Shown: piece by piece, positions 1 to 64,000 of the stretch
Layout of the letters: each line of letters opens with the position of its first letter
How positions within the stretch are numbered: position 1 is the stretch's first letter
The notes under the pieces: model-generated
Seen by the model: only the letters and a program-made list of their open reading frames with translations
Databases searched by the model: none
Told to the model about the DNA's origin: nothing
Origin: an uncultured Candidatus Rokubacteria bacterium
GTDB taxonomy: Bacteria; Methylomirabilota; Methylomirabilia; Rokubacteriales; DASRDR01
NCBI GenBank assembly: GCA_963708025.1
Contig: CAVPSB010000032.1
Coordinates: 32,001-96,000, forward strand
DNA length: 64,000 bases
Reading direction: 5' to 3'
Program-made: the position numbers and the translations under genes

Positions 1-490
1 TCGGCGTGCGGAACGCCGCCCGCCAGAGCCGCTCGGGGACGGTCCCGGCCAGCGCGCCCTCCATCTCGGCCCGCTCCGCCTTGACCCGGGCCAGCGTCTC
101 GGCGTCCAGGTCGACCTGGCCGGGTGGCAGGGTCAGGCGCTGGGTGTCGAAGGCCCGCGGGTGGATCCTCACCGAGCCGGTCCCGACGACGAGGCGCCCG
201 CCCGTGGCCATGAGCCGGGTCAGGCGCCACTTGACGGGTCCCGGCACGACGTCCAGGTCCACGCCGGCCAGGGCGGCGACGCCGTCGCGGACCGGGAAGA
301 AGCGGAGCGGGGCGGCTCCCAGCTCGCCCTCGAGGTCCGGCAGCGCCGCCTTCACGTGGACCAGGACGACGTCGCCGGGACGGGCACGCTCGGGGCTGAA
401 GACCACGGTCGGGCCGGCGGCCGGCTGCAGGACGGCCGGGAGGATCAGGATCGCGAGCGCGGCGAGCCGAGCGGCTGACCGAGATCCCGG
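1..490 (-). CDS. M23 family metallopeptidase, N-terminal part (runs off window; start uncertain)
   Basis: Manual minus-strand translation: signal-like LAALAILILPAV, then PGDVVLVHV..FFP..ALAGVDLD..FDTQRLTLPPGQVDLDAETLARV..ERLWRAAFRTP, typical of the region preceding an M23 catalytic domain. Confidence 0.6.
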
Positions 491-610
491 TACTGGTGAG
501 GAGATTCCGGCGGCTCCTACATGCCGACTGTTGGCTTCTCGCAGCGCGCTGGCTCCCCGCCTCGCGGCCATGGCGTTCCGCTTCGAGCCGCGGCTACGCC
601 GCGGCCTCCG

Positions 611-647
611 CGGGGGGGAATCGGGGGGGTCTTCCGAGACCCCCCCG
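611..647. repeat. G/C-run hairpin repeat (family 2), copy 1
   Basis: Reverse complement GGGGGGTCTCGGAAGACCCCCCCGATTCCCCCCC matches 4418-4454 and 20307-20343. Confidence 0.85.
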
Positions 648-653
648 AGGTTC

Positions 654-1541
654 TCATTCGCGGTCGGGCTGGGGCGGCTGCTGGCGCATGAAGCGCTCGA
701 TCTCGGCGACCAGGTCCTGGGCGCTGGGCAGCTCCCCCGAGGGCTCCTGGAGTGGCTCCTCGGCGACGGCGTGCGCCTCGAGCTTCCGCACGTAATTGGC
801 CACCTTGCGGTTCTGCGCGAGGACCTCCGCGAGCTGGGTGTCGAACTGGGCCCCCGCCTCCTCGAGCTCCTGGACGTCGAGCGGCGCGTCGAGCAGCCGA
901 TTGAGCCCCTGCACCAGCGCGAGCGTGGCGCGGGGGTTCTCGACCGCCGAGATGTAGTGGGGGACGTTGGCCCACAGGCTCGCGGTGGCGACCCCGGCGG
1001 CCCGCGCGGTCGAGGAGAGCACGCCCACGATCCCGGTCGGGCCCTCGTAGCGGGTCGGCCGCACGCCGAGCACCGCGGACAGCTCCGGATCGGTGGCGAA
1101 CCCGGTCAGGCGGATCGGGCGGGTGTGGGGGACCTCGGCGAGGAGCGCGCCCAGGGTGACGATGAGTCCGACCTCGAGCTCCCGGACCATGTCCAGGATC
1201 GTCCGGCAGTAGGTCTTCCACCGGAGGTGGGGCTCGGTGCCGACCCCGATCAGCACGTCCCGCGCGAGCGACTCCCGGATGCAGGCCGAGAACTCGGTGT
1301 CCGGCCAGACGATCTCCCGCTCGGTCGTCCCCGGCTTGAACCGCACCTGGGGCCGGGTGAGCCCGAAGTGATAGAACTCCTCGGAGTCGAGCGTGGCCAG
1401 GGGCTGGCCGTCCCAGGCCTGGCGCAGGAAGCGGGCCGCGTTGGTCGCCGACTCGGCCGCGTCGTTCCACCCGGCGAACGCCATGACGAGGACGGGGCGG
1501 CGCAGCCGGCCGGGCCGGTTCTGGTAGGTGAGGTGGGCCAT
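654..1541 (-). CDS. PAC2 family (proteasome assembly chaperone-like) protein
   Basis: AFAGWNDAAESAT, EPHLRW, LGALLAEVPHTRP, YEGPTGIVG, WANVPHY motifs. Confidence 0.92.
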   Translation of the reverse strand: MAHLTYQNRPGRLRRPVLVMAFAGWNDAAESATNAARFLRQAWDGQPLATLDSEEFYHFGLTRPQVRFKPGTTEREIVWPDTEFSACIRESLARDVLIGVGTEPHLRWKTYCRTILDMVRELEVGLIVTLGALLAEVPHTRPIRLTGFATDPELSAVLGVRPTRYEGPTGIVGVLSSTARAAGVATASLWANVPHYISAVENPRATLALVQGLNRLLDAPLDVQELEEAGAQFDTQLAEVLAQNRKVANYVRKLEAHAVAEEPLQEPSGELPSAQDLVAEIERFMRQQPPQPDRE

Positions 1542-1562
1542 GCGGCCTTTATCCTAGCACGC

Positions 1563-2426
1563 CTACCCGGTCGCGGTCGGATTGTGCGGGTCGTGCTCCC
1601 ACTCGTACCAGGAGCCGGCGAAGTTGCGGGCGCGCGGGTAGCCGAGGAGCCGAGCGCCGAAGAGCCCGATGGCGGCCGACACGCCCGCGTTGCAGTAGGT
1701 GACGACGTCGCGATCCGGGGTCACCCCCGCCTCCTCGAAGAGGCGGCGCAGCTCCCCGTCCGAGCGCCAAATTTTGTGCTCGCCGTCCATGAGTCGGCCG
1801 ACCGGCAGGCTCACCGCGCCCGGGATGCGGCCGACCCGGTCGCCGCGGCCGATCTCGCCGCGGAACTCGGCCGGGCTCCGGCAGTCCACGAGGACCAGCC
1901 CGGGATCGTCGAGGCGACGGCGCACCTCGTCCACCGAGGCCCGCCACCCGGGCTCGACGCGGGCGGTGAAGCGGGCGGGGGCGTGCCGGGGCGGCTCGCC
2001 GGTCACCGGTCGCCCCTCGGCGACCCACTTGGTGAAGCCTCCGTTCAGCACGCGGACGGCGGGGTGGCCGTAGTAGTGGAGCGCCCACCAGAGCCGTGGG
2101 GCCAGGTGGCCGCTGTCGTCGTAGACGACGACGGCGTGCTCGTCCCCGATGCCGAGCCGCCCCATGAGCGCCGCGAAGCGGTCGGCGCCGGCCACCGTCA
2201 TCTTGACCGGCGCCGAGGGATCGACGATGTCCTGGAGCCAGTCCACGAAGACGGCCCCCGGGATGTGGCCCGCCTCGTACGCCTCCCGGCTGGCGGCGTA
2301 CCAGGGCGGGGGCGCGGTCGGCGGCTTGATGGAGCCCCGGATGTCCACGACCCGGAGGCCCGGGTCGCCGAGACGGGCGGCGAGCCAGTCGGTCTCGGCT
2401 AGCATCGAGTCGCGCGGCGTTGTCAT
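1563..2426 (-). CDS. Two-domain sulfurtransferase (rhodanese/SseA family)
   Basis: YEAGHIPGAVFVDW, VLNGG, GRIPGA, active-site YCNAGVSA, C-terminal FAGSWYEW; ATG at 2426. Confidence 0.92.
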   Translation of the reverse strand: MTTPRDSMLAETDWLAARLGDPGLRVVDIRGSIKPPTAPPPWYAASREAYEAGHIPGAVFVDWLQDIVDPSAPVKMTVAGADRFAALMGRLGIGDEHAVVVYDDSGHLAPRLWWALHYYGHPAVRVLNGGFTKWVAEGRPVTGEPPRHAPARFTARVEPGWRASVDEVRRRLDDPGLVLVDCRSPAEFRGEIGRGDRVGRIPGAVSLPVGRLMDGEHKIWRSDGELRRLFEEAGVTPDRDVVTYCNAGVSAAIGLFGARLLGYPRARNFAGSWYEWEHDPHNPTATG

Positions 2427-2528
2427 GCAGTCCTCCCGCCAAATTGTAGCGGGGGTGTCCCCCAGCGTCCAGACTGCGGTATATTCGGAGCCGCCGGCCC
2501 AAACCGCCAACCCCGACAGGAGGCTCGC

Positions 2529-3044
2529 ATGGCCCAGGTGACGTTCAAGGGGACCCCCGTGGCCCTCGCCGGACCCGAGATCAAGCCCAACCAGCAGGCG
2601 CCCGACTTCTCCGTCGTGGACACCGCGCTCCAGCCCGTCCGCCTCAGCGCGGCGCGGGGCAAGGTCGTGATCCTGAGCGCGGTGCCGTCGCTCGACACCC
2701 CGGTCTGTGACATGGAGACGCGGCGCTTCAACGAGGAAGCCACCAAGCTGGGCGCCGACGTCGAGGTGTGGACGATCAGCATGGACCTGCCGTTCGCCCA
2801 GAAGCGCTGGTGCGGGGCGGCCGGCATCACGCGGGTCAAGACGCTGTCCGACTTCCGTGACAAGAGCTTCGGCCAAGCCTACGGCACCCTCATCAAGGAC
2901 GGACCGCTGGCCGGGCTGGAGGCGCGCGCGGTCTTCGTCGTCGGCAAGGACGGCCAGGTCAGCCACGTCGAGTACGTCAAGGAAGTGACCACCGAGCCGA
3001 ACTACGAGGCGGCGCTGAGCGCGGCGAAGGCCGCCGCCCGGTAG
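2529..3044 (+). CDS. tpx: Thiol peroxidase (atypical 2-Cys peroxiredoxin)
   Basis: PSLDTPVC, SMDLPFAQKRWCG, EPNY motifs. Confidence 0.95.
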   Translation: MAQVTFKGTPVALAGPEIKPNQQAPDFSVVDTALQPVRLSAARGKVVILSAVPSLDTPVCDMETRRFNEEATKLGADVEVWTISMDLPFAQKRWCGAAGITRVKTLSDFRDKSFGQAYGTLIKDGPLAGLEARAVFVVGKDGQVSHVEYVKEVTTEPNYEAALSAAKAAAR

Positions 3045-3087
3045 CGCCGGCGCTGGCCGGCGGCAACCCCTCACACAGGAGGAGGCC

Positions 3088-4404
3088 ATGCGCACGATGA
3101 CGCGCTGGATCGCGTTCGGGCTCTGCGCCGGATGGCTCGCCCTGGCCCCGGCGGCTGACGCCGCCCAGCTCACGTGGTGGAGCCACTGGGCCGTGGAGGA
3201 CAGCAAGAAAGCGGTGCTGTTCGAGGCCAAGCGGCGGTTCGAGGCCAAGCACCCCGGCAATACGGTCGAGATCACCTTCTACGAGAAGAAGAACATGTGG
3301 CCGGCGCTCCGGGCCGCCTTCACCGCCGGCTCCGGCTTCCCGGACGTCTTCTACTACGACCAGGACGTGCCGGAGTTCGTGACCGCCGGCTGGCTGGCCG
3401 ACCTGACGAGCGGCATCCGGTGGGAGAACATCGAGCCCTACGGCAAGGCGTTCTGGACCCGTCCCGGGGCAGGCGGCCCAACAGCGAAGGTCGGCGTCTG
3501 GGCCATCCCCGTCGAGGCCGCCTCGGACGAGATCTACTTCAACAAGAAGCTCTTCAAGGAGCTCGGCATCACGGTGCCCGCGAGCTTCGCGTTCACGCAG
3601 GACCAGTTCAAGGACGTGGTCGCGAAGTGCGCCAAGGCCGGCCTGGCTGCCTTCGCCACCGGCGCCGCCGACCGGGAGTGGGCGGCGATGTACATCCCCG
3701 ACGCCCTGCTGCTCTCCAAGCTGGGCTACGCCGACACCAAGAAGCTCTTCGCCGGCGAGATCTCCTGGAAGGACCCGCGGGTCGCCGACGTCTTCCGCTA
3801 CTACAAGGAGCTGGTCGACCTCGGCGCCTACGCGAAGACGCTGACCAGCATGACGCTGGCCGAGGCCCACCGGTACTTCCACACCGAGCAGAAGGCGTGC
3901 ATGTTCCCGGTCGGCTCCTGGTACACGGGCCGGGCCTTCGTGCCGCCGGACAAGGGCGGCCAGCCCAAGGACTTCGAGCTGGGGCTGCTGAACAACCCGC
4001 TCATGAAGGACGGCAAGGGGCACGGCGAGAAGTTCCTCGGTGTCGCCGGCTCCCTGGCGGTGGCGGCCAAGAGCAACCACCTGCCGCTGGCCATCGAGGT
4101 GGCCAATGCCTTCGCCGACGTCGAGATCGGGAACATGTGGATGGCCCGGACCGGCATCCAGACGGGGATCAAGACGGACCCCGCCCGGATCGACAGCCCG
4201 ATCAAGTGGTACTTCGACGAGTTCGCGAAGGTCAACAAGACCACCAAGTGGGTGGACCTGACGGCCCAGGCGGTCAAGGCGATCATGAAGCCGGGGCTGT
4301 GGGAGACGTACGTCGCCACGGTGAACCAGGGGCTGCCCAACCGGCTGATCGGGGCCGACGAAGCCATGGCCAAGCTCGAGGAGGCGCGCCTCAAGGGGAA
4401 GTGA
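3088..4404 (+). CDS. Carbohydrate-type ABC transporter substrate-binding protein
   Basis: Signal peptide, strong RBS (GGAGGAGG), SBP_bac_1-like PDVFYY..LADLT, IYFNKKLF; followed by two permeases. Confidence 0.88.
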   Translation: MRTMTRWIAFGLCAGWLALAPAADAAQLTWWSHWAVEDSKKAVLFEAKRRFEAKHPGNTVEITFYEKKNMWPALRAAFTAGSGFPDVFYYDQDVPEFVTAGWLADLTSGIRWENIEPYGKAFWTRPGAGGPTAKVGVWAIPVEAASDEIYFNKKLFKELGITVPASFAFTQDQFKDVVAKCAKAGLAAFATGAADREWAAMYIPDALLLSKLGYADTKKLFAGEISWKDPRVADVFRYYKELVDLGAYAKTLTSMTLAEAHRYFHTEQKACMFPVGSWYTGRAFVPPDKGGQPKDFELGLLNNPLMKDGKGHGEKFLGVAGSLAVAAKSNHLPLAIEVANAFADVEIGNMWMARTGIQTGIKTDPARIDSPIKWYFDEFAKVNKTTKWVDLTAQAVKAIMKPGLWETYVATVNQGLPNRLIGADEAMAKLEEARLKGK

Positions 4405-4417
4405 TGTAGGTTCCTTC

Positions 4418-4454
4418 GAGGGGGTCTGGGAAGACCCCCCCGATTCCCCCCCGC
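4418..4454. repeat. G/C-run hairpin repeat (family 2), copy 2
   Basis: GGGGGTCTGGGAAGACCCCCCCGATTCCCCCCC just after the SBP stop. Confidence 0.85.
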
Positions 4455-4569
4455 CGTGGCGGCCGCTGTTGGACGGCCTTCGGCCTTTGGGCCGCCGCTC
4501 GGAGGTTCTGCGTGGCTCACGTCGCACGGCCGGCGACACGACATACTCGGACAGACTCGTAGCCCCGTC

Positions 4570-5522
4570 TTGGAAAAGGTCGAGGCGCTCCCCCACGTCC
4601 TGCCCCGGGTCGCCACCCGGCGGCCCGGGCCGAGACGCCCGTGGGGCGCCATCGCCGTCTTCATCGGCCCCACCCTCGCGCTCTACCTCGCCTTCACGAT
4701 CTACCCGATCCTCGTCACCTTCTACAACAGCCTCCACACCCTCCGCATGGACCTCGGCATGCAATACGAGTGGGTCGGGCTCGCCCACTTCCGCGAGATC
4801 CTGACCGAGGACGAGGTCTTCTGGAAGGCGGCGGGCAACTCGCTCACCTGGGGCCTGGTGGCGCCGCTGATCGACATCCCGCTGGCCCTGCTCCTCGCGC
4901 TGGCGCTGGCCGGCCGGGTGCCGCTCGCCGCGGTTCTTCCGCACGGTGTGGTTCACCCCGGTCCTCATGTCCTACCCGGTGGTGGGCGTGATCTGGCTCT
5001 GGGTCTACAACTACGACTGGGGGATGGCCAACCTGCTCTTGCGATCCGTCGGCCTGGGCCAGTACGCCCAGGCCTGGCTGGCCAGCCCGGCCACCGCGCT
5101 GCCCGCCCTGATCCTGGTCACCACGTGGATGTTCGCCGGCTTCAACATGGTGGTCCTGCTGGCGGCGATCCACGCCATCCCCGGCGAGTACCTGGACGCC
5201 GCCCGGGTGGACGGCGCCGGCAGCGTCCGCCGCACGCTCCACATCGTCGTCCCGCTGGTGCGGCCGACCCTGGTCAACCTGGCGATCCTCGACTTCATCG
5301 GCAAGATGAAGCAGTTCGCGCTGGTCTGGGTCATGACCCGCGGGCGGCCCGATGTGGGGCACGGAGACGGTCGCGACCTACGTCATCAAGCGGGCCTTCG
5401 AGTGGAAGACGCTCGACCTCGGCTACCCCTCGGCGATCGCGGTCCTGTGGTTCGTCATCATCTTCGGGCTGTCCTACGGCCTGACGCGCGTGCTGCAGCG
5501 GCGGGAGACGCTCCAGTTTTGA
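4570..5522 (+). CDS. Sugar ABC permease (MalF-like), two apparent frameshifts near 4925 and 5345
   Basis: FIGP..YP..WVGLAHF in one frame, EAA-like EYLDAARVDGA in a second, WGTETVATYV..GYPSAIA in a third, ending TGA at 5522. Confidence 0.85.
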
Positions 5523-6346
5523 GCGCGGTCAAGCGGCTCGCGCTCCTGGTGCCCCTCCTGGCCTACACGGCGTTCTCGGCCGGCCCGTACCTCTGGACCG
5601 CGATGATGTCGCTCCGGACGACCGACGAGATCTACCGCAGCCACTACGGCCTGCCCATCCCGCCCCACTGGGACAAGTACCACGCCGCCTGGACCCAGTT
5701 CGGCTACGCCACCTACTTCCGGAACAGCGCCATCGTGACGGTGGCGTCGGTCGTCCTGGTGACCCTGTTCGGCGCGATGGCGGGGTTCGCCTTCGGGCGG
5801 CGGCGCTACGCCTTCCCGCTCCGCGAGCCCTTGTTCCTGCTCATCTTCCTGTCGGTCATGTTCCCGCCCCAGATCATGCTGCTGGCCCTCTTCCAGATCC
5901 TGGTGCAGTACAAGCTGTTCAACTCGCTGACCGGGCTGGTCCTGGTCTACGTGACGACCGAGCTGCCGCTCACCATCTACCTGCTGCGGGCCTTCTTCGC
6001 CCAGATCCCCCAGGAGCTGGAGGAGGCGGCCCGGATCGACGGCTGCGGCGACTGGGCGATGTTCTGGCGGGTGATGTTCCCGATGGCGCTGCCGGCGGTC
6101 GCCACCACCGTGATCCTGAACTTCATCTACTTCTGGAACGAGTTCCTCTACGCGGTCGTGTTCATCACCCGGCAGCAGATCCGGACGCTCCCCCTGGCGA
6201 TCCAGTTCCTGGTCAGCGACCAGTACTTCGACATCGGCATGCTGGCGACCGGCCTCATGATCGCCACTCTCCCGGTGCTGGTCCTCTACCTGTTCCTCTC
6301 CGAGTGGTTCGTCAAGGGGATGACCGCCGGCGCCATCAAGGGGTGA
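5519..6346 (+). CDS. Sugar ABC permease (MalG-like)
   Basis: [19 protein letters not shown]-terminal [12 protein letters not shown] start overlaps upstream stop. Confidence 0.92.
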
Positions 6347-6367
6347 TCGATCGTCCGTCCGGTGCGA

Positions 6368-7062
6368 TCAGCTCCGATCGGCTTCGAACCGGTAGCCCTG
6401 GCCGTGGACGGTGAGGATGTGCGCGCGGGCGCTCCGGGTCGAGCTCGAGCTTCTGGCGAAGCCTCGAGCACGTGGGTGTCCACCGTCCGCGTCGTGGGAA
6501 AGCGCTCGTACCCCCACACCTCGTCCAGCAGCCGGTCGCGGGTGACGACCTCGCCCCGGTGCTCCACGAAGTATCTGGAGGAGGTCGAACTCCTTCCGCG
6601 TCATCGCGTACCTCGCTGCCCCCGCTCTTGAAGACCTGGCGGCCCCGGAGGTGCAGGCGGACGTCGCCGAAGGCGTAGGTCGTGAGGCGCTGGCGCGGCC
6701 CCGGGCCGTCCGGAGGACGGCCCGCACGCGGGCCAGCAGCTCCGGAGCGAGAACGGCTTGGTCACGTAGTCGTCGGCGCCCAGCTCCAGCCCCAGCACCC
6801 GGTCGACCTCCTCGCCCCGCGCCGTCAGCATGATGACCGGGATGTCGAGCTGCTTGTCGCGCAGGGCCCGGAGCACGTCCCAGCCGCTCATCCGGGGCAT
6901 CATGATGTCCAGGAGCACGAGGTCCGGCCCCTCCCGGAGGGCCAGCGCCAGCCCGGCGGCGCCGTCGGTGGCCGAGAGCGTCTGGTAGCCCTCGAAGCGG
7001 AAGTTGTCCTCCAGCCCCCGCACCATCTCCGGCTCGTCGTCGATGACCAGGATGCGCGCCAC
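6368..7062 (-). CDS. OmpR/PhoB-family response regulator (several frameshifts)
   Basis: [32 protein letters not shown]; wHTH pieces [17 protein letters not shown] and [12 protein letters not shown] in other frames. Confidence 0.88.
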
Positions 7063-7072
7063 GACGGGAAGG

Positions 7073-8592
7073 TCAGGTCCGCGGCCCGGCGACGGGCAGC
7101 CAGAGGGTGAACCGGCTGCCCGGCGCCCGGCCGGCTGTCCACCGTCACCTGCCCGCCGTGGGCCTCGGCCACGTGGCGGACGAGAGCCAGGCCGACCCCG
7201 CTGCCGCGCCGGCCCTGGGTGTCGCTCCGTCCCGCGCGGTAGAACTTCTCGAAGATGCGCGCCTGCTCCTCGCGCGGGATGCCGATCCCCTCGTCCTCCA
7301 CCGACAGGGCGAGCCGGCCGTCCCGGACCTCCGCGCCCAGCCGCAGGGTCTTCCGCTCGCCCGAGTACTTCATCGCGTTGTCGATGAGGTTGGCGAGCGC
7401 CTGGCCGACGGCGTCGGCGTCCATCACCACCTCGGGCAGGTCCGGCGCCACCCGCGCCTCGACCCGGAAGCCCGCCTGGCCCAGCGGGTACTCGAACGCC
7501 TCCAGCGCCTCGCGGACCAGCGGCTCGACGGGCGTGGGCACCAGGTCGTATCGCCGGCGCCCGCCCTCGATCCGGGAGAAGTCGAGCACGTTGTCGATCA
7601 GCCGGGACAGCCGCTCGCTCTCCCGCGTGATCACGCGGTAGTACTCCTGGCGCTGCGGCCTCGTCACGGACTCGCCCCAGCTCGAGCGTCTCGCCGAACA
7701 TCCGGATCAGCGAGAGCGGCGTCTTGAGGTCGTGTGAGACGTTGGCCACGAAGTCGGCCTTGAGCCGCGCGATCTCGGTCTCCCGCCGGACCAGGCGGTA
7801 GGTGGCGACGACGCCCGCCACGATCACGGCCAGCAGCAGGCAGAGCGCGCCGGTGAAGGTCGTGATCTGGCGGCGCAGGGCCTCCCGGGGCGAGGCCCCC
7901 GGCGCCCGGTAGAGCGCCAGGCGCCACGACGGGAGCGCCTGGCCGAAGCTCACCGTGACCAGGCGATCGGCTTCGGCCGGCGTCGCCGACCGATAGACCG
8001 GCTGCCCGCGCTGGTCGAGCACGGAGACGACCGCCGTCCGCTCCAGCGGGCCGAGCGCCGGGTCCAGGACGTCGCGCCGGAGCACCTCGGGGTTCCGGGT
8101 GAAGGCCGCGAGCAGCGAAGCGCCAGCGGCCGTCTTGACGAGGGCGGCGACGAGAACCCGGTCGCCGCCGATGACCTGACGGCGGCCGGGACGATCCCCG
8201 ACGCCGTCGCGGACCCTCGCCAGCGCTCCGGCCACGACCGGCGCGGCGTCCGGCGTCCCGCTCGCGGGGAAGAGGAGCCGGCCCCGCAGGTCGGCCAGGT
8301 ACAGGTCCTGGATCAGCGGCGTGCTGGCCCGGAAGGCCTCGAGCCGGTCCGGCACGAAGTCGGCCGCGCCGACGACCTCGGCCAGCCGACCCAGGATCCC
8401 CTCCTCCAGCTGCTGGAGTCCCATCTCGATCGTCTCCGCCGCCATGCTCGCCATGTACCGGGTCTGCTCGCTGAAGAGCTGCTCGGCCGACGCCTCCCAC
8501 TGCCGGAGGGAGACGTAGCCGAGGACCCCCAGGATGGCGGCCGCGACGACGATCGCCAGGAGCGAGCCGACGATGAACGCCCGCCCCGTCAC
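7073..8592 (-). CDS. Membrane sensor histidine kinase (frameshifts near 7670 and 7115)
   Basis: Two TM segments, H-box NVSHDLKTPL, N-box NLIDNAMKY, DEGIGI, GSGVGL, GSRFTLWLP. Confidence 0.9.
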
Positions 8593-8598
8593 CGGCCC

Positions 8599-9150
8599 TC
8601 ATCCCCCGACCGGCTCGGCCAGGAGCTTCGCCAGCAGGGCTTCCGTCTCCTCGTAGGCGCCCTCCCCGATGTGCGCGTAGCGGACGATCCCCCGGCGATC
8701 GACGACGATCCGGGTCGGCCACGCCCAGACGCCGAAGCGCTTCCAGATCGCGGTGTCGTTGTCCTGGACGACCGGGTAGCGGATGTCGAGCCGCCGGACG
8801 GCCTCGACCACCTTGTCGTGGGGCTTCTCCCAGAGGAACTCCGGAGTGTGCACCCCGACGATCGTCAGGCCCTCGGCCTCGTACTTCCGGTGCCAGACCC
8901 GCAACTGCGGGATCACATTCTGGCAGTTGATTCAGCCGAAGGTCCAGAACTCGACGACCACCACCCGGCCGCGAAGGGTCCCGAGGGACAGGGGGGAGCT
9001 GTTGATCCAGGGCCTGCCGGTCAGCTCGGGCGCCGGCTGGCCCACCCGCGCCACGCGCTGGCCGAGCGCGCCCGGCGCCCCGGCGAGCGCCAGCGCCCCT
9101 GCCGTGGACAGCACGAGTAGCCCCCGCAGCGCTCCCGTCCGGATGCTCAT
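8599..9150 (-). CDS. DipZ/TlpA-like redoxin, probable selenoprotein (UxxC; in-frame UGA at 8932-8934)
   Basis: ORFs 8932-9150 and 8599-8916 are in the same frame; readthrough gives EFWTFG-U-INCQNVIP, matching the FWTxxCINC motif; GVHTPEF, WPT, GEGAY downstream. Confidence 0.88.
8892..8925 (-). promoter_or_regulatory. Putative bacterial SECIS hairpin
   Basis: After UGA: AUCAAC UGCCAGA AUGUGAU CCCGC AGUU GCGGG UCUGGCA; lower stem UGCCAGA/UCUGGCA, apical CCCGC/GCGGG with G-containing loop 25 nt from UGA. Confidence 0.72.
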
Positions 9151-9327
9151 CGGCGCCTCCTCGGGGACGCGCCCGACTGGCCGCCCCGCCCCCTCAGTAT
9201 GGAACGGAGAAGACGGCCGGATGTCACAACGCTGTCAGATCGGGATGGGGGACGTCCCGACCCCCCTCCCCCACCCGTCGGGGGGAGGGGGTCGGAGCGG
9301 CCTCAGCGGCCGACGACCAGGACCGGT

Positions 9328-11407
9328 CTACCGGTGGGCGAGCGACGTCCGGGCGGCGGCGACCACGGCTTCGAGCGTGAAGCCGAACTTCTTCTGCAGC
9401 TCCTTGAGCGGCGCCGAGGCGCCGAAGGTCTTCATCCCGACGATCTCGCCGGTGTTACCGACGTAACGCCGCCAGCCGAAGATGGACGCCTGCTCCACGG
9501 CGACCCGCGCGGTCACCGCGGGCGGCAGCACCGCGTCGCGGTACTCGGGCGCTCTGCTGGTCGAACAGCTCCCAGCGACGGCATGCTCACCACGCGGGCC
9601 TTGACGCCGTCCTTGGTGAGCTGCTCGTAGGCCGCGACGCAGAGCGACACCTCGCTGCCCGTGCCCATCAGGATGACGTCCGGCTTGCCGCCGGGCGCGT
9701 CGGCCAGGACGTAGGCGCCCTTGGCCACGCCCGCGGGCGGCGGCGAACTTCGTGCGGTCCAGCGTCGGCAGGGCCTGCCGGGACAGGATGAAGCACGACC
9801 GGCTCGTGCGTCAGCTGCATGATGAACCGCCAGGCCTCCAGCACCTCGTTGGCGATCGCCCGGCCGCAGCACGATCAGCCCGGGGATCGCGCGCAGCGAG
9901 GCGAGCTGCTCGATCGGCTGGTGGGTCGGCCCGTCCTCGCCCACGCCGATCGAGTCGTGGGTGAAGATGTAGATGACCGGGATCTCCATGAGGGCGGCGA
10001 GCCGGATGGGCGCCCGCATGTAGTCGCTGAAGATGAGGAAGCCCGACCCGTAGGGCCGGATCTTGGAGAGCGACAGCCCGTTCAGGATCGAGCCCATCGC
10101 GTGCTCGCGGATGCCGAAGTGGAAGTTGCGGCCCGCCGTGGTCGTCGCCGTGAAGTCGCCGGCGCCGTCGAAGGTGAGCCGGGTCTTGGTCGAGGGCGCC
10201 AGGTCGGCCGAGCCGCCGATCAGCCACGGCACGTTCTTGGCGATCGCGTTGAGGACCTTGCCGGAGGCGTCGCGGCCCGCGACCCCCTTGGGGTCGGCCG
10301 GGAACGGCTCGAGGTCCTTGTCCCAGCCCTCCGGGAAGCTGGCGCTGCTGCATCCGGTAGAGCTGGTCGGCCAGCTCGGGGTACTTCGCCTGGTACTCGT
10401 CGAACTTCGCCATCCAGGCCTCCCGCAGCGCCTTGCCCCGCGCGCCCATGCCGGCGCGGAAGTGCTCCCGCACGCCGTCGGGCACCAGGAACTTGGCGTC
10501 CTCGGGCCAGCCGTAGTTGCGCTTGGTCAGCCGGATCTCCTCCTCGCCGAGCGGCTCGCCGTGAGCGGCGTGCGTGTCCTGCTTGTTGGGCGCGCCCCAG
10601 GCGATGTGGCTGTCCACGATGATCAGGGTGGGACGCTCCTTCTCGTTCTTGAAGGTCTGGAAGGCCCGCCCCAGCATCTCGAGGTCGTTGGCGTCGCCGA
10701 CGCGGGTCACGTTCCAGCCGTAGGCGATGAACCGGGTGGCGACGTCGTCGCTGAACGCCCACTCGGTGTGGCCCTCGATCGTGATCTTGTTGTTGTCGTA
10801 GATCCAGCAGAGGTTGGACAGCCGCAGGTGACCGGCCAGCGAGGCCGCCTCGCCGGAGACGCCCTCCATCATGCAGCCGTCGCCGCAGAGCGCGTAGACG
10901 TCGTAGTCGAACATGTCGAAGCCCGGCCGGTTGAAGTAGCTGCGCCTGCCAGCGGCTGGCGATCGCCATGCCGACGCTGGTCGCCACGCCCTGCCCGAGC
11001 GGGCCGGTGGTCGTCTCCACGCCGGAGGTCCAGCGGTACTCGGGGTGACCGGGGCACTTGCTGTCGAGCTGGCGGAACTTCTTGATGTCGTCGAGCGCGA
11101 CCGAGCAGCTCGCCGAGCGTCTCGTACTGCGGGTTCACCGCCTTCACGCCGGTCAGGTGGAGCATCGAGTAGAGCAGCATCGAGGCGTGGCCGATCGACA
11201 GCACGAACCGGTCGCGGTTCGGCCAGATCGGGTCGCTCGGGGTCGAAGCGCAGGAACTGCTGCCAGAGGGAGTAGATCACCGGCGCCATCGCCATGGCCG
11301 TGCCGGGGTGGCCGGAGTTGGCCTTCTGCACGCGCGTCCATGGACAGGGTGCGGATCGTGTTGACGCAGAGCTGATCGATCTTCTTGCTGTCGTCTTTCA
11401 CGGACAC
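9328..11407 (-). CDS. tkt: Transketolase (many frameshifts, likely sequencing indels)
   Basis: [54 protein letters not shown] across frames; GTG start with GAGGAG RBS. Confidence 0.95.
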
Positions 11408-11545
11408 GCTCCTCTTCGGGTTGTTGACCCCGGATCCGAAAGTCCTCCTAGCACGGCAGGCAGCCCGGCTCGCCCGGTCCCGCCCGACCAACCCCGACCG
11501 GCTTGAGGCGATGCCAGAGAGAATACAAGGTCCGGACGCCGGAGC

Positions 11546-13576
11546 CTAGCCCCGTCTGGCCCGGGCGATCTCCAGCCAGGCCCGCAAGGTCTCGGCCACG
11601 CTCCAGCCCTGGGCGATGCAGCCCCGGGGTGTGTGGGGGGGATCCCCGTCGAAGATCTCGGCCACGCTCCCCACCCCGTAGTCGGCCAGGTGGTGGGCCA
11701 TCGGCTGGAGGAAGCCGGCCGCGGCGTCGGGATCGCCGTAGACCCGCAGGTGGGCGAGGGCGAAGGGGCCGAGTAGCCAGCCCCAGACCGGGCCCTGGTG
11801 ATAGGCGCCGTCCCGCTCCAGCACGCCGCCAGCGTAGCGGCCGTGGTACTGCGGATGCCCGGGGTCGAGGGTCCGGAGCCCGAACGAGGCGACCAGGTGC
11901 CGGGCGCAGGCCTCCACGACGCGCCGCTGGCGCTCCGGCGGGAGCGGGCTCTCGGGGAGCGAGACCGCGAAGATCTGGTTCGGCCGCAGCGCGGCGTCCA
12001 CCCCCTCCGGCCCGTCGATCACGTCGTGACAGTACCCGCCGGCCTCGTTCCAGAAGCGCGCGAATCCCGCGCGGACCCGATCGGCCAGCGCATCCCACGG
12101 GGCCCGCCGCCCGAGCCGCCGAGCGAAGCCGGCCATCGCCCGGAGCGCGTTGTACCAGAGGGCGTTGATCTCGACCGGCTTGCCGATGCGCGGGGTCACG
12201 ACCCAGTCGCCCACGCGCGCGTCCATCCAGGTGAGCTGGACGCCGGGCTCCCCGGCCCACAGGAGCCCGTCGGCCGGGTCCTCCCCGATGCCGTAGCGGG
12301 TGCCGGCCTGGTGCCGGGCCACGATCTCCTCGAGGATCGGGTAGAGGTCCCTGAGGAGCGTGTCGTCCTTCGTCGCCGCGTGGTAGGCCCGGATCGCTTC
12401 GAAGTACCAGAGGGTGGCGTCCACCGTGTTGTACTCGGGCACCTCGCCCTGATCGGGGAACCGGTTGGGCAGCATCCCGCGGTCGACGAAGCGCGCGAAG
12501 GTCGTCAGGATGGGTCGGGCGGCGTCGGGTCGGCCGGCGGCCAGGGTCAGCCCGGGCAGGCAGATCATCGTGTCCCGGCCCCAGTCCCCGAACCAGTGGT
12601 AGCCGGCGATGACCGACATGCCGTCCGGCGCGCCGGGCAGCGGCCGGCGGACGAGGAACTGGTCGGCGGCCAGCACGAGCTGCTCCACCCAGGCCGGCGC
12701 CCGCCGCGCGACGGGATCGACGCGCCGCCACCGGACCCGGAGGTCCTCGTCGTGAGCCGCGCGCCGCCGCCACGCGGCGTCGCCGTCGAGCGACGGCTCC
12801 GGCTCGGCGGAGAGCACCAGCGTCCACTCGGCCCCCGGCGCCAGCCGAACCCGGACGGTGCCGACGTGCAGGTGGTCGTCGAGGTAGTCGAGGCCGCGCT
12901 CCTGCTCCACGGTCAGCCAGAAGTGCTCGTACCACGCGTGGGCCGGCTGGAACTCGGCGTCGCGGGCCAGGAGGAGACACGCCCGGGCGCCGTCGAACGC
13001 GGTGACGCGGAGGCCCTGGGGCACCGTCTCGACCCGCATCTGCCAGCCGCGGCCCCGCGTGAGCGCGTGATAGTCCCGGTAGTTGGCGAGCAGGCACAGC
13101 TCGAGGGTGGCCGGGGTCCGCCCGCGGAGCAGCCGGTACTGGAGATACGTCGTGTTGGCGCCGGGCTCCATGAAGATCCGCTTCTCGAGCCGGGCGTCGC
13201 CGCAGGCGTACGTCCAGACCGGCGTGGTGCCCTCGAGGCGGAAACGCTCGACCTCGCGGTAGCCGTGGGGATCGACGTGGCCCTCGGGCCAGCGGTTCGC
13301 GGCAAGGCGGTAGGCCTGGCCGTCGTACTCGACGGTCTCGTCGGCCTTCGCGACCAGGAGCGTGCGGCCGAGCGGGGGGGCCAGGGCCGCGAGCAGGAGG
13401 CCGTGGTAGCGGCGCGTGAGGACGCCGGCCACGGTTCCCGAGGCGAAGCCGCCGACCCCGTTCGTGCAGAGCCACTCACGCGATTCGGCCAGGGGGAGCA
13501 CCCCGCAGACCTCGCGCCCCCAGTCGAGGAATCCCGGTGTCTCGTCGCTCACTGGCTTCCCCTCCGCTACGGGCAT
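11546..13576 (-). CDS. Amylo-alpha-1,6-glucosidase (glycogen debranching enzyme family)
   Basis: REWLCTNGVGGFASGT, IAGYHWFGDWGRDTMI, LTWMDA, GKPVEINALWYNA, LRPNQ, YHQG; start approximate. Confidence 0.92.
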   Translation of the reverse strand: MPVAEGKPVSDETPGFLDWGREVCGVLPLAESREWLCTNGVGGFASGTVAGVLTRRYHGLLLAALAPPLGRTLLVAKADETVEYDGQAYRLAANRWPEGHVDPHGYREVERFRLEGTTPVWTYACGDARLEKRIFMEPGANTTYLQYRLLRGRTPATLELCLLANYRDYHALTRGRGWQMRVETVPQGLRVTAFDGARACLLLARDAEFQPAHAWYEHFWLTVEQERGLDYLDDHLHVGTVRVRLAPGAEWTLVLSAEPEPSLDGDAAWRRRAAHDEDLRVRWRRVDPVARRAPAWVEQLVLAADQFLVRRPLPGAPDGMSVIAGYHWFGDWGRDTMICLPGLTLAAGRPDAARPILTTFARFVDRGMLPNRFPDQGEVPEYNTVDATLWYFEAIRAYHAATKDDTLLRDLYPILEEIVARHQAGTRYGIGEDPADGLLWAGEPGVQLTWMDARVGDWVVTPRIGKPVEINALWYNALRAMAGFARRLGRRAPWDALADRVRAGFARFWNEAGGYCHDVIDGPEGVDAALRPNQIFAVSLPESPLPPERQRRVVEACARHLVASFGLRTLDPGHPQYHGRYAGGVLERDGAYHQGPVWGWLLGPFALAHLRVYGDPDAAAGFLQPMAHHLADYGVGSVAEIFDGDPPHTPRGCIAQGWSVAETLRAWLEIARARRG

Positions 13577-13862
13577 GGCAGGCAACCCCCGGCATGGTAC
13601 CGCAGGGAGGCGGCAGGTCGGATACCCCATTCGAAAGGGGCCAGCGGGCGCAGGCAGGGTGAGGCGCCGCAGGTGAAGCGCCCGGCTGTAGCCCGCTCGA
13701 CCGCGTCCCCGCACTCGCGGAGCCTCGCCGGGCGAGGCTACCGCCTCAACTGCTGGATTCTATTGGACTGAAGCCGATCGGCCCGAGCGTTCTCCATGGC
13801 CGGAGGCCGCCGGCGGGAACCGACACCGGCCGGCCGGCGTTCGGAAATCGAGGGAGACCGAC

Positions 13863-14276
13863 ATGAGAATGGTGTCGCGGCTCGTTCTGGCGGGCCTGCT
13901 GGCGGCAATGCTCGGCTGCGCCGCGCCGGGCCCATCGCCCCGACCCGAGGACTTCCCGTCGCGGAACGTGGACCAGGCGCCGGTGACGGTCTACTGGCGG
14001 CTCGATAAAGCCGAGTCGGCGGCGAGCGCGACCGGGCTGGTGGACGTCAACGGGCTCGTCGACCGGCTCATCCAGGTCATCGTCGAGCTCCAGGGCCTGG
14101 ATGCGAGCGGACGGGTCGTCAGCCGGGGCCGCGCCATCACCGAGCCCCGGTCCTTCGTCGGTGACCGGCTGTGGCCTTTCACGGCCCGCCTCCGACCGAC
14201 CGGCCAGGAAGCGGACTACGTGCTCCGCGTGACGGAGGTGCGCTGGAAGATCGAGCGCGCCGGCGGCGGCATGTGA
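13863..14276 (+). CDS. Hypothetical lipoprotein
   Basis: RBS GGGAG, hydrophobic signal ending in lipobox-like MLGC. Confidence 0.7.
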
Positions 14277-14289
14277 CGGGCCTCACCCG

Positions 14290-14665
14290 TCTGACGTCGC
14301 TCGCCCCGATGATCCGCACGTCCACCCGCACGGTCCGGCTGCTCCCGACCGGCTCGAACTCCTGCTCCTGGATGACCCGGAGGAGCTTCACCTGGGTCTC
14401 GAGCGAGAGCCATCTCCAGGCCGACGCCGAAGTAGGTCAACGGGAGCGCGGATTCCAGGACGAAGAGGCGCAGAACGTCCCGGGACGGCTCGTGCAGGAA
14501 GATGGCCGTTCGATCGAACGGGACGACGCGGCGCAGGGCTCCGGCGATAGCGTGGAACAGCGACTCCGGGTCTGGCTCGAGATGATGGCGTTGTTGATCT
14601 CGAGGAGGGTGCGGTACCGCTCGGCGGCGACGGCAGCCGGCTCGGTCGAGGGTGGACGCTCCATC
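14290..14665 (-). pseudogene. Remnant of GAF + sigma54 AAA+ activator (FhlA/NifA-like)
   Basis: GAF start (RYRTLLEINNAII..LRRVVPFDR) joined directly to [34 protein letters not shown]; Walker A, GAFTGA and HTH absent. Confidence 0.8.
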
Positions 14666-14802
14666 GTCGTCGGGCCGCTCCCCGTCACCCATGGCCAGCC
14701 GGGCCTCCGGGCGGCGGCCTGGTCAGGATAGGCCAGGGCCGATCCGGTCGCAAGGCGCGTACACGTGGTGGAGGGCGAGGGCGGCCGGGCGGGCGCCGGC
14801 GC

Positions 14803-16014
14803 TCAGCCGGCTGTCCGGGGCAGCAGGCGGGCGCCGAGCGCGACGAGCGTGCAGCATCCGCTGACCAGCCCCAGGGCGAGGGGCAGGCCGGTCAACTCGG
14901 CGGTCAGGCCGATCAGCGGTGGTCCGGCCAGGAAGCCGAAGTAGCCCGTGGTGGCGACCGCGGCGAGCGCGGTGCCCGCCGGAACCCCGGGGACCCGTCC
15001 GGCCGCGCTGAACAGGATCGGGATCACGTTCGCGATCCCGAGCCCGACCAGCCCGAACCCGGCGATCGCCGCCGCGGGCCGCCCGATCAGCAGGGCAAAG
15101 GCCAGGCCCCCGGCGGCGAGCGCCGCCGAGCCGCGCAGGAGCCGAGCCGGTCCCAGCCAGGCGGCCAGCCGATCGCCGCCGAAGCGCCCGGCGGCCATCG
15201 CCAGCGAGAAGGCCGTGAAGCCGGCCGCCGCCACCGCGGGGCTGGTCGCCAGCGCGTCGCGCAGGTACACGGCGCTCCAGTCGGCCATGGCGCCCTCGGC
15301 GAGCAGGCCACCGAAGGCCAGGAGCCCGAGCCCCAGGAGCGCGCGGCCGGGCCGGACGAAGACCGGACCCGGGCGCCCGGCGGGGTCGGCCGACGGCACG
15401 AGCCAGGCCAGGACCGAGAGGACCGCGACGGCGCCGACGAGGGCGGTCGCGGTCACGTGGGCGCGGTCACCCATCCCGCCGCTCATGGCGAGACCCGCGA
15501 TCGCGGCCCCGGCGAACCCGCCCAGGCTGAACAACCCGTGGAACGAGGACAGGATCGGCCGGCCGTACTGCCGCTCGAGCGCCACCGCCTGGGCATTCAT
15601 GGACACGTCGAGGATCCCGTTGCCCGCCCCCAGGACGAGCAGCGACAGGGCCAGCCAGGGGACGCTCGGGCTGACGAGCGGCAGCGGGAGCAAGAGACAG
15701 AATGCCACTCCGGCGAGCGAGGTCATGAGGCGGCTGCCGAGGCGGCCCACGAGCCAGCCGGCCACGGGCAGGGCGAGCACCGCCCCGACCGCCATGGCCA
15801 GCAGCACGAGCCCGAGCGCGCCGTCGCTCAGACCGTGCGCGTCCTTGACCGCCGGGATGTGCGGCACCCAGCTCGCCAGGACCAGCCCGTTGACGAAGAA
15901 GACGGTCGCGAGGGCCACCCGGGACCGGCGGGCGAGTCCGGGCGCCGGGCGGGCACGGCCGGCGCCCACCGCCACGCCGGCTGCCGGCGCCGCGAGGGCC
16001 GGTGTCTCGCTCAC
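14803..16014 (-). CDS. MFS transporter (YbjJ-like)
   Basis: About 12 hydrophobic segments; FFVNG..SWVPHIP, DVSMNAQA, SSFHGLFSLG, EGAMADWS. Confidence 0.9.
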   Translation of the reverse strand: MSETPALAAPAAGVAVGAGRARPAPGLARRSRVALATVFFVNGLVLASWVPHIPAVKDAHGLSDGALGLVLLAMAVGAVLALPVAGWLVGRLGSRLMTSLAGVAFCLLLPLPLVSPSVPWLALSLLVLGAGNGILDVSMNAQAVALERQYGRPILSSFHGLFSLGGFAGAAIAGLAMSGGMGDRAHVTATALVGAVAVLSVLAWLVPSADPAGRPGPVFVRPGRALLGLGLLAFGGLLAEGAMADWSAVYLRDALATSPAVAAAGFTAFSLAMAAGRFGGDRLAAWLGPARLLRGSAALAAGGLAFALLIGRPAAAIAGFGLVGLGIANVIPILFSAAGRVPGVPAGTALAAVATTGYFGFLAGPPLIGLTAELTGLPLALGLVSGCCTLVALGARLLPRTAG

Positions 16015-16051
16015 GAGCGCCGTGCGACCGCAATGGAAACCCACCCTAGCG

Positions 16052-18142
16052 TCAGGCCAACCCCGTGCCAGGCCAGAGGCGCTCGATCTCGACGCGGTTG
16101 TCGTGAAAGACGGCGCCGCCGCCCATGTCGGCGTCTCGCTCGTCCACGGTGGCGTTGACGGTCGCACCGTCCTTCGACAGCCGCGGCCAGCGCCCCTTGG
16201 TGCTGGCGACCACGCCCGGCCGGACCCGCGGGGTCACCTCCACCCGCGCGACGAACGCGCCGCGGTCGTTGAAGACGCGGGCCTCGCAGCCGGTCTCGAG
16301 CCGCCGGGGGGTCGCGTCCTCGGGGTGGACGCGGATGGTCGTCGGGCCGGAGCGCCGCGTCTGCGCGGGGACGTTCGCGAACACCGAGTTCAGGAAGTAG
16401 TGGTCGGCACCCGCGATCAGAGCCAGCGGGTACCGGGCGGCCAGCGGCGTGCCGCGCTGGGCCGCCTCGTAGGGCGGCGTGTAGCCCGCGAGCGGGTCGA
16501 GCCCCGCCTCGGTCATGCGAGCGGTGTAGAACTCGAGCTTCCCGGACGGCGCGGGGAAGCCGTCGGCGAACGGTACGAACGGCTCCGGGACGGCGAGCCG
16601 CATCCACCCCCGCTTCCTCAGGGCGTCGAACGTGATGCCGCGGAGCGATGGGTGATCCGAGTCGAGAAGCTCGCGCGCCAGCTCCTCGTCACTGTCGTAC
16701 AGGCAGGGCACGTCCAGACCCAGGCGCCGCGCCAGACGCCGGAAGATCTCGGTGGTGGACAGGCACTCCCCGGGCGGCGCCACCGCGGGCTCGTTCCACG
16801 AGATGTAGAGGTGCCCGTACGAGATCTGGACGTCCGCGTGTTCGAGCTGCATCGTAGCGGGGAGCACGATATCCGCGTAGTCGACGGTGTCCGTCCGGAA
16901 GTGCTCGACGACCACCGTGAAGAGGTCGGGCCGCGCGAGCCCCCGCCGGATCTTCGTCTGGTGCGGCACGCTGGCGGCCGGGTTGCTCGCGTAGACGAAC
17001 AAGGCCTTGACCGGCGGGTCCGTTACCTCGAGGAGGCCCTCGCCGAGGCGGGTCATGCTCAGCGCGCGCGCGGCGGTCTTCCGCAGATCGTCCCGATAGA
17101 GCCCCGCCCAGTTCACGCCGAAGAAGCCGCGTGTGTCGTAGCCAACGCCGCCGCCGGGATATCGCCAGTCGCCGGTGACTCCCGGGATGCAGGTGATGGT
17201 CCGCACCGCCATCCCGCCGCCGCCGTGTCGCTGGAGCCCCATCGTCACCCGGATGCCCGTGGGGCGCGTGCGGGCAATCCGCTTCCCCAGCTCCACGATC
17301 GCGTCGACCGGGAGGCCGCAGACCTCGGCGACGCGCGCCGGCGGGTAGTCCAGGATGCGCCGGCGGAACGCGTCCCAGCCGAGCGTGTGGCGGTCGATGA
17401 AGTCGCGATCCTCCGCGCCCTCGCTCAGCACGACGTGCAGGAGTCCGAGCGCCAGCGCGGCGTCGGTCCCGGGGACGAGCGCCAGGTGGCTGTCCGCGGC
17501 ATCGGCGGTGCGCGTCCGGGTCGGGTCGATCACCACCAGGTGGGCGCCGTTCCGACGCGCCGCCGTGATGGGGCGCCACAGGTGATGGTTGGTGGTCAGC
17601 GTGTTGCTGCCCCAGAGGATGATGAGCTTCGAGAAGCGGAGGGTCTCGGGATCCATGCCGACGCGGTTGTCGCCGAGCGTGTAGCCGGTTCCCACCCCGC
17701 CCGCGATCGTGCAGATCGTCATGAGGTGCCGGGAGGCGCCGACGACGTTCCAGAGCCGGCGCCCCGCGCCGTAGACGCCCTGGAGGAGCCCCATGCTGCC
17801 CGAGCCCACGTACGGCCATATGGCTTCCGCGCCGGACTCGCGGATGACGCTGCTCAGCCGCTCGGCGATCTCGTCGAGCGCCCCGTCCCAAGAGATCCGC
17901 TCGAAGTCGCCGGCCCCCTTCGGGCCGACGCGCCGCATCGGATACAGGAGCCGCTCGGGGGACTGCGTGTACGCGACGTAGTCGTTGAGCTTGTTGCACA
18001 GGACGCCGCGCGTGAAGGGGTGATCGGCATCGCCCTCGAGTCGCACGGCGCGGCCATCGCGCACGGTGACCACCCAGCTACAGGTGTCCGGGCAGTCCAT
18101 CGGGCAGGCCCCGAGGATCCGCTGCTCGCCGCTCACCGTCAT
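16052..18142 (-). CDS. Molybdopterin (bis-MGD) oxidoreductase catalytic subunit, cytoplasmic
   Basis: CPMDCPDTC..C Fe-S motif, RLLYP, ISWD, PGTDAALALG, TDTVDYADIVLPA, C-terminal HPEDA; no Tat signal. Confidence 0.92.
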   Translation of the reverse strand: MTVSGEQRILGACPMDCPDTCSWVVTVRDGRAVRLEGDADHPFTRGVLCNKLNDYVAYTQSPERLLYPMRRVGPKGAGDFERISWDGALDEIAERLSSVIRESGAEAIWPYVGSGSMGLLQGVYGAGRRLWNVVGASRHLMTICTIAGGVGTGYTLGDNRVGMDPETLRFSKLIILWGSNTLTTNHHLWRPITAARRNGAHLVVIDPTRTRTADAADSHLALVPGTDAALALGLLHVVLSEGAEDRDFIDRHTLGWDAFRRRILDYPPARVAEVCGLPVDAIVELGKRIARTRPTGIRVTMGLQRHGGGGMAVRTITCIPGVTGDWRYPGGGVGYDTRGFFGVNWAGLYRDDLRKTAARALSMTRLGEGLLEVTDPPVKALFVYASNPAASVPHQTKIRRGLARPDLFTVVVEHFRTDTVDYADIVLPATMQLEHADVQISYGHLYISWNEPAVAPPGECLSTTEIFRRLARRLGLDVPCLYDSDEELARELLDSDHPSLRGITFDALRKRGWMRLAVPEPFVPFADGFPAPSGKLEFYTARMTEAGLDPLAGYTPPYEAAQRGTPLAARYPLALIAGADHYFLNSVFANVPAQTRRSGPTTIRVHPEDATPRRLETGCEARVFNDRGAFVARVEVTPRVRPGVVASTKGRWPRLSKDGATVNATVDERDADMGGGAVFHDNRVEIERLWPGTGLA

Positions 18143-18182
18143 CGCCTCGTGTCTCCCCGCGATCTTACGATATCATGCGCGA

Positions 18183-18540
18183 GTGACCCCGGCGGGGACT
18201 CCCACGAGCCGCGTCGTCGGCGCGACCGTCGTCTCGCTCGCTCTTGGCGCGGTGGCGGCGCCGCCGGCGTCCTGGCCGCCGTCCTGCCGCCGTTCCCCCA
18301 GCTCGCCCTCCCTCGCGCTCGTGGCCGTGCTGCTGGTGCTCTTCCTGAAACTGCACCAGGTCCTTGGAGAAGACCAGGTCCAGGAGCCAGTCGAGCGCCA
18401 CCCGGGCCTTCGTCTACCCGCAGAGGTGGACCGAGCACCTGGTGTGGGGATCGATCCTTCTCCTCCTGCTGACCCGTGGGGCCGGGGCGATCTCGCTCGA
18501 TCGGCTGATCGGCCTCGAGCCCGGCGACCACCGCCAGTGA
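18183..18540 (+). pseudogene. Degraded/frameshifted DoxX-like membrane protein
   Basis: C-terminal FVYPQRWTEHLVWGSILLLLLTRGAGAISLDRLIG* is DoxX-like; upstream frames incoherent. Confidence 0.5.
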
Positions 18541-18695
18541 TCGGAACCGCAGGCCGGGATGCCCACCGGGGGTGAGCCGCTGAACGCCCCCCCGAGCGTC
18601 GCGGCGGCACCGGAGGGCGCGCCACGCGCAGCCGGCGCCGTCGCGGACGTCCTGGACACCGCCGGCCGACCGGCGTAACGTCCGGGAGCGGGAAC

Positions 18696-20301
18696 ATGGC
18701 CCGACCCACGCGAATCCTGATCCTCGGCGGCGGCTTCGGCGGGGTCTACACCGCCCTGTCCCTCGAGAAGCGGCTGGCGACCGAGCTGCGGCGCGGGACC
18801 GTCGAGCTCTCGCTCGTCAACCGGGACAACTACATGGTCTTCCAGCCCATGCTGCCCGAGGTGATCTCGGGGAGCATCGGCCTCCTGGACACGATCGCGC
18901 CGATCCGGCGGCTATGCCCGGGCACGAACCTCTACACTCGCGCGATCGAGCGGATCGACCTGGCGGGCCGGCGCGTGGTCACCGCCGCCGGGCTCGGCTC
19001 GCCGCCGTTCGACCTCGAGTACGACCACCTCGTCATCGCCCTCGGCACCGTCACCAGCTTCGCCGGCCAGCCCGGCCTCGCCGAGCACGCCCTGCCCTTC
19101 AAGTACCTCGGTGACGCGCTGGCCCTGCGGAACCGGCTCATCCACACCCTCGAGGAGGCGGACATCGAGCGCGATCCGGAGGTGCGCCGGGGCCTCGTCA
19201 CCTTCGTCGTCGCCGGTGGGGGCTTCTCCGGGGTCGAGGCGGTGGCCGAGGTGAACGACTTCGTCCGCGCCGTCGCGAAGAGCTTCCGGAACCTCGACCC
19301 CCGCGAGATCCGGGTCGTCCTGCTGCACGCCGGCGACCTCGTCCTGCCGGAGCTGCCGCGGTCGCTCGCCGAGTTCGCCCAGCGCTTGCTCGGGAAGCGG
19401 AACGTCGAGGTCCGCTTGCGGACGCGCCTGGCCGGCGCCACCGGCGACGCGGCGCTGCTCGAGGGCGGGGAGCGCATCCCGACCCGGACGGTGGTGAGCA
19501 CGGTGCCGTCGGCGCCGAACCCGCTGGTGGCGATGCTCCCCGTCAAGAAGGAGCGCGACCGGATCGTGGTCGACGGCCACCTGGCCGTGCCCGACTGGCC
19601 GGGCGTGTGGGCCCTCGGGGACTGCGCCTTCGTCGTCGACGGGAAGAGCGGCCAGCCCTGCCCGCCGACGGCCCAGCACGCCACGCGGCAGGCGACGTGC
19701 CTGGCCGGGAACCTGGTGGCCGCCCTGCGGGGCCAGGACCGGAAGGCCTTCGCGTTCACGGCGCTCGGCAAGATGGGCGCGCTGGGTCATCGCTCGGCGG
19801 TCGCCGAGATCCTCGGCCTCAGGGTCTCGGGCTTCCTGGCATGGTGGCTCTGGCGAACCATCTACCTGATGAAGCTCCCCGGGTTCGACCGGAAGCTCCG
19901 GGTCGCCACCGACTGGACCCTGGACCTGATCCTCCCACCCGACATCGTCCAGCTCAAGACCGAGAAGCCGCTCGCCATCCGCCGCGAGCACTTCGAGGCG
20001 AACGAGGTGATCTTCCGCGAGGGCGACCGGGGCGACTCGCTCTACATCGTGGTCGACGGCGAGGTCGAGGTGTCGCGGAGCGTTCCGGGCCAGGAGGCGG
20101 TGACGCTGGCGCGGCTGGGGCGCGGGGACTGCTTCGGCGAGATCGCGCTGGTCAAGGAGGCGACCGCGCTCGGCGACCGTCCGCACCTGCTCCCGCGTCA
20201 ACGTGCTGGTGATGGACCGCGAGGCCTTCCAGACGCTGTTCGCGCACCTGCCGCCGGTCCGCGGCTTCTTCGAGCGGCTCATCGAGCAGCGGACCCGGTA
20301 A
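18696..20301 (+). CDS. Type II NADH dehydrogenase-like flavoprotein fused to a cNMP-binding domain (frameshift near 20165)
   Basis: GGGFGG, GGGFSGVE, WALGD, PPTAQHA; then IFREGDRGDSLYIVVDGEV..FGEIAL and ATVRT..MDREAF in next frame. Confidence 0.88.
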
Positions 20302-20306
20302 CTCTT

Positions 20307-20343
20307 CGGGGGGGTCTCGGAAGACCCCCCCGATGCCCCCCCT
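20307..20343. repeat. G/C-run hairpin repeat (family 2), copy 3
   Basis: GGGGGGGTCTCGGAAGACCCCCCCGATGCCCCCC just after the stop at 20301. Confidence 0.85.
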
Positions 20344-20439
20344 CCGTTGCGGCGGCCGGGTACCCACGCCGGAGGCGCGTAGCGCCTCCGCGTGGGTGGC
20401 CGCTCGGGGTTACGCGGATGGAGCCTCGGGGCGGCGCCC

Positions 20440-20694
20440 TCAGCCCGAGCCGCAGCCGAGCTGCTCGAGCAGGAGGCGGCGGAGGCGCTCCTTCACCTCG
20501 TCCGGCATGGCCACGCGGCCGGCCGCGCCGGCCAGGTCCCGTGTCTTCCGGTACGTGTTCAGGTAGGCCAGGCACGCCGGGCAGTCCTGGAGGTGGCGCT
20601 CCAGGGCGGCGACGACCTCGTCGCCCAGCGCCGCCTCGAGGTAGTCGCCCATGATGGCGATCGCCTCCCGGCAGGTCAGCGGCCGCAGCTCCAT
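20440..20694 (-). CDS. zf-HC2 zinc-finger anti-sigma-like protein
   Basis: LTCRE..DYLE..ERHLQDCPAC (HxxxCxxC). Confidence 0.85.
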   Translation of the reverse strand: MELRPLTCREAIAIMGDYLEAALGDEVVAALERHLQDCPACLAYLNTYRKTRDLAGAAGRVAMPDEVKERLRRLLLEQLGCGSG

Positions 20695-20749
20695 GCGACC
20701 TTGGATGGGGGAACCCGGGCGGTCGGTTCGCCCGTCGGCCCCCCGAAGA

Positions 20750-22369
20750 TCAAAGTTCCCAGGGGGGATCGATGGCCAGGGGCAGCTCGACGACCGTCGG
20801 CCCGGGGTGGGCCAGGGCCTTGGCCAGGGCCGGGCCGAGCTGGTCCAGGTCGTCGGCGCGCTGGCCGGTGGCGCCAAAGGCCCGGGCCAGGGCCGGGAAG
20901 TCGGGGTTGGCCAGGTCCGCCTCGCCCCATCGGCCGAAGATCGCCTCCTGGAGGTACTTGATCGCGCCGTACCGCTGGTCGTTCACCACCAGGAAGACGA
21001 CCGGCAGCGCGTACTTCACGGCGGTGGCCAGCTCGTTCACCGAGTAGAGGAAGCCGCCGTCCCCGACGACGGCGACCACCGGGCGGTCGGGCTGGGCCAC
21101 CCGGGCCCCGATGGCGGCCGGGACGCCGTAGCCGAGCGTGGCCGACCCGACCGGGTAGAGGAACGTCCGCGGCGCCAGGACCGGGAAGTGCCACTCCATC
21201 CAGTAGTTGATCCCGGTCTGGTCGCTCACCACGATGGTGTCGGCGGGGAGCGACTCGCGGAGGATCCGGAGGAGCCGGTCGATCGTCGCCGTGTAGCGCG
21301 GACCCCGCGCGACGCGCTGGGCCGCGAGCCGGCTCCAGTCCCACTCGGCCGTCGCCGGGCCGGGGCCCAGGACGGCGAGAAGGCCGGCCAGCCCGTCCCG
21401 GGCGTCCCCCACGATGCCGAGGGTCGCGGGGACGATCTTCCCGATCACGGTCGGGTCCAGGTCCAGGTGGATCAGGGACTGATCCGACCGGAACTGGAGG
21501 TTCAGGAGGAGCCCCCGGGTCGAGCGGTGGGCGAAGCGGCAGCCCACCGCCAAAACGACGTCGGCCGCCTCCAGGGCGGGCTGGCAGGCGCGCCGGTCGG
21601 GCAGCACGCCGAGCCAGCGGGGATGGGTCTCGGCCAAACCGCCCCGGCCCATCACGGTGGTGATGACCGGCGCCCCGAGTCGCTCCGCGAGCGCGGCCAG
21701 CTCCGCCCCCGCCTCGGCCGCCACCACGCCGCCGCCGGCGACGATGAGCGGGCGGCGGGCGCGGCGCAGGTACCGCTCGGCGGCGGTCTCGAGCAGGCTC
21801 ACGTCGCAGGGCGGCCGGCGGCCCTGGCCGGGTGGCGTGAGCTGTGCCTCGACGCGCGCGGTCAGGAGGTCGGTCGGGATGGAGAGCGCGATGGGACCGG
21901 GGCGACCCGTCCGGAAGAGGTGGAAGGCGCCCTGCACCGCGCCCGGGATGTCGCGCCCGGCCCCGAGCGTCTCCGCCCACCGGCAGACCGGCCGCAGGCA
22001 GTCGATCTGGTTCGGCACCTCGTGGAGCGCGCCGACCCCCTGGCCGATCAGGGCGGCCGGGATGTCGGAGGCGATCAGCAGCACGGGCTGGGAGCTCGCG
22101 TACGCCTCGACGAGCGGCGTCAGCGCGTAGGTGGCTCCGGGGCCGGTGGTGACCAGCACGACGCCCGGCCGGCCCGACGCGCGGGCGTAGCCGTCGGCCA
22201 TGAACCCCGCACCCGCCTCGTGGCGGGCCAGGATGTGCCGGATGTCGGTCTGGCCGAGGAGGGCGTCATAGATCGCGAGGTTGTGGACGCCGGGGATGCC
22301 GAAGGCATGGCGCACGCCTTCGGCACGCAGCGCCTCGACGACCCACTCGCCGCCGGTCCGCGTCACCAT
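20750..22369 (-). CDS. Thiamine pyrophosphate-dependent enzyme (acetolactate synthase-like)
   Basis: FGIPGVHN, RHEAGAGFMADGYAR, TTGPG, GDGG..ND TPP motif. Confidence 0.92.
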   Translation of the reverse strand: MVTRTGGEWVVEALRAEGVRHAFGIPGVHNLAIYDALLGQTDIRHILARHEAGAGFMADGYARASGRPGVVLVTTGPGATYALTPLVEAYASSQPVLLIASDIPAALIGQGVGALHEVPNQIDCLRPVCRWAETLGAGRDIPGAVQGAFHLFRTGRPGPIALSIPTDLLTARVEAQLTPPGQGRRPPCDVSLLETAAERYLRRARRPLIVAGGGVVAAEAGAELAALAERLGAPVITTVMGRGGLAETHPRWLGVLPDRRACQPALEAADVVLAVGCRFAHRSTRGLLLNLQFRSDQSLIHLDLDPTVIGKIVPATLGIVGDARDGLAGLLAVLGPGPATAEWDWSRLAAQRVARGPRYTATIDRLLRILRESLPADTIVVSDQTGINYWMEWHFPVLAPRTFLYPVGSATLGYGVPAAIGARVAQPDRPVVAVVGDGGFLYSVNELATAVKYALPVVFLVVNDQRYGAIKYLQEAIFGRWGEADLANPDFPALARAFGATGQRADDLDQLGPALAKALAHPGPTVVELPLAIDPPWEL

Positions 22370-22396
22370 GACCGCACCATCCGGAACGCCGGGCCT

Positions 22397-22577
22397 GCTC
22401 CGGGCCGAGAATAGGGAGTCGCCGACCGCAGGCGTACTCCTGGTACGCCGAGGATCGGCAACGACCGAGGACGACCATAGGCTGGGACGGACGCCCCCAG
22501 GCCAAAGGCCGTCCGATCGCCGCAGGCTGAGCGCGTCACGGCCGAGATGAAGGTCGCGAAGGTCATCGGCACGGCGC
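22397..22577 (+). repeat. Structured ~200 bp intergenic repeat (family 1), copy A
   Basis: Shares GGGAGTCGCCGACCGCAGGCGTAC..GTACGCCGAGGAT and GAGGACGACCATAGG with 32502-32700 and 63018-63201. Confidence 0.9.
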
Positions 22578-22946
22578 CTCCAGGACCCGGTCGAGCCGGA
22601 GCACCAGCTCCAGCAGGACCCGCGTCCCGGCCGCCAGGTCGGCCGGCTCCGTCCACTCCTCCGGGCAGTGGCTGCAACCCTCGCGGCACGGCACGAAGAG
22701 CATGCCGATCGGGCCGAGGGTCGCCACGTGGTTCGCGTCGTGGCTGGCCCCGCTGATGACGCGGCGGTGCGCCACGCCGACCGCCTCCGCCGCCGTGGCC
22801 GCCTGCTCCACCATGTCCGGTCCGATCTCGAGCGGCGCGTCGCGCATCAGGGGGACCACCTCCACGGCGACGCCGCGCCGGGCCGCCACCTCGGCCGCCG
22901 CCGCCTCGAACCGGTCCACGGTCTCGACCACGGCCACGGCGATCAA
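22563..22946 (-). pseudogene. C-terminal fragment of M20 Zn-amidohydrolase (allantoate amidohydrolase-like)
   Basis: SGASHDA, GMLFVPC..G.SHCPEEW; N-terminal metal ligands missing, only 127 aa. Confidence 0.75.
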
Positions 22947-23926
22947 TCGGGCCGGGGGGGAGCTGCGCGCTCCTCCCCCGGACCCCCCCTCCGAGTGTCT
23001 CCTCGTTCAGGAATGCCCGGCGATTGCCTCGCCGCTTCTCCATCGCGCAGGACGGCGTCGGCCAGGCGGCCCGCCACGTCCTGGAGGGCGCGGCCCGTGA
23101 GGCTGTCCGCGTAATCGAGGACGAAGGGCCGGCCGCGATCGGCCCCGATCGCCAGGCGGGGGTCGAACGGCACCCGGCCGAGGAACGGGATCCCCAGCTC
23201 GGCGGCCGTGCGCTCCCCGCCGGGTCCGGCGTAGAGGGCCCCCATGGCCCCGCATTCGAGGCAGACGTAGGAGGCCATGTTCTCCACGAGCCCCAGCAGC
23301 CGGGCGTGCGCCTCGCGGGCCAGCGTGATCGACTTCTTCACGACCAGGTGGGAGACCTCGGAGGGAATCGTGACGACGACCGCGCCGGTGAGGTCGGGCA
23401 GCAGCCCGGCCACCGTCGGCAGCCGGTCGGCCCCGGGCGGGAGGTCGAGCAGCAGGAGGTCGAGCTCGCCCCACTCCGTGTCGGCCAGGAACTCGCGCAG
23501 CGCGTTCGCCTCCATCGTGCCGCGCCAGGTGTGAGCCTCCTCCTGGGTGGGCGCCGCCCAGACCACCGGTGTCTCGTCGGACGGGAGGAGGAGGTCCATC
23601 GAGAGGACACGGATCCCGCCGGCGGAGCGCGCCGGGGCGACGCCGGCCTCGCCGAGCCGGAGGGCCTGGCCGCGGACCCCGAGCATCTTGGCGATGGACG
23701 GCCCGTTGAGGTCGGCGTCCAGCACCCCCACCGCGTAGCCCTCGGCCGCCAGCGCCGCCGCCAGGTTCGCGGTGATCGAGCTCTTCCCCACCCCGCCCTT
23801 GCCGGAGACGACCGCGACCTTTCGGCGGATCCCGGCCATCCGCTGTCGCAGCCGCGCCTGCTGCTCGGCGATCTGGCCGACGATGTTCGATCCGCCATCG
23901 CCCGCGATGTCCTTGTAGCGCTTCAC
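22943..23926 (-). CDS. Mrp/NBP35 family P-loop ATPase
   Basis: SGKGGVGKS, DADLNGPS, WRG, DLPPG, GLVENM, CxxC (CLEC). Confidence 0.92.
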   Translation of the reverse strand: MKRYKDIAGDGGSNIVGQIAEQQARLRQRMAGIRRKVAVVSGKGGVGKSSITANLAAALAAEGYAVGVLDADLNGPSIAKMLGVRGQALRLGEAGVAPARSAGGIRVLSMDLLLPSDETPVVWAAPTQEEAHTWRGTMEANALREFLADTEWGELDLLLLDLPPGADRLPTVAGLLPDLTGAVVVTIPSEVSHLVVKKSITLAREAHARLLGLVENMASYVCLECGAMGALYAGPGGERTAAELGIPFLGRVPFDPRLAIGADRGRPFVLDYADSLTGRALQDVAGRLADAVLRDGEAARQSPGIPERGDTRRGGPGEERAAPPRPD

Positions 23927-24123
23927 TCTGGCTTCTTTCGATCAAGCCCTGCAGATCCAGGACCTGCTCGCAGGGGAATGGATTCCTTGGCGGACGGCGA
24001 CTTGAGTCCTCGCCTGACGATGCCGCGAACGATGTGCGCGGGGTCGGCTTCCGGGTGGCTGCGCTCGATCTTACGCACCCCACGGCGCCCACCCGTCATC
24101 TTCATGCGCCTGCTAGCTTTCAC
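23923..24123 (-). pseudogene. Possible decayed BrnA-like antitoxin
   Basis: HPEAD..HIVRGIVRRGLK..KESIPLR resembles the region before the BrnA I(S/T)LR motif; diverges afterwards. Confidence 0.4.
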
Positions 24124-24144
24124 GGTCGTGCCCGAGCGACGATC

Positions 24145-24654
24145 CTAGTGACTGTGGAGCCATTCTAGAACGCGCTCGGGGAACACGCCACGGCGCTGCT
24201 CCTCGGCCAGAAGATGGTCCAGCCCCGGGTCAAGCACGAAGCGGGGTGGAGTCGTCGGGCCGGTCAGCTGCAACGTTCCCGGGAGCCCCAGCGTTGGAGG
24301 ATACCCCTTGATGGTGTTGGCGACCCTGGCGGGAAACGGGGGCTCGGTGCCCTGGCGCGGATCGTCCCAGAGCTCAACAACTCGGTTCATGGTCGCCTCG
24401 TTAACCTCGACCCAGAGGCCCCAGCAACAGGCCTCGCGCTTCCCTCGCACCGGAATGGGAAGAAGAGCTCGCAGGAAGAACTGGCGGTGTGTGTCCGCCG
24501 CGTTGTGCACGATGCAGTCATCTGAGCCGGCAATCGTGCGATGGGCCCGCTCCTCGGGCGGCACAGCCAGATAGGCATCGGGCTTGCCGTATGTCGGCTC
24601 GAGCTCCGTCCAGTCGTGTTCGGCACCACAATTGGCGCAACGAAGTGGGGGCAC
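24145..24654 (-). CDS. DUF2199 family protein
   Basis: CANCGAEH start, SDDC, FLRALLPIPV..WGLWVEV, HLLAEEQRRG; more A/T-ending codons than neighbours. Confidence 0.75.
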   Translation of the reverse strand: MPPLRCANCGAEHDWTELEPTYGKPDAYLAVPPEERAHRTIAGSDDCIVHNAADTHRQFFLRALLPIPVRGKREACCWGLWVEVNEATMNRVVELWDDPRQGTEPPFPARVANTIKGYPPTLGLPGTLQLTGPTTPPRFVLDPGLDHLLAEEQRRGVFPERVLEWLHSH

Positions 24655-24704
24655 AGAGGTGTCTCCTGCCGTGCGCGGCTAGCGCCGAGAGTCTTCAGCG
24701 ATCA

Positions 24705-25709
24705 TTACGGGCCGGGCCCCTGGTCGGTCGTGTCGAGCGGGGCGGCGGCCGGGTCCTTGAGGTAGGTGCGGAAGCGCTGCATGAGATCGGGGCCGAGGAG
24801 GTCGCCGGAGGCGCCGTGGCGCTCGGTCTCGAAGTAGTGACGGATCGTGTCGAGCCGAGCCTGGGCCTCGGGATTGAGGCTGACCAGACGGATCCGGTCC
24901 TTGGCGGCGTCGAAGGCGTCGAAGGTCAGCTCGGTGAAGCCGAGCTCGCGGATCCGCCGGACGGCCTTCATCATCGCCTGGTTCCGGAACCGGGTCAGGA
25001 GCGGGGAGGTGATGACGGCCGCGCCCATTCGCCGCGCCCGGCGCTCGGCCGCCTTCCGGATCCCTTCCCGGACGAACTCGGGCGCGGTCTGGAGCCGCGC
25101 CCAGGCCTCGGGCGCCCACTCGACGGGCTCCTCGCCGCCGGTCGCCCACAGCTGCCGGAACACCTCGGGCGTGATCGTGGCCTCGCCGTGCCGCCGCGCC
25201 TCCACCTCGACGTCCCGCTTGAACAGCCGGAGGACGAAGTCGGCCATCATCGCCGGGGTCTTGCCGAGCCGCGCGACGAGGAGCGCCTCGGCCTCGTCCG
25301 TCCACGGCAGCGGCTCGGCCGCCCCCTCGATCTCGGCCAGCGCCTCGGCCTCCCGGATCAGCGTGGCGGTGACCCGCGGCGCGCGCTGCTCGGCGGCCAG
25401 CTCCTCGCAGATCCGGCGGGTCATCGGCCGCATGAACTCGGGGACGCCGGCCAGGAGCGCCTCGGCCTCCGCCGTCCACGGGGTGGCGGCCGCCGGGACG
25501 ATATAGGCGCCGCTGGCGGCGACGCCCATCATCTCCTGCTTGTACCGCGTCATCACCTCGGGGGTGATGACGGCGATCCCCTCGGCGCGCGCGCGCTTCT
25601 CGGCGAGGCGGCGGACCATGCCCCGGAGGAATACCGGCGCCCGCTGGAGTCGCGCCTCGGCCTCCGGGGTCCACGTCACCTCGCCGGGACCGGGCGCCGG
25701 CGCCGTCAC
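24705..25709 (-). CDS. Protein made of four PCP_red-like (BchB C-terminal) repeats
   Basis: Four W-x-x-EA...P-x-F/M...A...IT/VT units: WTPEAEARL, WTAEAEALL, WTDEAEALL, WAPEAWARL. Confidence 0.82.
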   Translation of the reverse strand: MTAPAPGPGEVTWTPEAEARLQRAPVFLRGMVRRLAEKRARAEGIAVITPEVMTRYKQEMMGVAASGAYIVPAAATPWTAEAEALLAGVPEFMRPMTRRICEELAAEQRAPRVTATLIREAEALAEIEGAAEPLPWTDEAEALLVARLGKTPAMMADFVLRLFKRDVEVEARRHGEATITPEVFRQLWATGGEEPVEWAPEAWARLQTAPEFVREGIRKAAERRARRMGAAVITSPLLTRFRNQAMMKAVRRIRELGFTELTFDAFDAAKDRIRLVSLNPEAQARLDTIRHYFETERHGASGDLLGPDLMQRFRTYLKDPAAAPLDTTDQGPGP

Positions 25710-26131
25710 GGATCGCGGCTCCAGGCGGCGCGGGCCAGGAGGATGGCGATCGCCAGCGTCATCAGCGAGAACGCCCAGGCCCCGAACCGGACCGGAAAGC
25801 CGAAGCCCGCCAGCGAGATCAGCTCCGGCTTCGGCCCGCGCCAGGCGATCCGAGCGACCTCGAGCGCCCGCCAGGCGAGGACCAGGGTGAGGATCCGGGC
25901 GAAGTCGCGCCGCGACAGCACCCAGCGATCGAACCACGGACGCTCGCGCCAGAGGAGCCACGGGATCACGAACACCAGAGCGCCCGACGCGACCAGGAGC
26001 AGCGCCACCACCCAGGCCGGCGGCCGGGGTCCCGCCCCCGCGGCCCGGAGGGCCAGCCCACCGAGCCAGTAGACGGTCCCGTACGCCGCGTAGCCCCCGG
26101 CGGCCTGGCGGAACTTCTCGTCGCGGTTCAT
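25706..26131 (-). CDS. Hypothetical membrane protein (about 4 TM)
   Basis: MNRDEKFRQAAGGYAAYG...; 4-nt overlaps with both neighbours. Confidence 0.75.
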   Translation of the reverse strand: MNRDEKFRQAAGGYAAYGTVYWLGGLALRAAGAGPRPPAWVVALLLVASGALVFVIPWLLWRERPWFDRWVLSRRDFARILTLVLAWRALEVARIAWRGPKPELISLAGFGFPVRFGAWAFSLMTLAIAILLARAAWSRDP

Positions 26132-27478
26132 CCGCGGCGCGGCGTGAAGGGCCGCTCGGGGTTGATGCCCCAGCGGCTCCGCACCTCGGCCATGAGGGCC
26201 GGGGTGATCGTCGGCCTGGCCCTGGCTCCGCGCGTACGCCTCCACCGCCTGCACCACCATGCCGCGCGCGAACGCCGGGATCGCGTCGAGTCGCGCCCGG
26301 GCCATCGGCTCCCAGGCCAGCGTCGTTCCGACCTCGAGGCCGAACGTCTGATCAGCGGGCAGGTCCAGCACCTCGGTCCCGTACCGGCCGGGCTCGTAGG
26401 CGCACGCCGGATCCTCGGCCAGGTAGTCGCCGAAGGTCGCGTAGGCCCGGCACCGGCAGCCCCCGCAGATCCGCTGGAACTCGCAGGCGCCGCAGCGTCC
26501 ACCGAGCTTCGGCTCCCGGAGGTCGCTGAACACCTGGCCCCGCTCCCACAGTTCGCCGAAGCCGACCTGCCGGAGGTTGCCGGCCGAAACCGGCATGTAG
26601 GGGCACGGCGTCACGTCGCCCTCGGGGGTGATCCGGCAGTAGTACTTCCCCGCCGGGCAGGAGCCGTGGGCGTAGTTGGCGAGGAGCGGCGAGTCGGGGT
26701 CGAGCTGGTACAGGATCCGGCGGAAGTGGGGGGCGCACTTGGCCCGGATCAGGAGGCCGCCGGCGCGTCCGGCCGGCACGCTCCAGGGATCCTCGAGGCC
26801 GTCGACCACCGACGGCCGCGCCGGGGCGCCGTCCCCGCCCACACCCTGGACGCGCGCCAGGTAGGTCAGGATCTCCTCGTACCGGTCGGGCGTGATGTCG
26901 GTGAGCGCCTCGCCCCGTCCGGTCCGGACCAGGAAGAAGAAGTTCAGGACCCGGGCCCCGAGCTCCCGGGCGAGGTCGATCATCGCCGGGATCTCACCCA
27001 CGTTCCAGTCGGTCACGCTCATGTGAAGCGAGAAGTCGAGCCCCTCGGCCCGGAGCGCCTCGGTCGCCCGGACGGCGCCCTGCCAGGCTCCCGGCAGGTG
27101 GCGGAAGCGGTCGTGGCGGGCCGGGTCGGTGGAGTCCAGGCTGAGGGAGGCACCCTGGACGCCGTGCTCGCGGAGGAGGCGCGCCTGCTTCTCGCGGAGG
27201 AGGACGCCGTTGGTGCCGACCACCACCGTGAAGCCGTGGTCCCGGCCGTGGGCGGCCAGGTCGTAGATGTCCCGGCGGATCAGCGGCTCGCCGCCGGTCA
27301 GGATGAGGAAGACGTTGGGGTTGACCCGGGCGATGTCCGCCATGACGCGGCGGCACTCCTCGGTGGACAGCTCGCCGGCCGCGTCCGCGTCCGGCGCCGC
27401 GCTCATGTAGCAGTGCGCGCAGAACAGGTTGCAGCGCCGGGTCAGGTTCCAGGAGACCGCGTAGGCCTTGTAGGACAC
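26128..27478 (-). CDS. Radical SAM/SPASM protein, AhbD/NirJ-like, with C-terminal PCP_red repeat (frameshift near 26215)
   Basis: CNLFCAHC, TGGEP, KCAPHF, SPASM CPAG..PCPY..CGAC..CGGCRCRA..DPAC; WEPMARARLDAIPAFARG tail. Confidence 0.88.
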
Positions 27479-27484
27479 TCGATC

Positions 27485-27579
27485 CTCCCCTCTCCTTTGC
27501 GGGCGGAGAGGGTCAGGGGAGGGGCTCGGCCAACGGCGGAGCCCTCACCCTTGCGCCCTCTCCCTAGGCGGGAGAGGGA
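27485..27579. repeat. REP-like purine/pyrimidine palindromic element
   Basis: CCCCTCTCC..GGAGAGGG..GGGGAGGGG..CCCTCACCC..CCCTCTCCC..GGGAGAGGG nested inverted repeats. Confidence 0.65.
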
Positions 27580-29480
27580 GTCGCGCCCTTCTTGTCGCGG
27601 ATGTAGCCGGCGATCACCTCATTCATCGTCGCGCGGGCGTGACCGATCCCCTCCTCGCAGACCGCCAGGTCGATCACGCCGAGCTGCTTCTCACGGGCGA
27701 CCTTCTCGATCGCCTCCCGCGTCAGGTCGCGCATGAAGCCGGCCGGCACCCGGTTGAGCCGCGCCACCGCGTCCTCGGTCCAGGTGAACTCGCCGGAGGG
27801 GGTCGCCACCTCCGCGAAGCTCGCCGGCTCGAACCGGGTGTTGGCGATGAGCGTGTCCCAGCCGGCGCCGAGCTTGTCCCGGCCGACGGTCTCCTCGATC
27901 AGCGGGAACGCCAGCTCCTTGGTGATGACCGGGATCTTCCGGGACCGGGCGTACTTCTCGATGCGCGCCTTGGCCCGCCGCCGCAGGTAGGCGTCCGTCA
28001 CCTCCCGGAGCCCCTCCCGGGCCTCGTTGGCCCACCGCACCGCGACCCCGGGCATCACCTCTTCCTCGGCCACGCCGCCCTCGGCCGTCGCGATCTGCTC
28101 GACGATCTGCCGGTCGATGATCGAGAACTTCTCGGGCCCGCCGCCGCAGACCGGACACTTCACCACCGGGTTCGGCCCCTTGACGGTGTACCCGCAGACC
28201 GAGCAGATCGCGGAGACCGCCGCCTCCTCGGCCCGGAGCTGGGCCACCGCCAGATCCTCGGCCAGGATCTGCATCTTCTCCGCCATCCGGCTCGGCATGA
28301 AGATCGCCATGGCCTCGTCGATGACCTTGGAGGTGATCACGGTGTGGCCCTGCTCGATGGCGTACCGGAGGAGGGCGGTGCGGGCGACTCCCGCCACCTG
28401 CTCGGGCACCCGCTTCATCCGCTCCTTCGCCTCGTCGGTCCAGGAGATGATCTCCTCGGCCTTGACGTCCAGCGGCGGGTAGAACTTCCCGGCAGTGAGG
28501 AGGACGTTGCACGGGGCCAGCCGCAGGAGGTTCTCGGTGTTCGAGCCCAGGTCCGTCTCGTTCTCGTCGGAGTGGACGCCCACCCGGCCGAGGATGAGGA
28601 GCCAGGGGTGCTCCTTCCGGCAGAACTGGAGGATCTTCTCGAAGCACTTCCCGTCGAGCAGCGTGATCGCCATGTCGACGCCGTCCTCGCGGGCGAGCTT
28701 CCGGCCAATCTCGAGGTGCGACTGGTAGATCTTGGCCAGCCCGGTGTCGATGATCTCCTCGTGGAGCTGCTCCTGCTCCTTGAAGCGGAAGACCTTCGAC
28801 GCCTTCTCGGAGAGGACGCCCACGATCCCGTTGAACATCGCGTAGTGGAGGTAGGGGTCGTAGACGGCCACCGCGTGGAGCGGCCGGCCGAGCGCCCGGG
28901 CCAGCGCGATGCCGAGCTTGAGGCCCTGGAACGACTGGGGACTCCCGTCCAGGCCCACCACGATGGCGCCCTGCTGGGCCTCGAGCGGCTCCAGGCTCCG
29001 GACCACCAGGGTGTCCACGGGCACCCGGCGGACGAAGCGCTCGGTGACCGAGCCGAGCTGGCTGTCCTTCACCGCCCCCAGTCCCAGCGCGCCGATGATC
29101 ACCAGGTCGGCGTCGCCGCCGCGGACGTCGTCGATCAGCGCCTTGTAGTGCTTGCCGTCCATCATCCGCCGCTCGAAGGCCAGCCCGGCCGCCTCGGACT
29201 TCCGCGCCATGACGTCGAGGTAGGAGTCGGAGATGAGCTGGAGGCCCATGGCGATGAGCGAGTCGTGGATCTTCCGCTGGCGCTCCAGCTCGGTCTCGTC
29301 CTTGTACTCGTCGGGCAGCGTGTACTCCATCTGCTTGAAGCGGTAGTCGTGAAGCCGCGCCGCGTAGACGTGGCAGCCGACCAGCGCGGAGCCGGAGGCC
29401 CGCCCGATCTCCACGGCCAGGTCGATGGCACGGTTCGAGTAGTCGGAGTTGTCGACGGGCACGTAGATCTTCCGGAACAT
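27564..29480 (-). CDS. Tandem universal stress protein fused to three PCP_red repeats and a rubredoxin-like domain
   Basis: KIYVPVDNS..GSVTERFVR and IVVGLDGS..GSNTENLLR USP domains; CSVCGY..CPVCG; WTDEA, WANEA, WTEDA repeats. Confidence 0.88.
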   Translation of the reverse strand: MFRKIYVPVDNSDYSNRAIDLAVEIGRASGSALVGCHVYAARLHDYRFKQMEYTLPDEYKDETELERQRKIHDSLIAMGLQLISDSYLDVMARKSEAAGLAFERRMMDGKHYKALIDDVRGGDADLVIIGALGLGAVKDSQLGSVTERFVRRVPVDTLVVRSLEPLEAQQGAIVVGLDGSPQSFQGLKLGIALARALGRPLHAVAVYDPYLHYAMFNGIVGVLSEKASKVFRFKEQEQLHEEIIDTGLAKIYQSHLEIGRKLAREDGVDMAITLLDGKCFEKILQFCRKEHPWLLILGRVGVHSDENETDLGSNTENLLRLAPCNVLLTAGKFYPPLDVKAEEIISWTDEAKERMKRVPEQVAGVARTALLRYAIEQGHTVITSKVIDEAMAIFMPSRMAEKMQILAEDLAVAQLRAEEAAVSAICSVCGYTVKGPNPVVKCPVCGGGPEKFSIIDRQIVEQIATAEGGVAEEEVMPGVAVRWANEAREGLREVTDAYLRRRAKARIEKYARSRKIPVITKELAFPLIEETVGRDKLGAGWDTLIANTRFEPASFAEVATPSGEFTWTEDAVARLNRVPAGFMRDLTREAIEKVAREKQLGVIDLAVCEEGIGHARATMNEVIAGYIRDKKGATPSPA

Positions 29481-29496
29481 GAGCGCCTCCCGGCGG

Positions 29497-30252
29497 TTAC
29501 TTGAGCTCAAAGTCCAGCGTCGCCTCGCCCTTCGGTGGGATCGTGATCTCCTGGGTCAGCAGTCGCGGCGGGTCGTGGAGGGGGCGACCATCCTTGTCCT
29601 TGCCCGTCACCACCCAGCCCTCGTGCCAGGCCACCACCCGGTAGCGGCCGGGCGGGATCTCGCCGATCCGGAACCGACCCTCGTCGTCGGTGACGGCGAA
29701 GTAGGGGTTGTCGCGCACGACGATCCAGGCCCGCATGTGGGTGTGGGCGTCGCACTGGACGTCGATCACCCCCGGCTTCTTGATCCGCTGGGTGATGTCC
29801 ACCACCTGGTCCTTGTTCGGGAGCGCCACGTTGAACACGGTGACCCGGTCGAGGAAGCCGTGGGTGTTGTGCAGGATCGGGTCGCCGTTCTTGATCCGGA
29901 CCCGGGCGCCGGCCATCACCGCCGACACGTGGGGCACGAAGAGGCACTTGGCGTTGTCCAGCTCGAAGTCGGCCGGCTTCTTGCCCCGCTCCACACCCTC
30001 CAGGTAGACCACCGTGTTCCGCACGCCCTTGTTCGGCCCGACCACCAGGGCCTGGAAGGGCTTGGTGTCCCCGCAGACGTCGGTGTTCTTCCGGACCGGA
30101 AGGGGCTCCCCCTTGACCGACTCGCCGGCGAATCGCACGCGCCCCACCAGCGCGCCGCCATCGGCCACCGGCGCCTCGACGTAGGCCCCGGCCGGAACCG
30201 GCGTGATGGCCGCGAGCCAGACCGCGGTGACGACGAGCGACCGGAGCTTCAC
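29497..30252 (-). CDS. Exported carboxypeptidase-regulatory-like/cupredoxin-like protein
   Basis: Signal peptide; C.F.PHV, NGDPILHNTH, CDAHTHM, PPGRYRVVAWHE. Confidence 0.8.
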   Translation of the reverse strand: MKLRSLVVTAVWLAAITPVPAGAYVEAPVADGGALVGRVRFAGESVKGEPLPVRKNTDVCGDTKPFQALVVGPNKGVRNTVVYLEGVERGKKPADFELDNAKCLFVPHVSAVMAGARVRIKNGDPILHNTHGFLDRVTVFNVALPNKDQVVDITQRIKKPGVIDVQCDAHTHMRAWIVVRDNPYFAVTDDEGRFRIGEIPPGRYRVVAWHEGWVVTGKDKDGRPLHDPPRLLTQEITIPPKGEATLDFELK

Positions 30253-30638
30253 CCGACTTCGTCCCTTCCGGGCCCCGGCCGAGTGTCGACCGGATCCACC
30301 AGGTAGTCGAGGCTGAGCCAGAGGCTCTTGCTGTAGCGGAAGAACCACAGGGGGAACGTGACGGCGAAGGTGCCCCACACGAGGAGCTGGAGGCCGACCG
30401 AGAGGCCCAGCGCCGCATCGAGCGCGAAGTACCCGGCGATCGAGATCAGCGTGGTCGCTCCGTAATTCAGGTAGATCGCCCCGACGAAGTAGCCGGGCTC
30501 GCGCTCGAAGACGAGCCCGCAGGCCGGACAGCGCTCGTGCATCCGGAACGGCCCGGCGAACACCGCCCCCGCCCCGCAGCGGGGGCAGAGGAGACGGAGC
30601 CCGCGCCCCATGACCCGCCGCAGCCGAGCCCAGCCCAC
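30249..30638 (-). CDS. DUF983 family membrane protein
   Basis: CPRCG..CPACG..EREPGYFVGA plus two TM segments. Confidence 0.82.
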   Translation of the reverse strand: MGWARLRRVMGRGLRLLCPRCGAGAVFAGPFRMHERCPACGLVFEREPGYFVGAIYLNYGATTLISIAGYFALDAALGLSVGLQLLVWGTFAVTFPLWFFRYSKSLWLSLDYLVDPVDTRPGPGRDEVG

Positions 30639-30665
30639 GTCCCCGTCACGTCGCGCCGGGACCCG

Positions 30666-30986
30666 TCAGTGCTTGGGGGCTTCGACCTTGACGGTGTCGG
30701 CCGTCCGGTGGTCCACCGCCCGGTTGTCGGGCAGCAGCACCAGCAGGAGCAGCGTCCCGATGGCCAGCGGGGTGAGCGCGATGTACGCGAGCGTGCGGGT
30801 CTCGAAGCGGAGGTGCATGAAGTACATCGCCACCAGTGCCGCCTTGGTCACCGCCAGCGCCACCAGCAGGGTGCCGACGACCACCTTGTTGAAGCCGGGG
30901 AGGATCACGGCGATCTCGACCACGGTGAGCGCGGCCAGCCACCAGAAGATCGCCATGTAGTTCGTCTTGTGCTCAGTGTCGGCCAC
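30666..30986 (-). CDS. Cytochrome c oxidase subunit IV
   Basis: LTVVE..KAALVAMYFMHLRFE. Confidence 0.9.
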   Translation of the reverse strand: MADTEHKTNYMAIFWWLAALTVVEIAVILPGFNKVVVGTLLVALAVTKAALVAMYFMHLRFETRTLAYIALTPLAIGTLLLLVLLPDNRAVDHRTADTVKVEAPKH

Positions 30987-31001
30987 GGCTGCCTCCCGCC
31001 C

Positions 31002-31619
<618 letters not shown>

Positions 31620-31640
31620 GATCGCTCTCCTTGTGGGTGA

Positions 31641-32315
31641 TCATGCGAGATAGACGAGCAGGTACAGGATCGGCCACAGGGCGACCACGAAGTGCCAGTA
31701 CATCGCGCAGACGGCCACCCCCACGTGGTCCCGGGCCGCGTAGCGCCCGCGGGTCGCGGCCCACGTCACCAGCGTCAGCCAGACGAGCGCCACCAGGACG
31801 TGGACCCCGTGGGCACCGATCAGCGTGTAGAAGGTGGCGCCGTAGGCCCCGGAGGACGCCGTCAGGCCGAAGCCGATCAGCCGGATCCACTCGGCCCCCT
31901 GGACCGCGAGGAAGAGCGCGCCGAGGCCGGCCGTCCGGACGAGCTCGGTGACCAGGCGGCGGCGGTCGTCCCGGCGCACGGCGCGAAGCGCGCGGGTCAG
32001 CGTGTAGCTCGACAGGAGCAGCACCAGCGTGTTGATCGCGGTGGCGGCGACCGGCAGCCGTGGCTGGGCCGGGGGGGGCCACACGGCCGCGCTCAGGCGC
32101 AGCACGAGGAAGGCGCCGACCAGCGCGCCGAAGAACATCGTCTCGGTGGCGAGCAGCATCCACATCCCGAGCCGCGCGTTCGAGACGGGTGGCCAGGAAC
32201 CCCGCCCTTCGCCGCCGTCGCCCGTGTCCGGCGGCGCCGGCGGCAGCCAGCCGACCGCCGACCCCGGTCCGCCCGGGCCCTCGGCCCTGAGGTCCGGCTC
32301 TTCCAGCCGGCTCAT
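31641..32315 (-). CDS. Cytochrome c oxidase subunit III (first copy)
   Basis: LGMWMLLATETMFF, GAHGVHV, YWHFV. Confidence 0.92.
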   Translation of the reverse strand: MSRLEEPDLRAEGPGGPGSAVGWLPPAPPDTGDGGEGRGSWPPVSNARLGMWMLLATETMFFGALVGAFLVLRLSAAVWPPPAQPRLPVAATAINTLVLLLSSYTLTRALRAVRRDDRRRLVTELVRTAGLGALFLAVQGAEWIRLIGFGLTASSGAYGATFYTLIGAHGVHVLVALVWLTLVTWAATRGRYAARDHVGVAVCAMYWHFVVALWPILYLLVYLA

Positions 32316-32449
32316 CAGTTACGGACCCAGATGACCGCGATCGACACGGCCACGAGGAAGGCGATCCAGGCGACGAGCCACCAGGCCGTGCGGCGGTTCC
32401 GCGCCGCCAGCGCCCGCTCCTCAACATGCCGCTCCAGCACTCCCGCCAC
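32315..32449 (-). CDS. Small single-TM protein (44 aa), below ORF-track cutoff
   Basis: GTG start after GAGG; VAGVLERHVEERALAARNRRTAWWLVAWIAFLVAVSIAVIWVRN; TGATG overlap with coxIII. Confidence 0.65.
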   Translation of the reverse strand: MAGVLERHVEERALAARNRRTAWWLVAWIAFLVAVSIAVIWVRN

Positions 32450-32501
32450 CGCCTAGCTTCCTCGAAGCGCCGAACCCATGGCAGATGAGTCGAACTCCCG
32501 G

Positions 32502-32700
32502 GCGCCGGGCCGAGGAGCGAGCAGCGCCCACAGGCCGAAGGCCGTCCAATGGACGCAGGGAGTCGCCGACCGCAGGCGTATGCCGCATACGCCGAGGATG
32601 GGCGACGACCGAGGACGACCATAGGTCGGGACGGACGCGAGGCCGCAGGCCGAGCGCGTCACGACCGAGATCGAAGTTGCGACGCTCATCGGCCCCGCCC
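32502..32700 (+). repeat. Family 1 repeat, copy B
   Basis: GGGCCGAGGAGCG...CGCTCATCGGCCC ends; GGCGTATG-CCG-CATACGCC hairpin. Confidence 0.9.
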
Positions 32701-32701
32701 C

Positions 32702-33682
32702 CTACGCCTTGTCCAGCGCCATGAGGATCAGCAAGAGCGGCAGGTAGGCCACCGAGGCCAGCAGCAGCCGCCGGGCCGACGCCGGGGAGGGCGTGAGCGC
32801 CTGGGCCAGCCCGCACGCCAGGAACGCCGCGCCGAGCACGAAGGCGCCAGCGAAGTACACGGGACCCGCCAGCCCGATCAGCGTCGGCAGGAGTCCCACC
32901 GCCAGCAGGGCCAGACAGCCGGCCACGATCTGTCGCTCGGTGCTGGCACCGTCCGGATCGACGACGGGCAGGACCCGGATCCCGGCCTGCGCGTAATCGT
33001 CGCGATAGAGACGGGCGATGGCGAGCGTGTGCGGGAGCTGCCACAGGAACAGGATGGCGAACAGCACGGCCGCGCCCACGCCGACCTCGCCCCGGGCCGC
33101 CACCCACCCCGTCACCGGCGGGAGCGCTCCCGGAACCGCACCGATCACCATGGCCAGCGGGGTCACCAGCTTGAGCGGCGTGTAGGCGAACAGGTAGAGG
33201 ATCACCGTGGACCCGGTCACAGCCCCGGTCGGAAAATCCACCGCGAGGACAAGATAGGCCAGCCCGGCGGCGGTGGTGGCCGCGCCGAAGACGAGCGCCT
33301 CCACGGCGCCCAGGCGGCCGTCGGGGAGCGGGCGGCCGCGCGTGCGCCGCATCCGGCCGTCCACCTCGCGCTCGAGGAACTGATTGAGGGCGAGGGTCCC
33401 CCCCGCCGCCAGCGCCGTCCCGATCAGGACGTGGACGAGGCGGAGGTAGTCCGGGGCCCCGGTCGAGCCGACGTAGAAGCCGACGCACGTCGTCACCAGC
33501 ACCATGACGACCACGCGCGGCTTCGTGAGCGAGAGGAAGTCGAGCAGCCGCTGGCGCTCGGCCACCAGCGCGACCCTCGCCGGGGCCCCCGACGGCGCCG
33601 GCCGGGCCGGGGACAGCGGCGCCAGCGGCGGCGGGCCCGGCACCGGCGCGGCCTGCTCCAGGGTCGGGGTCCGCGAGATCAT
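32702..33682 (-). CDS. ctaB: Protoheme IX farnesyltransferase (heme o synthase)
   Basis: LTKPRV, D.RM.RT..RPLP.G, YTPLK, GAVPGALPP, FLWQLPH. Confidence 0.95.
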   Translation of the reverse strand: MISRTPTLEQAAPVPGPPPLAPLSPARPAPSGAPARVALVAERQRLLDFLSLTKPRVVVMVLVTTCVGFYVGSTGAPDYLRLVHVLIGTALAAGGTLALNQFLEREVDGRMRRTRGRPLPDGRLGAVEALVFGAATTAAGLAYLVLAVDFPTGAVTGSTVILYLFAYTPLKLVTPLAMVIGAVPGALPPVTGWVAARGEVGVGAAVLFAILFLWQLPHTLAIARLYRDDYAQAGIRVLPVVDPDGASTERQIVAGCLALLAVGLLPTLIGLAGPVYFAGAFVLGAAFLACGLAQALTPSPASARRLLLASVAYLPLLLILMALDKA

Positions 33683-34635
33683 GCCGGCACCCGGCGGGCC
33701 CGAAGCGGCGTCGCGGCACCCGACGGCTCCTCGGCGGGGAGGCCACGGAGCCGCCAGGCGCCGAGGGTCAGCGTGATCGCGGCGCCCAGAAGCAGCGCGG
33801 CCGTGAGGCGGTGGGCGACCGGCAACGCCAGCCCCGTCAGCCCGCCACCCGGCAGGGCCAAGCCCGTGAAGCGGGCGACGTACGCGCCGAGTCCGAGCGC
33901 GATCTGGAGGGCCAGGAGGGCGCCGAGGGCTCGGGCGGGCCGGGCCAGCGCCCCGGGGCTCTCGGGCCAGGCGAGGACGCGGAACGCCGCGGCGCCGGAA
34001 AGGAGGGCCGCCGGCAGCGCCCCGGCCAGGTGGAGGCTCACCCAACCGGCGTGGGTCGTGAGCGCGCCGAGGACGATCTGGAGGTACAGCATCGCGGTCG
34101 CCACCACCCCCAGCCAGGCGAGGCCGCGCCCCTGGTCGGCGTGAAGCGACGGCGCCGGGGCCGTCCACCCCGGCGACGTGACGACCGCCAGCGTCACCGT
34201 GAGCGCGAAGAACGCCTGGGCCAGGCAGCCGTGGACGATGGCCAAGGCGTCACGCAGCCACAGCACCCGCAAGCCGCCCAGGAGGCCCTGAGTGGAGACC
34301 AGGACGACCGCCAGCAGGCCGAAGCCGCGCAGCCAGCCCCGGCGCTCGGTCAGCCACAAGGTCGCCCCAAGCCCGAGGGTCAGGAGTCCTACCAGCGCCC
34401 CGAGGAGCCGGTGGCTGTGCTCGTAGAAGACCCCGCCCACCATCCGGGACCAGGGATAGAGGAACATGTTGTGGCCGAACGTCGTCGGCCAGTCGGGGAC
34501 GGCCAGCGCCGCGCCGGTGTTGGTCACCAGCCCGCCGGCGACGATGAGCACCAGCGTCGCCCCCGCGGTGACGAGCGCCAGCCCATGCGCCCAGCGGAGC
34601 GGGCCGATGCCCGTCGCCCCGGGTCGTCCGTTCAT
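33679..34635 (-). CDS. ctaA: Heme A synthase (COX15/CtaA family)
   Basis: GGLVT..PDWP, EHSHR, QGLLGGL..H, second-half His residues. Confidence 0.9.
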   Translation of the reverse strand: MNGRPGATGIGPLRWAHGLALVTAGATLVLIVAGGLVTNTGAALAVPDWPTTFGHNMFLYPWSRMVGGVFYEHSHRLLGALVGLLTLGLGATLWLTERRGWLRGFGLLAVVLVSTQGLLGGLRVLWLRDALAIVHGCLAQAFFALTVTLAVVTSPGWTAPAPSLHADQGRGLAWLGVVATAMLYLQIVLGALTTHAGWVSLHLAGALPAALLSGAAAFRVLAWPESPGALARPARALGALLALQIALGLGAYVARFTGLALPGGGLTGLALPVAHRLTAALLLGAAITLTLGAWRLRGLPAEEPSGAATPLRARRVPA

Positions 34636-34699
34636 CCCGTCCGGGCCGCGGACGTCCCGGCCTCTGGGGTCGTCGGCGGGCCTCCCAGCAGCGAGCGAC

Positions 34700-34805
34700 G
34701 TCCCGAGGGCCGCAGGACCGAGGCGTCGCGACCAGATGGTCAATGGCGGCATACGCCTCGGCCCGCCTCCTCCCTGCGTCCTACCGGGGCTCGGGCCTCG
34801 CCCCG
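34700..34805 (-). repeat. Family 1 repeat, partial copy in opposite orientation
   Basis: Reverse complement GGACGCAGGGAGGAGGCG..GCGTATGCCGC matches copy D around 54053-54090. Confidence 0.65.
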
Positions 34806-34831
34806 CTCCGCGCTTGCCGCACTCCCCATCG

Positions 34832-36589
34832 TCAGTGAGACCGGGACGAGCCGGCCTTGGCCAACCGCCGGTCCTGGGGCAGCCAGTCCTCGCTCACCTC
34901 GGGCGAGCTGTACTCGTAGGGGCCGCGATAGACCACGGGCAGCGTGGCGCCCCAGTTCCCATGGGGCGGCGGCGAGGGGGCGGTCCACTCCAGCGTGTTC
35001 GCCTGCCAGGGGTTGACGGGCGCCTTGGCCCCGCCGAACAGGCTCGCGATGAAGTTGATGATGAACGGGATCTGGAACAGTCCGAGCGCGAACACGCTCA
35101 GGCTGATGACGACGTTCCAGGGCTCCGTCCACTTCAGGAAGTCGTACTGGAGCGGGTTGTAGATCCGGCGCATGTGACCGCCCACCCCGATGATGTGCAT
35201 CGGGAAGAAGGCGGCGTTGAAGAACACGAACGTCCCCCAGAAGTGGATCTTGCCGAGGGTGTCGTTCATCAGGCGCCCGAACATCTTGGGGAACCAGTAG
35301 TAGATCCCGGCGAAGGCGCCGAAGATCGAGCCGCCGAAGACGACGTAGTGGATGTGGGCGACAATGAAGTAGGTGTCCTGGATGAAGATGTCGACCGGCG
35401 TGGAGGCCATGAAGATCCCCGACAGCCCGCCGATCACGAACATCGAGACGAAGGCCAGCGCGTTGAGCATGGGGACCGTGAACCGGATGTTCCCGCCCCA
35501 CAGGGTCCCCAGCCAGTTGAACGTCTTGATGGCCGAGGGCACCGCGATCACCATGGTGGTGATCATGAACGAGGTCCCCAGCGCCGGGTTCATCCCGCTG
35601 ACGAACATGTGGTGGCCGTACACGATCCAGGACAGGAACGCGATCCCGATCATCGAGAACGCCATCGCCCGGTAACCGAAAATGGGCTTGCGGGAGAACA
35701 CCGACAGCACGTCGGAGGCGATGCCCATGGCGGGCAGGATCAGGATGTAGACCTCCGGGTGGCCGAAGAACCAGAAGAGGTGCTGCCAGAGCAGCGGCTC
35801 GCCGCCGCCGGTCGGCGCGAACCAGTGGGTCCCCAGCGTCCGATCGAACAGCAGCATCGCCACCGCCGAGGTCAGCACGGGCAAGGCCAGCAGCAGGAGA
35901 ATGGCGGTGACGAACATGGCCCAGATCACCAGCGGCATCCGGAACAGCGTCATGCCGGGGGCGCGCATGTTGACGATCGTCGTGATGTAGTTGATGGAGC
36001 CCATCATCGACGAGACGCCGAGGACGAACAGGCTCATGCACCAGAGGTTCTGGCCCCAGTTGACCCCCGAGTACGAGGGGACCGCCGAGAGCGGCGCGTA
36101 GGAAGTCCAGCCGGCGGCGGCGTGGCCGCCCTCGACGAAGAAGCCGGCCAGCATGAGCACGCCGGCGATGAAGCCGGCCCAGAACGAGAGCATGTTGAGC
36201 TTGGGGAACGCCATGTCGCGCGCCCCGATCATCAGCGGGATCAGGAAGTTGCCGAACGAGCCGGCCAGGATCGGCATGATCACGAAGAAGATCATGATGG
36301 TCGCGTGCATCGTGAACATCATGTTGTAGACGGCCGGGGAGATGACGCCCTCGTTGTCCGGCCAGAAGAACCGCCCGACGCCGGGGACCGGGGTCTCCGG
36401 CCACGCCAGCTGCCAGCGCATGAAGATCGCCAGGCCGCCCCCGATCAGCATCATGAACAGCCCGAGGAAGAGGAACTGCCGGGCGATCATCTTGTGGTCG
36501 GTGGAGAAGATGTAGGTCCGCACGAAGCCCAGCTCGTGGTGAGCGTGGAGGTCGTGGGCCGTTGCCGTCGCCGTGCTCGGATGCGCCAT
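34832..36589 (-). CDS. ctaD: Cytochrome c oxidase subunit I, A1-type
   Basis: TDHK, TMHA, GWTSY, WFFGHPEVYILILP, GHHMF, AHIHYV, MRR. Confidence 0.97.
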   Translation of the reverse strand: MAHPSTATATAHDLHAHHELGFVRTYIFSTDHKMIARQFLFLGLFMMLIGGGLAIFMRWQLAWPETPVPGVGRFFWPDNEGVISPAVYNMMFTMHATIMIFFVIMPILAGSFGNFLIPLMIGARDMAFPKLNMLSFWAGFIAGVLMLAGFFVEGGHAAAGWTSYAPLSAVPSYSGVNWGQNLWCMSLFVLGVSSMMGSINYITTIVNMRAPGMTLFRMPLVIWAMFVTAILLLLALPVLTSAVAMLLFDRTLGTHWFAPTGGGEPLLWQHLFWFFGHPEVYILILPAMGIASDVLSVFSRKPIFGYRAMAFSMIGIAFLSWIVYGHHMFVSGMNPALGTSFMITTMVIAVPSAIKTFNWLGTLWGGNIRFTVPMLNALAFVSMFVIGGLSGIFMASTPVDIFIQDTYFIVAHIHYVVFGGSIFGAFAGIYYWFPKMFGRLMNDTLGKIHFWGTFVFFNAAFFPMHIIGVGGHMRRIYNPLQYDFLKWTEPWNVVISLSVFALGLFQIPFIINFIASLFGGAKAPVNPWQANTLEWTAPSPPPHGNWGATLPVVYRGPYEYSSPEVSEDWLPQDRRLAKAGSSRSH

Positions 36590-36623
36590 CGTCGGTGATC
36601 TCCTCGGGTTCGGTGCCGCCGCG

Positions 36624-37280
36624 TCAGGAGGCCCACGCCTCCTTCTTCCACTGCTCGAACTCGTCGGGCGTGTGGACGAAGAGGAAGCCCTTCATGCCGG
36701 AGTGCCCGAAGCCGCACAGCTCCGCGCACGGGATCTCGTACTTGCCCGGCTTGGTCGCCTGGACCCACCTGACGATCTCGCGGCCGGGGACCGCGTCCTG
36801 CTTGAACCGGAGGTGGGGCATGAAGACGCTGTGGATGACGTCCTTCGAGGCCAGGTGGAGGATGATCGGCTTGCCGACCGGCACGTGGACCTCGTTGTCG
36901 AACGTCTTGTCGTCCTCGGTGTCGAACTTCCCGTCCGGCCCGGGGTAGGCGACCTCCCAGTTGAACTGCTTGGCGGTGATCCGGATGTGGAGGTCGGAGG
37001 CCGGCAGCTGCTGCTGGATCCGGCCCCAGGTCGGCACCGACAGGAAGGTCAGGATGACGAGGATGAGGGCCGGCACCACCGTCCAGACGATCTCCAGCGT
37101 CGCGTTCCCGTGGGTGTAGGTCGCGCGCCGCCCCTCACGATGGCGATAGAGGACGAGGAAGGCAATCATCGCCGCGGCCACCAGGACGAACGTCGCGCCG
37201 GTGATGTAGTAGATGAGGTAGAAGAGCCAGTCGATGTCCTGGCCGTAGCTGCTGACGTTCTCCGGGAGCCAGCTCATCAT
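36624..37280 (-). CDS. ctaC: Cytochrome c oxidase subunit II (CuA, no fused cytochrome c)
   Basis: LEIVWT, QFNW, DVIHS, CAELCGFGHSGM. Confidence 0.96.
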   Translation of the reverse strand: MMSWLPENVSSYGQDIDWLFYLIYYITGATFVLVAAAMIAFLVLYRHREGRRATYTHGNATLEIVWTVVPALILVILTFLSVPTWGRIQQQLPASDLHIRITAKQFNWEVAYPGPDGKFDTEDDKTFDNEVHVPVGKPIILHLASKDVIHSVFMPHLRFKQDAVPGREIVRWVQATKPGKYEIPCAELCGFGHSGMKGFLFVHTPDEFEQWKKEAWAS

Positions 37281-37399
37281 GGCGACGTTGTCCTCGGCGT
37301 GAGGGCCCTTGTCTCGTGATTCACAACCGCGAGACTTCTCTGAAAAAACCGCAAGTTGGAGCGCCTCCCATTATCGTCGGGAGACCCCTCCTGTCAAGA

Positions 37400-37459
37400 G
37401 GGTCAGGCCTTTCAACCTTTCAGTCGGCGCCGGATTGTCAAGATTGAAAGGCCTGACTC
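37400..37459. repeat. Inverted-repeat element (family 3), copy 1
   Basis: GGGTCAGGCCTTTCAA...TTGAAAGGCCTGACTC; same arms at 49055-49133. Confidence 0.85.
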
Positions 37460-37461
37460 CG

Positions 37462-38166
37462 TTACTTCTTCGCGGCCAGCTCGAAGCTGACCTTGGCGTC
37501 CTGGCCCGCCTTGACCTCGACCTCCTTGGACTGCTTGCCCAGCACCGGGTGCCAGACCTCGACCTTGTGCTTCCCGGGAGGCACGTTCTCGATCTTGAAG
37601 CTGCCCTTGTCGTCGGTGGTCGCCGCCGGGTTCTCGGTCACCAGGATCCAGCCGTGCATCCAGCTGTGGGCGTCGCACTGGACCTTGATGGCCTCGGGCT
37701 TGTCGAACTTCTCGGTCATGGTCTTCTTGAACTTCGGCTGCGCCTTGTTGATCGGCGGGTTCGCGGTCGAGAAGGTGTGGATGTTGTGGAGCACGCCGTC
37801 CGAGTTGAGGATGTCGACCTCACCCGGCGACATCACCAGCACCTCGGGATGGAACTCGCAGCCCTTCTGGTCCAGCGTCGCCTTCTTCGCCGCCTTGGCG
37901 CCCTTGGCGTCGGAGACCGAGACGACCGCGTTGGCCAGCCCGTTGCCGGCGCCGACCGCGACGTCGGCGATCTTCTTCTCCTGGCCGCAGACCTCCACGT
38001 CCTTGTTCACCTTCACGGTCTTCGGCGCCGGGGGAGTCCCGCTCACCTTGACCTCGCCGGAGATGGTGCCGCCGCCCTGCGCGCTCGCCTGCAGGCTCCA
38101 GGCGAACAGGGCGGCCGCCGCCACCAGGGCGACCATCAGCAGACTGACGACTGCACGCATACGCAT
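37462..38166 (-). CDS. Exported carboxypeptidase-regulatory-like/cupredoxin-like protein (paralog of 29497-30252)
   Basis: Signal peptide; DQKGCEFHP, NSDGVLHNIH, CDAHSWM, PPGKHKVEVWH. Confidence 0.82.
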   Translation of the reverse strand: MRMRAVVSLLMVALVAAAALFAWSLQASAQGGGTISGEVKVSGTPPAPKTVKVNKDVEVCGQEKKIADVAVGAGNGLANAVVSVSDAKGAKAAKKATLDQKGCEFHPEVLVMSPGEVDILNSDGVLHNIHTFSTANPPINKAQPKFKKTMTEKFDKPEAIKVQCDAHSWMHGWILVTENPAATTDDKGSFKIENVPPGKHKVEVWHPVLGKQSKEVEVKAGQDAKVSFELAAKK

Positions 38167-38204
38167 ACCGCGTTGTCCTCCTTGCTGGACGGATCGATCG
38201 GATT

Positions 38205-40472
38205 TCAGGGTTGCCGCCGGTCCTGTCGTCGCTTCGCCCATCGCGTGAGCCCCAGCTCGAGCCCGACGGTGACGAGGACCGCACCGAACGGGATGACGAG
38301 ATGCCGGTTCGACGCCGGGGCCTCCAAGCGCACATAGTACCACGTGGAAATGGCCGCTTTCGCGCCCTCGTCTCCCTCGGAGCCATCCCAGACCCAGAGC
38401 GCGATCGGAAAGAACTGCCCGACCGGGAAGACGAAGTCGGCCTTGTCGCCCGTCTTGAGGGGGCGCCGGATCACCGCCCGGTACTGGCCGGCGTCGTACA
38501 CCGCCTGACCCTTCGCCTGCATGGCCTCGCCGGCCTGGGGCGTGATCTTCCCGATGCCAGCCGCCGTGGCCTCGCCCACGCCGGGGCCAGCCTGCCAGGT
38601 GAGCAGGTAGACCGGCTTGGCGCTGTCCCCCATCAGGAAATAGGGCCGCTCGCCCTCACCGGTGCCCGTCGGGAACTGGAGGGCGATCATGTCCGGCTTG
38701 GGTGCACCCTGGCCGGGATCCGAGGCGGTCGGGTCGTCCCAGGTCAGGTGGAACGCCACCTCCTGGTCGCTGTGGACGGCCCTGACCGTCACCATGTCCG
38801 CCGTGGGGTTGAAGCTCCGCGGGTCCAGGATCACCTGCCCGACCATCGGGAAATTGGCGGCCGGGACCTTCCGCCAGAACTCGTGGTTCGGATCCGCCGG
38901 GATCTCGGCCCCGGTGACCGCCGAGACCTGGAGGATGCTCGCCCAGCTGGGCCGCTCCACGCCGCCGAGGGAGACGACGTAGTTGGCGACGTGCCAGATG
39001 TCCTCGGGCTTCTCCACCGAGTCGATGAAGGTGGGCATCGGGGAGCCCATGAGCCCGGTCGAGAGCCGCATCGCGACGGCTTTCCGGTCGGGGCCGCCGC
39101 GGAACGTCCAGGGCTTGTGGAGGTTCGCCGGCCGCACCGGATGGCCCCAGTCGTCCTTGAGGTCCGAGCCCGGCGCGGGGTCGCCCCGCCCGGCCAGGCC
39201 GTGGCACTTGTTGCACTCGATGGCCTCGAACATCTCCTTGCCGCGCTTGATCGACGCCTCGGACGACGCGACCTCGGGCGGAACCTTCACCAGCTCCGGC
39301 TTGGCGGTCTTGAAGGCCTCGGCGAAGCCCTTGACGTACCCGACGAGGGCCTGCATGTCCTTGGTGTCGGTGATCACCTTCCCCCAGGCCGGCATCGAGG
39401 TGCCGGGCATGCCGTCGCGGATGACCTTCACCAGGTCGTCGTCGGTCGGCAGCTGCCCGGAGGCCGTGCTGCGGATCTTGTACTTGCCGGCGGTGAAGTC
39501 GCGGGGCCTCGGCAGGAGCCGCTCGGCAGCCGGCCCGTCGCCCTTGCCCGACGCCCCGTGACAGAGCGCGCACTTCGCCTCGTAGAGCTGCTTGCCGCGG
39601 CCGCCGTCGCCGGCCGGCTGGGCCCCGGCCTCCCGGGGTCCGAAGACCGGCGCGCCGTGCGCGAGGAACGAGGCCACGCCGCCGGCCGGGAGGGACCCGG
39701 GCAGGGCCGCGTGACCTTCGGTCATGACGCGCGGCGGATAGCCGGTCGTCTCGTAGAGGTAGAAGATCACCTGCCAGATCTCCTCCTCGGTCAGCCGGTC
39801 CTCCCAGGCGGGCATCGCCGAGTTCCAGGGCGTCGACTCCTTGGGCAGCCCCGGGCCCCCTTTGGCGATCCGCCAGAACAGGAAGCCCTCGGAAAGCTGG
39901 GCGATCGTCCCGGAGTCGGTGAAGTCGGCCGGGGTCGGATTGAACCCGTGGGCGAAGTGGCCGTGCCCGTCGAGGTTGTCCCCGTGGCAGTACATGCAGT
40001 TGCGGATGTAGATGGCGCCGCCCGCGGCCAAGTGCTTGGCCTTGTTCCCCGGGTTGGCGGAGATGTCCTTCCGGATCGGCGTGGGGTTGGCCTGGAGGTC
40101 GATGGGCTTGCCCCGGAACGAGATCGAGGCCGGCGGCGCGGGGTGGATCGCCCGCAGCTCGAGGGGCGCCTCGGCCTTGGCCGCCGCCTGCGAGTAGGCG
40201 TAGTAGCCGACCAGGAGCGGCAGCGCCACGCCCAGGCCGAGCCGCAGCCGCCGCCGGCCGGGGTCGGTCAGGGTGGCCCAGATCGGCCGCACGAAGGCCG
40301 CCCACGACGCCGAGTCGGACGAGACGTAGACGAGCACGGCCAGCAGCGTGATCGCCATGTACTCGGCGAGCACGCTGAACGGCATCGGCGGCCGGATGCC
40401 GTACTTGAAGATCAGGTATGCGACGACGAGGACGAGGACGGCCTGGAGAAACTTGCCGCGGGGCTGAGCCAT
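38205..40472 (-). CDS. Membrane-anchored triheme cytochrome c with C-terminal ethylbenzene dehydrogenase gamma-like (heme b, DOMON-like) domain
   Basis: CMYCH, CALCH, CNKCH; PRPRDFT..YK; LTWDD..D..ALQFP..PYFLMGD..WDGS.G..G.K..ISTW; N- and C-terminal TM segments. Confidence 0.85.
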   Translation of the reverse strand: MAQPRGKFLQAVLVLVVAYLIFKYGIRPPMPFSVLAEYMAITLLAVLVYVSSDSASWAAFVRPIWATLTDPGRRRLRLGLGVALPLLVGYYAYSQAAAKAEAPLELRAIHPAPPASISFRGKPIDLQANPTPIRKDISANPGNKAKHLAAGGAIYIRNCMYCHGDNLDGHGHFAHGFNPTPADFTDSGTIAQLSEGFLFWRIAKGGPGLPKESTPWNSAMPAWEDRLTEEEIWQVIFYLYETTGYPPRVMTEGHAALPGSLPAGGVASFLAHGAPVFGPREAGAQPAGDGGRGKQLYEAKCALCHGASGKGDGPAAERLLPRPRDFTAGKYKIRSTASGQLPTDDDLVKVIRDGMPGTSMPAWGKVITDTKDMQALVGYVKGFAEAFKTAKPELVKVPPEVASSEASIKRGKEMFEAIECNKCHGLAGRGDPAPGSDLKDDWGHPVRPANLHKPWTFRGGPDRKAVAMRLSTGLMGSPMPTFIDSVEKPEDIWHVANYVVSLGGVERPSWASILQVSAVTGAEIPADPNHEFWRKVPAANFPMVGQVILDPRSFNPTADMVTVRAVHSDQEVAFHLTWDDPTASDPGQGAPKPDMIALQFPTGTGEGERPYFLMGDSAKPVYLLTWQAGPGVGEATAAGIGKITPQAGEAMQAKGQAVYDAGQYRAVIRRPLKTGDKADFVFPVGQFFPIALWVWDGSEGDEGAKAAISTWYYVRLEAPASNRHLVIPFGAVLVTVGLELGLTRWAKRRQDRRQP

Positions 40473-40476
40473 CGCG

Positions 40477-41340
40477 TCAGGACTTCGGAGCGGCCGCTGG
40501 CGCCGGGGCCGGCGCCCCGGCAGCCGGCGCCGCTCCGCCCCCCTTGAGGGTCATCATGAAGGCGACCAGGTCGATGTATTCCTTCGCCGTGAGCACCTGC
40601 CCGAACGTCGGCGGCATGACCCCGGCCGGGTACCCCGAGACGGTGCCCTTGGACTTCGGGTCGAGGATCTTCCCCATGATGTACTCGATGGTCTGGGTGG
40701 CCCCGATGTTCGACAGATCGGGGCCGAGCGGGCTCGCCCCGATGCTCCCCGCCTTGTGGCACGCGATGCACGTGCCCTTGCCCTTGAACACGGCCTCGCC
40801 GGCCTTGGGATCGCCCGGCAGCTCGATGGACGCCGCCGCCTGGGCGCCCCCGGCCGTTGCGCCGGCGGTGGCGGGGATGTCGTCGAGCTTCACGTCGACG
40901 CTCGCCCCCTGGCTCTCCAGGAAGGCGACCGTCGCCCACAGCTCACTCCGGTTGAGCCCGATGGGCGGTCGGTCCACCTTCGGCATGATGGGCGGATAGG
41001 GGGGAACGAGGAAGGCCCCGGGATCGATCAGCGACTCGATCAGATAGGCCTTGGCGCTCGTCCCCGGCTTGCGCGTGGCCGCCCGGCTGCCTACGCCGGC
41101 CAGGTCCGGCCCCCGGCCGCCGGGGGCGCCGAGAGTGTGACACGTGGCGCACTGCCCCTTCTCGCGGTAAATCTTCTCCCCGGCCGCGACGAGCTGCTCG
41201 GGCGTCACGTTGCCGCCCTCCAGGGACAGCTCCTCGGGCGGCTTCGACTCGAGCTGGGGAATCGAGTTGGCGTACCAGGTGTAGGCGCCCATCACCACCA
41301 GGGCGAACGCGCTGACCTTCAGGGTGACCGGGGCCGCCAC
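40477..41340 (-). CDS. Membrane-anchored diheme cytochrome c
   Basis: CATCH and CIACH, each with GPDL and distal MP; N-terminal TM. Confidence 0.92.
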   Translation of the reverse strand: MAAPVTLKVSAFALVVMGAYTWYANSIPQLESKPPEELSLEGGNVTPEQLVAAGEKIYREKGQCATCHTLGAPGGRGPDLAGVGSRAATRKPGTSAKAYLIESLIDPGAFLVPPYPPIMPKVDRPPIGLNRSELWATVAFLESQGASVDVKLDDIPATAGATAGGAQAAASIELPGDPKAGEAVFKGKGTCIACHKAGSIGASPLGPDLSNIGATQTIEYIMGKILDPKSKGTVSGYPAGVMPPTFGQVLTAKEYIDLVAFMMTLKGGGAAPAAGAPAPAPAAAPKS

Positions 41341-41343
41341 GGC

Positions 41344-43218
41344 TCAGTTCCGGGGTTCGGCGCCGCCGGCGATCGGCACCGGCCGGGGCGCGCCGGCCGT
41401 CATGGGCTCGACGGCGTGTGCCTCCTCGTGCCCCCGGCTGCCCAGCCCACCCAGCCAGAAGATGAACATCACCATCCCCAGGAAGAGCGCCGTCGTGACC
41501 GTGATGACGTTGGCCGCGTAGCCGAGGGCCGGCGTCACCGCGTCCGGCGAGGTGTCGCGCATCACCCCGTAGATGTGCCAGTGCTGGCGGATCCCCGAGC
41601 GGGCGAAGCCCATGAGGCCCATGAGCCAGGTGAACGTGACGGCCAGGAGGACCAGGACGTACTGGGAGCGGGGCGCGATGCTCCCCCAGCGGATGGCGCC
41701 GGTGGCCCGGGCGCCCTTGAACATCGGGATGTCGATCGCCATCACGATGGCGATGGTGGCCAGGACGGTCGAGACCTGGAGCGGTGAGAACTGCCGGATC
41801 CGCTTGAGCGGGTCGACGAAGTAGCCGCCGACGCCCAGCCCCACCACGATGGCCGCCGCCACCCCGAGCACCGCCCACTGGGCGATCATCCCGGACCGCA
41901 CCCACGACGTGGTCGCGATCTTGTTCGCGCGCCGGTAGAGCAGGTACGACAGGAAGGTCGTCAGGATCATCAGGTTCACGGCGGTGTTCTTGGCCGACAT
42001 GACGCCGAACACGCCGAGCATCTTGTGGTGGGTGCCGCCCATCCGGCGCACCTCGTCCACGGACGCGATCAGCGTGTGCGGCGTGGCCCACACCATGAAC
42101 CCGAGCACGATGACCAGGAGCAGGTACTTGATGTACGGGCGGTAGCGCTCGGAGCCGGGGATCCGCTCCATGCCGAGCCAGAGATAGTAGTTCGACCCCA
42201 TGAAGAGCACGCCGATGAGAATGGCCTGGACGATCCAGAGCCAGGACATGAAGCCGCCCATCATGGTGATGCCCATCGTCTGGTCGAAGGCGTAGATCTC
42301 GAAGCCGAGCCAGTAGCCGGCGAACGGGAGCACCATCAGGGCGGAGACCGCCACGAAGTTCCCGATGTAGCCCATCCAGTCGTACTGGGCTCGCTCCTCG
42401 TCGGTCTTGGCGCCCAGGAAGCGGAAGGCGGCGTAGGCGGCCGCCACCGTCCCCCCGAAGACGATGTTGGCGATCAGGCGATGGATGTTGATCGGCATCC
42501 ACGTGAAGTTGTTGACCGCCTGCCACAGCGTGCCGATGAACTTGCCGGCCGGGTCGATGAACTCCTTGGGTGGCGAGACCATGAACGTCACCCAGGAGTT
42601 GGACACGACGAGGATCGCGGTCCCGAAGAGGTTGGAGAGGATCCCCAGCGCAAGGTGAATGCCCTTCCGCGGTCCCGACAGCCAGTCCCAGCCGTAGTAC
42701 CAGAGGTAGACGGTGAAGGTCTCGAGGAAGAACAGGGCGGCGTAGAGCCACATGGTGGGCGCGAAGACGGCGCTCATGTAGGCCCAGAACTTGGGGTAGA
42801 GCGTGATCAGAAGGAAGAGGAGGCCCCCGCCCAGGAGCGCCGTCGTGGAGAATGCCGCGAAGGTCAGCTTGACGAACTCGTGGGCCAGCCAGTCGAAGCG
42901 CCGGCCCTCGGGGGTCGGGCCGTTCCGCCAGCCCATGAACTCGATGATGACCGCGAAGATCGGGACCCCGAGAATGAAGGCCGCGAAGTTCAGGTGGATC
43001 TGGGAGATGATCCAGACGGCCAGCCGCGAGCCGACGTAGGGGAAGGCCCGGTAGGCGGGCTCGGTCGTCGGGGCCGGCTGGCCCCAGGCCGGGGCGGCAA
43101 GGAGGCTCAGCACGCCGAGGGCCAGGACGAGCACCGGAAGGAGAGAACCGGCGAGGGAGCGGCGGGCGCGCCTCACCTGGCCGCCATGCGGTCCGACCAC
43201 CTTCGCCACGTGGCGCAC
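41344..43218 (-). CDS. Cytochrome bd subunit I-like (CydA-like) membrane protein
   Basis: QIHLNF (His19-like), FFLET, NSW..FM.SP, NIHRLIAN (His186-like), RQHW; no cydB adjacent. Confidence 0.82.
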   Translation of the reverse strand: MRHVAKVVGPHGGQVRRARRSLAGSLLPVLVLALGVLSLLAAPAWGQPAPTTEPAYRAFPYVGSRLAVWIISQIHLNFAAFILGVPIFAVIIEFMGWRNGPTPEGRRFDWLAHEFVKLTFAAFSTTALLGGGLLFLLITLYPKFWAYMSAVFAPTMWLYAALFFLETFTVYLWYYGWDWLSGPRKGIHLALGILSNLFGTAILVVSNSWVTFMVSPPKEFIDPAGKFIGTLWQAVNNFTWMPINIHRLIANIVFGGTVAAAYAAFRFLGAKTDEERAQYDWMGYIGNFVAVSALMVLPFAGYWLGFEIYAFDQTMGITMMGGFMSWLWIVQAILIGVLFMGSNYYLWLGMERIPGSERYRPYIKYLLLVIVLGFMVWATPHTLIASVDEVRRMGGTHHKMLGVFGVMSAKNTAVNLMILTTFLSYLLYRRANKIATTSWVRSGMIAQWAVLGVAAAIVVGLGVGGYFVDPLKRIRQFSPLQVSTVLATIAIVMAIDIPMFKGARATGAIRWGSIAPRSQYVLVLLAVTFTWLMGLMGFARSGIRQHWHIYGVMRDTSPDAVTPALGYAANVITVTTALFLGMVMFIFWLGGLGSRGHEEAHAVEPMTAGAPRPVPIAGGAEPRN

Positions 43219-43509
43219 TTGGATCGCGCTGAGGGCTCCGTGGGGGGTTTCGCCACGGGGGACGGAGCGGCCAACCGAGTCCGCCCCCCCTTGTACCGGC
43301 GGTCACAAGAACGCTTCCTTTGTAGTGTAGCGACCCCGGCCTGTCAAGGGGAAAAGGCCGCGACCACGCGCGCGTCCGCATCGGGACGAGCGGGGAGCGT
43401 GGGGCTCCGGAGCTCCGGCGGCGGCGCCTGGTTGCCCGGCGCCAAAGGCGCTTGCTACGATCCCCCCGACACGCCTGAGAGGCGTCACCGCACCGCCCAC
43501 CCCAGACAC

Positions 43510-43896
43510 GTGACCGTCGAGATCGTCGCCCAGAGCCTGGTGTCCGGTCTCCTCAAACAGGATCGTGATGCCCTGCTCCCGGTTGAGCCGCCGCAGCACC
43601 TCCAGGATCTCGGTGACGACGCGGGGCGCCAGTCCCAGGGTCGGCTCGTCGACCATGAGGAAGCGGGGGCGCGACATCAAGCCCCGGGCAATCGCGACCA
43701 TCTGTTGCTCGCCGCCCGAGAGCGTGTGGGCCAGCTGGTTCAGCGCGACCAGCGGATCGAGACCCCCAGCGCCCAGACCCAGAACGTGGCGAAACATCGC
43801 GAACATCAGGAACTCGCCGTGGGCGAAGTTGACGATCTCCATCAGCCCGAAGATGAGCGAGAGACCGGCCGCGATCAGGGCGTAGACGAAGCCCAT
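43510..43896. pseudogene. Scrambled remnant of branched-chain amino acid ABC operon (livH/livF-like)
   Basis: Plus strand VTVEIVAQSLVSGLL; minus strand MGFVYALIAAGLSLIFGLMEIVNFAHGEF joined to TLSGGEQQMVAIARGLMSRPRFLMVDEP. Confidence 0.82.
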
Positions 43897-44122
43897 GCGC
43901 CGGAACCGCCGGCAAGCTGCTCGCGTCCGACGAGGTGAAGAAGGTGTTTGGGGGCCTGTAGGGCAGCCGGGGAGTTTGCGGGCAGGCGCGAGCTGTGCTA
44001 AGGTAATCCGCGTACCGCTCGCGACGTACCCGCATGGACAGCAGCGACACATACCGCTCGATGGCAGCGGGCGCGCCGGTGCCGGCGCAGCTCTGACCCT
44101 GACCCCCGACCGGAGGATCCCA

Positions 44123-44452
44123 ATGGCAAGCACGACCATCCTTCATCTCACCGAGGCCTCCTTCGATACGACGCTGGCCGAGCACGCGGAGGCCGTGGTC
44201 GTCAACTTCTGGGCCGAGTGGTGCGGTCCCTGCAAGGCTATCGCTCCGCTGCTGGAGGATCTCGCCCAGGAGTACGCGGGGAAGGTCACGATCGCCAAGG
44301 TGAACGTGGACGAGCAGCCGGCGGTGGCCGCGCGCTTCCAGGTCCGCTCGATCCCCACGCTCCTCTTCTTCAAGGGAGGCCAGGTGGTGGACCAGGTGAT
44401 CGGGGCGGTGCCGAAGGCGCAGATCAAGAAACGCCTGGACACGGTGGCCTGA
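44123..44452 (+). CDS. trxA: Thioredoxin
   Basis: FWAEWCGPCK, SIPTL; RBS GGAGG. Confidence 0.96.
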   Translation: MASTTILHLTEASFDTTLAEHAEAVVVNFWAEWCGPCKAIAPLLEDLAQEYAGKVTIAKVNVDEQPAVAARFQVRSIPTLLFFKGGQVVDQVIGAVPKAQIKKRLDTVA

Positions 44453-44465
44453 CCGCGGCGTCGCC

Positions 44466-45512
44466 ATGGCCCGCGAGGACCCCGCCTCTCCCGGGGGCCC
44501 CGCCGGGCCCCTCCTCCGCGATCTCGGGGAGCGCGGACTCATCGAGCGGGTCCGGCGACGGGTGGGCCCGGCCGGCGGCGAGGTCCTCGTCGGGATCGGG
44601 GACGACGCCGCCGCGATCGCCTGGCCGCCGGGCCAGGTCCTGCTGCTGACCACCGACACCCTGGTCGAGGACGTCCACTTCCGCCGGGCCACCGCGACCC
44701 TCCGCGAGGTCGGCGGCAAGGCTCTCGCCGTCAACCTGTCGGACATCGCCGCCATGGGCGGGGAGCCCCGCTTCGCCCTCCTCGCGCTCGTCCTGCCCCC
44801 GCGCTGCACGGTCGCCGACGTGGACGAGCTGTACACCGGCCTCCTCGACATGGCGGCGCGGTACGAGGTCCGGCTGATCGGCGGGGACACCTGCACGGCG
44901 CCGGACCGGATGGTCCTCACGGTCACCCTCGTCGGCCAGACCGACGGCCCGCCGGTCCGCCGGAGCGGAGCGCAGCCCGGGGATACCATCCTCGTGACCG
45001 GCACGCTGGGCGCGGCCGCCGCCGGTCTGGCGGCCCTGGAGCGCGGCCCGCTGCCGGTGCCCGAGGAGGTGGCGGAGCCAGTGCGCCGGGCCCACCGATT
45101 GCCGACGCCACGCGTCGCGGAAGGGCGGCTCGTGCGCGCCTCGGGTCTGGCGACCTCGATGATCGACCTCTCGGACGGCCTCGCCACCGACCTCGGCCAC
45201 ATCGCGGAGGAGAGCGGCGTCGGCGCCCGTGTCCGCCTGACCGCCCTGCCCGTGAGCGAGCCGACGCGGGAGGTGGCTCGCCTCCTCCACGAGACGCCGT
45301 GGGCGTGGGCGGTGAGCGGCGGTGAGGACTACGAGCTGCTGTTCACGGCACCGGCCGGGCGCGCGGCGGCGCTGGCCCGCCGGGTGACGGACGCCACCGG
45401 CACGCCAGTCAGCCTGATCGGAGAGATCCGGCCAGCCGGGGAAGGCGTGTCCTTCGTCGACGCGGACGGAGCGGCTGTCGATGTGCGGCCGGGCTTCGAA
45501 CACTTCAGGTGA
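44466..45512 (+). CDS. thiL: Thiamine-monophosphate kinase
   Basis: GIGDDAA, NLSDIAAMGG, GGDT, DLSDGL, GGEDYEL. Confidence 0.96.
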   Translation: MAREDPASPGGPAGPLLRDLGERGLIERVRRRVGPAGGEVLVGIGDDAAAIAWPPGQVLLLTTDTLVEDVHFRRATATLREVGGKALAVNLSDIAAMGGEPRFALLALVLPPRCTVADVDELYTGLLDMAARYEVRLIGGDTCTAPDRMVLTVTLVGQTDGPPVRRSGAQPGDTILVTGTLGAAAAGLAALERGPLPVPEEVAEPVRRAHRLPTPRVAEGRLVRASGLATSMIDLSDGLATDLGHIAEESGVGARVRLTALPVSEPTREVARLLHETPWAWAVSGGEDYELLFTAPAGRAAALARRVTDATGTPVSLIGEIRPAGEGVSFVDADGAAVDVRPGFEHFR

Positions 45513-45645
45513 GGGCGTGTGAAGCAGTCAGGTCGTCCGGCCCCCCCCTTCCCCCCGGCCACAGGCCGAAGGCCGTCCATCGATGGGGGAGGGGCGCCAA
45601 AGGCCGAAGGCCGTCGAAGAATCGGGTGGGCGGGAGGTCCCGAAC
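45509..45645 (+). repeat. Direct repeat (family 4), copy 1
   Basis: GTGAG.GCGTGTGAAG..GGTCGTCCG..GGCCACAGGCCGAAGGCCGTC..CGATGGGGGAGGGG..GGTGGGCGGGAGGTCCCGAAC, repeated at 48221-48335. Confidence 0.85.
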
Positions 45646-45684
45646 TGAGAGGCCGGGGCCCGTGAGGCCCGCGGAACGGACGCC

Positions 45685-46968
45685 GTGGACGTCAACCGAC
45701 TGATCCTCGACCTGCTCCTCCTGGTGGGCTTCCTGGCCGCCTCGGCGCTGCTGGCCGGGGCGGAGGCGGCCTACTTCTCGCTGAGCCGTCACGGGACGGT
45801 CCGGCTGGAGGGCGGGGAGGGCGCCGATCGCTCGCCGCTGGCGCGCCTCCTCGAGAAGCCGCACGAGCTCTTGATCACGATCCTGGTCGGCATCACGCTC
45901 GTCAACATCGCGAGCTCGGCCCTCGCCACCACGGTCGCCACGGCGCTTTTCGGCCCACGGGGCGTCGCGATCGCCATCCCGGCGATGATCTTCCTCATCG
46001 TCGTCTTCGGCGAGGTCCTGCCGATGACGATCGCGGTCGATGCGCCCCAGCGGTTCGGCCGGCTCGCCGCCCGGCCGGTGCTGCTCCTCGCCTACGTGCT
46101 CACGCCGGTGCGGGCGATGCTGGGCGCCTTCACCGCGCTCGTCTCGCGGGCGGTGGCCCGCGAGGAGACGCCGCAGACCGCGATCACCGAGGCCGAGCTG
46201 CGGACGCTGGTCGAGGTGGGGCACCGCGAGGGCGTCGTCGAGCGCAGCGAGCGGGAGATGATCCACGGCGTGTTCGAGCTGGGGGACACGACCGTGTGGG
46301 ACATCATGACGCCCCGCACTGACATCTTCGGCGTCGACCTCACGACGCCGCCGGCCCGGCTCCTCGACGAGCTGCGGACCCATCTGCACCACCGGGTCCC
46401 GGTCTACGAAGACAGCCTCGACCACATCGTGGGCATCCTCTTCACGCGGGACCTCTTGCCGTACTACCGCGGCTTGCCGTCCGATTTTGACCTCCGCCGC
46501 CACCTCGTCCCTCCGTACTTCGTCCCCCAGACCAAGCGGGCGGACGCGCTGCTGCGGGAGTTCCAGGCCAAGAAGCTGCGGATGGCGATCGTGGTCGACG
46601 AGTACGGGGGGACCGCCGGGCTGGTCACGCTGGAGGACATCCTGGAGGAGGTGGTAGGCGAGATCCGGGACGAGTTCGAGGCCGAGGAGCGGCTCGCCCA
46701 GCGGGTGGACGAGCGGACCTGGCGGGTGGCGGCCAAGATGGCGATCGCCGACTTCAACCGGCTCACCGGGCTCGCCATCCCGGACGACAACTTCGACACC
46801 GTGGGCGGGTGGGTCCTCGACCTCTTCGGCCGCGTCCCCCACCGGGGCGAGAGCGTGGAGGCCGGCGGGGTCCGGGTGACCGTCGAGAAGGTGCACCGGA
46901 CCCGCATCCTGGAGGTGCTGGTCCGCTTGTCGGCCTCGCCGCCGGCGCCGCCGGAGCCGCCCGAGTGA
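45685..46968 (+). CDS. Hemolysin/CNNM (DUF21-CBS-CorC) family protein
   Basis: EAAYFSL, FGEVLP, IMTPR, VVDEYGGTAGLVTLED. Confidence 0.93.
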   Translation: MDVNRLILDLLLLVGFLAASALLAGAEAAYFSLSRHGTVRLEGGEGADRSPLARLLEKPHELLITILVGITLVNIASSALATTVATALFGPRGVAIAIPAMIFLIVVFGEVLPMTIAVDAPQRFGRLAARPVLLLAYVLTPVRAMLGAFTALVSRAVAREETPQTAITEAELRTLVEVGHREGVVERSEREMIHGVFELGDTTVWDIMTPRTDIFGVDLTTPPARLLDELRTHLHHRVPVYEDSLDHIVGILFTRDLLPYYRGLPSDFDLRRHLVPPYFVPQTKRADALLREFQAKKLRMAIVVDEYGGTAGLVTLEDILEEVVGEIRDEFEAEERLAQRVDERTWRVAAKMAIADFNRLTGLAIPDDNFDTVGGWVLDLFGRVPHRGESVEAGGVRVTVEKVHRTRILEVLVRLSASPPAPPEPPE

Positions 46969-48224
46969 GCGCCCTGCTGGTCGTGGTCCTCTGCCTGCTC
47001 GCGTCGGCGTTCTTCTCCGCCGCCGAGATGGCGTTCATCGCCGCCAACCGCATCAAGCTGCGCCACCTCGCCGAGCAGGGCTCGCGGGTGGCCCGCAGGT
47101 ACGTGGAGGCCTTCGAGCGGCCGGAGCGCCTCCTCTCCACGGCCATGATGGGCGTCACCATCGCCCACGTCTCGGCCGCGGCGCTGACGACAGCCCTGCT
47201 CCTGCCGTGGCTGGATCGAAAGGCGGCCTTGTGGGCCACCGTCATCCTCACCCCGGTCATGCTGGTCTTCGGCGAGATCCTGCCGAAGAGCCTCACCCAG
47301 CAGCGGGCCACCGCGGTGGCCCTCCGGACCTTCCATGCGCTGCGCGTCGCCGCCTGGCTGCTCGCCCCGCTGGTGTGGGCGGCCAACGCGCTCGTCGGCG
47401 CCATCCTCCGGGGCCTGGGCTACCGGGAGCGCCACGACCCGTTCGTCTCCCGGGACGACCTTCGCCTGCTCTTCCAGGTCGAGCCGACCGGCGCGACCGA
47501 CGTGAAGGAGGAAGAGCGGGAGATGATCGACGGGATCTTCCACCTCGGCGAGACGACCGTTCGCGAGATCATGGTGCCGCTGGTCGACGTGCTGGCGGTC
47601 CCCGAGGAGGCGACGGTCGAGGAGGCGGTCGCCCGGATCGGCGAGAGCGGCCACTCCCGCCTGCCGGTGTACCGGGAGCGCATCGACCACGTGATCGGCG
47701 TCGTGGCGGCGCTGGACATCCTGCAGCGGGGGGCGACCGAGGAGGGCGTGAAGGCGCTGCTCCGGCCCGCCTACTACGTCCCCGAGACCAAGCGCATCGA
47801 CGACCTCCTGCGCGAGATGCAGCGCCAGCGCATCCAGCTCGCCGTGGTGGTCGACGAGTACGGCGGGAGCGAAGGCATCGTGAGCGTGGAGGACATCGTC
47901 GAGCAGATCGTGGGCGAGATCGAGGACGAGCACACCCGCACGCCCTCCACGCTGACTTCGCTTCCCGACGGGAGCTACCTGGTCGCGGCCCGGCTGGGCA
48001 TCGACGAGCTGAACGAGACGCTGGAGTGGGATCTCCCGAAGAAGGACTACGAGACGGTGGGCGGGCTCATCCTCTCTGCCCTCGGCCGGATCCCCCGGCC
48101 GGGCGAGCAGGTCGTCCTGGATCGGTACGAGCTGTCCGTGGTGGACGCCGACGAGCGCCGCATCCTGAAGGTCAAGGTGAAGGCCCGCGACCGGGGCCCG
48201 ATGAGCGACCAGCCCCGGATGTGA
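46965..48224 (+). CDS. Hemolysin/CNNM family protein, second paralog
   Basis: [36 protein letters not shown] overlap. Confidence 0.93.
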
Positions 48225-48335
48225 GAGCGTGTGAAGGAATGGGTCGTCCGACTCCCCCCTCCCCTCGGCCACAGGCCGAAGGCCGTCGAACGATGGGGGA
48301 GGGGGGCCTGGGGGGGTGGGCGGGAGGTCCCGAAC
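48221..48335 (+). repeat. Direct repeat (family 4), copy 2
   Basis: Matches 45509-45645. Confidence 0.85.
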
Positions 48336-48381
48336 CATGCACGGCCGCCCGTCGGGCGCGCCGACACGAGGAGGTCAGCGA

Positions 48382-49053
48382 ATGGCTGGAACGATGGTGG
48401 AGTTCCCGGCGAACGGCACGACCACGGCGGGGTACCTGGCCACGCCCGCCACCGGGAAGGGTCCCGGCGTGCTCGTCATCCAGGAGTGGTGGGGGCTGGT
48501 CGGCCACATCAAGAGCGTGTGCGACCGCTTCGCCGCCGAGGGCTTCAGCGCGCTGGCGCCGGACATGTATCACGGCCAGACGGCCAGCGAGCCCGACGGG
48601 GCGGGCAAGCTCTTCATGGCGCTCAACATCGGCCAGGCTGAGAAGGACCTGAGGGGCGCGGCGAGGTACCTCGCCCAGCACTCCTCGACCGCCAAGCTGG
48701 GCGCGGTCGGCTTCTGCATGGGCGGGCAGCTCGCGCTCTTCGCCGCCACCCTCAACCCGTCGATCGGGGCCTGCGTGAACTTCTACGGGATCCACCCCAA
48801 CGTCAAGCCGGACTACGCCAGGCTGGCCGGCCCGGTCCTCGGGCTCTATGCCGAGAAGGACGGGTTCGTGACGCCCCAGGTGGCCCGGGACGTGGACGCG
48901 GCGATCAGGAAGGCCGGCAAGCAGTCGGAGATCCACGTCTATCCCGGGGTGGACCACGCCTTCTTCAACGACGAGCGCGCCGACGTCTACGACCGGGCGG
49001 CGGCCGACGACGCGTGGCGGCGGACGCTGGCCTTCTTCCGCCAGCATCTGTAA
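48382..49053 (+). CDS. Dienelactone hydrolase family protein
   Basis: QEWWGL, GFCMGG, HAFFND. Confidence 0.94.
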   Translation: MAGTMVEFPANGTTTAGYLATPATGKGPGVLVIQEWWGLVGHIKSVCDRFAAEGFSALAPDMYHGQTASEPDGAGKLFMALNIGQAEKDLRGAARYLAQHSSTAKLGAVGFCMGGQLALFAATLNPSIGACVNFYGIHPNVKPDYARLAGPVLGLYAEKDGFVTPQVARDVDAAIRKAGKQSEIHVYPGVDHAFFNDERADVYDRAAADDAWRRTLAFFRQHL

Positions 49054-49054
49054 A

Positions 49055-49133
49055 GGGGTCAGGCCTTTCATTCTTGACAATCCAGCGCGGCCGCATCGCC
49101 GCCCCAGATTGATAAGAATGGAAGGCCTGACCC
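49055..49133. repeat. Inverted-repeat element (family 3), copy 2; between convergent genes
   Basis: GGGTCAGGCCTTTCATTCTT...AAGAATGGAAGGCCTGACCC fills the gap between two stop codons. Confidence 0.85.
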
Positions 49134-49597
49134 TAGCCGGCGCCGGCGGCGGCCGCCACCTTCCGCTGCTTCTTGGCTTCCTTGCCCCTCGGCTCGGCGG
49201 CCTTCCCCTTGCCCTTGTCCTTCTTCTCCTTCGGAGCTTCCGGCCGATCCACGAATTCCAGGATGGCCATCGGGGCGCCGTCACCGTGCCGGTTCCCGGT
49301 CTGGATGATCCGCGTGTAACCACCCCGCCGGTCCGCGTACCGCGCGGCCACGGAATCGAAGAGCTTCCGGACCGCCACCACGTCGGCGACGAGCTGCAGG
49401 GCCTGGCGTCGCGCGTGGAGGTTCTCGCGCTTGGAGAGCGTCACCAGGTGGTCGGCCAGCGGTCGCAGCGCCTTGGCCTTGGCCACGGTGGTGGTGATCC
49501 GCTCGTGCTGCACGAGCGAGGTGAGCTGGTTCCGGAACAGCGCCCAGCGGTGGGCGGTGACCCGGCCGAGCTTGGTGCCGGCTTTCCGGTGTCTCAT
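49133..49597 (-). CDS. rplQ: 50S ribosomal protein L17
   Basis: MRHRK..KLGR..HR, RITTT..KAK, GGYTRI. Confidence 0.97.
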   Translation of the reverse strand: MRHRKAGTKLGRVTAHRWALFRNQLTSLVQHERITTTVAKAKALRPLADHLVTLSKRENLHARRQALQLVADVVAVRKLFDSVAARYADRRGGYTRIIQTGNRHGDGAPMAILEFVDRPEAPKEKKDKGKGKAAEPRGKEAKKQRKVAAAAGAG

Positions 49598-50343
49598 GAC
49601 GATGCCTTGGCCTCGCCGGGCACCACCCGCTCGACGGGCGTCTCCTCGTCCTCCTCCTCGGCGCCGGCCGGGGTGAAGAGGTCGAAGTGGTCCCGCAGGA
49701 GCCGGGAGGCCCGGAGGAGCGACTGGTCCGGCGTGATGGTGCCGTTGGTCCAAACCTCGACCACGAGCTTCTCGTAGTCGGTGATCTTCCCCAGCCGGGA
49801 CATCTCGACCGTGTAGTTGACGCGCTGGATGGGGGAGAACGCCGAATCCACGGCGATGGCGCCGGCCGGTGCGGCCTCCGCGTGGCCATCCGCCGACACG
49901 TAGCCGCGGCCGATCCGGATTCCCAGCTCGAGGGTGATCTGGCTCCCCGCCTCCACGGCGAAGAGCGGCAGGTCCGGGTTGATCACCTCGACGCCCATCC
50001 CGCCCAGCTCGCCGGCGGTGACGGTCTTCGGGCCCCTCACCTCGAGCCGGGCGGTGGCCGGCTTGTCCTCGGCGACCCGCACGACGATCTTCTTGACGTT
50101 GAGGAGCAGCGAGGCGAGGTCTTCCTGGACGCCCTTCACGCGGCTGTCGTTGGCCGACACCCCCGGGAACTTCGCCCACACCACCGCGGCCCCCGGAATG
50201 ACGGACAGCAGCACCCGCCGCAGCGAGTTCCCCACCGTCAGCGCGTACCCCTTCTCGAACGGCTCGGCGACCATCCGGCCGAACCGGGGGCCGAGATCCT
50301 CCCACTCGATCCGCCGTGGTCGCTGGAACATCAATCGAGGCAT
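49594..50343 (-). CDS. rpoA: RNA polymerase alpha subunit, NTD only (249 aa)
   Basis: EPFEKG..GNSLRRVLLS, GVQED, GRGYV, DSAFSP, WTNGTI; position between rpsD and rplQ. Confidence 0.93.
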   Translation of the reverse strand: MPRLMFQRPRRIEWEDLGPRFGRMVAEPFEKGYALTVGNSLRRVLLSVIPGAAVVWAKFPGVSANDSRVKGVQEDLASLLLNVKKIVVRVAEDKPATARLEVRGPKTVTAGELGGMGVEVINPDLPLFAVEAGSQITLELGIRIGRGYVSADGHAEAAPAGAIAVDSAFSPIQRVNYTVEMSRLGKITDYEKLVVEVWTNGTITPDQSLLRASRLLRDHFDLFTPAGAEEEDEETPVERVVPGEAKASS

Positions 50344-50353
50344 CGGACCACCC

Positions 50354-50977
50354 CTACTTCGAGTACAGCTCGACGATGAGCTGCTCCTGCACCGGGATCT
50401 GGATGTCGTCGCGGAGCGGCAGGCTTCGCACCACCGCCCGCTTCTCGGCCGGCGCCAGCTCCATCCACTGGGGCACCTGGCCCCGGCCGGCCGACAGGTT
50501 CTCGGCCACGCGCTCCTGGAGGCTCGAGCTCGGCCGGAGCTGGACCTGGTCGCCGACCTTGATGAGGAACGAGGGCAGCGACACCTTGCGCCCGTTCACC
50601 TGGATGTGGCCGTGGCGGACGATCTGTCGCGACTCGGCTCGGGAGGCGCCGAAGCCCAGCCGGAAGACGACGTTGTCGAGCCGCCGCTCGAGGAGGCGCA
50701 GCAGGTTCTCGCCGGTCACGCCGCGCTCGCGCTCCGCCCGCTCGAAGTAGCGGCGGAACTGGCCCTCGAGCAGCCCGTAGATGCGCTTGGCCTTCTGCTT
50801 CTCCCGGAGCTGCTCGCCGTAAGCCGACCGCTTGGAGCGGCCCAGGCCGTGCTGGCCGGGCGGATAGTTCCGCCGCTCGATCGCGCACTTCTCCGTGAAG
50901 CAGCGCGATCCCTTCAAGAAGAGCTTCAGACCTTCCCGCCGGCACAGCCGGCACACCGACCCTGTATACCTAGCCAA
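50354..50977 (-). CDS. rpsD: 30S ribosomal protein S4 (Zn-binding type)
   Basis: TTG start; ARY..CRLCRRE, PGQHG, LERRLDN. Confidence 0.97.
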
Positions 50978-51014
50978 AATAGATCCTCCTGAACATCGCG
51001 ATAACTTGCGGGCT

Positions 51015-51220
51015 GCGCCGGGCCGAGAACCGAGCAGCCCCCTCAGGCCGAAGGTTGTCCGCTGGACGCAGGCCCGCGCCCCCTGGTACACCGAGGATGG
51101 GCGCGGGCCGAGGACGACCATAGGCCGGGACGGCCGCCCTGAGGCCGAAGGCCGTCCGAAAAGCGCAGGCCGAGCGCGTCCCGGCCGAGATGGAACTCGC
51201 GAAGGTTATCGGCACGGCGC
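51015..51220 (+). repeat. Family 1 repeat, copy C
   Basis: Ends GCGCCGGGCCGAGAAC / GTTATCGGCACGGCGC are imperfect inverted repeats. Confidence 0.9.
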
Positions 51221-51636
51221 TACACCCTGCGTCGCTTCGGGGGTCGGCAGCCGTCGTGCGGGATCGGCGTGACGTCGCGGATCGACGTGATCTCGAGGCC
51301 GACGGCCTGCAGGGACCGGATCGCCGCCTCGCGGCCCGCGCCCGGCCCCTTCACGAACACCTCGACCTGCTTGAGGCCGATCTCCATCGCCTTGCGGGCC
51401 GCGTTCTCCGCCGCCATCTGGGCGGCGAAGGGCGTGCTCTTGCGCGAGCCCTTGAAGCCCACGCTCCCGGCGCTGGCCCAGGTCACGACCCCCCCCATCT
51501 TGTCGGTGATCGTCACGATCGTGTTGTTGAAGGTGGCCTGCACGTGAGCGATCCCCGTGCGGACCTCCTTCCGCTCCTTCTTCTTGCCGCCCTTCTTCCG
51601 CGGCTTGCCTGCTGACGGTGTCGGCTGCTCGGCCAT
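51220..51636 (-). CDS. rpsK: 30S ribosomal protein S11
   Basis: [25 protein letters not shown]. Confidence 0.98.
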
Positions 51637-51684
51637 GTCTTCCTGCCTTCCTATGAACTGGATGCGACGGTTATCGGCACCGCG

Positions 51685-52086
51685 TCACGACTTGCCGGTC
51701 GTCGGGTTCTTCGACGTCGCCTTTCGCCGGATACCGACACCGCGGCGGGGCCCCTTGCGGGTCCGGGCGTTCGTATGCGTGCGCTGCCCCCGCACCGGCA
51801 ACCCCTTGCGGTGCCGGATTCCGCGATAGGAGCTGATGTCCATCAGGCGCTTGATGTTCATCGAGACCTCGCGGCGGAGGTCCCCCTCGACCCGATACTC
51901 GCGCTCGATGATCTCGCGAAGCCGCCCCACCTCGTCGTCGGACCACTCCTTCACCCGCCGGTTCAGGTCGATCGCGGCCGTGCCGAGGATCCGGCGGGCC
52001 GAGGACCGCCCCAGACCGTAGATGTAGGTGAGCGCCACCTCGCCCCGCTTGTCCCGCGGCAGATCGACACCGGCGATTCGTGCCAT
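51685..52086 (-). CDS. rpsM: 30S ribosomal protein S13
   Basis: [19 protein letters not shown]. Confidence 0.98.
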
Positions 52087-52106
52087 GCTGGTTCTCCTAA
52101 TTGTTC

Positions 52107-52188
52107 ATCTTGGCCGCGACGCTCACGGCCTGCGGACCGATCGGACGGCATTCGGCGGACCGATTGGACGGCCTTCGGCCTTTGGGGA
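52107..52188 (-). repeat. Family 1 repeat, partial inverted copy
   Basis: Reverse complement AGGCCGAAGGCCGTCC..CGCAGGCCG..GCGTC.CGGCC.AGATG. Confidence 0.7.
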
Positions 52189-52202
52189 CCGTCGCGACCT
52201 AC

Positions 52203-52316
52203 TCATCCTTGCCGTTGCTTGTGGCGCGGGTTCGTGCAGATGATCCGCACCACGCCCTTCCGGCGGATCACCTTGCACTTCTCGCACCGCGCCTTGATCG
52301 ATGGACGGACTTTCAT
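52203..52316 (-). CDS. rpmJ: 50S ribosomal protein L36
   Basis: Manual translation [37 protein letters not shown]. Confidence 0.97.
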
Positions 52317-52332
52317 GACTCGTCGATCTCCA

Positions 52333-52572
52333 CTACTTGAACCGATACGTGATCCGGCCCCGCGTCAGATCGTAGGCGGACAGCTCGACCTTCACCCGAT
52401 CGCCGGGCAGGATCCGGATGAAGTTCATCCGCATCTTGCCGGAGACGTGGGCCAGCACCCGGTGACCGTTCTCCAGCTCGACTCGGAACATCGCGTTGGG
52501 CAAGGGCTCGACCACCGTCCCCTCGACCTCGATCGCGTCGTCCTTCGGCTTCTTCGGCTGCCGATCTTCCAT
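52333..52572 (-). CDS. infA: Translation initiation factor IF-1
   Basis: [26 protein letters not shown]. Confidence 0.97.
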
Positions 52573-52592
52573 CTGGCCCCGTCTGCGTCCCA

Positions 52593-53348
52593 TCAGGCAG
52601 CCTCCCGTGTCAGAACGTCGGGTCCGGACTCCGTCACCGCCACCGTGTCCTCGAAATGGGCCGCCAGGCTGCCGTCCTCGGTGACGGCCGTCCAGCGGTC
52701 GGCCAGCACCCGCACGCCCCAGTGCCCCATCGTCACCATCGGCTCGATCGCCAACACCATGCCGGATCGCAGGATGGGGCCCTTGCCGGGCTCGCCGAAG
52801 TTCGGGATCTGGGGATCCTCGTGGAGGGCGCGCCCGATGCCGTGACCGACGAAGGCCCGCACGACACCGAGCCCGGCGGCCTCCACGTGCCGCTGCACCG
52901 CGGCCGAGACGTCGCCGAGCCGCTGGCCGGGGCGGACCTGGGCAATGGCCAGGTCCAGCGACTCCCGCGTCACCTCGAGCAGCCGCTGGACGTCCGGCGG
53001 CACCTCGCCGACCGGCAGCGTGACGGCGGCGTCCGCGTAGTAGCCGTCCACGATCGCGCCGAGGTCGAGCCCCACGATGTCCCCCTCCTTCAACCGCCGG
53101 TGGGCGGCCGGGATCCCGTGGACCACCTCCTCGTTGATCGACGCGCAGATCGTCGCGGGGAACCCCCGATAGCCCTTGAACGCCGGCTTCGCTCCCGCTT
53201 GCCGGATGAGGCCCTCCACCTCGGCGTCGATCTCCAGGGTCGACACACCGGGCTTCGTCATCTCCCGGCAGAGCCGGAGGGCCGCCACCAGCACCTGGCC
53301 GGCCTCCCGCATGCGGGCGAGCTCCTGGGCCGACTTCCGCTCGATCAT
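52593..53348 (-). CDS. map: Methionine aminopeptidase type I
   Basis: [31 protein letters not shown]. Confidence 0.97.
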
Positions 53349-53995
53349 CGCCCGCGCTCCGTCGCCCGCAGCATGCCCTCGAACACGTGGTCGACCGGGC
53401 CCTCCCCGGTGATCTCCTCCAGCAACCCGAGGCCCCGGTAGTGCTCCACGACCGGCCGGGTGTCCTGCTCGTAGACCGACAGGCGCCGCCGGACGGTGGC
53501 CTCCTCGTCGTCGCTCCGCTGGTGGAGCGGCCCCCCGCAGGTATCGCAGATCCCGGGCTTCGCCGGCGCCGAGGACGCCAGGTGGTAGTTCCGCCCGCAC
53601 TGCCCGCAGACCCGCCGACCGGTGATCCGCCGCAACAGCTCGGCCTCCGGCGTGCGGAACAGCACCACGCGGTCCAGCCCCAGGCCCCGCTCCTCCAGGA
53701 GGCGATCCAGCGCCTCGGCCTGGGGCAATGTCCGCGGGAACCCGTCCAGGACGAAGCCCTTGCGGGCTCCGGGCCGGGCCAGGGCCTCGCCGACGAGGCC
53801 GATGATCACGGTGTCCGGCACCAGCCCCCCGGAGTCCATGTAGGACTTGGCCTGGCGTCCCAGCTCGGTCCCGGCCGCCACCGCCTCCCGGAGCATGTCG
53901 CCGGTCGAGATCTGGGGCACGCCCCAGCGGGCGGCCGCCCGCCGCGCCTGGGTGCCCTTGCCGGCTCCCGGGGGCCCGAGGAAGATCACGCGCAT
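53345..53995 (-). CDS. adk: Adenylate kinase (Zn LID)
   Basis: [33 protein letters not shown]. Confidence 0.97.
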
Positions 53996-54003
53996 CGGCG
54001 TTT

Positions 54004-54223
54004 GACCAGGGCCGAGCCCCGAGCACCGGCCAAAGGCCGAAGGCCGTCCGAAGGACGCAGGGAGGAGGCGTCCCCAAGCGTATGCCGCATACGTTGAGGG
54101 GCGCCGACGACCCCCGAGGTCGGGACGGACGCCCACAGGCCGAAGGCCGTCCGATCGCCACAGGCCGAGCGCGTCCCGGTCGGGATGGAGGACGACCCGG
54201 AGCGACGGGTATCGTCCCTGGTC
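54004..54223 (+). repeat. Family 1 repeat, copy D
   Basis: Ends GACCAGGGCCGA / TCGTCCCTGGTC; internal GCGTATG-CCG-CATACGT hairpin; two AGGCCGAAGGCCGTCC cores. Confidence 0.88.
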
Positions 54224-55547
54224 ATGCCCGGACTTTCTGCCGTCGCCGGAGGAAGCCCTCGTAGTGGCGCATGAGCAGATGGGACTCCATCTGCCGCACC
54301 GTGTCGAGGGCCACGCCGACCACGATCAGGAGGCTGGTACCGCCGAAGTAGAACGGGACGCTGAACGAGCGGATCAGGAAGTCTGGCAGCACCGAGATGA
54401 GGGCCAGGAAGACGGCGCCCGGCAGCGTGATGCGGGTCAGCGTTCGGTCGATGAACTCCGCGGTCTTCTTCCCCGGCCGCACCCCCGGGATGAACCCCCC
54501 GTACTTCTTCATGTTGTCGGCCAGGTCGTTCGGATTGAACACGATGGCCGTGTAGAAGTACGTGAAGAAGACGATGAAGCCCATGTAGAGGAGGTAGTAG
54601 AGCCCGTGGCGGGGCAGCGGCCCCGGCGACAGCGCGTCCGAGATCGCCTGCATCCACCAGGTGGGGACGAACCGGGCCAGTGTCGCCGGGAACAGGATGA
54701 TCGACGAGGCGAAGATGACCGGAATGACGCCGGCCGTGTTGATCCGGAGCGGGATGTGGGTCGACTGCCCGCCGTACACCCGCCGGCCGACCACGCGCTT
54801 GGCGTACTGGACCGGGATCTTCCGCTGCCCCTCCTGCATGATCACGACCGCCGCGGTGACGGCGACCATCAGGAGGAGGACGCCGAGCAGGACGAACAGG
54901 CTCAGCTCGCCGGTGGACAGGAGCGTGTAGGTGGCGACCAGCGCCGAGGGAATTCGGACGACGATCCCCGCGAAGATGATGAGCGAGATCCCGTTGCCGA
55001 TCCCCTTTTCCGAGATCTGCTCGCCGAGCCACATGATCAGCGCCGTCCCCGCGGTCAGCGTCATCATCGTGAGGAGGCGGAAGCCCCAGCCCGGGTTGGG
55101 CACCAGGATCCCGCCCGACGGGTCGTTCATGCTCTCCAGCCCGATGGCGATGAAGAGCGACTGGAACGCCGAGAGCACGATCGTCCCGTAGCGGGTGTAC
55201 TGGGTGATCTTCTTCCGCCCGGCCTCCCCTTCCTTGGCCAGCCGCTCGAGCGCCGGGACGACGACCGTGAGGAGCTGCAGGATGATCGACGCCGAGATGT
55301 ACGGCATGATCCCGAGCGCGAAGACCGTCAGCCGGCGGAGGTTCCCGCCCGAGAAGAGATCGACCAGCCCCAGCAGCGTGCCCTGGACCGAGTCGAAGAA
55401 CCGCGACAGCGCCTCGCCGTCGACACCCGGGGTGGGCACGTGCGCGCCCAGCCGGTAGGCCGCCAGCAGCCCGAAGGTCACCAGCAGCCGGCGCTTCAGC
55501 TCCGGGATCTTGGTGACGTTCTGGAGGTTCTGCAGGACCTCGATCAC
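54222..55547 (-). CDS. secY: Preprotein translocase SecY
   Basis: FALGIMPYISASII, GIGNGISL, FIPGVRPG, FGGTSLLI. Confidence 0.98.
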   Translation of the reverse strand: MIEVLQNLQNVTKIPELKRRLLVTFGLLAAYRLGAHVPTPGVDGEALSRFFDSVQGTLLGLVDLFSGGNLRRLTVFALGIMPYISASIILQLLTVVVPALERLAKEGEAGRKKITQYTRYGTIVLSAFQSLFIAIGLESMNDPSGGILVPNPGWGFRLLTMMTLTAGTALIMWLGEQISEKGIGNGISLIIFAGIVVRIPSALVATYTLLSTGELSLFVLLGVLLLMVAVTAAVVIMQEGQRKIPVQYAKRVVGRRVYGGQSTHIPLRINTAGVIPVIFASSIILFPATLARFVPTWWMQAISDALSPGPLPRHGLYYLLYMGFIVFFTYFYTAIVFNPNDLADNMKKYGGFIPGVRPGKKTAEFIDRTLTRITLPGAVFLALISVLPDFLIRSFSVPFYFGGTSLLIVVGVALDTVRQMESHLLMRHYEGFLRRRQKVRA

Positions 55548-56002
55548 GCCGAGACCACCTCGGCCCGCCCGCCGGTCGCCTGGATCTTGTCGGCGGCGGC
55601 CTTCGAGAAGGCATGGGCGTGGACCACGAACGCGTGACCAGCGGGCAACTGGCCCTCGGCCAGCACCTTGACCAGAGGGTCCTGGCCCGGCTTGATCAGC
55701 CCCCCCGTCGCCAGCGCCTCCAGCGTCACCTCGCCACCGGCCGGGAACACTCGCGCCAGGTCTCGCAGGTTCACGGGGGTGAACTCCCGGCGGGCCGGGT
55801 TGTGGAAGCCGCGCTTGGGAATCCGGCGGTAGAGCGGCATCTGGCCGCCCTCGAACCCGCCCCGCTTCCCGCCGCCCGAGCGCGCCTTGTGCCCCTTGTG
55901 GCCGCGGGTCGAGGTCTTCCCGTGACCCGAGCCGGGACCGCGGCCGATGCGCTTCCGCTTCTTCCGGGAGCCGGCGGCCGGCCGGAGGTCGCCCAGGTTC
56001 AT
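55544..56002 (-). CDS. rplO: 50S ribosomal protein L15
   Basis: RIGRGPGSGHGKT, FEGGQMPL. Confidence 0.97.
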   Translation of the reverse strand: MNLGDLRPAAGSRKKRKRIGRGPGSGHGKTSTRGHKGHKARSGGGKRGGFEGGQMPLYRRIPKRGFHNPARREFTPVNLRDLARVFPAGGEVTLEALATGGLIKPGQDPLVKVLAEGQLPAGHAFVVHAHAFSKAAADKIQATGGRAEVVSA

Positions 56003-56187
56003 GCCGATGTCTCCTCTTCGACGCGCACCGCGTACGGAACGCGGGCCACCATCCCTCGGATCGACGGCGTGTCGTCGTGCTCGACCGTCGCCCGGATCTT
56101 CCGGAGGCCCAGGGCCTGGAGCGTCTTCACGTGATTGGGCTTGAGCCCGATCAGGCTCCGCAGGAGCGTGATCTTCAATCTGCTCAC
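55999..56187 (-). CDS. rpmD: 50S ribosomal protein L30
   Basis: LKITLLRSLIG..LGLRK..IRGM; GTG start chosen. Confidence 0.93.
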   Translation of the reverse strand: MSRLKITLLRSLIGLKPNHVKTLQALGLRKIRATVEHDDTPSIRGMVARVPYAVRVEEETSA

Positions 56188-56248
56188 GGCGGCTCCGGCC
56201 TGCGGATCCTTCGACGGCCTTCGGCCATTGGGCGACGCCGCTCCTTTC

Positions 56249-56779
56249 TTAGGCTTCTTGCTTGGCAAGGACCGCCTCCTCCCCCTCCTGCAGCGGCTTG
56301 CGACGGAGCGTGTGGAGGTCCTGCAGCCTCCGCATTCGCTGGAGCGCGTCGATCGTGGCCTTCAGCACGTTGTGCGGATTGTGCGAGCCGATCGTCTTGG
56401 TCAGGACGTCCTGCACGCCCGCCGCCTCCAGGACCGCCCGCACCGAGCCGCCCGCGATCAGCCCCGTCCCCTGCGACGCCGGCTTGAGGAACACCCGCCC
56501 GGACCCGTACCGGCCGGTGATCTCGCACGGCACCGTGGTGTCACGGAGCGGGACGAGGATCAGCTCCTTCTTGGCGTGCTCGACCGCCTTCCGGATCGCC
56601 TCCGGGACCTCCTTCGCTTTGCCGAGCCCGATCCCGACGTGGCCGCCTCCATCGCCCACGACGACCAGCGCGGTGAAGGAGAAGCGCCGGCCTCCCTTCA
56701 CCACCTTGGCCACTCGGTTGATGGCCACCACCCGGTCCTTCAGCTCGAGCGAGCCCGGATCTATGCGCGCTTCGGCCAT
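56249..56779 (-). CDS. rpsE: 30S ribosomal protein S5
   Basis: [23 protein letters not shown]. Confidence 0.98.
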
Positions 56780-56793
56780 ATGCTCTCCAGTCC

Positions 56794-57159
56794 CTAGAAT
56801 GCCAGTCCCGCGGCCCTGGCCGCGTCCGCCAGTGCCTTCACCCGCCCGTGATACTTGTATCCGGCTCGGTCGAACACGACCACCCCGATCCCCTTCTCTT
56901 TGGCCTTCCGGGCGATCAGCTCCCCGACGGCCTTGGCCGCGGTGATGTTGCCCCCGGACGGAGACTGCCCGCGCAGCTCGGGAGAGAGACTCCCGGTCGT
57001 GATCAACGTGGCGCCGCGCTCGTCGTCCACGATCTGGGCGTAGATGTGCTTCAGGCTGCGGAACACCACCAGGCGCGGACGCCCGGTCGTTCCGCGGACC
57101 ACCTGCCGGATCCGCCGATGACGGACGGCCCGGCCCTCTTCTCGCGTCTTGACGCTCAT
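56794..57159 (-). CDS. rplR: 50S ribosomal protein L18
   Basis: [20 protein letters not shown]. Confidence 0.98.
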
Positions 57160-57175
57160 CGTCGATGTTCCTCGG

Positions 57176-57715
57176 TTACTTCGCCCCGGTCTTGCCCACC
57201 TTCTTGCGGACCACCTCGTCGGAGTAGCGGACGCCCTTGCCCTTGTAGGAGTCCGGTGGGCGCAGCGCGCGGATCTGGGCCGCCGTCTGCCCCACCAGGT
57301 GCTTGTCCACGCCCCGCAGGGTGATCAGCGTCTGCTTGTCCAGCTCGGCCTGCACCCCCTCCGGCAACGGGAACACGATCGGGTGCGAGTAGCCCAGGCT
57401 GAACGTCAGGGCCCGGCCGGCGAGCTGGGCCCGGTAGCCGATGCCGACGATCTCCAGCTTGCGCTCGAAGCCGTCCGTCACGCCCCGGACCATGTTCGCC
57501 ACCAGGGCCCGGGTCAGCCCGTGGAGCGCCTTGGCCGTCCGGTGGTCGCCGGCCCGGTGCACGACGATGGTCCCGTCGGACACCTGCACCGAGCAGAGCG
57601 CGTGGACGGTGAGCGCGAGCTTCCCCTTGGGTCCCTGGACCTCGACGTGGTCGCCCGTGACGGCGACCTGCACACCCTTCGGAATCGCGATCGGCTTCTT
57701 CCCTATCCTCGACAT
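57176..57715 (-). CDS. rplF: 50S ribosomal protein L6
   Basis: [22 protein letters not shown]. Confidence 0.98.
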
Positions 57716-57734
57716 GGCGGTCGTCTCCAGCCCA

Positions 57735-58136
57735 TCACCAGACGAAACAGAGCACCTCACCGCCGATCCGCTGGCGCCGGGCTTCCCGGTCGGGCAGCAC
57801 CCCGCGCGGCGTTGACAGGACGGCCACTCCCATCCCGCCCAGGACGCTCGGGATCTTGTCGGCGGCAACGTAGCGCCGGCGGCCCGGCTTCGACACCCGC
57901 CGCAGCCCGGTGATGACGCGCTCCTGGCCCGGGCCATACTTGAGATAGACTCGGAGGATCCCCTGCTTGCGGTCCTCGATGAGGCGGAAGTTCTTGATGA
58001 AGCCTTCCTCTTTCAAGAGCTCCGCGATGCGCACCTTCAGCTTCGACGAGGGGATGTCGACCTTCTCGTGCTCCGCCGTGCTGCCGTTGCGGATCCTCGT
58101 CAACATGTCCCCGATCGGGTCCGTCACCATCGCCAT
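57735..58136 (-). CDS. rpsH: 30S ribosomal protein S8
   Basis: [23 protein letters not shown]. Confidence 0.98.
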
Positions 58137-58158
58137 CAGTCGCTCCCTCCGTGGCGCC

Positions 58159-58344
58159 TCACCAGGAGGCCTTGACCACGCCCGGGACCTCGCCCCGGAG
58201 CGCCAGGGCGCGGAAACAAATCCGGCAGAGCTGGAACTTCCGGAGGTAGCCTCGCGGTCGTCCGCACAGCCGGCAGCGTGTGTACGCGCGGACTTTGAAC
58301 TTCGGCGTCCGCTGCTGCTTCATGATCAAGGACGTCTTGGCCAT
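58159..58344 (-). CDS. rpsN: 30S ribosomal protein S14, type Z (short, Zn-binding)
   Basis: RC..CGR, CRICFR, KASW. Confidence 0.97.
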
Positions 58345-58347
58345 ACG

Positions 58348-59097
58348 CTACTCCCTGAACGGGACGCCGAGGTGCACCAGCAACGCCTTCGCCTCCTCGT
58401 CGCTCCGCGCCGTGGTGCACACGATCACGTCCATCCCGCGGACCTTGTCGATCTTGTCGTACAGGATCTCGGGAAAGATGACCTGCTCCCGGAGCCCGAG
58501 GGCGAAGTTTCCGCGCCCGTCGAAGGACTTCGGCGAGACGCCCCTGAAGTCCCGGACGCGGGGCAGCGCCGCGTTGACGAGGCGGTCCAGGAACTCGTAC
58601 ATGCGCGCCCCCCGGAGGGTCACCTTGGCCCCGATCGGCATCCCGCTCCGGAGCTTGAAGTTCGCGATCGACTTCTTGGCCTTCGTGACCACCGGCTTCT
58701 GTCCGGTGATGGCCTGGAGATCGGCGACCGCCGAGTCCAGGATCTTGACGTTGTCCCGCGCTTCCCCGAGCCCCATGTTGACGACGATCTTCTCGAGGCG
58801 CGGCACCTCGAGCGGGTTCCGGTAGCCCCGCTCCGTCATGAGCGCGGCGACGATCGCCGTGCGGAACCGCTCCCGGAGCCGGGGCGGGATCGTCCCCGTG
58901 CTCCGCGCGCGGGTCGGGGGCGCCTGCTCCTCGGGCTTCGTCTTCGCCGCCGCCTGGCCCTTGCCCCCCGGCTGGCCCTTGCCGGCGGCCTGGCCCTTGG
59001 CGCCCGGCGCCCCGGGCTTCCCGCCGGCAGGACCCCCCTTCCCGCCACCCGGCTTGGCCGGAGCGGGCGCCGCTTGAGGCTTCTCAGGCTTCGCCAT
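58348..59097 (-). CDS. rplE: 50S ribosomal protein L5 with long N-terminal extension
   Basis: [31 protein letters not shown]. Confidence 0.97.
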
Positions 59098-59129
59098 GAT
59101 CTATGCTCCCGGGCCGGGGCGAGCCCCAG

Positions 59130-59468
59130 CTACGACTTGTCGACGATCTCGTTGCACTTCTTGCACGCCCGCACCCGGCGGCCGTCGGCCAGGGTCTGGG
59201 TCCCCGTTCGGGTCGGCTTGCCGCACTTGCCGCAGACCAGCATCACGTTCGAGATGTGCAGCGAGCCTTCGCGCTCGATGATGCCGCCCTGGCGGATCTT
59301 CTGCGTCGGCCGCTGATGCCGCTTGATGAAGTTCACCCGCTCGACGATGACCCGCTGCTTCTCCGCCAGCACGATGAGCACCTTGCCCCGCTTGCCCTTC
59401 TCCTTGCCGGCGATCACCTCGACCGTGTCGTTTCGCTTGATCGAGCGCCTCGTGGGAGCGTCAGCCAT
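59130..59468 (-). CDS. rplX: 50S ribosomal protein L24
   Basis: D.V.VIAGKEKGK.G, HISNV. Confidence 0.97.
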   Translation of the reverse strand: MADAPTRRSIKRNDTVEVIAGKEKGKRGKVLIVLAEKQRVIVERVNFIKRHQRPTQKIRQGGIIEREGSLHISNVMLVCGKCGKPTRTGTQTLADGRRVRACKKCNEIVDKS

Positions 59469-59476
59469 GGTCGTCC

Positions 59477-59845
59477 TCAGATCACTTCCGGAGCCAGCGA
59501 GATGATCTTCATGAACTGCCGATCCCGCAGCTCCCGCGCGATCGGGCCGAAGATCCGGGTCCCGATCGGGTTGTTCTGGGGATTCAACAGCACCGCCGCA
59601 TTCCGATCGAACTTGATGTGCGATCCGTCCGGCCGCCGGATCTCCTTGGCCGTCCGGACGACCACCGCCCGGGCCACCTCACCCTTTTTCACCGAGCCTT
59701 CCGGGGTGGCCTCCTTGATCGCCACGATGATCGTGTCGCCGATCGTCGCGTACTTCTTGTTCGAGCCCCCCATGACCCGGATACACTGCACCTTCTTGGC
59801 GCCGGAGTTGTCCGCGACCTCGAGCATCGTCCGTGGCTGAATCAT
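59477..59845 (-). CDS. rplN: 50S ribosomal protein L14
   Basis: [21 protein letters not shown]. Confidence 0.98.
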
Positions 59846-59867
59846 CGCCCATGCATCCCCTCGCGGG

Positions 59868-60110
59868 CTACGAGGCCCGCTGGAGGATCTCCTTGATGCG
59901 CCACCGCTTGTCCTTCGACAGGGGGCGGGTTTCGATGATGAGCACCCGGTCCCCGACGTGCGCCTCGTTCCGCTCGTCGTGCGCCTTGAAGCGGCTCGTC
60001 CGCTTGATGACCCGCTCGTAGCGGGCGTGCCGGAACGTCCGCTCCACGGCCACCACGCGTGTCTTGTTCATCTTGTCGCTGACCACCAACCCGATCCGGG
60101 TCTTCTGCAC
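59868..60110 (-). CDS. rpsQ: 30S ribosomal protein S17
   Basis: G.VVSDKM.KT, ETRPLSK.K.W. Confidence 0.97.
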
Positions 60111-60126
60111 GCCGTGCCTCCCGATC

Positions 60127-60336
60127 TCACCCGCGCTGGAGCCCGAGAACGCGCTCCCGCAAGATCGTCTTGATCCGGGCGATGTCCCGCCGCACCTGGC
60201 CGATCCGGGCCGGGTTCTTCGCCATCGACATCGACACCTGGAACCGCAGATTGAACAGCTCTTCCGTCAGCTCCCGGGAGCGCTGCTCGAGCTCGCCCTC
60301 GCTCAGGTCGCGGAAGTTGACCTTGTTCTTCGCCAT
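60127..60336 (-). CDS. rpmC: 50S ribosomal protein L29
   Basis: [17 protein letters not shown]. Confidence 0.96.
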
Positions 60337-60340
60337 TTCC

Positions 60341-60754
60341 TCATTCCTTGGAGCGCATGACGAACTTCGTCTTGATCGGCAGCTTGGCACTCGCCAGCGT
60401 GAACGCCTCGCGGGCGACGGCCTCCGCCATCCCCTCCATCTCGTAGAGGATGCGCCCCGGCTTCACGACCGCCACCCAGTACTCCGGGTTCCCCTTGCCC
60501 TTCCCCATCCGCGTCTCGGCGGGCTTCTTGGTGAAGGGCTTGTCCGGGAAGACGCGGATCCAGATCTTGCCGCCCCGCTTGACGGCCCGGGTCAGCGCCA
60601 CCCGGCCCGCCTCCAACTGGCGATTGGTGATCCACGCCGGCTCCATCGCCTTCAGGCCGAAGTCCCCAAAGGCGAGGCTCGATCCCCGGAGGGCGATTCC
60701 CTTCATGCGCCCCCGCTGCTGCTTGCGGTACTTGACGCGCTTGGGCTGCAACAT
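60341..60754 (-). CDS. rplP: 50S ribosomal protein L16
   Basis: [19 protein letters not shown]. Confidence 0.98.
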
Positions 60755-60763
60755 GACGCGGGA

Positions 60764-61414
60764 CTAGCCGAGCTCGGCGGCGCGGGCGCTGGGGAGCACC
60801 TCGCCCTTGAAGATCCAGACCTTTACGCCGATCGTCCCGTAAGTGGTATGGGCGGTGGCGACCCCGAACTCGATGTCGGCCCGCAGCGTCTGGAGCGGCA
60901 CCCGTCCGTCGCGGTACCACTCCCGCCGCGCGATCTCGGCGCCGCCCAGCCGCCCGGCACAGGCGATCCGGATGCCGTCGGCCCCGAGCCGGAGCGCGCT
61001 CTGCACGGCCTTCTTCATCGCCCGCCGGAACGCCACCCGCTTCTGGAGCTGGAGGGCGACGTTCTCGGCGACGAGCTGAGCGTCCAGCTCCGGGTGGACC
61101 ACCTCCTCGATGTTCAGGTGGACCTCCTTGCCCGTGCGCGCCTGCAGCTCGTTCTTGAGCTTCTCGACCTCCGACCCCTTGCGTCCGATGATGATGCCCG
61201 GCCGGGCGGTGTTGATCGTGATCTTGACCCGGTTGGCCGACCGCTCGATGTCGATCCGCGAGATCCCGGCGTGGTAGAGGGCTTCCTTGATGTAGCGCCG
61301 GATCTTCGTGTCCTCGTGGAGGAGGTTCGCGTAGTCCTTCTTCGCGAACCACCGCGAGCTCCATGTCCGGGTCGTGCCCAGCCGGAACCCGATCGGGTGG
61401 ACCTTCTGTCCCAT
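60764..61414 (-). CDS. rpsC: 30S ribosomal protein S3
   Basis: [23 protein letters not shown]. Confidence 0.98.
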
Positions 61415-61887
61415 TAGGCGCTCCTCGTCGAGCCGGTTTTCGTTCCGGCTCCCTTGCCCGGCTGTCCCGACCCGGTGCCCCGGCCCCTCTCGGGAGCCCG
61501 GCCGCCGCTCCGCCGCCCGGCGGCGGAGGCAGCGTGGGCTCGGGACCGGCCCTCGGGCGGCGGGGTCAGCGTGACCGTGATGTGGCTCGTCCGGTGCTTG
61601 ATGTGGAAGGCCCGCCCCATGGCCCGGGGCTGGATCCGCTTGAGCGACGGACCGCCGTCGATGAACGCCCCCACCCGAAGGTCCTCGGGGCTCCGCACCT
61701 GGTGGTTGTGCTCGGCGTTGGCGATCGCCGAGCGCAGCACCTTCTCGATGAGCCGGGCGGCGGCCTGCGGCGAGAATTGTAAAATGGACAGCGCTTCCGC
61801 GACCGACTTGCCCCGGATCAGGTCCGCGATCAGGCGGGCCTTGGTCGGCGACACCCGGATGTAGTAGGCGACGGCCTTGGTCAGCAT
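61414..61887 (-). CDS. rplV: 50S ribosomal protein L22 with C-terminal extension
   Basis: SP.KARL..DLIRG, SAIANA, PRAMGRA, TSHITV. Confidence 0.97.
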
Positions 61888-61890
61888 GGG

Positions 61891-62175
61891 CTATTTCAGC
61901 GCGGTGGACCGCTCGGTGTGCGAGCCGTGAGCCCGGAAGGTCCGGGTCGGCGCGAACTCGCCGAGCTTGTGTCCGACCATGCTCTCGGTGATGTAGACGG
62001 GAATGAATTTCCGGCCGTTGTGCACGGCCAGGGTGTGGCCGACGAACTCCGGCGAGATGGTGGAGCGCCGGGACCAGGTCTTGACCACCTTCTTCTGCCG
62101 CGAGTTGTTCAGCTCCTCCACCTTGTCCAGGAGGTGCTGGTCGATGAACGGCCCCTTCTTCAGCGAGCGCCCCAT
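61891..62175 (-). CDS. rpsS: 30S ribosomal protein S19
   Basis: [21 protein letters not shown]. Confidence 0.98.
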
Positions 62176-62177
62176 GC

Positions 62178-62999
62178 CTACTTCCTCCGCCGCGAGACGA
62201 TGTAGCGATCGGATGGCTTGCGCCGTCGCGTCTTGGCGCCCTTGGTCGGCTTCCCCCACGGTGTCATCGGGTGGTTGCCCTTGCCCCGGCCCTCGCCGCC
62301 GCCCATCGGGTGGTCGACCGGGTTCATCGCCACACCGCGAACGGTCGGCCGGATCCCGAGCCAGCGCGAGCGGCCGGCCTTGCCGATGGTGACGTTTTCG
62401 TGATCGAGGTTCCCGACCTGGCCGATCGTCGCCATGCACCTCATGTGGATGAGCCGGATCTCGCTGGAGGGGAGCTTGATGTGGGCCATCTCCCCTTCCT
62501 TCGCGACGAGCTGGGCGCCGGTCCCGGCGCTCCGGCAGAGCTGCGCGCCCTTGCCCGGTTGAAGCTCGATGTTGTGGATGGTGGTGCCGGCCGGAATGTT
62601 TCGGAGCGGCAGCGCGTTGCCGGGCAGGATGTCCGCGCTCGGGCCCGACACCACGGTGTCGCCCACCTTCAGGCCCACCGGGTGGATGATGTACCGCTTC
62701 TCCCCGTCGCGATAGTAGAGCAACGCGAGCCGGGCCGATCGGTTGGGGTCGTACTCGATCGCCGCCACCTTGGCCGGGATCCCCGCCTTGTCCCGCCGGA
62801 AATCGACGAGGCGGATCTTCCGTTTGTGGCCGCCCCCGATGTGCCGGGTCGTGATGCGGCCGTACGAGTTCCGGCCGCCGCTCCGCTTCTTCGTCACGGT
62901 GAGCCGCTTCTCGGGCTCGGTCTTCGTGATCTCGTCGAAGCTGAGAATGGTCATGAACCGCCGGCCGGGCGACGTTGGCCTCAGACTCTTCACTGCCAT
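62178..62999 (-). CDS. rplB: 50S ribosomal protein L2
   Basis: [24 protein letters not shown]. Confidence 0.98.
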
Positions 63000-63017
63000 G
63001 GCGTTATGCTTTCTCTC

Positions 63018-63201
63018 GGCGGGGCCGAGGAGCGAGCAGCGCCCCCAGGCCGAAGGCCGTCCGCCACAGGCCGGAGGCCGTCCGATGGACGCAGGGAGTC
63101 GCCGACCGCAGGCGTACTCCCAGTACGCCGAGGATCGGCGACGACCCCGAAGGCCGAAGGCCGTCCGAACGACGATGGGATGCGACGGGTATCGGCACGG
63201 C
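63018..63201 (+). repeat. Family 1 repeat, copy E
   Basis: GGACGCAGGGAGTCGCCGACCGCAGGCGTAC-TCCCA-GTACGCCGAGGATCGGC. Confidence 0.9.
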
Positions 63202-63488
63202 TAGCTCTCGAACAGCTCGATCTTGCTGCCTTGACCCAGCGTCACGATCGCCTTCTTCCACGATGGCCGGCGCCCGACGTATCGGCCCATCCGCTTCTCC
63301 TTGCCGAAGACGACCTGGGTCCGGACGCCGGTCACCTTGACCTTGAAGATCGCCTCCACCGCGTGGCGGATCTCGATCTTGTTCGCGTCCGTGGCGACCT
63401 GGAAGCTGATCTGGTTGTGCTCGTCCTTGAGCGTCGTCGCCTTCTCGGTCACCAGCGGGCGCAGGACGATCTGTCGGGGGTCTCTCAT
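63201..63488 (-). CDS. rplW: 50S ribosomal protein L23
   Basis: [20 protein letters not shown]. Confidence 0.97.
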
Positions 63489-64000
63489 GACTGCAGCCAC
63501 TCCTGGACCCGCAGCAGCGCCTGGCGCTCGAATACGACCCGCGGGTGTCGGAGCACCCCGGCCACCGCGACCTGGTTCGGCCGCGCCACCGACAGCCACG
63601 GGATGTTCCGGCTCCCGCGGTCCAGGGTCTCGTTCAGCTCCGCGACCACCAGGAGCGTCGGCTCCCCGCCGGTCAACCCCAGTCCCCGCAGCAGGCCGAT
63701 CATCGCCTTGGTCTTCGGCTCGGCCAGCGAGAGCCCGTCGATGACGGTGAGCTGGCCAGCGGCCAGCTTGTCCGTCAGCGCCGCCCGCAGCGCCGCCCGC
63801 CGCGCCTGCCGCGGCATGTCCTGGACGTAGCTCCGGGGAGTCGGACCGAAGGGCTTGCCGCCGCCCTTCCACTGCGTGGCCCGGATCGACCCCTGGCGGG
63901 CCCGCCCCGTCCCCTTCTGGCGCCACGGCTTCTTGCCGCCGCCCGACACCTCGCTCCGTCCCTTCGTGTCGTGCGTCCCGGCCCGAGCGCCCGCCCGCTC
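63485..64000 (-). CDS. rplD: 50S ribosomal protein L4 (5' end outside window)
   Basis: [23 protein letters not shown]. Confidence 0.97.

Follow-up and report, generated by a model that had tools for sequence, protein, structure and literature searches.

A cytoplasmic gene set with PCP_red units as a candidate accessory module of a "cytochrome bd-like" membrane complex in Rokubacteria and other phyla

In a 64,000-nucleotide stretch of a metagenome-assembled genome from Rokubacteria, phylum Methylomirabilota (the window), three genes of one co-oriented run carry the same small unit, eight times in all, and the same run also holds a small membrane protein and an Mrp-type ATPase; the question is what such a gene set does, and for which of its neighbors. 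A preliminary description, which likened the repeats to PCP_red, proposed a tetrapyrrole machinery serving the heme proteins encoded upstream. The reading favored here, to which we give about an even chance, is that the region encodes a cytoplasmic accessory module (for maturation or cofactor supply) of the upstream "cytochrome bd-like" membrane complex, meaning the CydA-like protein, the cytochromes c and the EB_dh heme-b subunit. It draws on domain content, translational coupling, adjacency across phyla and co-occurrence, and its wider interest is that a conserved cytoplasmic gene set travels with this enigmatic complex through many bacterial phyla.

All genes of the run lie on the minus strand, as indicated by the ORFs and a GC3 frame plot, and so do all the features described below. 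Pfam confirmed the count of eight units, distributed as three, one and four over three genes, and direct phmmer matches identified them as true PCP_red units. The first gene (27564-29480) encodes tandem universal stress protein (USP) domains followed by one PCP_red unit, a rubredoxin-like Cys4 knuckle and two further PCP_red units, as detected by Pfam and a PF08369 scan. Its 648-residue ORF (27564-29510) extends to a TTG at 29510, the probable start being the ATG at 29480, and matches Usp twice (E 3.8e-37) and PCP_red three times (80.8 bits, cut-off 32.5), with units at approximately 28311-28442, 27912-28034 and 27651-27782 and the knuckle at residues 436-462 (approximately 28125-28205). The AlphaFold2 model (pLDDT 80.5) has as its best Foldseek matches the tandem ATP-binding USPs TTHA0350 (with ATP) and Rv2623, whose fold it shares (E 2e-16, TM to target 0.81). 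Domain 1 also contains the sequence G-x2-G-x9-G-S, which we take to be the motif of ATP-type USP domains. Unlike these proteins, it is modeled with a long helical insertion in each USP domain (residues 62-97 and 233-265) and carries an extra 300-residue tail with the PCP_red units and the knuckle. Among Rokubacteria, the protein retains 77-92% identity.

The second gene (26128-27478) encodes a radical SAM/SPASM enzyme that belongs to the AhbD/NirJ2 clade and carries a PCP_red unit at its C terminus, as judged from Pfam, NCBIfam, reading frames and DNA alignment. As assembled, it is frameshifted, a point that counts against the accessory-module reading: one surplus base at approximately 26213/26214 breaks the frame inside PCP_red, such that the unit (26216-26314 and onward) matches just positions 1-33 of the 45-position profile (32.5 bits), and what remains of the domain (...TITPALMAEVRSRWG...) is found, like the stop codon, in another frame. 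The 590-residue ORF at 25706-27478, in which Pfam finds Radical_SAM, SPASM and one PCP_red, was rejected as a real protein, being an artefactual fusion created by this insertion. Three close homologs lack the surplus base in a DNA alignment, as do contigs from two public runs, and the insertion is probably an assembly error. Once it is removed, the TGA stop of the radical SAM gene overlaps, as ATGA, the ATG (26131) of a gene for a 141-residue membrane protein (25706-26131). The stop of the latter is in turn overlapped, as GTGA, by the most likely start (GTG 25709) of the third PCP_red gene (24705-25709). These overlaps, which join the three genes, argue for the accessory-module reading.

The third gene encodes 334 residues with four PCP_red units (141.3 bits in Pfam over the ORF 24705-25961) and a conserved C-terminal helical part. 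The units lie at approximately 25542-25673, 25347-25478, 25151-25304 (a variant with an insertion) and 24990-25118; in the AlphaFold2 model (pLDDT 63.9) they are folded, their mutual arrangement being uncertain. The family also occurs, at full length and 44-45% identity, in Manganitrophaceae-like genomes. The membrane protein matches no Pfam or NCBIfam family, its nearest Atlas clusters are hypothetical proteins of Methylomirabilota/Rokubacteria, and the membrane proteins encoded downstream in Nitrospirota are not alignable with it (19-20% identity); by sequence, it is specific to Rokubacteria. Between the four-repeat gene and the Mrp gene lies a DUF2199 gene (24145-24654) with no tblastn match in any of 80 related loci.

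A PF08369 scan of the window's own genome recovered seven of the eight units of the run and only one other PCP_red, on contig C18, and the clustering is therefore far beyond chance; the scan revealed no protein of the BchB type. The units belong to the same Pfam family as the C-terminal domain of BchB/ChlB of the dark-operative protochlorophyllide reductase, DPOR (2KRU; 2XDQ chain B, residues 460-507), and match structurally both 2KRU (Z 7.9) and the stand-alone Nostoc protein asr4154 (2L09; Z 8.4). The window proteins differ from BchB/ChlB in lacking the nitrogenase-like catalytic domain, the DPOR_BchB profiles reaching 57.7-105 bits (cut-offs 490-509) over only their last ~55 positions, and in repeating the unit up to four times or fusing it to USP or radical SAM domains. 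Two observations weigh against the accessory-module reading: the fold reaches only middling Z against common small helical "lid" domains, and the alignment of the units shows no conserved heme-ligating His or Cys. The portions of the DPOR literature consulted contain no statement on the role of PCP_red.

The proposed connection with tetrapyrroles gained independent support from a different fusion, that of PCP_red with a Chlor_dismutase-family protein, found in all four genomes inspected and in 35 of 36 homologs. The module probably acts on an iron tetrapyrrole, the chemistry being suggested by the families of its enzyme. AhbD (heme b synthase), NirJ/NirJ2 and AhbC are radical SAM/SPASM enzymes that remodel the side chains of iron tetrapyrroles, and AhbD (E 4e-90), NirJ2, NirJ and AhbC are the best NCBIfam matches of the window's enzyme, which shares with them the CX3CX2C motif and a SPASM domain with two sets of auxiliary-cluster Cys; among 52 homologs, this motif and eight further Cys are invariant. 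All curated cut-offs are nonetheless missed (AhbD 302.6/500, NirJ2 294/500, TIGR04053 253/395; 191/515 and 179/650 for the others of this group). The enzyme also differs in that two matched stretches flank one without a profile match, in its C-terminal PCP_red, in genomic partners that are the USP protein and the bd-like complex rather than ahbABC or nir, and in its presence in genomes with the HemN/HemF route. Together with its tight linkage to the USP and PCP_red genes, the shortfall in score shows that it is no ordinary AhbD, in line with the preliminary description.

These comparisons bear on an alternative that we consider unlikely, namely that the enzyme does the job of AhbD, as an oxygen-independent coproheme decarboxylase for heme b at low oxygen, the USP protein being a hypoxia regulator and the respiratory neighbors being linked by co-regulation only. 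That AhbD is the top family match suits this idea, as does the heme pathway of the window's genome, which combines a hemE-hemH-hemY cluster with no more than a weak Chlor_dismutase-like protein; the family to which PCP_red is fused elsewhere is, moreover, another that includes coproheme decarboxylases. A second AhbD-like enzyme of the same genome (TIGR04053, 437 bits) has tandem USPs and Hsp20 as gene neighbors, and the consulted part of the Nitrospira marina paper, where USPs appear only as proteins near operons, has them induced by low oxygen. Against it stand not only the score but also three module-bearing genomes (G002, G004 and G005) with true HemN (449-596 bits), one also with HemF, and no Chlor_dismutase match, where a coproheme intermediate is consequently not expected. 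Three other bearers (G000, G001 and G003) are of the hemE-hemH-hemY/ChdC type; since the bearers span both kinds of genome, the module is not simply part of main-pathway heme synthesis. A general hypoxic heme supply would also predict a distribution other than that in a betaproteobacterial order, where the genes are confined, among 201 genomes, to the 5 that have the CydA-like gene.

SPASM enzymes often modify peptides, which tells against a tetrapyrrole substrate and evokes the possibility of a protein or peptide maturase that acts on a bd-like subunit or on PCP_red itself (for instance its invariant Trp), PCP_red being the recognition element. In keeping with this are the SPASM domain with its eight conserved Cys, PqqE as the closest solved structure by sequence, and an invariant Trp in repeated units of which one is carried by the enzyme itself. 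The tetrapyrrole-enzyme families, however, match at E values of 1e-90 to 1e-53, far better than the peptide maturases (1e-43 at best), and the USP-radical SAM pair has no small conserved ORF as a companion across phyla. BchB and Chlor_dismutase-family proteins, for which we know of no modification, bear PCP_red as well; a maturase appears distinctly improbable.

The identity of the partner can be addressed through gene neighborhoods. What had been described as one upstream oxidase operon is, by Pfam, two entities. The nearer (30249-37280) is an aa3-type cox operon (COX2, COX1, CtaA, CtaB, two COX3, COX4 and DUF983). Beyond it lies the bd-like cluster, with a CydA-like membrane protein (41344-43218; Cyt_bd_oxida_I, 32.2 bits, cut-off 26.2), a di-heme cytochrome c (40477-41340; two Cytochrom_C stretches in Pfam) and a Pfam-defined fusion of three cytochrome c domains with an EB_dh heme-b domain (38205-40472). 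The fusion resembles the gamma subunit of type II DMSO reductases, or "alternative NxrC" (TIGR03477, 112.7 bits, cut-off 169.85). A periplasmic protein with a CarboxypepD_reg-like C-terminal domain in Pfam (37462-38343) has homologs in other phyla between the cytochrome c/EB_dh and radical SAM genes or just downstream, and a paralog directly upstream of the USP gene (29497-30378), which just misses the Pfam cut-off (31.9 bits, 32.3 required) and whose translation contains a C-x2-H-x-H-M motif. The region 37462-43218 has the same composition as the "bd-like oxidase/alternative NxrC/cytochrome c/cupredoxin" cluster of nitrite oxidizers, described in Nitrospira and Nitrospina and also in anammox bacteria, which has been assigned to the OR-N family of the bd superfamily and for which the Nitrospina genome paper, as far as consulted, describes cupredoxin-like proteins; the window differs in containing no NXR. 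The role of this cluster is called undetermined or "enigmatic" in the passages seen. Radical SAM enzymes are not mentioned in the passages and term searches of papers on it, nor are USPs in the consulted parts of three of them, and no paper joining "bd-like" and "radical SAM" was found.

It is the bd-like cluster, not the adjoining aa3 oxidase, that is the real partner of the module. The USP and radical SAM genes, both with PCP_red, are adjacent in Rokubacteria (69 of 80 loci), in Manganitrophaceae-like genomes (7/7) and other Nitrospirota (43/51), and in other phyla (12/12), the whole spanning Rokubacteria, Nitrospirota, SAR324, Fibrobacteria, Latescibacterota and Betaproteobacteria. At 10 of the 12 other-phyla loci (SAR324, Fibrobacteria, Latescibacterota, Rhodocyclales/Rhodocyclaceae, Burkholderiales, Pseudomonadota and one further MAG), the pair directly follows the CydA-like, cytochrome c and cytochrome c/EB_dh genes, and at the other two the contigs end inside cytochrome genes. 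The same order recurs in one genome of Nitrospirota, G148; the position of the cytochrome c/EB_dh gene is kept there and in SAR324, Fibrobacteria and Latescibacterota, the di-heme cytochrome c likewise keeps its place next to the CydA-like gene in other phyla, and CydA-like homologs (45-56% identity) occur in all five module-bearing genomes of other phyla. The aa3 operon, in contrast, stands between cluster and module in Rokubacteria only, COX1 being present at 56 of 80 Rokubacteria loci and within 10 kb at none of 80 elsewhere. Of the suggestion that the module serves the upstream heme proteins, the part concerning the CydA-like cluster is supported and that concerning the aa3 oxidase is not.

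Co-occurrence across genomes, proposed earlier as a check, revealed a very strong linkage. In the betaproteobacterial order, the five genomes with the USP family are also the only ones with the CydA-like gene and carry both on the same contig, 0.5-8 kb apart, one of them having two copies of each; COX1, by comparison, occurs in 197 of the 201 genomes. Among 151 genomes of the window's phylum, 89 (including four unpublished ones) have both genes, 7 only the USP gene, 6 only the CydA-like gene and 49 neither; the corresponding figures for 151 Nitrospirota genomes are 52, 3, 1 and 95, a split that may largely follow class boundaries. Because the compared genomes are related to one another, these tables overstate independence. 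Against the accessory-module reading, at none of 68 Nitrospirales/Nitrospinota loci does the USP gene (in Nitrospirales with the radical SAM gene) adjoin a CydA-like gene, and Nitrospinota genomes have the radical SAM gene at another place than the USP gene.

The USP protein might also be a mere nucleotide-sensing regulator of the bd-like complex, with the radical SAM, PCP_red and Mrp proteins as unrelated housekeeping: in structure it comes closest to regulatory tandem USPs such as Rv2623, and in some Nitrospirota lineages a tandem USP without PCP_red adjoins the CydA-like cluster. The cluster of G148, minimal as it is, nonetheless has a PCP_red-bearing radical SAM gene after the USP gene, the USP-PCP_red fusion is present in 20 of 20 sampled family representatives, and the module genes are translationally coupled, leaving this explanation highly improbable.

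Within the accessory module as favored here, we infer the following contacts and roles. The radical SAM/SPASM enzyme, with one SAM cluster and two auxiliary [4Fe-4S] clusters, would perform radical side-chain chemistry on the iron tetrapyrrole of the complex; the PCP_red units on the enzyme, the USP protein and stand-alone proteins could hold the parts together or pass the tetrapyrrole on; and the tandem ATP-type USP domains and the Cys4 knuckle may make the process responsive to nucleotide or redox state. Iron-sulfur clusters for the enzyme would be supplied by the last gene of the run (22943-23926), a specialized Mrp/NUBPL-type P-loop ATPase of the cluster-carrier type (PF10609, 249.6 bits; CLEC motif). 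It shares PF10609, the deviant Walker A GKGGVGKS and a CxxC with the Mrp/ApbC/NBP35 carriers, and differs in falling under the equivalog cut-offs (MrpORP 253/450, ApbC 181/348).

An analogy between Mrp and BchL, which is only a lead, could be extended to PCP_red as a docking domain for dimeric Mrp/NifH-class ATPases, with Mrp and PCP_red forming an ATP-driven electron or cluster delivery system like BchL-BchNB. A review, consulted in part, has BchB, which contains PCP_red, partnered by the P-loop ATPase BchL. Yet the USP/radical SAM pair has no Mrp gene within 10 kb at any of 80 loci outside Rokubacteria, none is seen in the 3 kb inspected at the Leptospirillum PCP_red-Chlor_dismutase genes, the literature passages seen do not state that the BchB C-terminal domain contacts BchL, and such docking has in our estimation only the slimmest chance of being correct. 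In its favor, Mrp adjoins PCP_red proteins in two phyla, and the tie noted in the window is repeated: an Mrp homolog is present at 61 of the 80 loci in Rokubacteria, and 15 Nitrospirales genomes include 12 in which a Zn-ribbon protein with two PCP_red units directly follows an Mrp gene whose product is 45-50% identical to that of the window. The window's Mrp, as one of two paralogs, is closer to these than to the other Mrp of its genome (38.7% identity), which belongs to a separate subfamily. Nitrospirales genomes have at least 12 PCP_red matches each, among them a 165-residue protein with two units encoded next to a CydA-like gene; these matches, including the Zn-ribbon protein behind Mrp, also speak for the accessory-module reading.

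The window has a G+C content of about 71%, so raw ORF lists are rich in false frames, and third-position G+C singles out one gene run, on the minus strand. Along this strand, profile assignment places a CydA-like protein (41344-43218), a di-heme cytochrome c (40477-41340), a protein with three cytochrome c domains and an EB_dh heme-b domain (38205-40472), and a periplasmic protein with a CarboxypepD_reg-like end (37462-38343). These are followed by an aa3-type oxidase operon (30249-37280; COX2, COX1, CtaA, CtaB, two COX3, COX4 and DUF983), a second copy of the periplasmic protein (29497-30378), the universal stress protein (USP) with PCP_red units (27564-29480), the radical SAM enzyme (26128-27478), a 141-aa membrane protein (25706-26131), the four-repeat PCP_red protein (24705-25709), a DUF2199 protein (24145-24654; E 8e-32, with weak third-position G+C bias) and an Mrp-type ATPase (22943-23926). 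The membrane protein and the ATPase thus lie in the same run, as the preliminary description had proposed. For the membrane protein, the Atlas search yielded lineage-specific hypothetical clusters only, all below 0.9. The DUF2199 gene, between the four-repeat gene and that of Mrp, has no tblastn match in 80 related Rokubacteria loci and therefore looks like a recent insertion.

As assembled, the radical SAM ORF comprises 590 aa and continues into the membrane protein, the final third of its PCP_red unit and its stop codon being in a different frame. One base at 26213/26214 is absent from three close homologs of the gene and from the contigs, about 95-96% alike, that two public runs yielded, and the long-read MAG L004 carries a different frameshift in the same gene; the insertion is therefore probably an error of the assembly, or else a mutation of very recent date. 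The 590-aa fusion was consequently dropped as a real protein, and long ORFs at other loci are explained by extension beyond stops, or by frameshifts or masked bases (L004, L027). With the extra base removed, the radical SAM stop overlaps the ATG of the membrane gene (ATGA), whose own stop overlaps the GTG of the four-repeat gene (GTGA). Among public sequencing runs, none contained half of the sampled words of the window, so no run closely matches its strain; contigs from an RNA-library run are 90-95% alike over the whole USP gene and a portion of the radical SAM one, and show neither this organism nor transcription.

Eight PCP_red-type units had been counted in this run and likened to the domain of BchB/ChlB, and both points hold. 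Pfam (PF08369; gathering threshold 32.5 bits) gives three units in the USP protein (80.8 bits), one in the radical SAM enzyme (32.5 bits, truncated by the frameshift; 43-55 bits in intact homologs) and four in the stand-alone protein (141.3 bits), and the units match the BchB domain 2KRU and ChlB residues 460-507 (2XDQ) directly by sequence. Scores against the whole DPOR subunit B (TIGR01278) are 57.7 and 89.3 bits vs 490, and cover profile positions 456-511 only. A PF08369 scan of the whole 8.17-Mb genome returned seven of the window's units and one other PCP_red, on contig C18. The latter belongs to a 189-aa protein (C18:266537-267106, locus L081) with a Zn-ribbon and a GCPF motif in an unrelated neighbourhood, and may be the counterpart of the 'zinc finger' protein described from nxr clusters. 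Nitrospirales genomes hold at least 12 PCP_red matches each, among them a 165-aa protein adjoining a CydA-like gene, DUF420 and a methyltransferase.

The USP protein contains two USP domains (PF00582, 128.4 bits in two stretches, threshold 24 bits), in tandem, and a Cys4 rubredoxin-like knuckle. Read from the translation, domain 1 carries GALGLGAVKDSQLGS, an exact match to the putative nucleotide motif G-x2-G-x9-G-(S/T), which we take to be that of ATP-binding-type universal stress proteins; domain 2 carries G-x2-G-x10-GS, with a spacing one residue longer. In the predicted structure (pLDDT 80.5), both USP domains have a long helical insertion and the three-helix PCP_red units would sit on flexible links; the model is closest to solved ATP-binding tandem USPs, Foldseek matching TTHA0350 (with ATP) and Rv2623. 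The four-repeat protein is modelled as beads on a string (pLDDT 63.9) whose inter-domain arrangement is unreliable (pTM 0.33). Its modelled units match asr4154 (Z 8.4) and 2KRU (Z 7.9), and the next structural matches are AAA+ lid domains (Z 5-7), which may reflect no more than a common helical arrangement. A predicted complex between the radical SAM enzyme and the last 304 residues of the USP protein (both taken from locus L012, with alignments) scored 0.00, which speaks neither for nor against contact. A literature search on PCP_red or PF08369 yielded nothing relevant, and none of the matches listed brings protochlorophyllide reductase together with Nitrospira or bd-like proteins. In the accessible portions of the DPOR literature, a role for the BchB C-terminal domain was not found; one cryo-EM paper, in the part available, deals instead with a trans helix that lies upstream of it (residues 398-420).

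The radical SAM enzyme matches the Pfam Radical_SAM and SPASM families, and its CX3CX2C motif (C16, C20, C23) and eight further cysteines are invariant in 52 homologs. Such a set is typical of SPASM enzymes, and it agrees with the motif and auxiliary-cluster cysteines of AhbD. Its top family scores are to AhbD, NirJ2, TIGR04053, NirJ and AhbC, each below the respective cut-off (NirJ, TIGR04051, 190.9 of 515; NirJ2, TIGR04055, 294 of 500). AhbD, NirJ2, NirJ and AhbC act on iron tetrapyrroles, and TIGR04053 is uncharacterised. The possibility that the enzyme is the genome's ordinary AhbD is countered by its TIGR04545 score of 302.6 bits vs a cut-off of 500, which no match in this genome reaches, and by the adjacency of the USP gene across phyla. 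There is also evidence that it is not simply the heme b synthase of the cell. The window's genome has hemE-hemH-hemY and a weak Chlor_dismutase-like protein, with neither HemF nor a true HemN found in it, and a Nitrospirales genome (G001) and a Manganitrophus genome (G003) encode a ChdC-sized Chlor_dismutase protein. In the genomes checked from SAR324, Rhodocyclales and Fibrobacteria, a true HemN is present, joined by HemF in one of them, and Chlor_dismutase gave no match; in all three the module adjoins the CydA-like gene.

Chlor_dismutase-family proteins of Leptospirillum-type genomes carry a fused PCP_red at their N-terminus (4/4 examined, and 35 of 36 homologs). This family includes heme enzymes and coproheme decarboxylases; in the source annotation, the fusions (loci L175-L178, proteins P0271-P0305) appear just as 'chlorite dismutase family protein'. 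Through BchB, the radical SAM enzyme and the Chlor_dismutase family, one small domain is therefore found on three unrelated tetrapyrrole enzyme families. The best family scores of the radical SAM enzyme, together with the BchB and Chlor_dismutase fusions, point to a tetrapyrrole as its probable substrate class, and the module's chemistry, like a docking role for PCP_red, is what we infer. The window's genome also encodes a second AhbD-like radical SAM protein that lacks PCP_red (C2:281851-282927, locus L169; a true member of TIGR04053, with 437 bits vs a cut-off of 395). On its flanks are two tandem USPs, Hsp20, a PAS-LuxR regulator, a DHOD-like protein and a fragment of PFOR, so that USP and an AhbD-like enzyme form a pair for a second time within this genome.

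A search of 1.8 billion cluster representatives gave 351 relatives of the USP protein at E<=1e-30, and all 20 sampled have two USP domains and between one and six PCP_red units. Of 537 related loci, the best 80 nearly all carry a Rokubacteria/Methylomirabilota label; identity of the USP protein across them is 77-92%, and they preserve the gene order cox operon, periplasmic protein, USP, radical SAM, membrane protein and Mrp, with the four-repeat gene confined to the closest 13. A scan seeded with distant members of the USP family recovered 80 loci outside Rokubacteria, labelled Nitrospirota, Nitrospinota, Manganitrophaceae, SAR324, Fibrobacteria, Latescibacterota, Rhodocyclales and Burkholderiales. 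The USP and radical SAM genes are adjacent in 69/80 loci from Rokubacteria, all seven Manganitrophaceae-like loci, 43 of 51 from other Nitrospirota, 12/12 from other phyla and none of ten from Nitrospinota, where the radical SAM enzyme, including PCP_red, lies elsewhere in the genome (5/5 genomes checked). The window-family radical SAM enzyme is about 45% identical to that of Nitrospira, lower than to the Manganitrophaceae-like one, a likeness that hints at transfer of the module block between lineages. For the Manganitrophaceae-like loci L106, L111, L112, L120, L122, L125 and L155, the identities are 60-65% for the window-family radical SAM enzyme and 44-45% for the four-repeat protein.

The window's Mrp scores 249.6 bits against PF10609, above the Pfam threshold, and falls below the equivalog cut-offs of MrpORP (NF041136; 253 of 450) and ApbC (181 of 348). 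No Mrp gene was found close to the USP/radical SAM pair at the 80 loci outside Rokubacteria. In 12 of 15 Nitrospirales genomes, a Zn-ribbon protein with two PCP_red units, homologous to the C18 protein of the window's genome, is encoded directly behind an Mrp gene, and a link restricted to Rokubacteria was rejected on this ground. The Nitrospirales Mrp is 45-50% identical to that of the window, the second Mrp of the window's own genome 38.7%. These data together indicate a specialised Mrp tied to PCP_red proteins in two phyla.

The module had been thought to serve the upstream heme proteins, and this stands in part: adjacency and co-occurrence tie it to the bd-like complex, but not to the aa3 oxidase, the cox operon being absent from all 12 loci of other phyla. 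In ten of these 12, the USP-radical SAM pair directly follows the genes for the CydA-like protein, cytochrome c and cytochrome c/EB_dh, and the contigs of the remaining two end within the cytochrome genes. A minimal cluster in the Nitrospirota genome G148 comprises a CydA-like protein, a 171-aa protein, cytochrome c, cytochrome c/EB_dh, a tandem USP without PCP_red and a radical SAM enzyme with PCP_red. In other phyla, one copy of the periplasmic-protein gene lies between the cytochrome c/EB_dh and radical SAM genes. The cox operon looks to have entered a bd-like cluster that was there before it, the periplasmic-protein gene being duplicated in the process. The two paralogs in the window (29497-30378 and 37462-38343, minus strand) stand at either side of the operon; at least the former contains C-x2-H-x-H-M, which suggests a putative copper site.

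Whole-genome searches of three samples also revealed a strong association with the CydA-like gene. Both genes were found in 89 of 151 genomes of the window's own phylum (four unpublished genomes being within the 89), with USP only in seven, CydA-like only in six and neither in 49; in 52 of 151 Nitrospirota (three, one and 95, respectively); and in five of 201 genomes of a betaproteobacterial order (zero, zero and 196), counts that overstate independence because the sampled genomes are kin. The patchy betaproteobacterial co-occurrence is the most telling case. In the carriers, 0.5-8 kb separate the two genes on a shared contig, and both are duplicated in one of these genomes; COX1 of heme-copper oxidases is present in 197/201 genomes of the order, and aerobic life is therefore no explanation of the pattern. 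The earlier interpretation is partly supported: the module exists, is conserved and goes with a heme-protein complex, which is the bd-like one and not the aa3 oxidase.

The available text of papers on Nitrospira moscoviensis and Nitrospina gracilis describes the same cluster, with a 14-helix bd-like protein without a quinol site, mono- and di-heme cytochromes c, an 'alternative NxrC', cupredoxin-like proteins and a zinc-finger protein. As far as these sources are accessible, the cluster is conserved across Nitrospira, Nitrospina and anammox bacteria, its role being termed undetermined or 'enigmatic', and is strongly transcribed in Nitrospira; one paralog has been put forward as the terminal oxidase of those nitrite oxidizers that are most widespread. 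The part available of a preprint on this superfamily assigns such proteins to the OR-N family, which is described as having Cyt_bd_oxida_I, cytochrome c as a separate partner and alternative electron donors encoded in the operon. The window's CydA-like protein would fall in this family, with 32.2 bits against Cyt_bd_oxida_I (threshold 26.2) and adjoining cytochromes c and EB_dh. Neither 'radical SAM' nor 'universal stress' was found in the accessible text of the two papers and the preprint; 'bd-like' and 'radical SAM' occur nowhere together in the literature search, and matches joining AhbD to universal stress protein, as far as seen, are apparently unrelated.

With a heme-type radical SAM enzyme in the accessory set, we would predict that the bd-like complex has a special cofactor or undergoes a particular step of maturation, and we rate the module as a variant among heme-type radical SAM maturation systems. 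A bolder proposal, possible but in our estimation rather doubtful, is that the radical SAM enzyme makes a new modified heme, which bd-like (OR-N) complexes would use as their working cofactor, PCP_red being a general tetrapyrrole hand-off domain (in DPOR, radical SAM and chlorite-dismutase family proteins) served by a dedicated Mrp. If so, the cofactor would belong to enigmatic complexes found in Nitrospira, in Nitrospina and in many uncultured bacteria from soil and the sea. As a maturation or cofactor-supply set, the module names genes for co-expression in heterologous production of the bd-like complex, extends the system to non-nitrifying Rokubacteria, SAR324, Fibrobacteria, Latescibacterota and Betaproteobacteria, gives the orphan PCP_red domain a testable role beyond photosynthesis, and opens the way to experiments on a still unexplained respiratory complex in bacteria that dominate their environments.

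Some further observations concern neighbouring genes. At L119 (Nitrospirales) and L096 (Nitrospina), genes for S-adenosylmethionine synthetase and/or S-adenosylhomocysteine hydrolase lie a few kb from the USP gene. Two Nitrospirales loci (L173 in G001 and L172 in genome G081) have paired CydA-like genes with an O-methyltransferase, DUF420, two FGE-sulfatase-like proteins and a small PCP_red protein. In the window, the last 118 residues of an M20 peptidase (22581-22934, minus strand) are a deletion remnant, relatives having a 446-aa gene between those of Mrp and a TPP enzyme. The translation of a plus-strand ORF (18696-20654) at first resembles NADH dehydrogenase type 2 with a cyclic-nucleotide-binding part and then continues into low-complexity Pro/Arg/Gly, and may represent another frameshift of this assembly.
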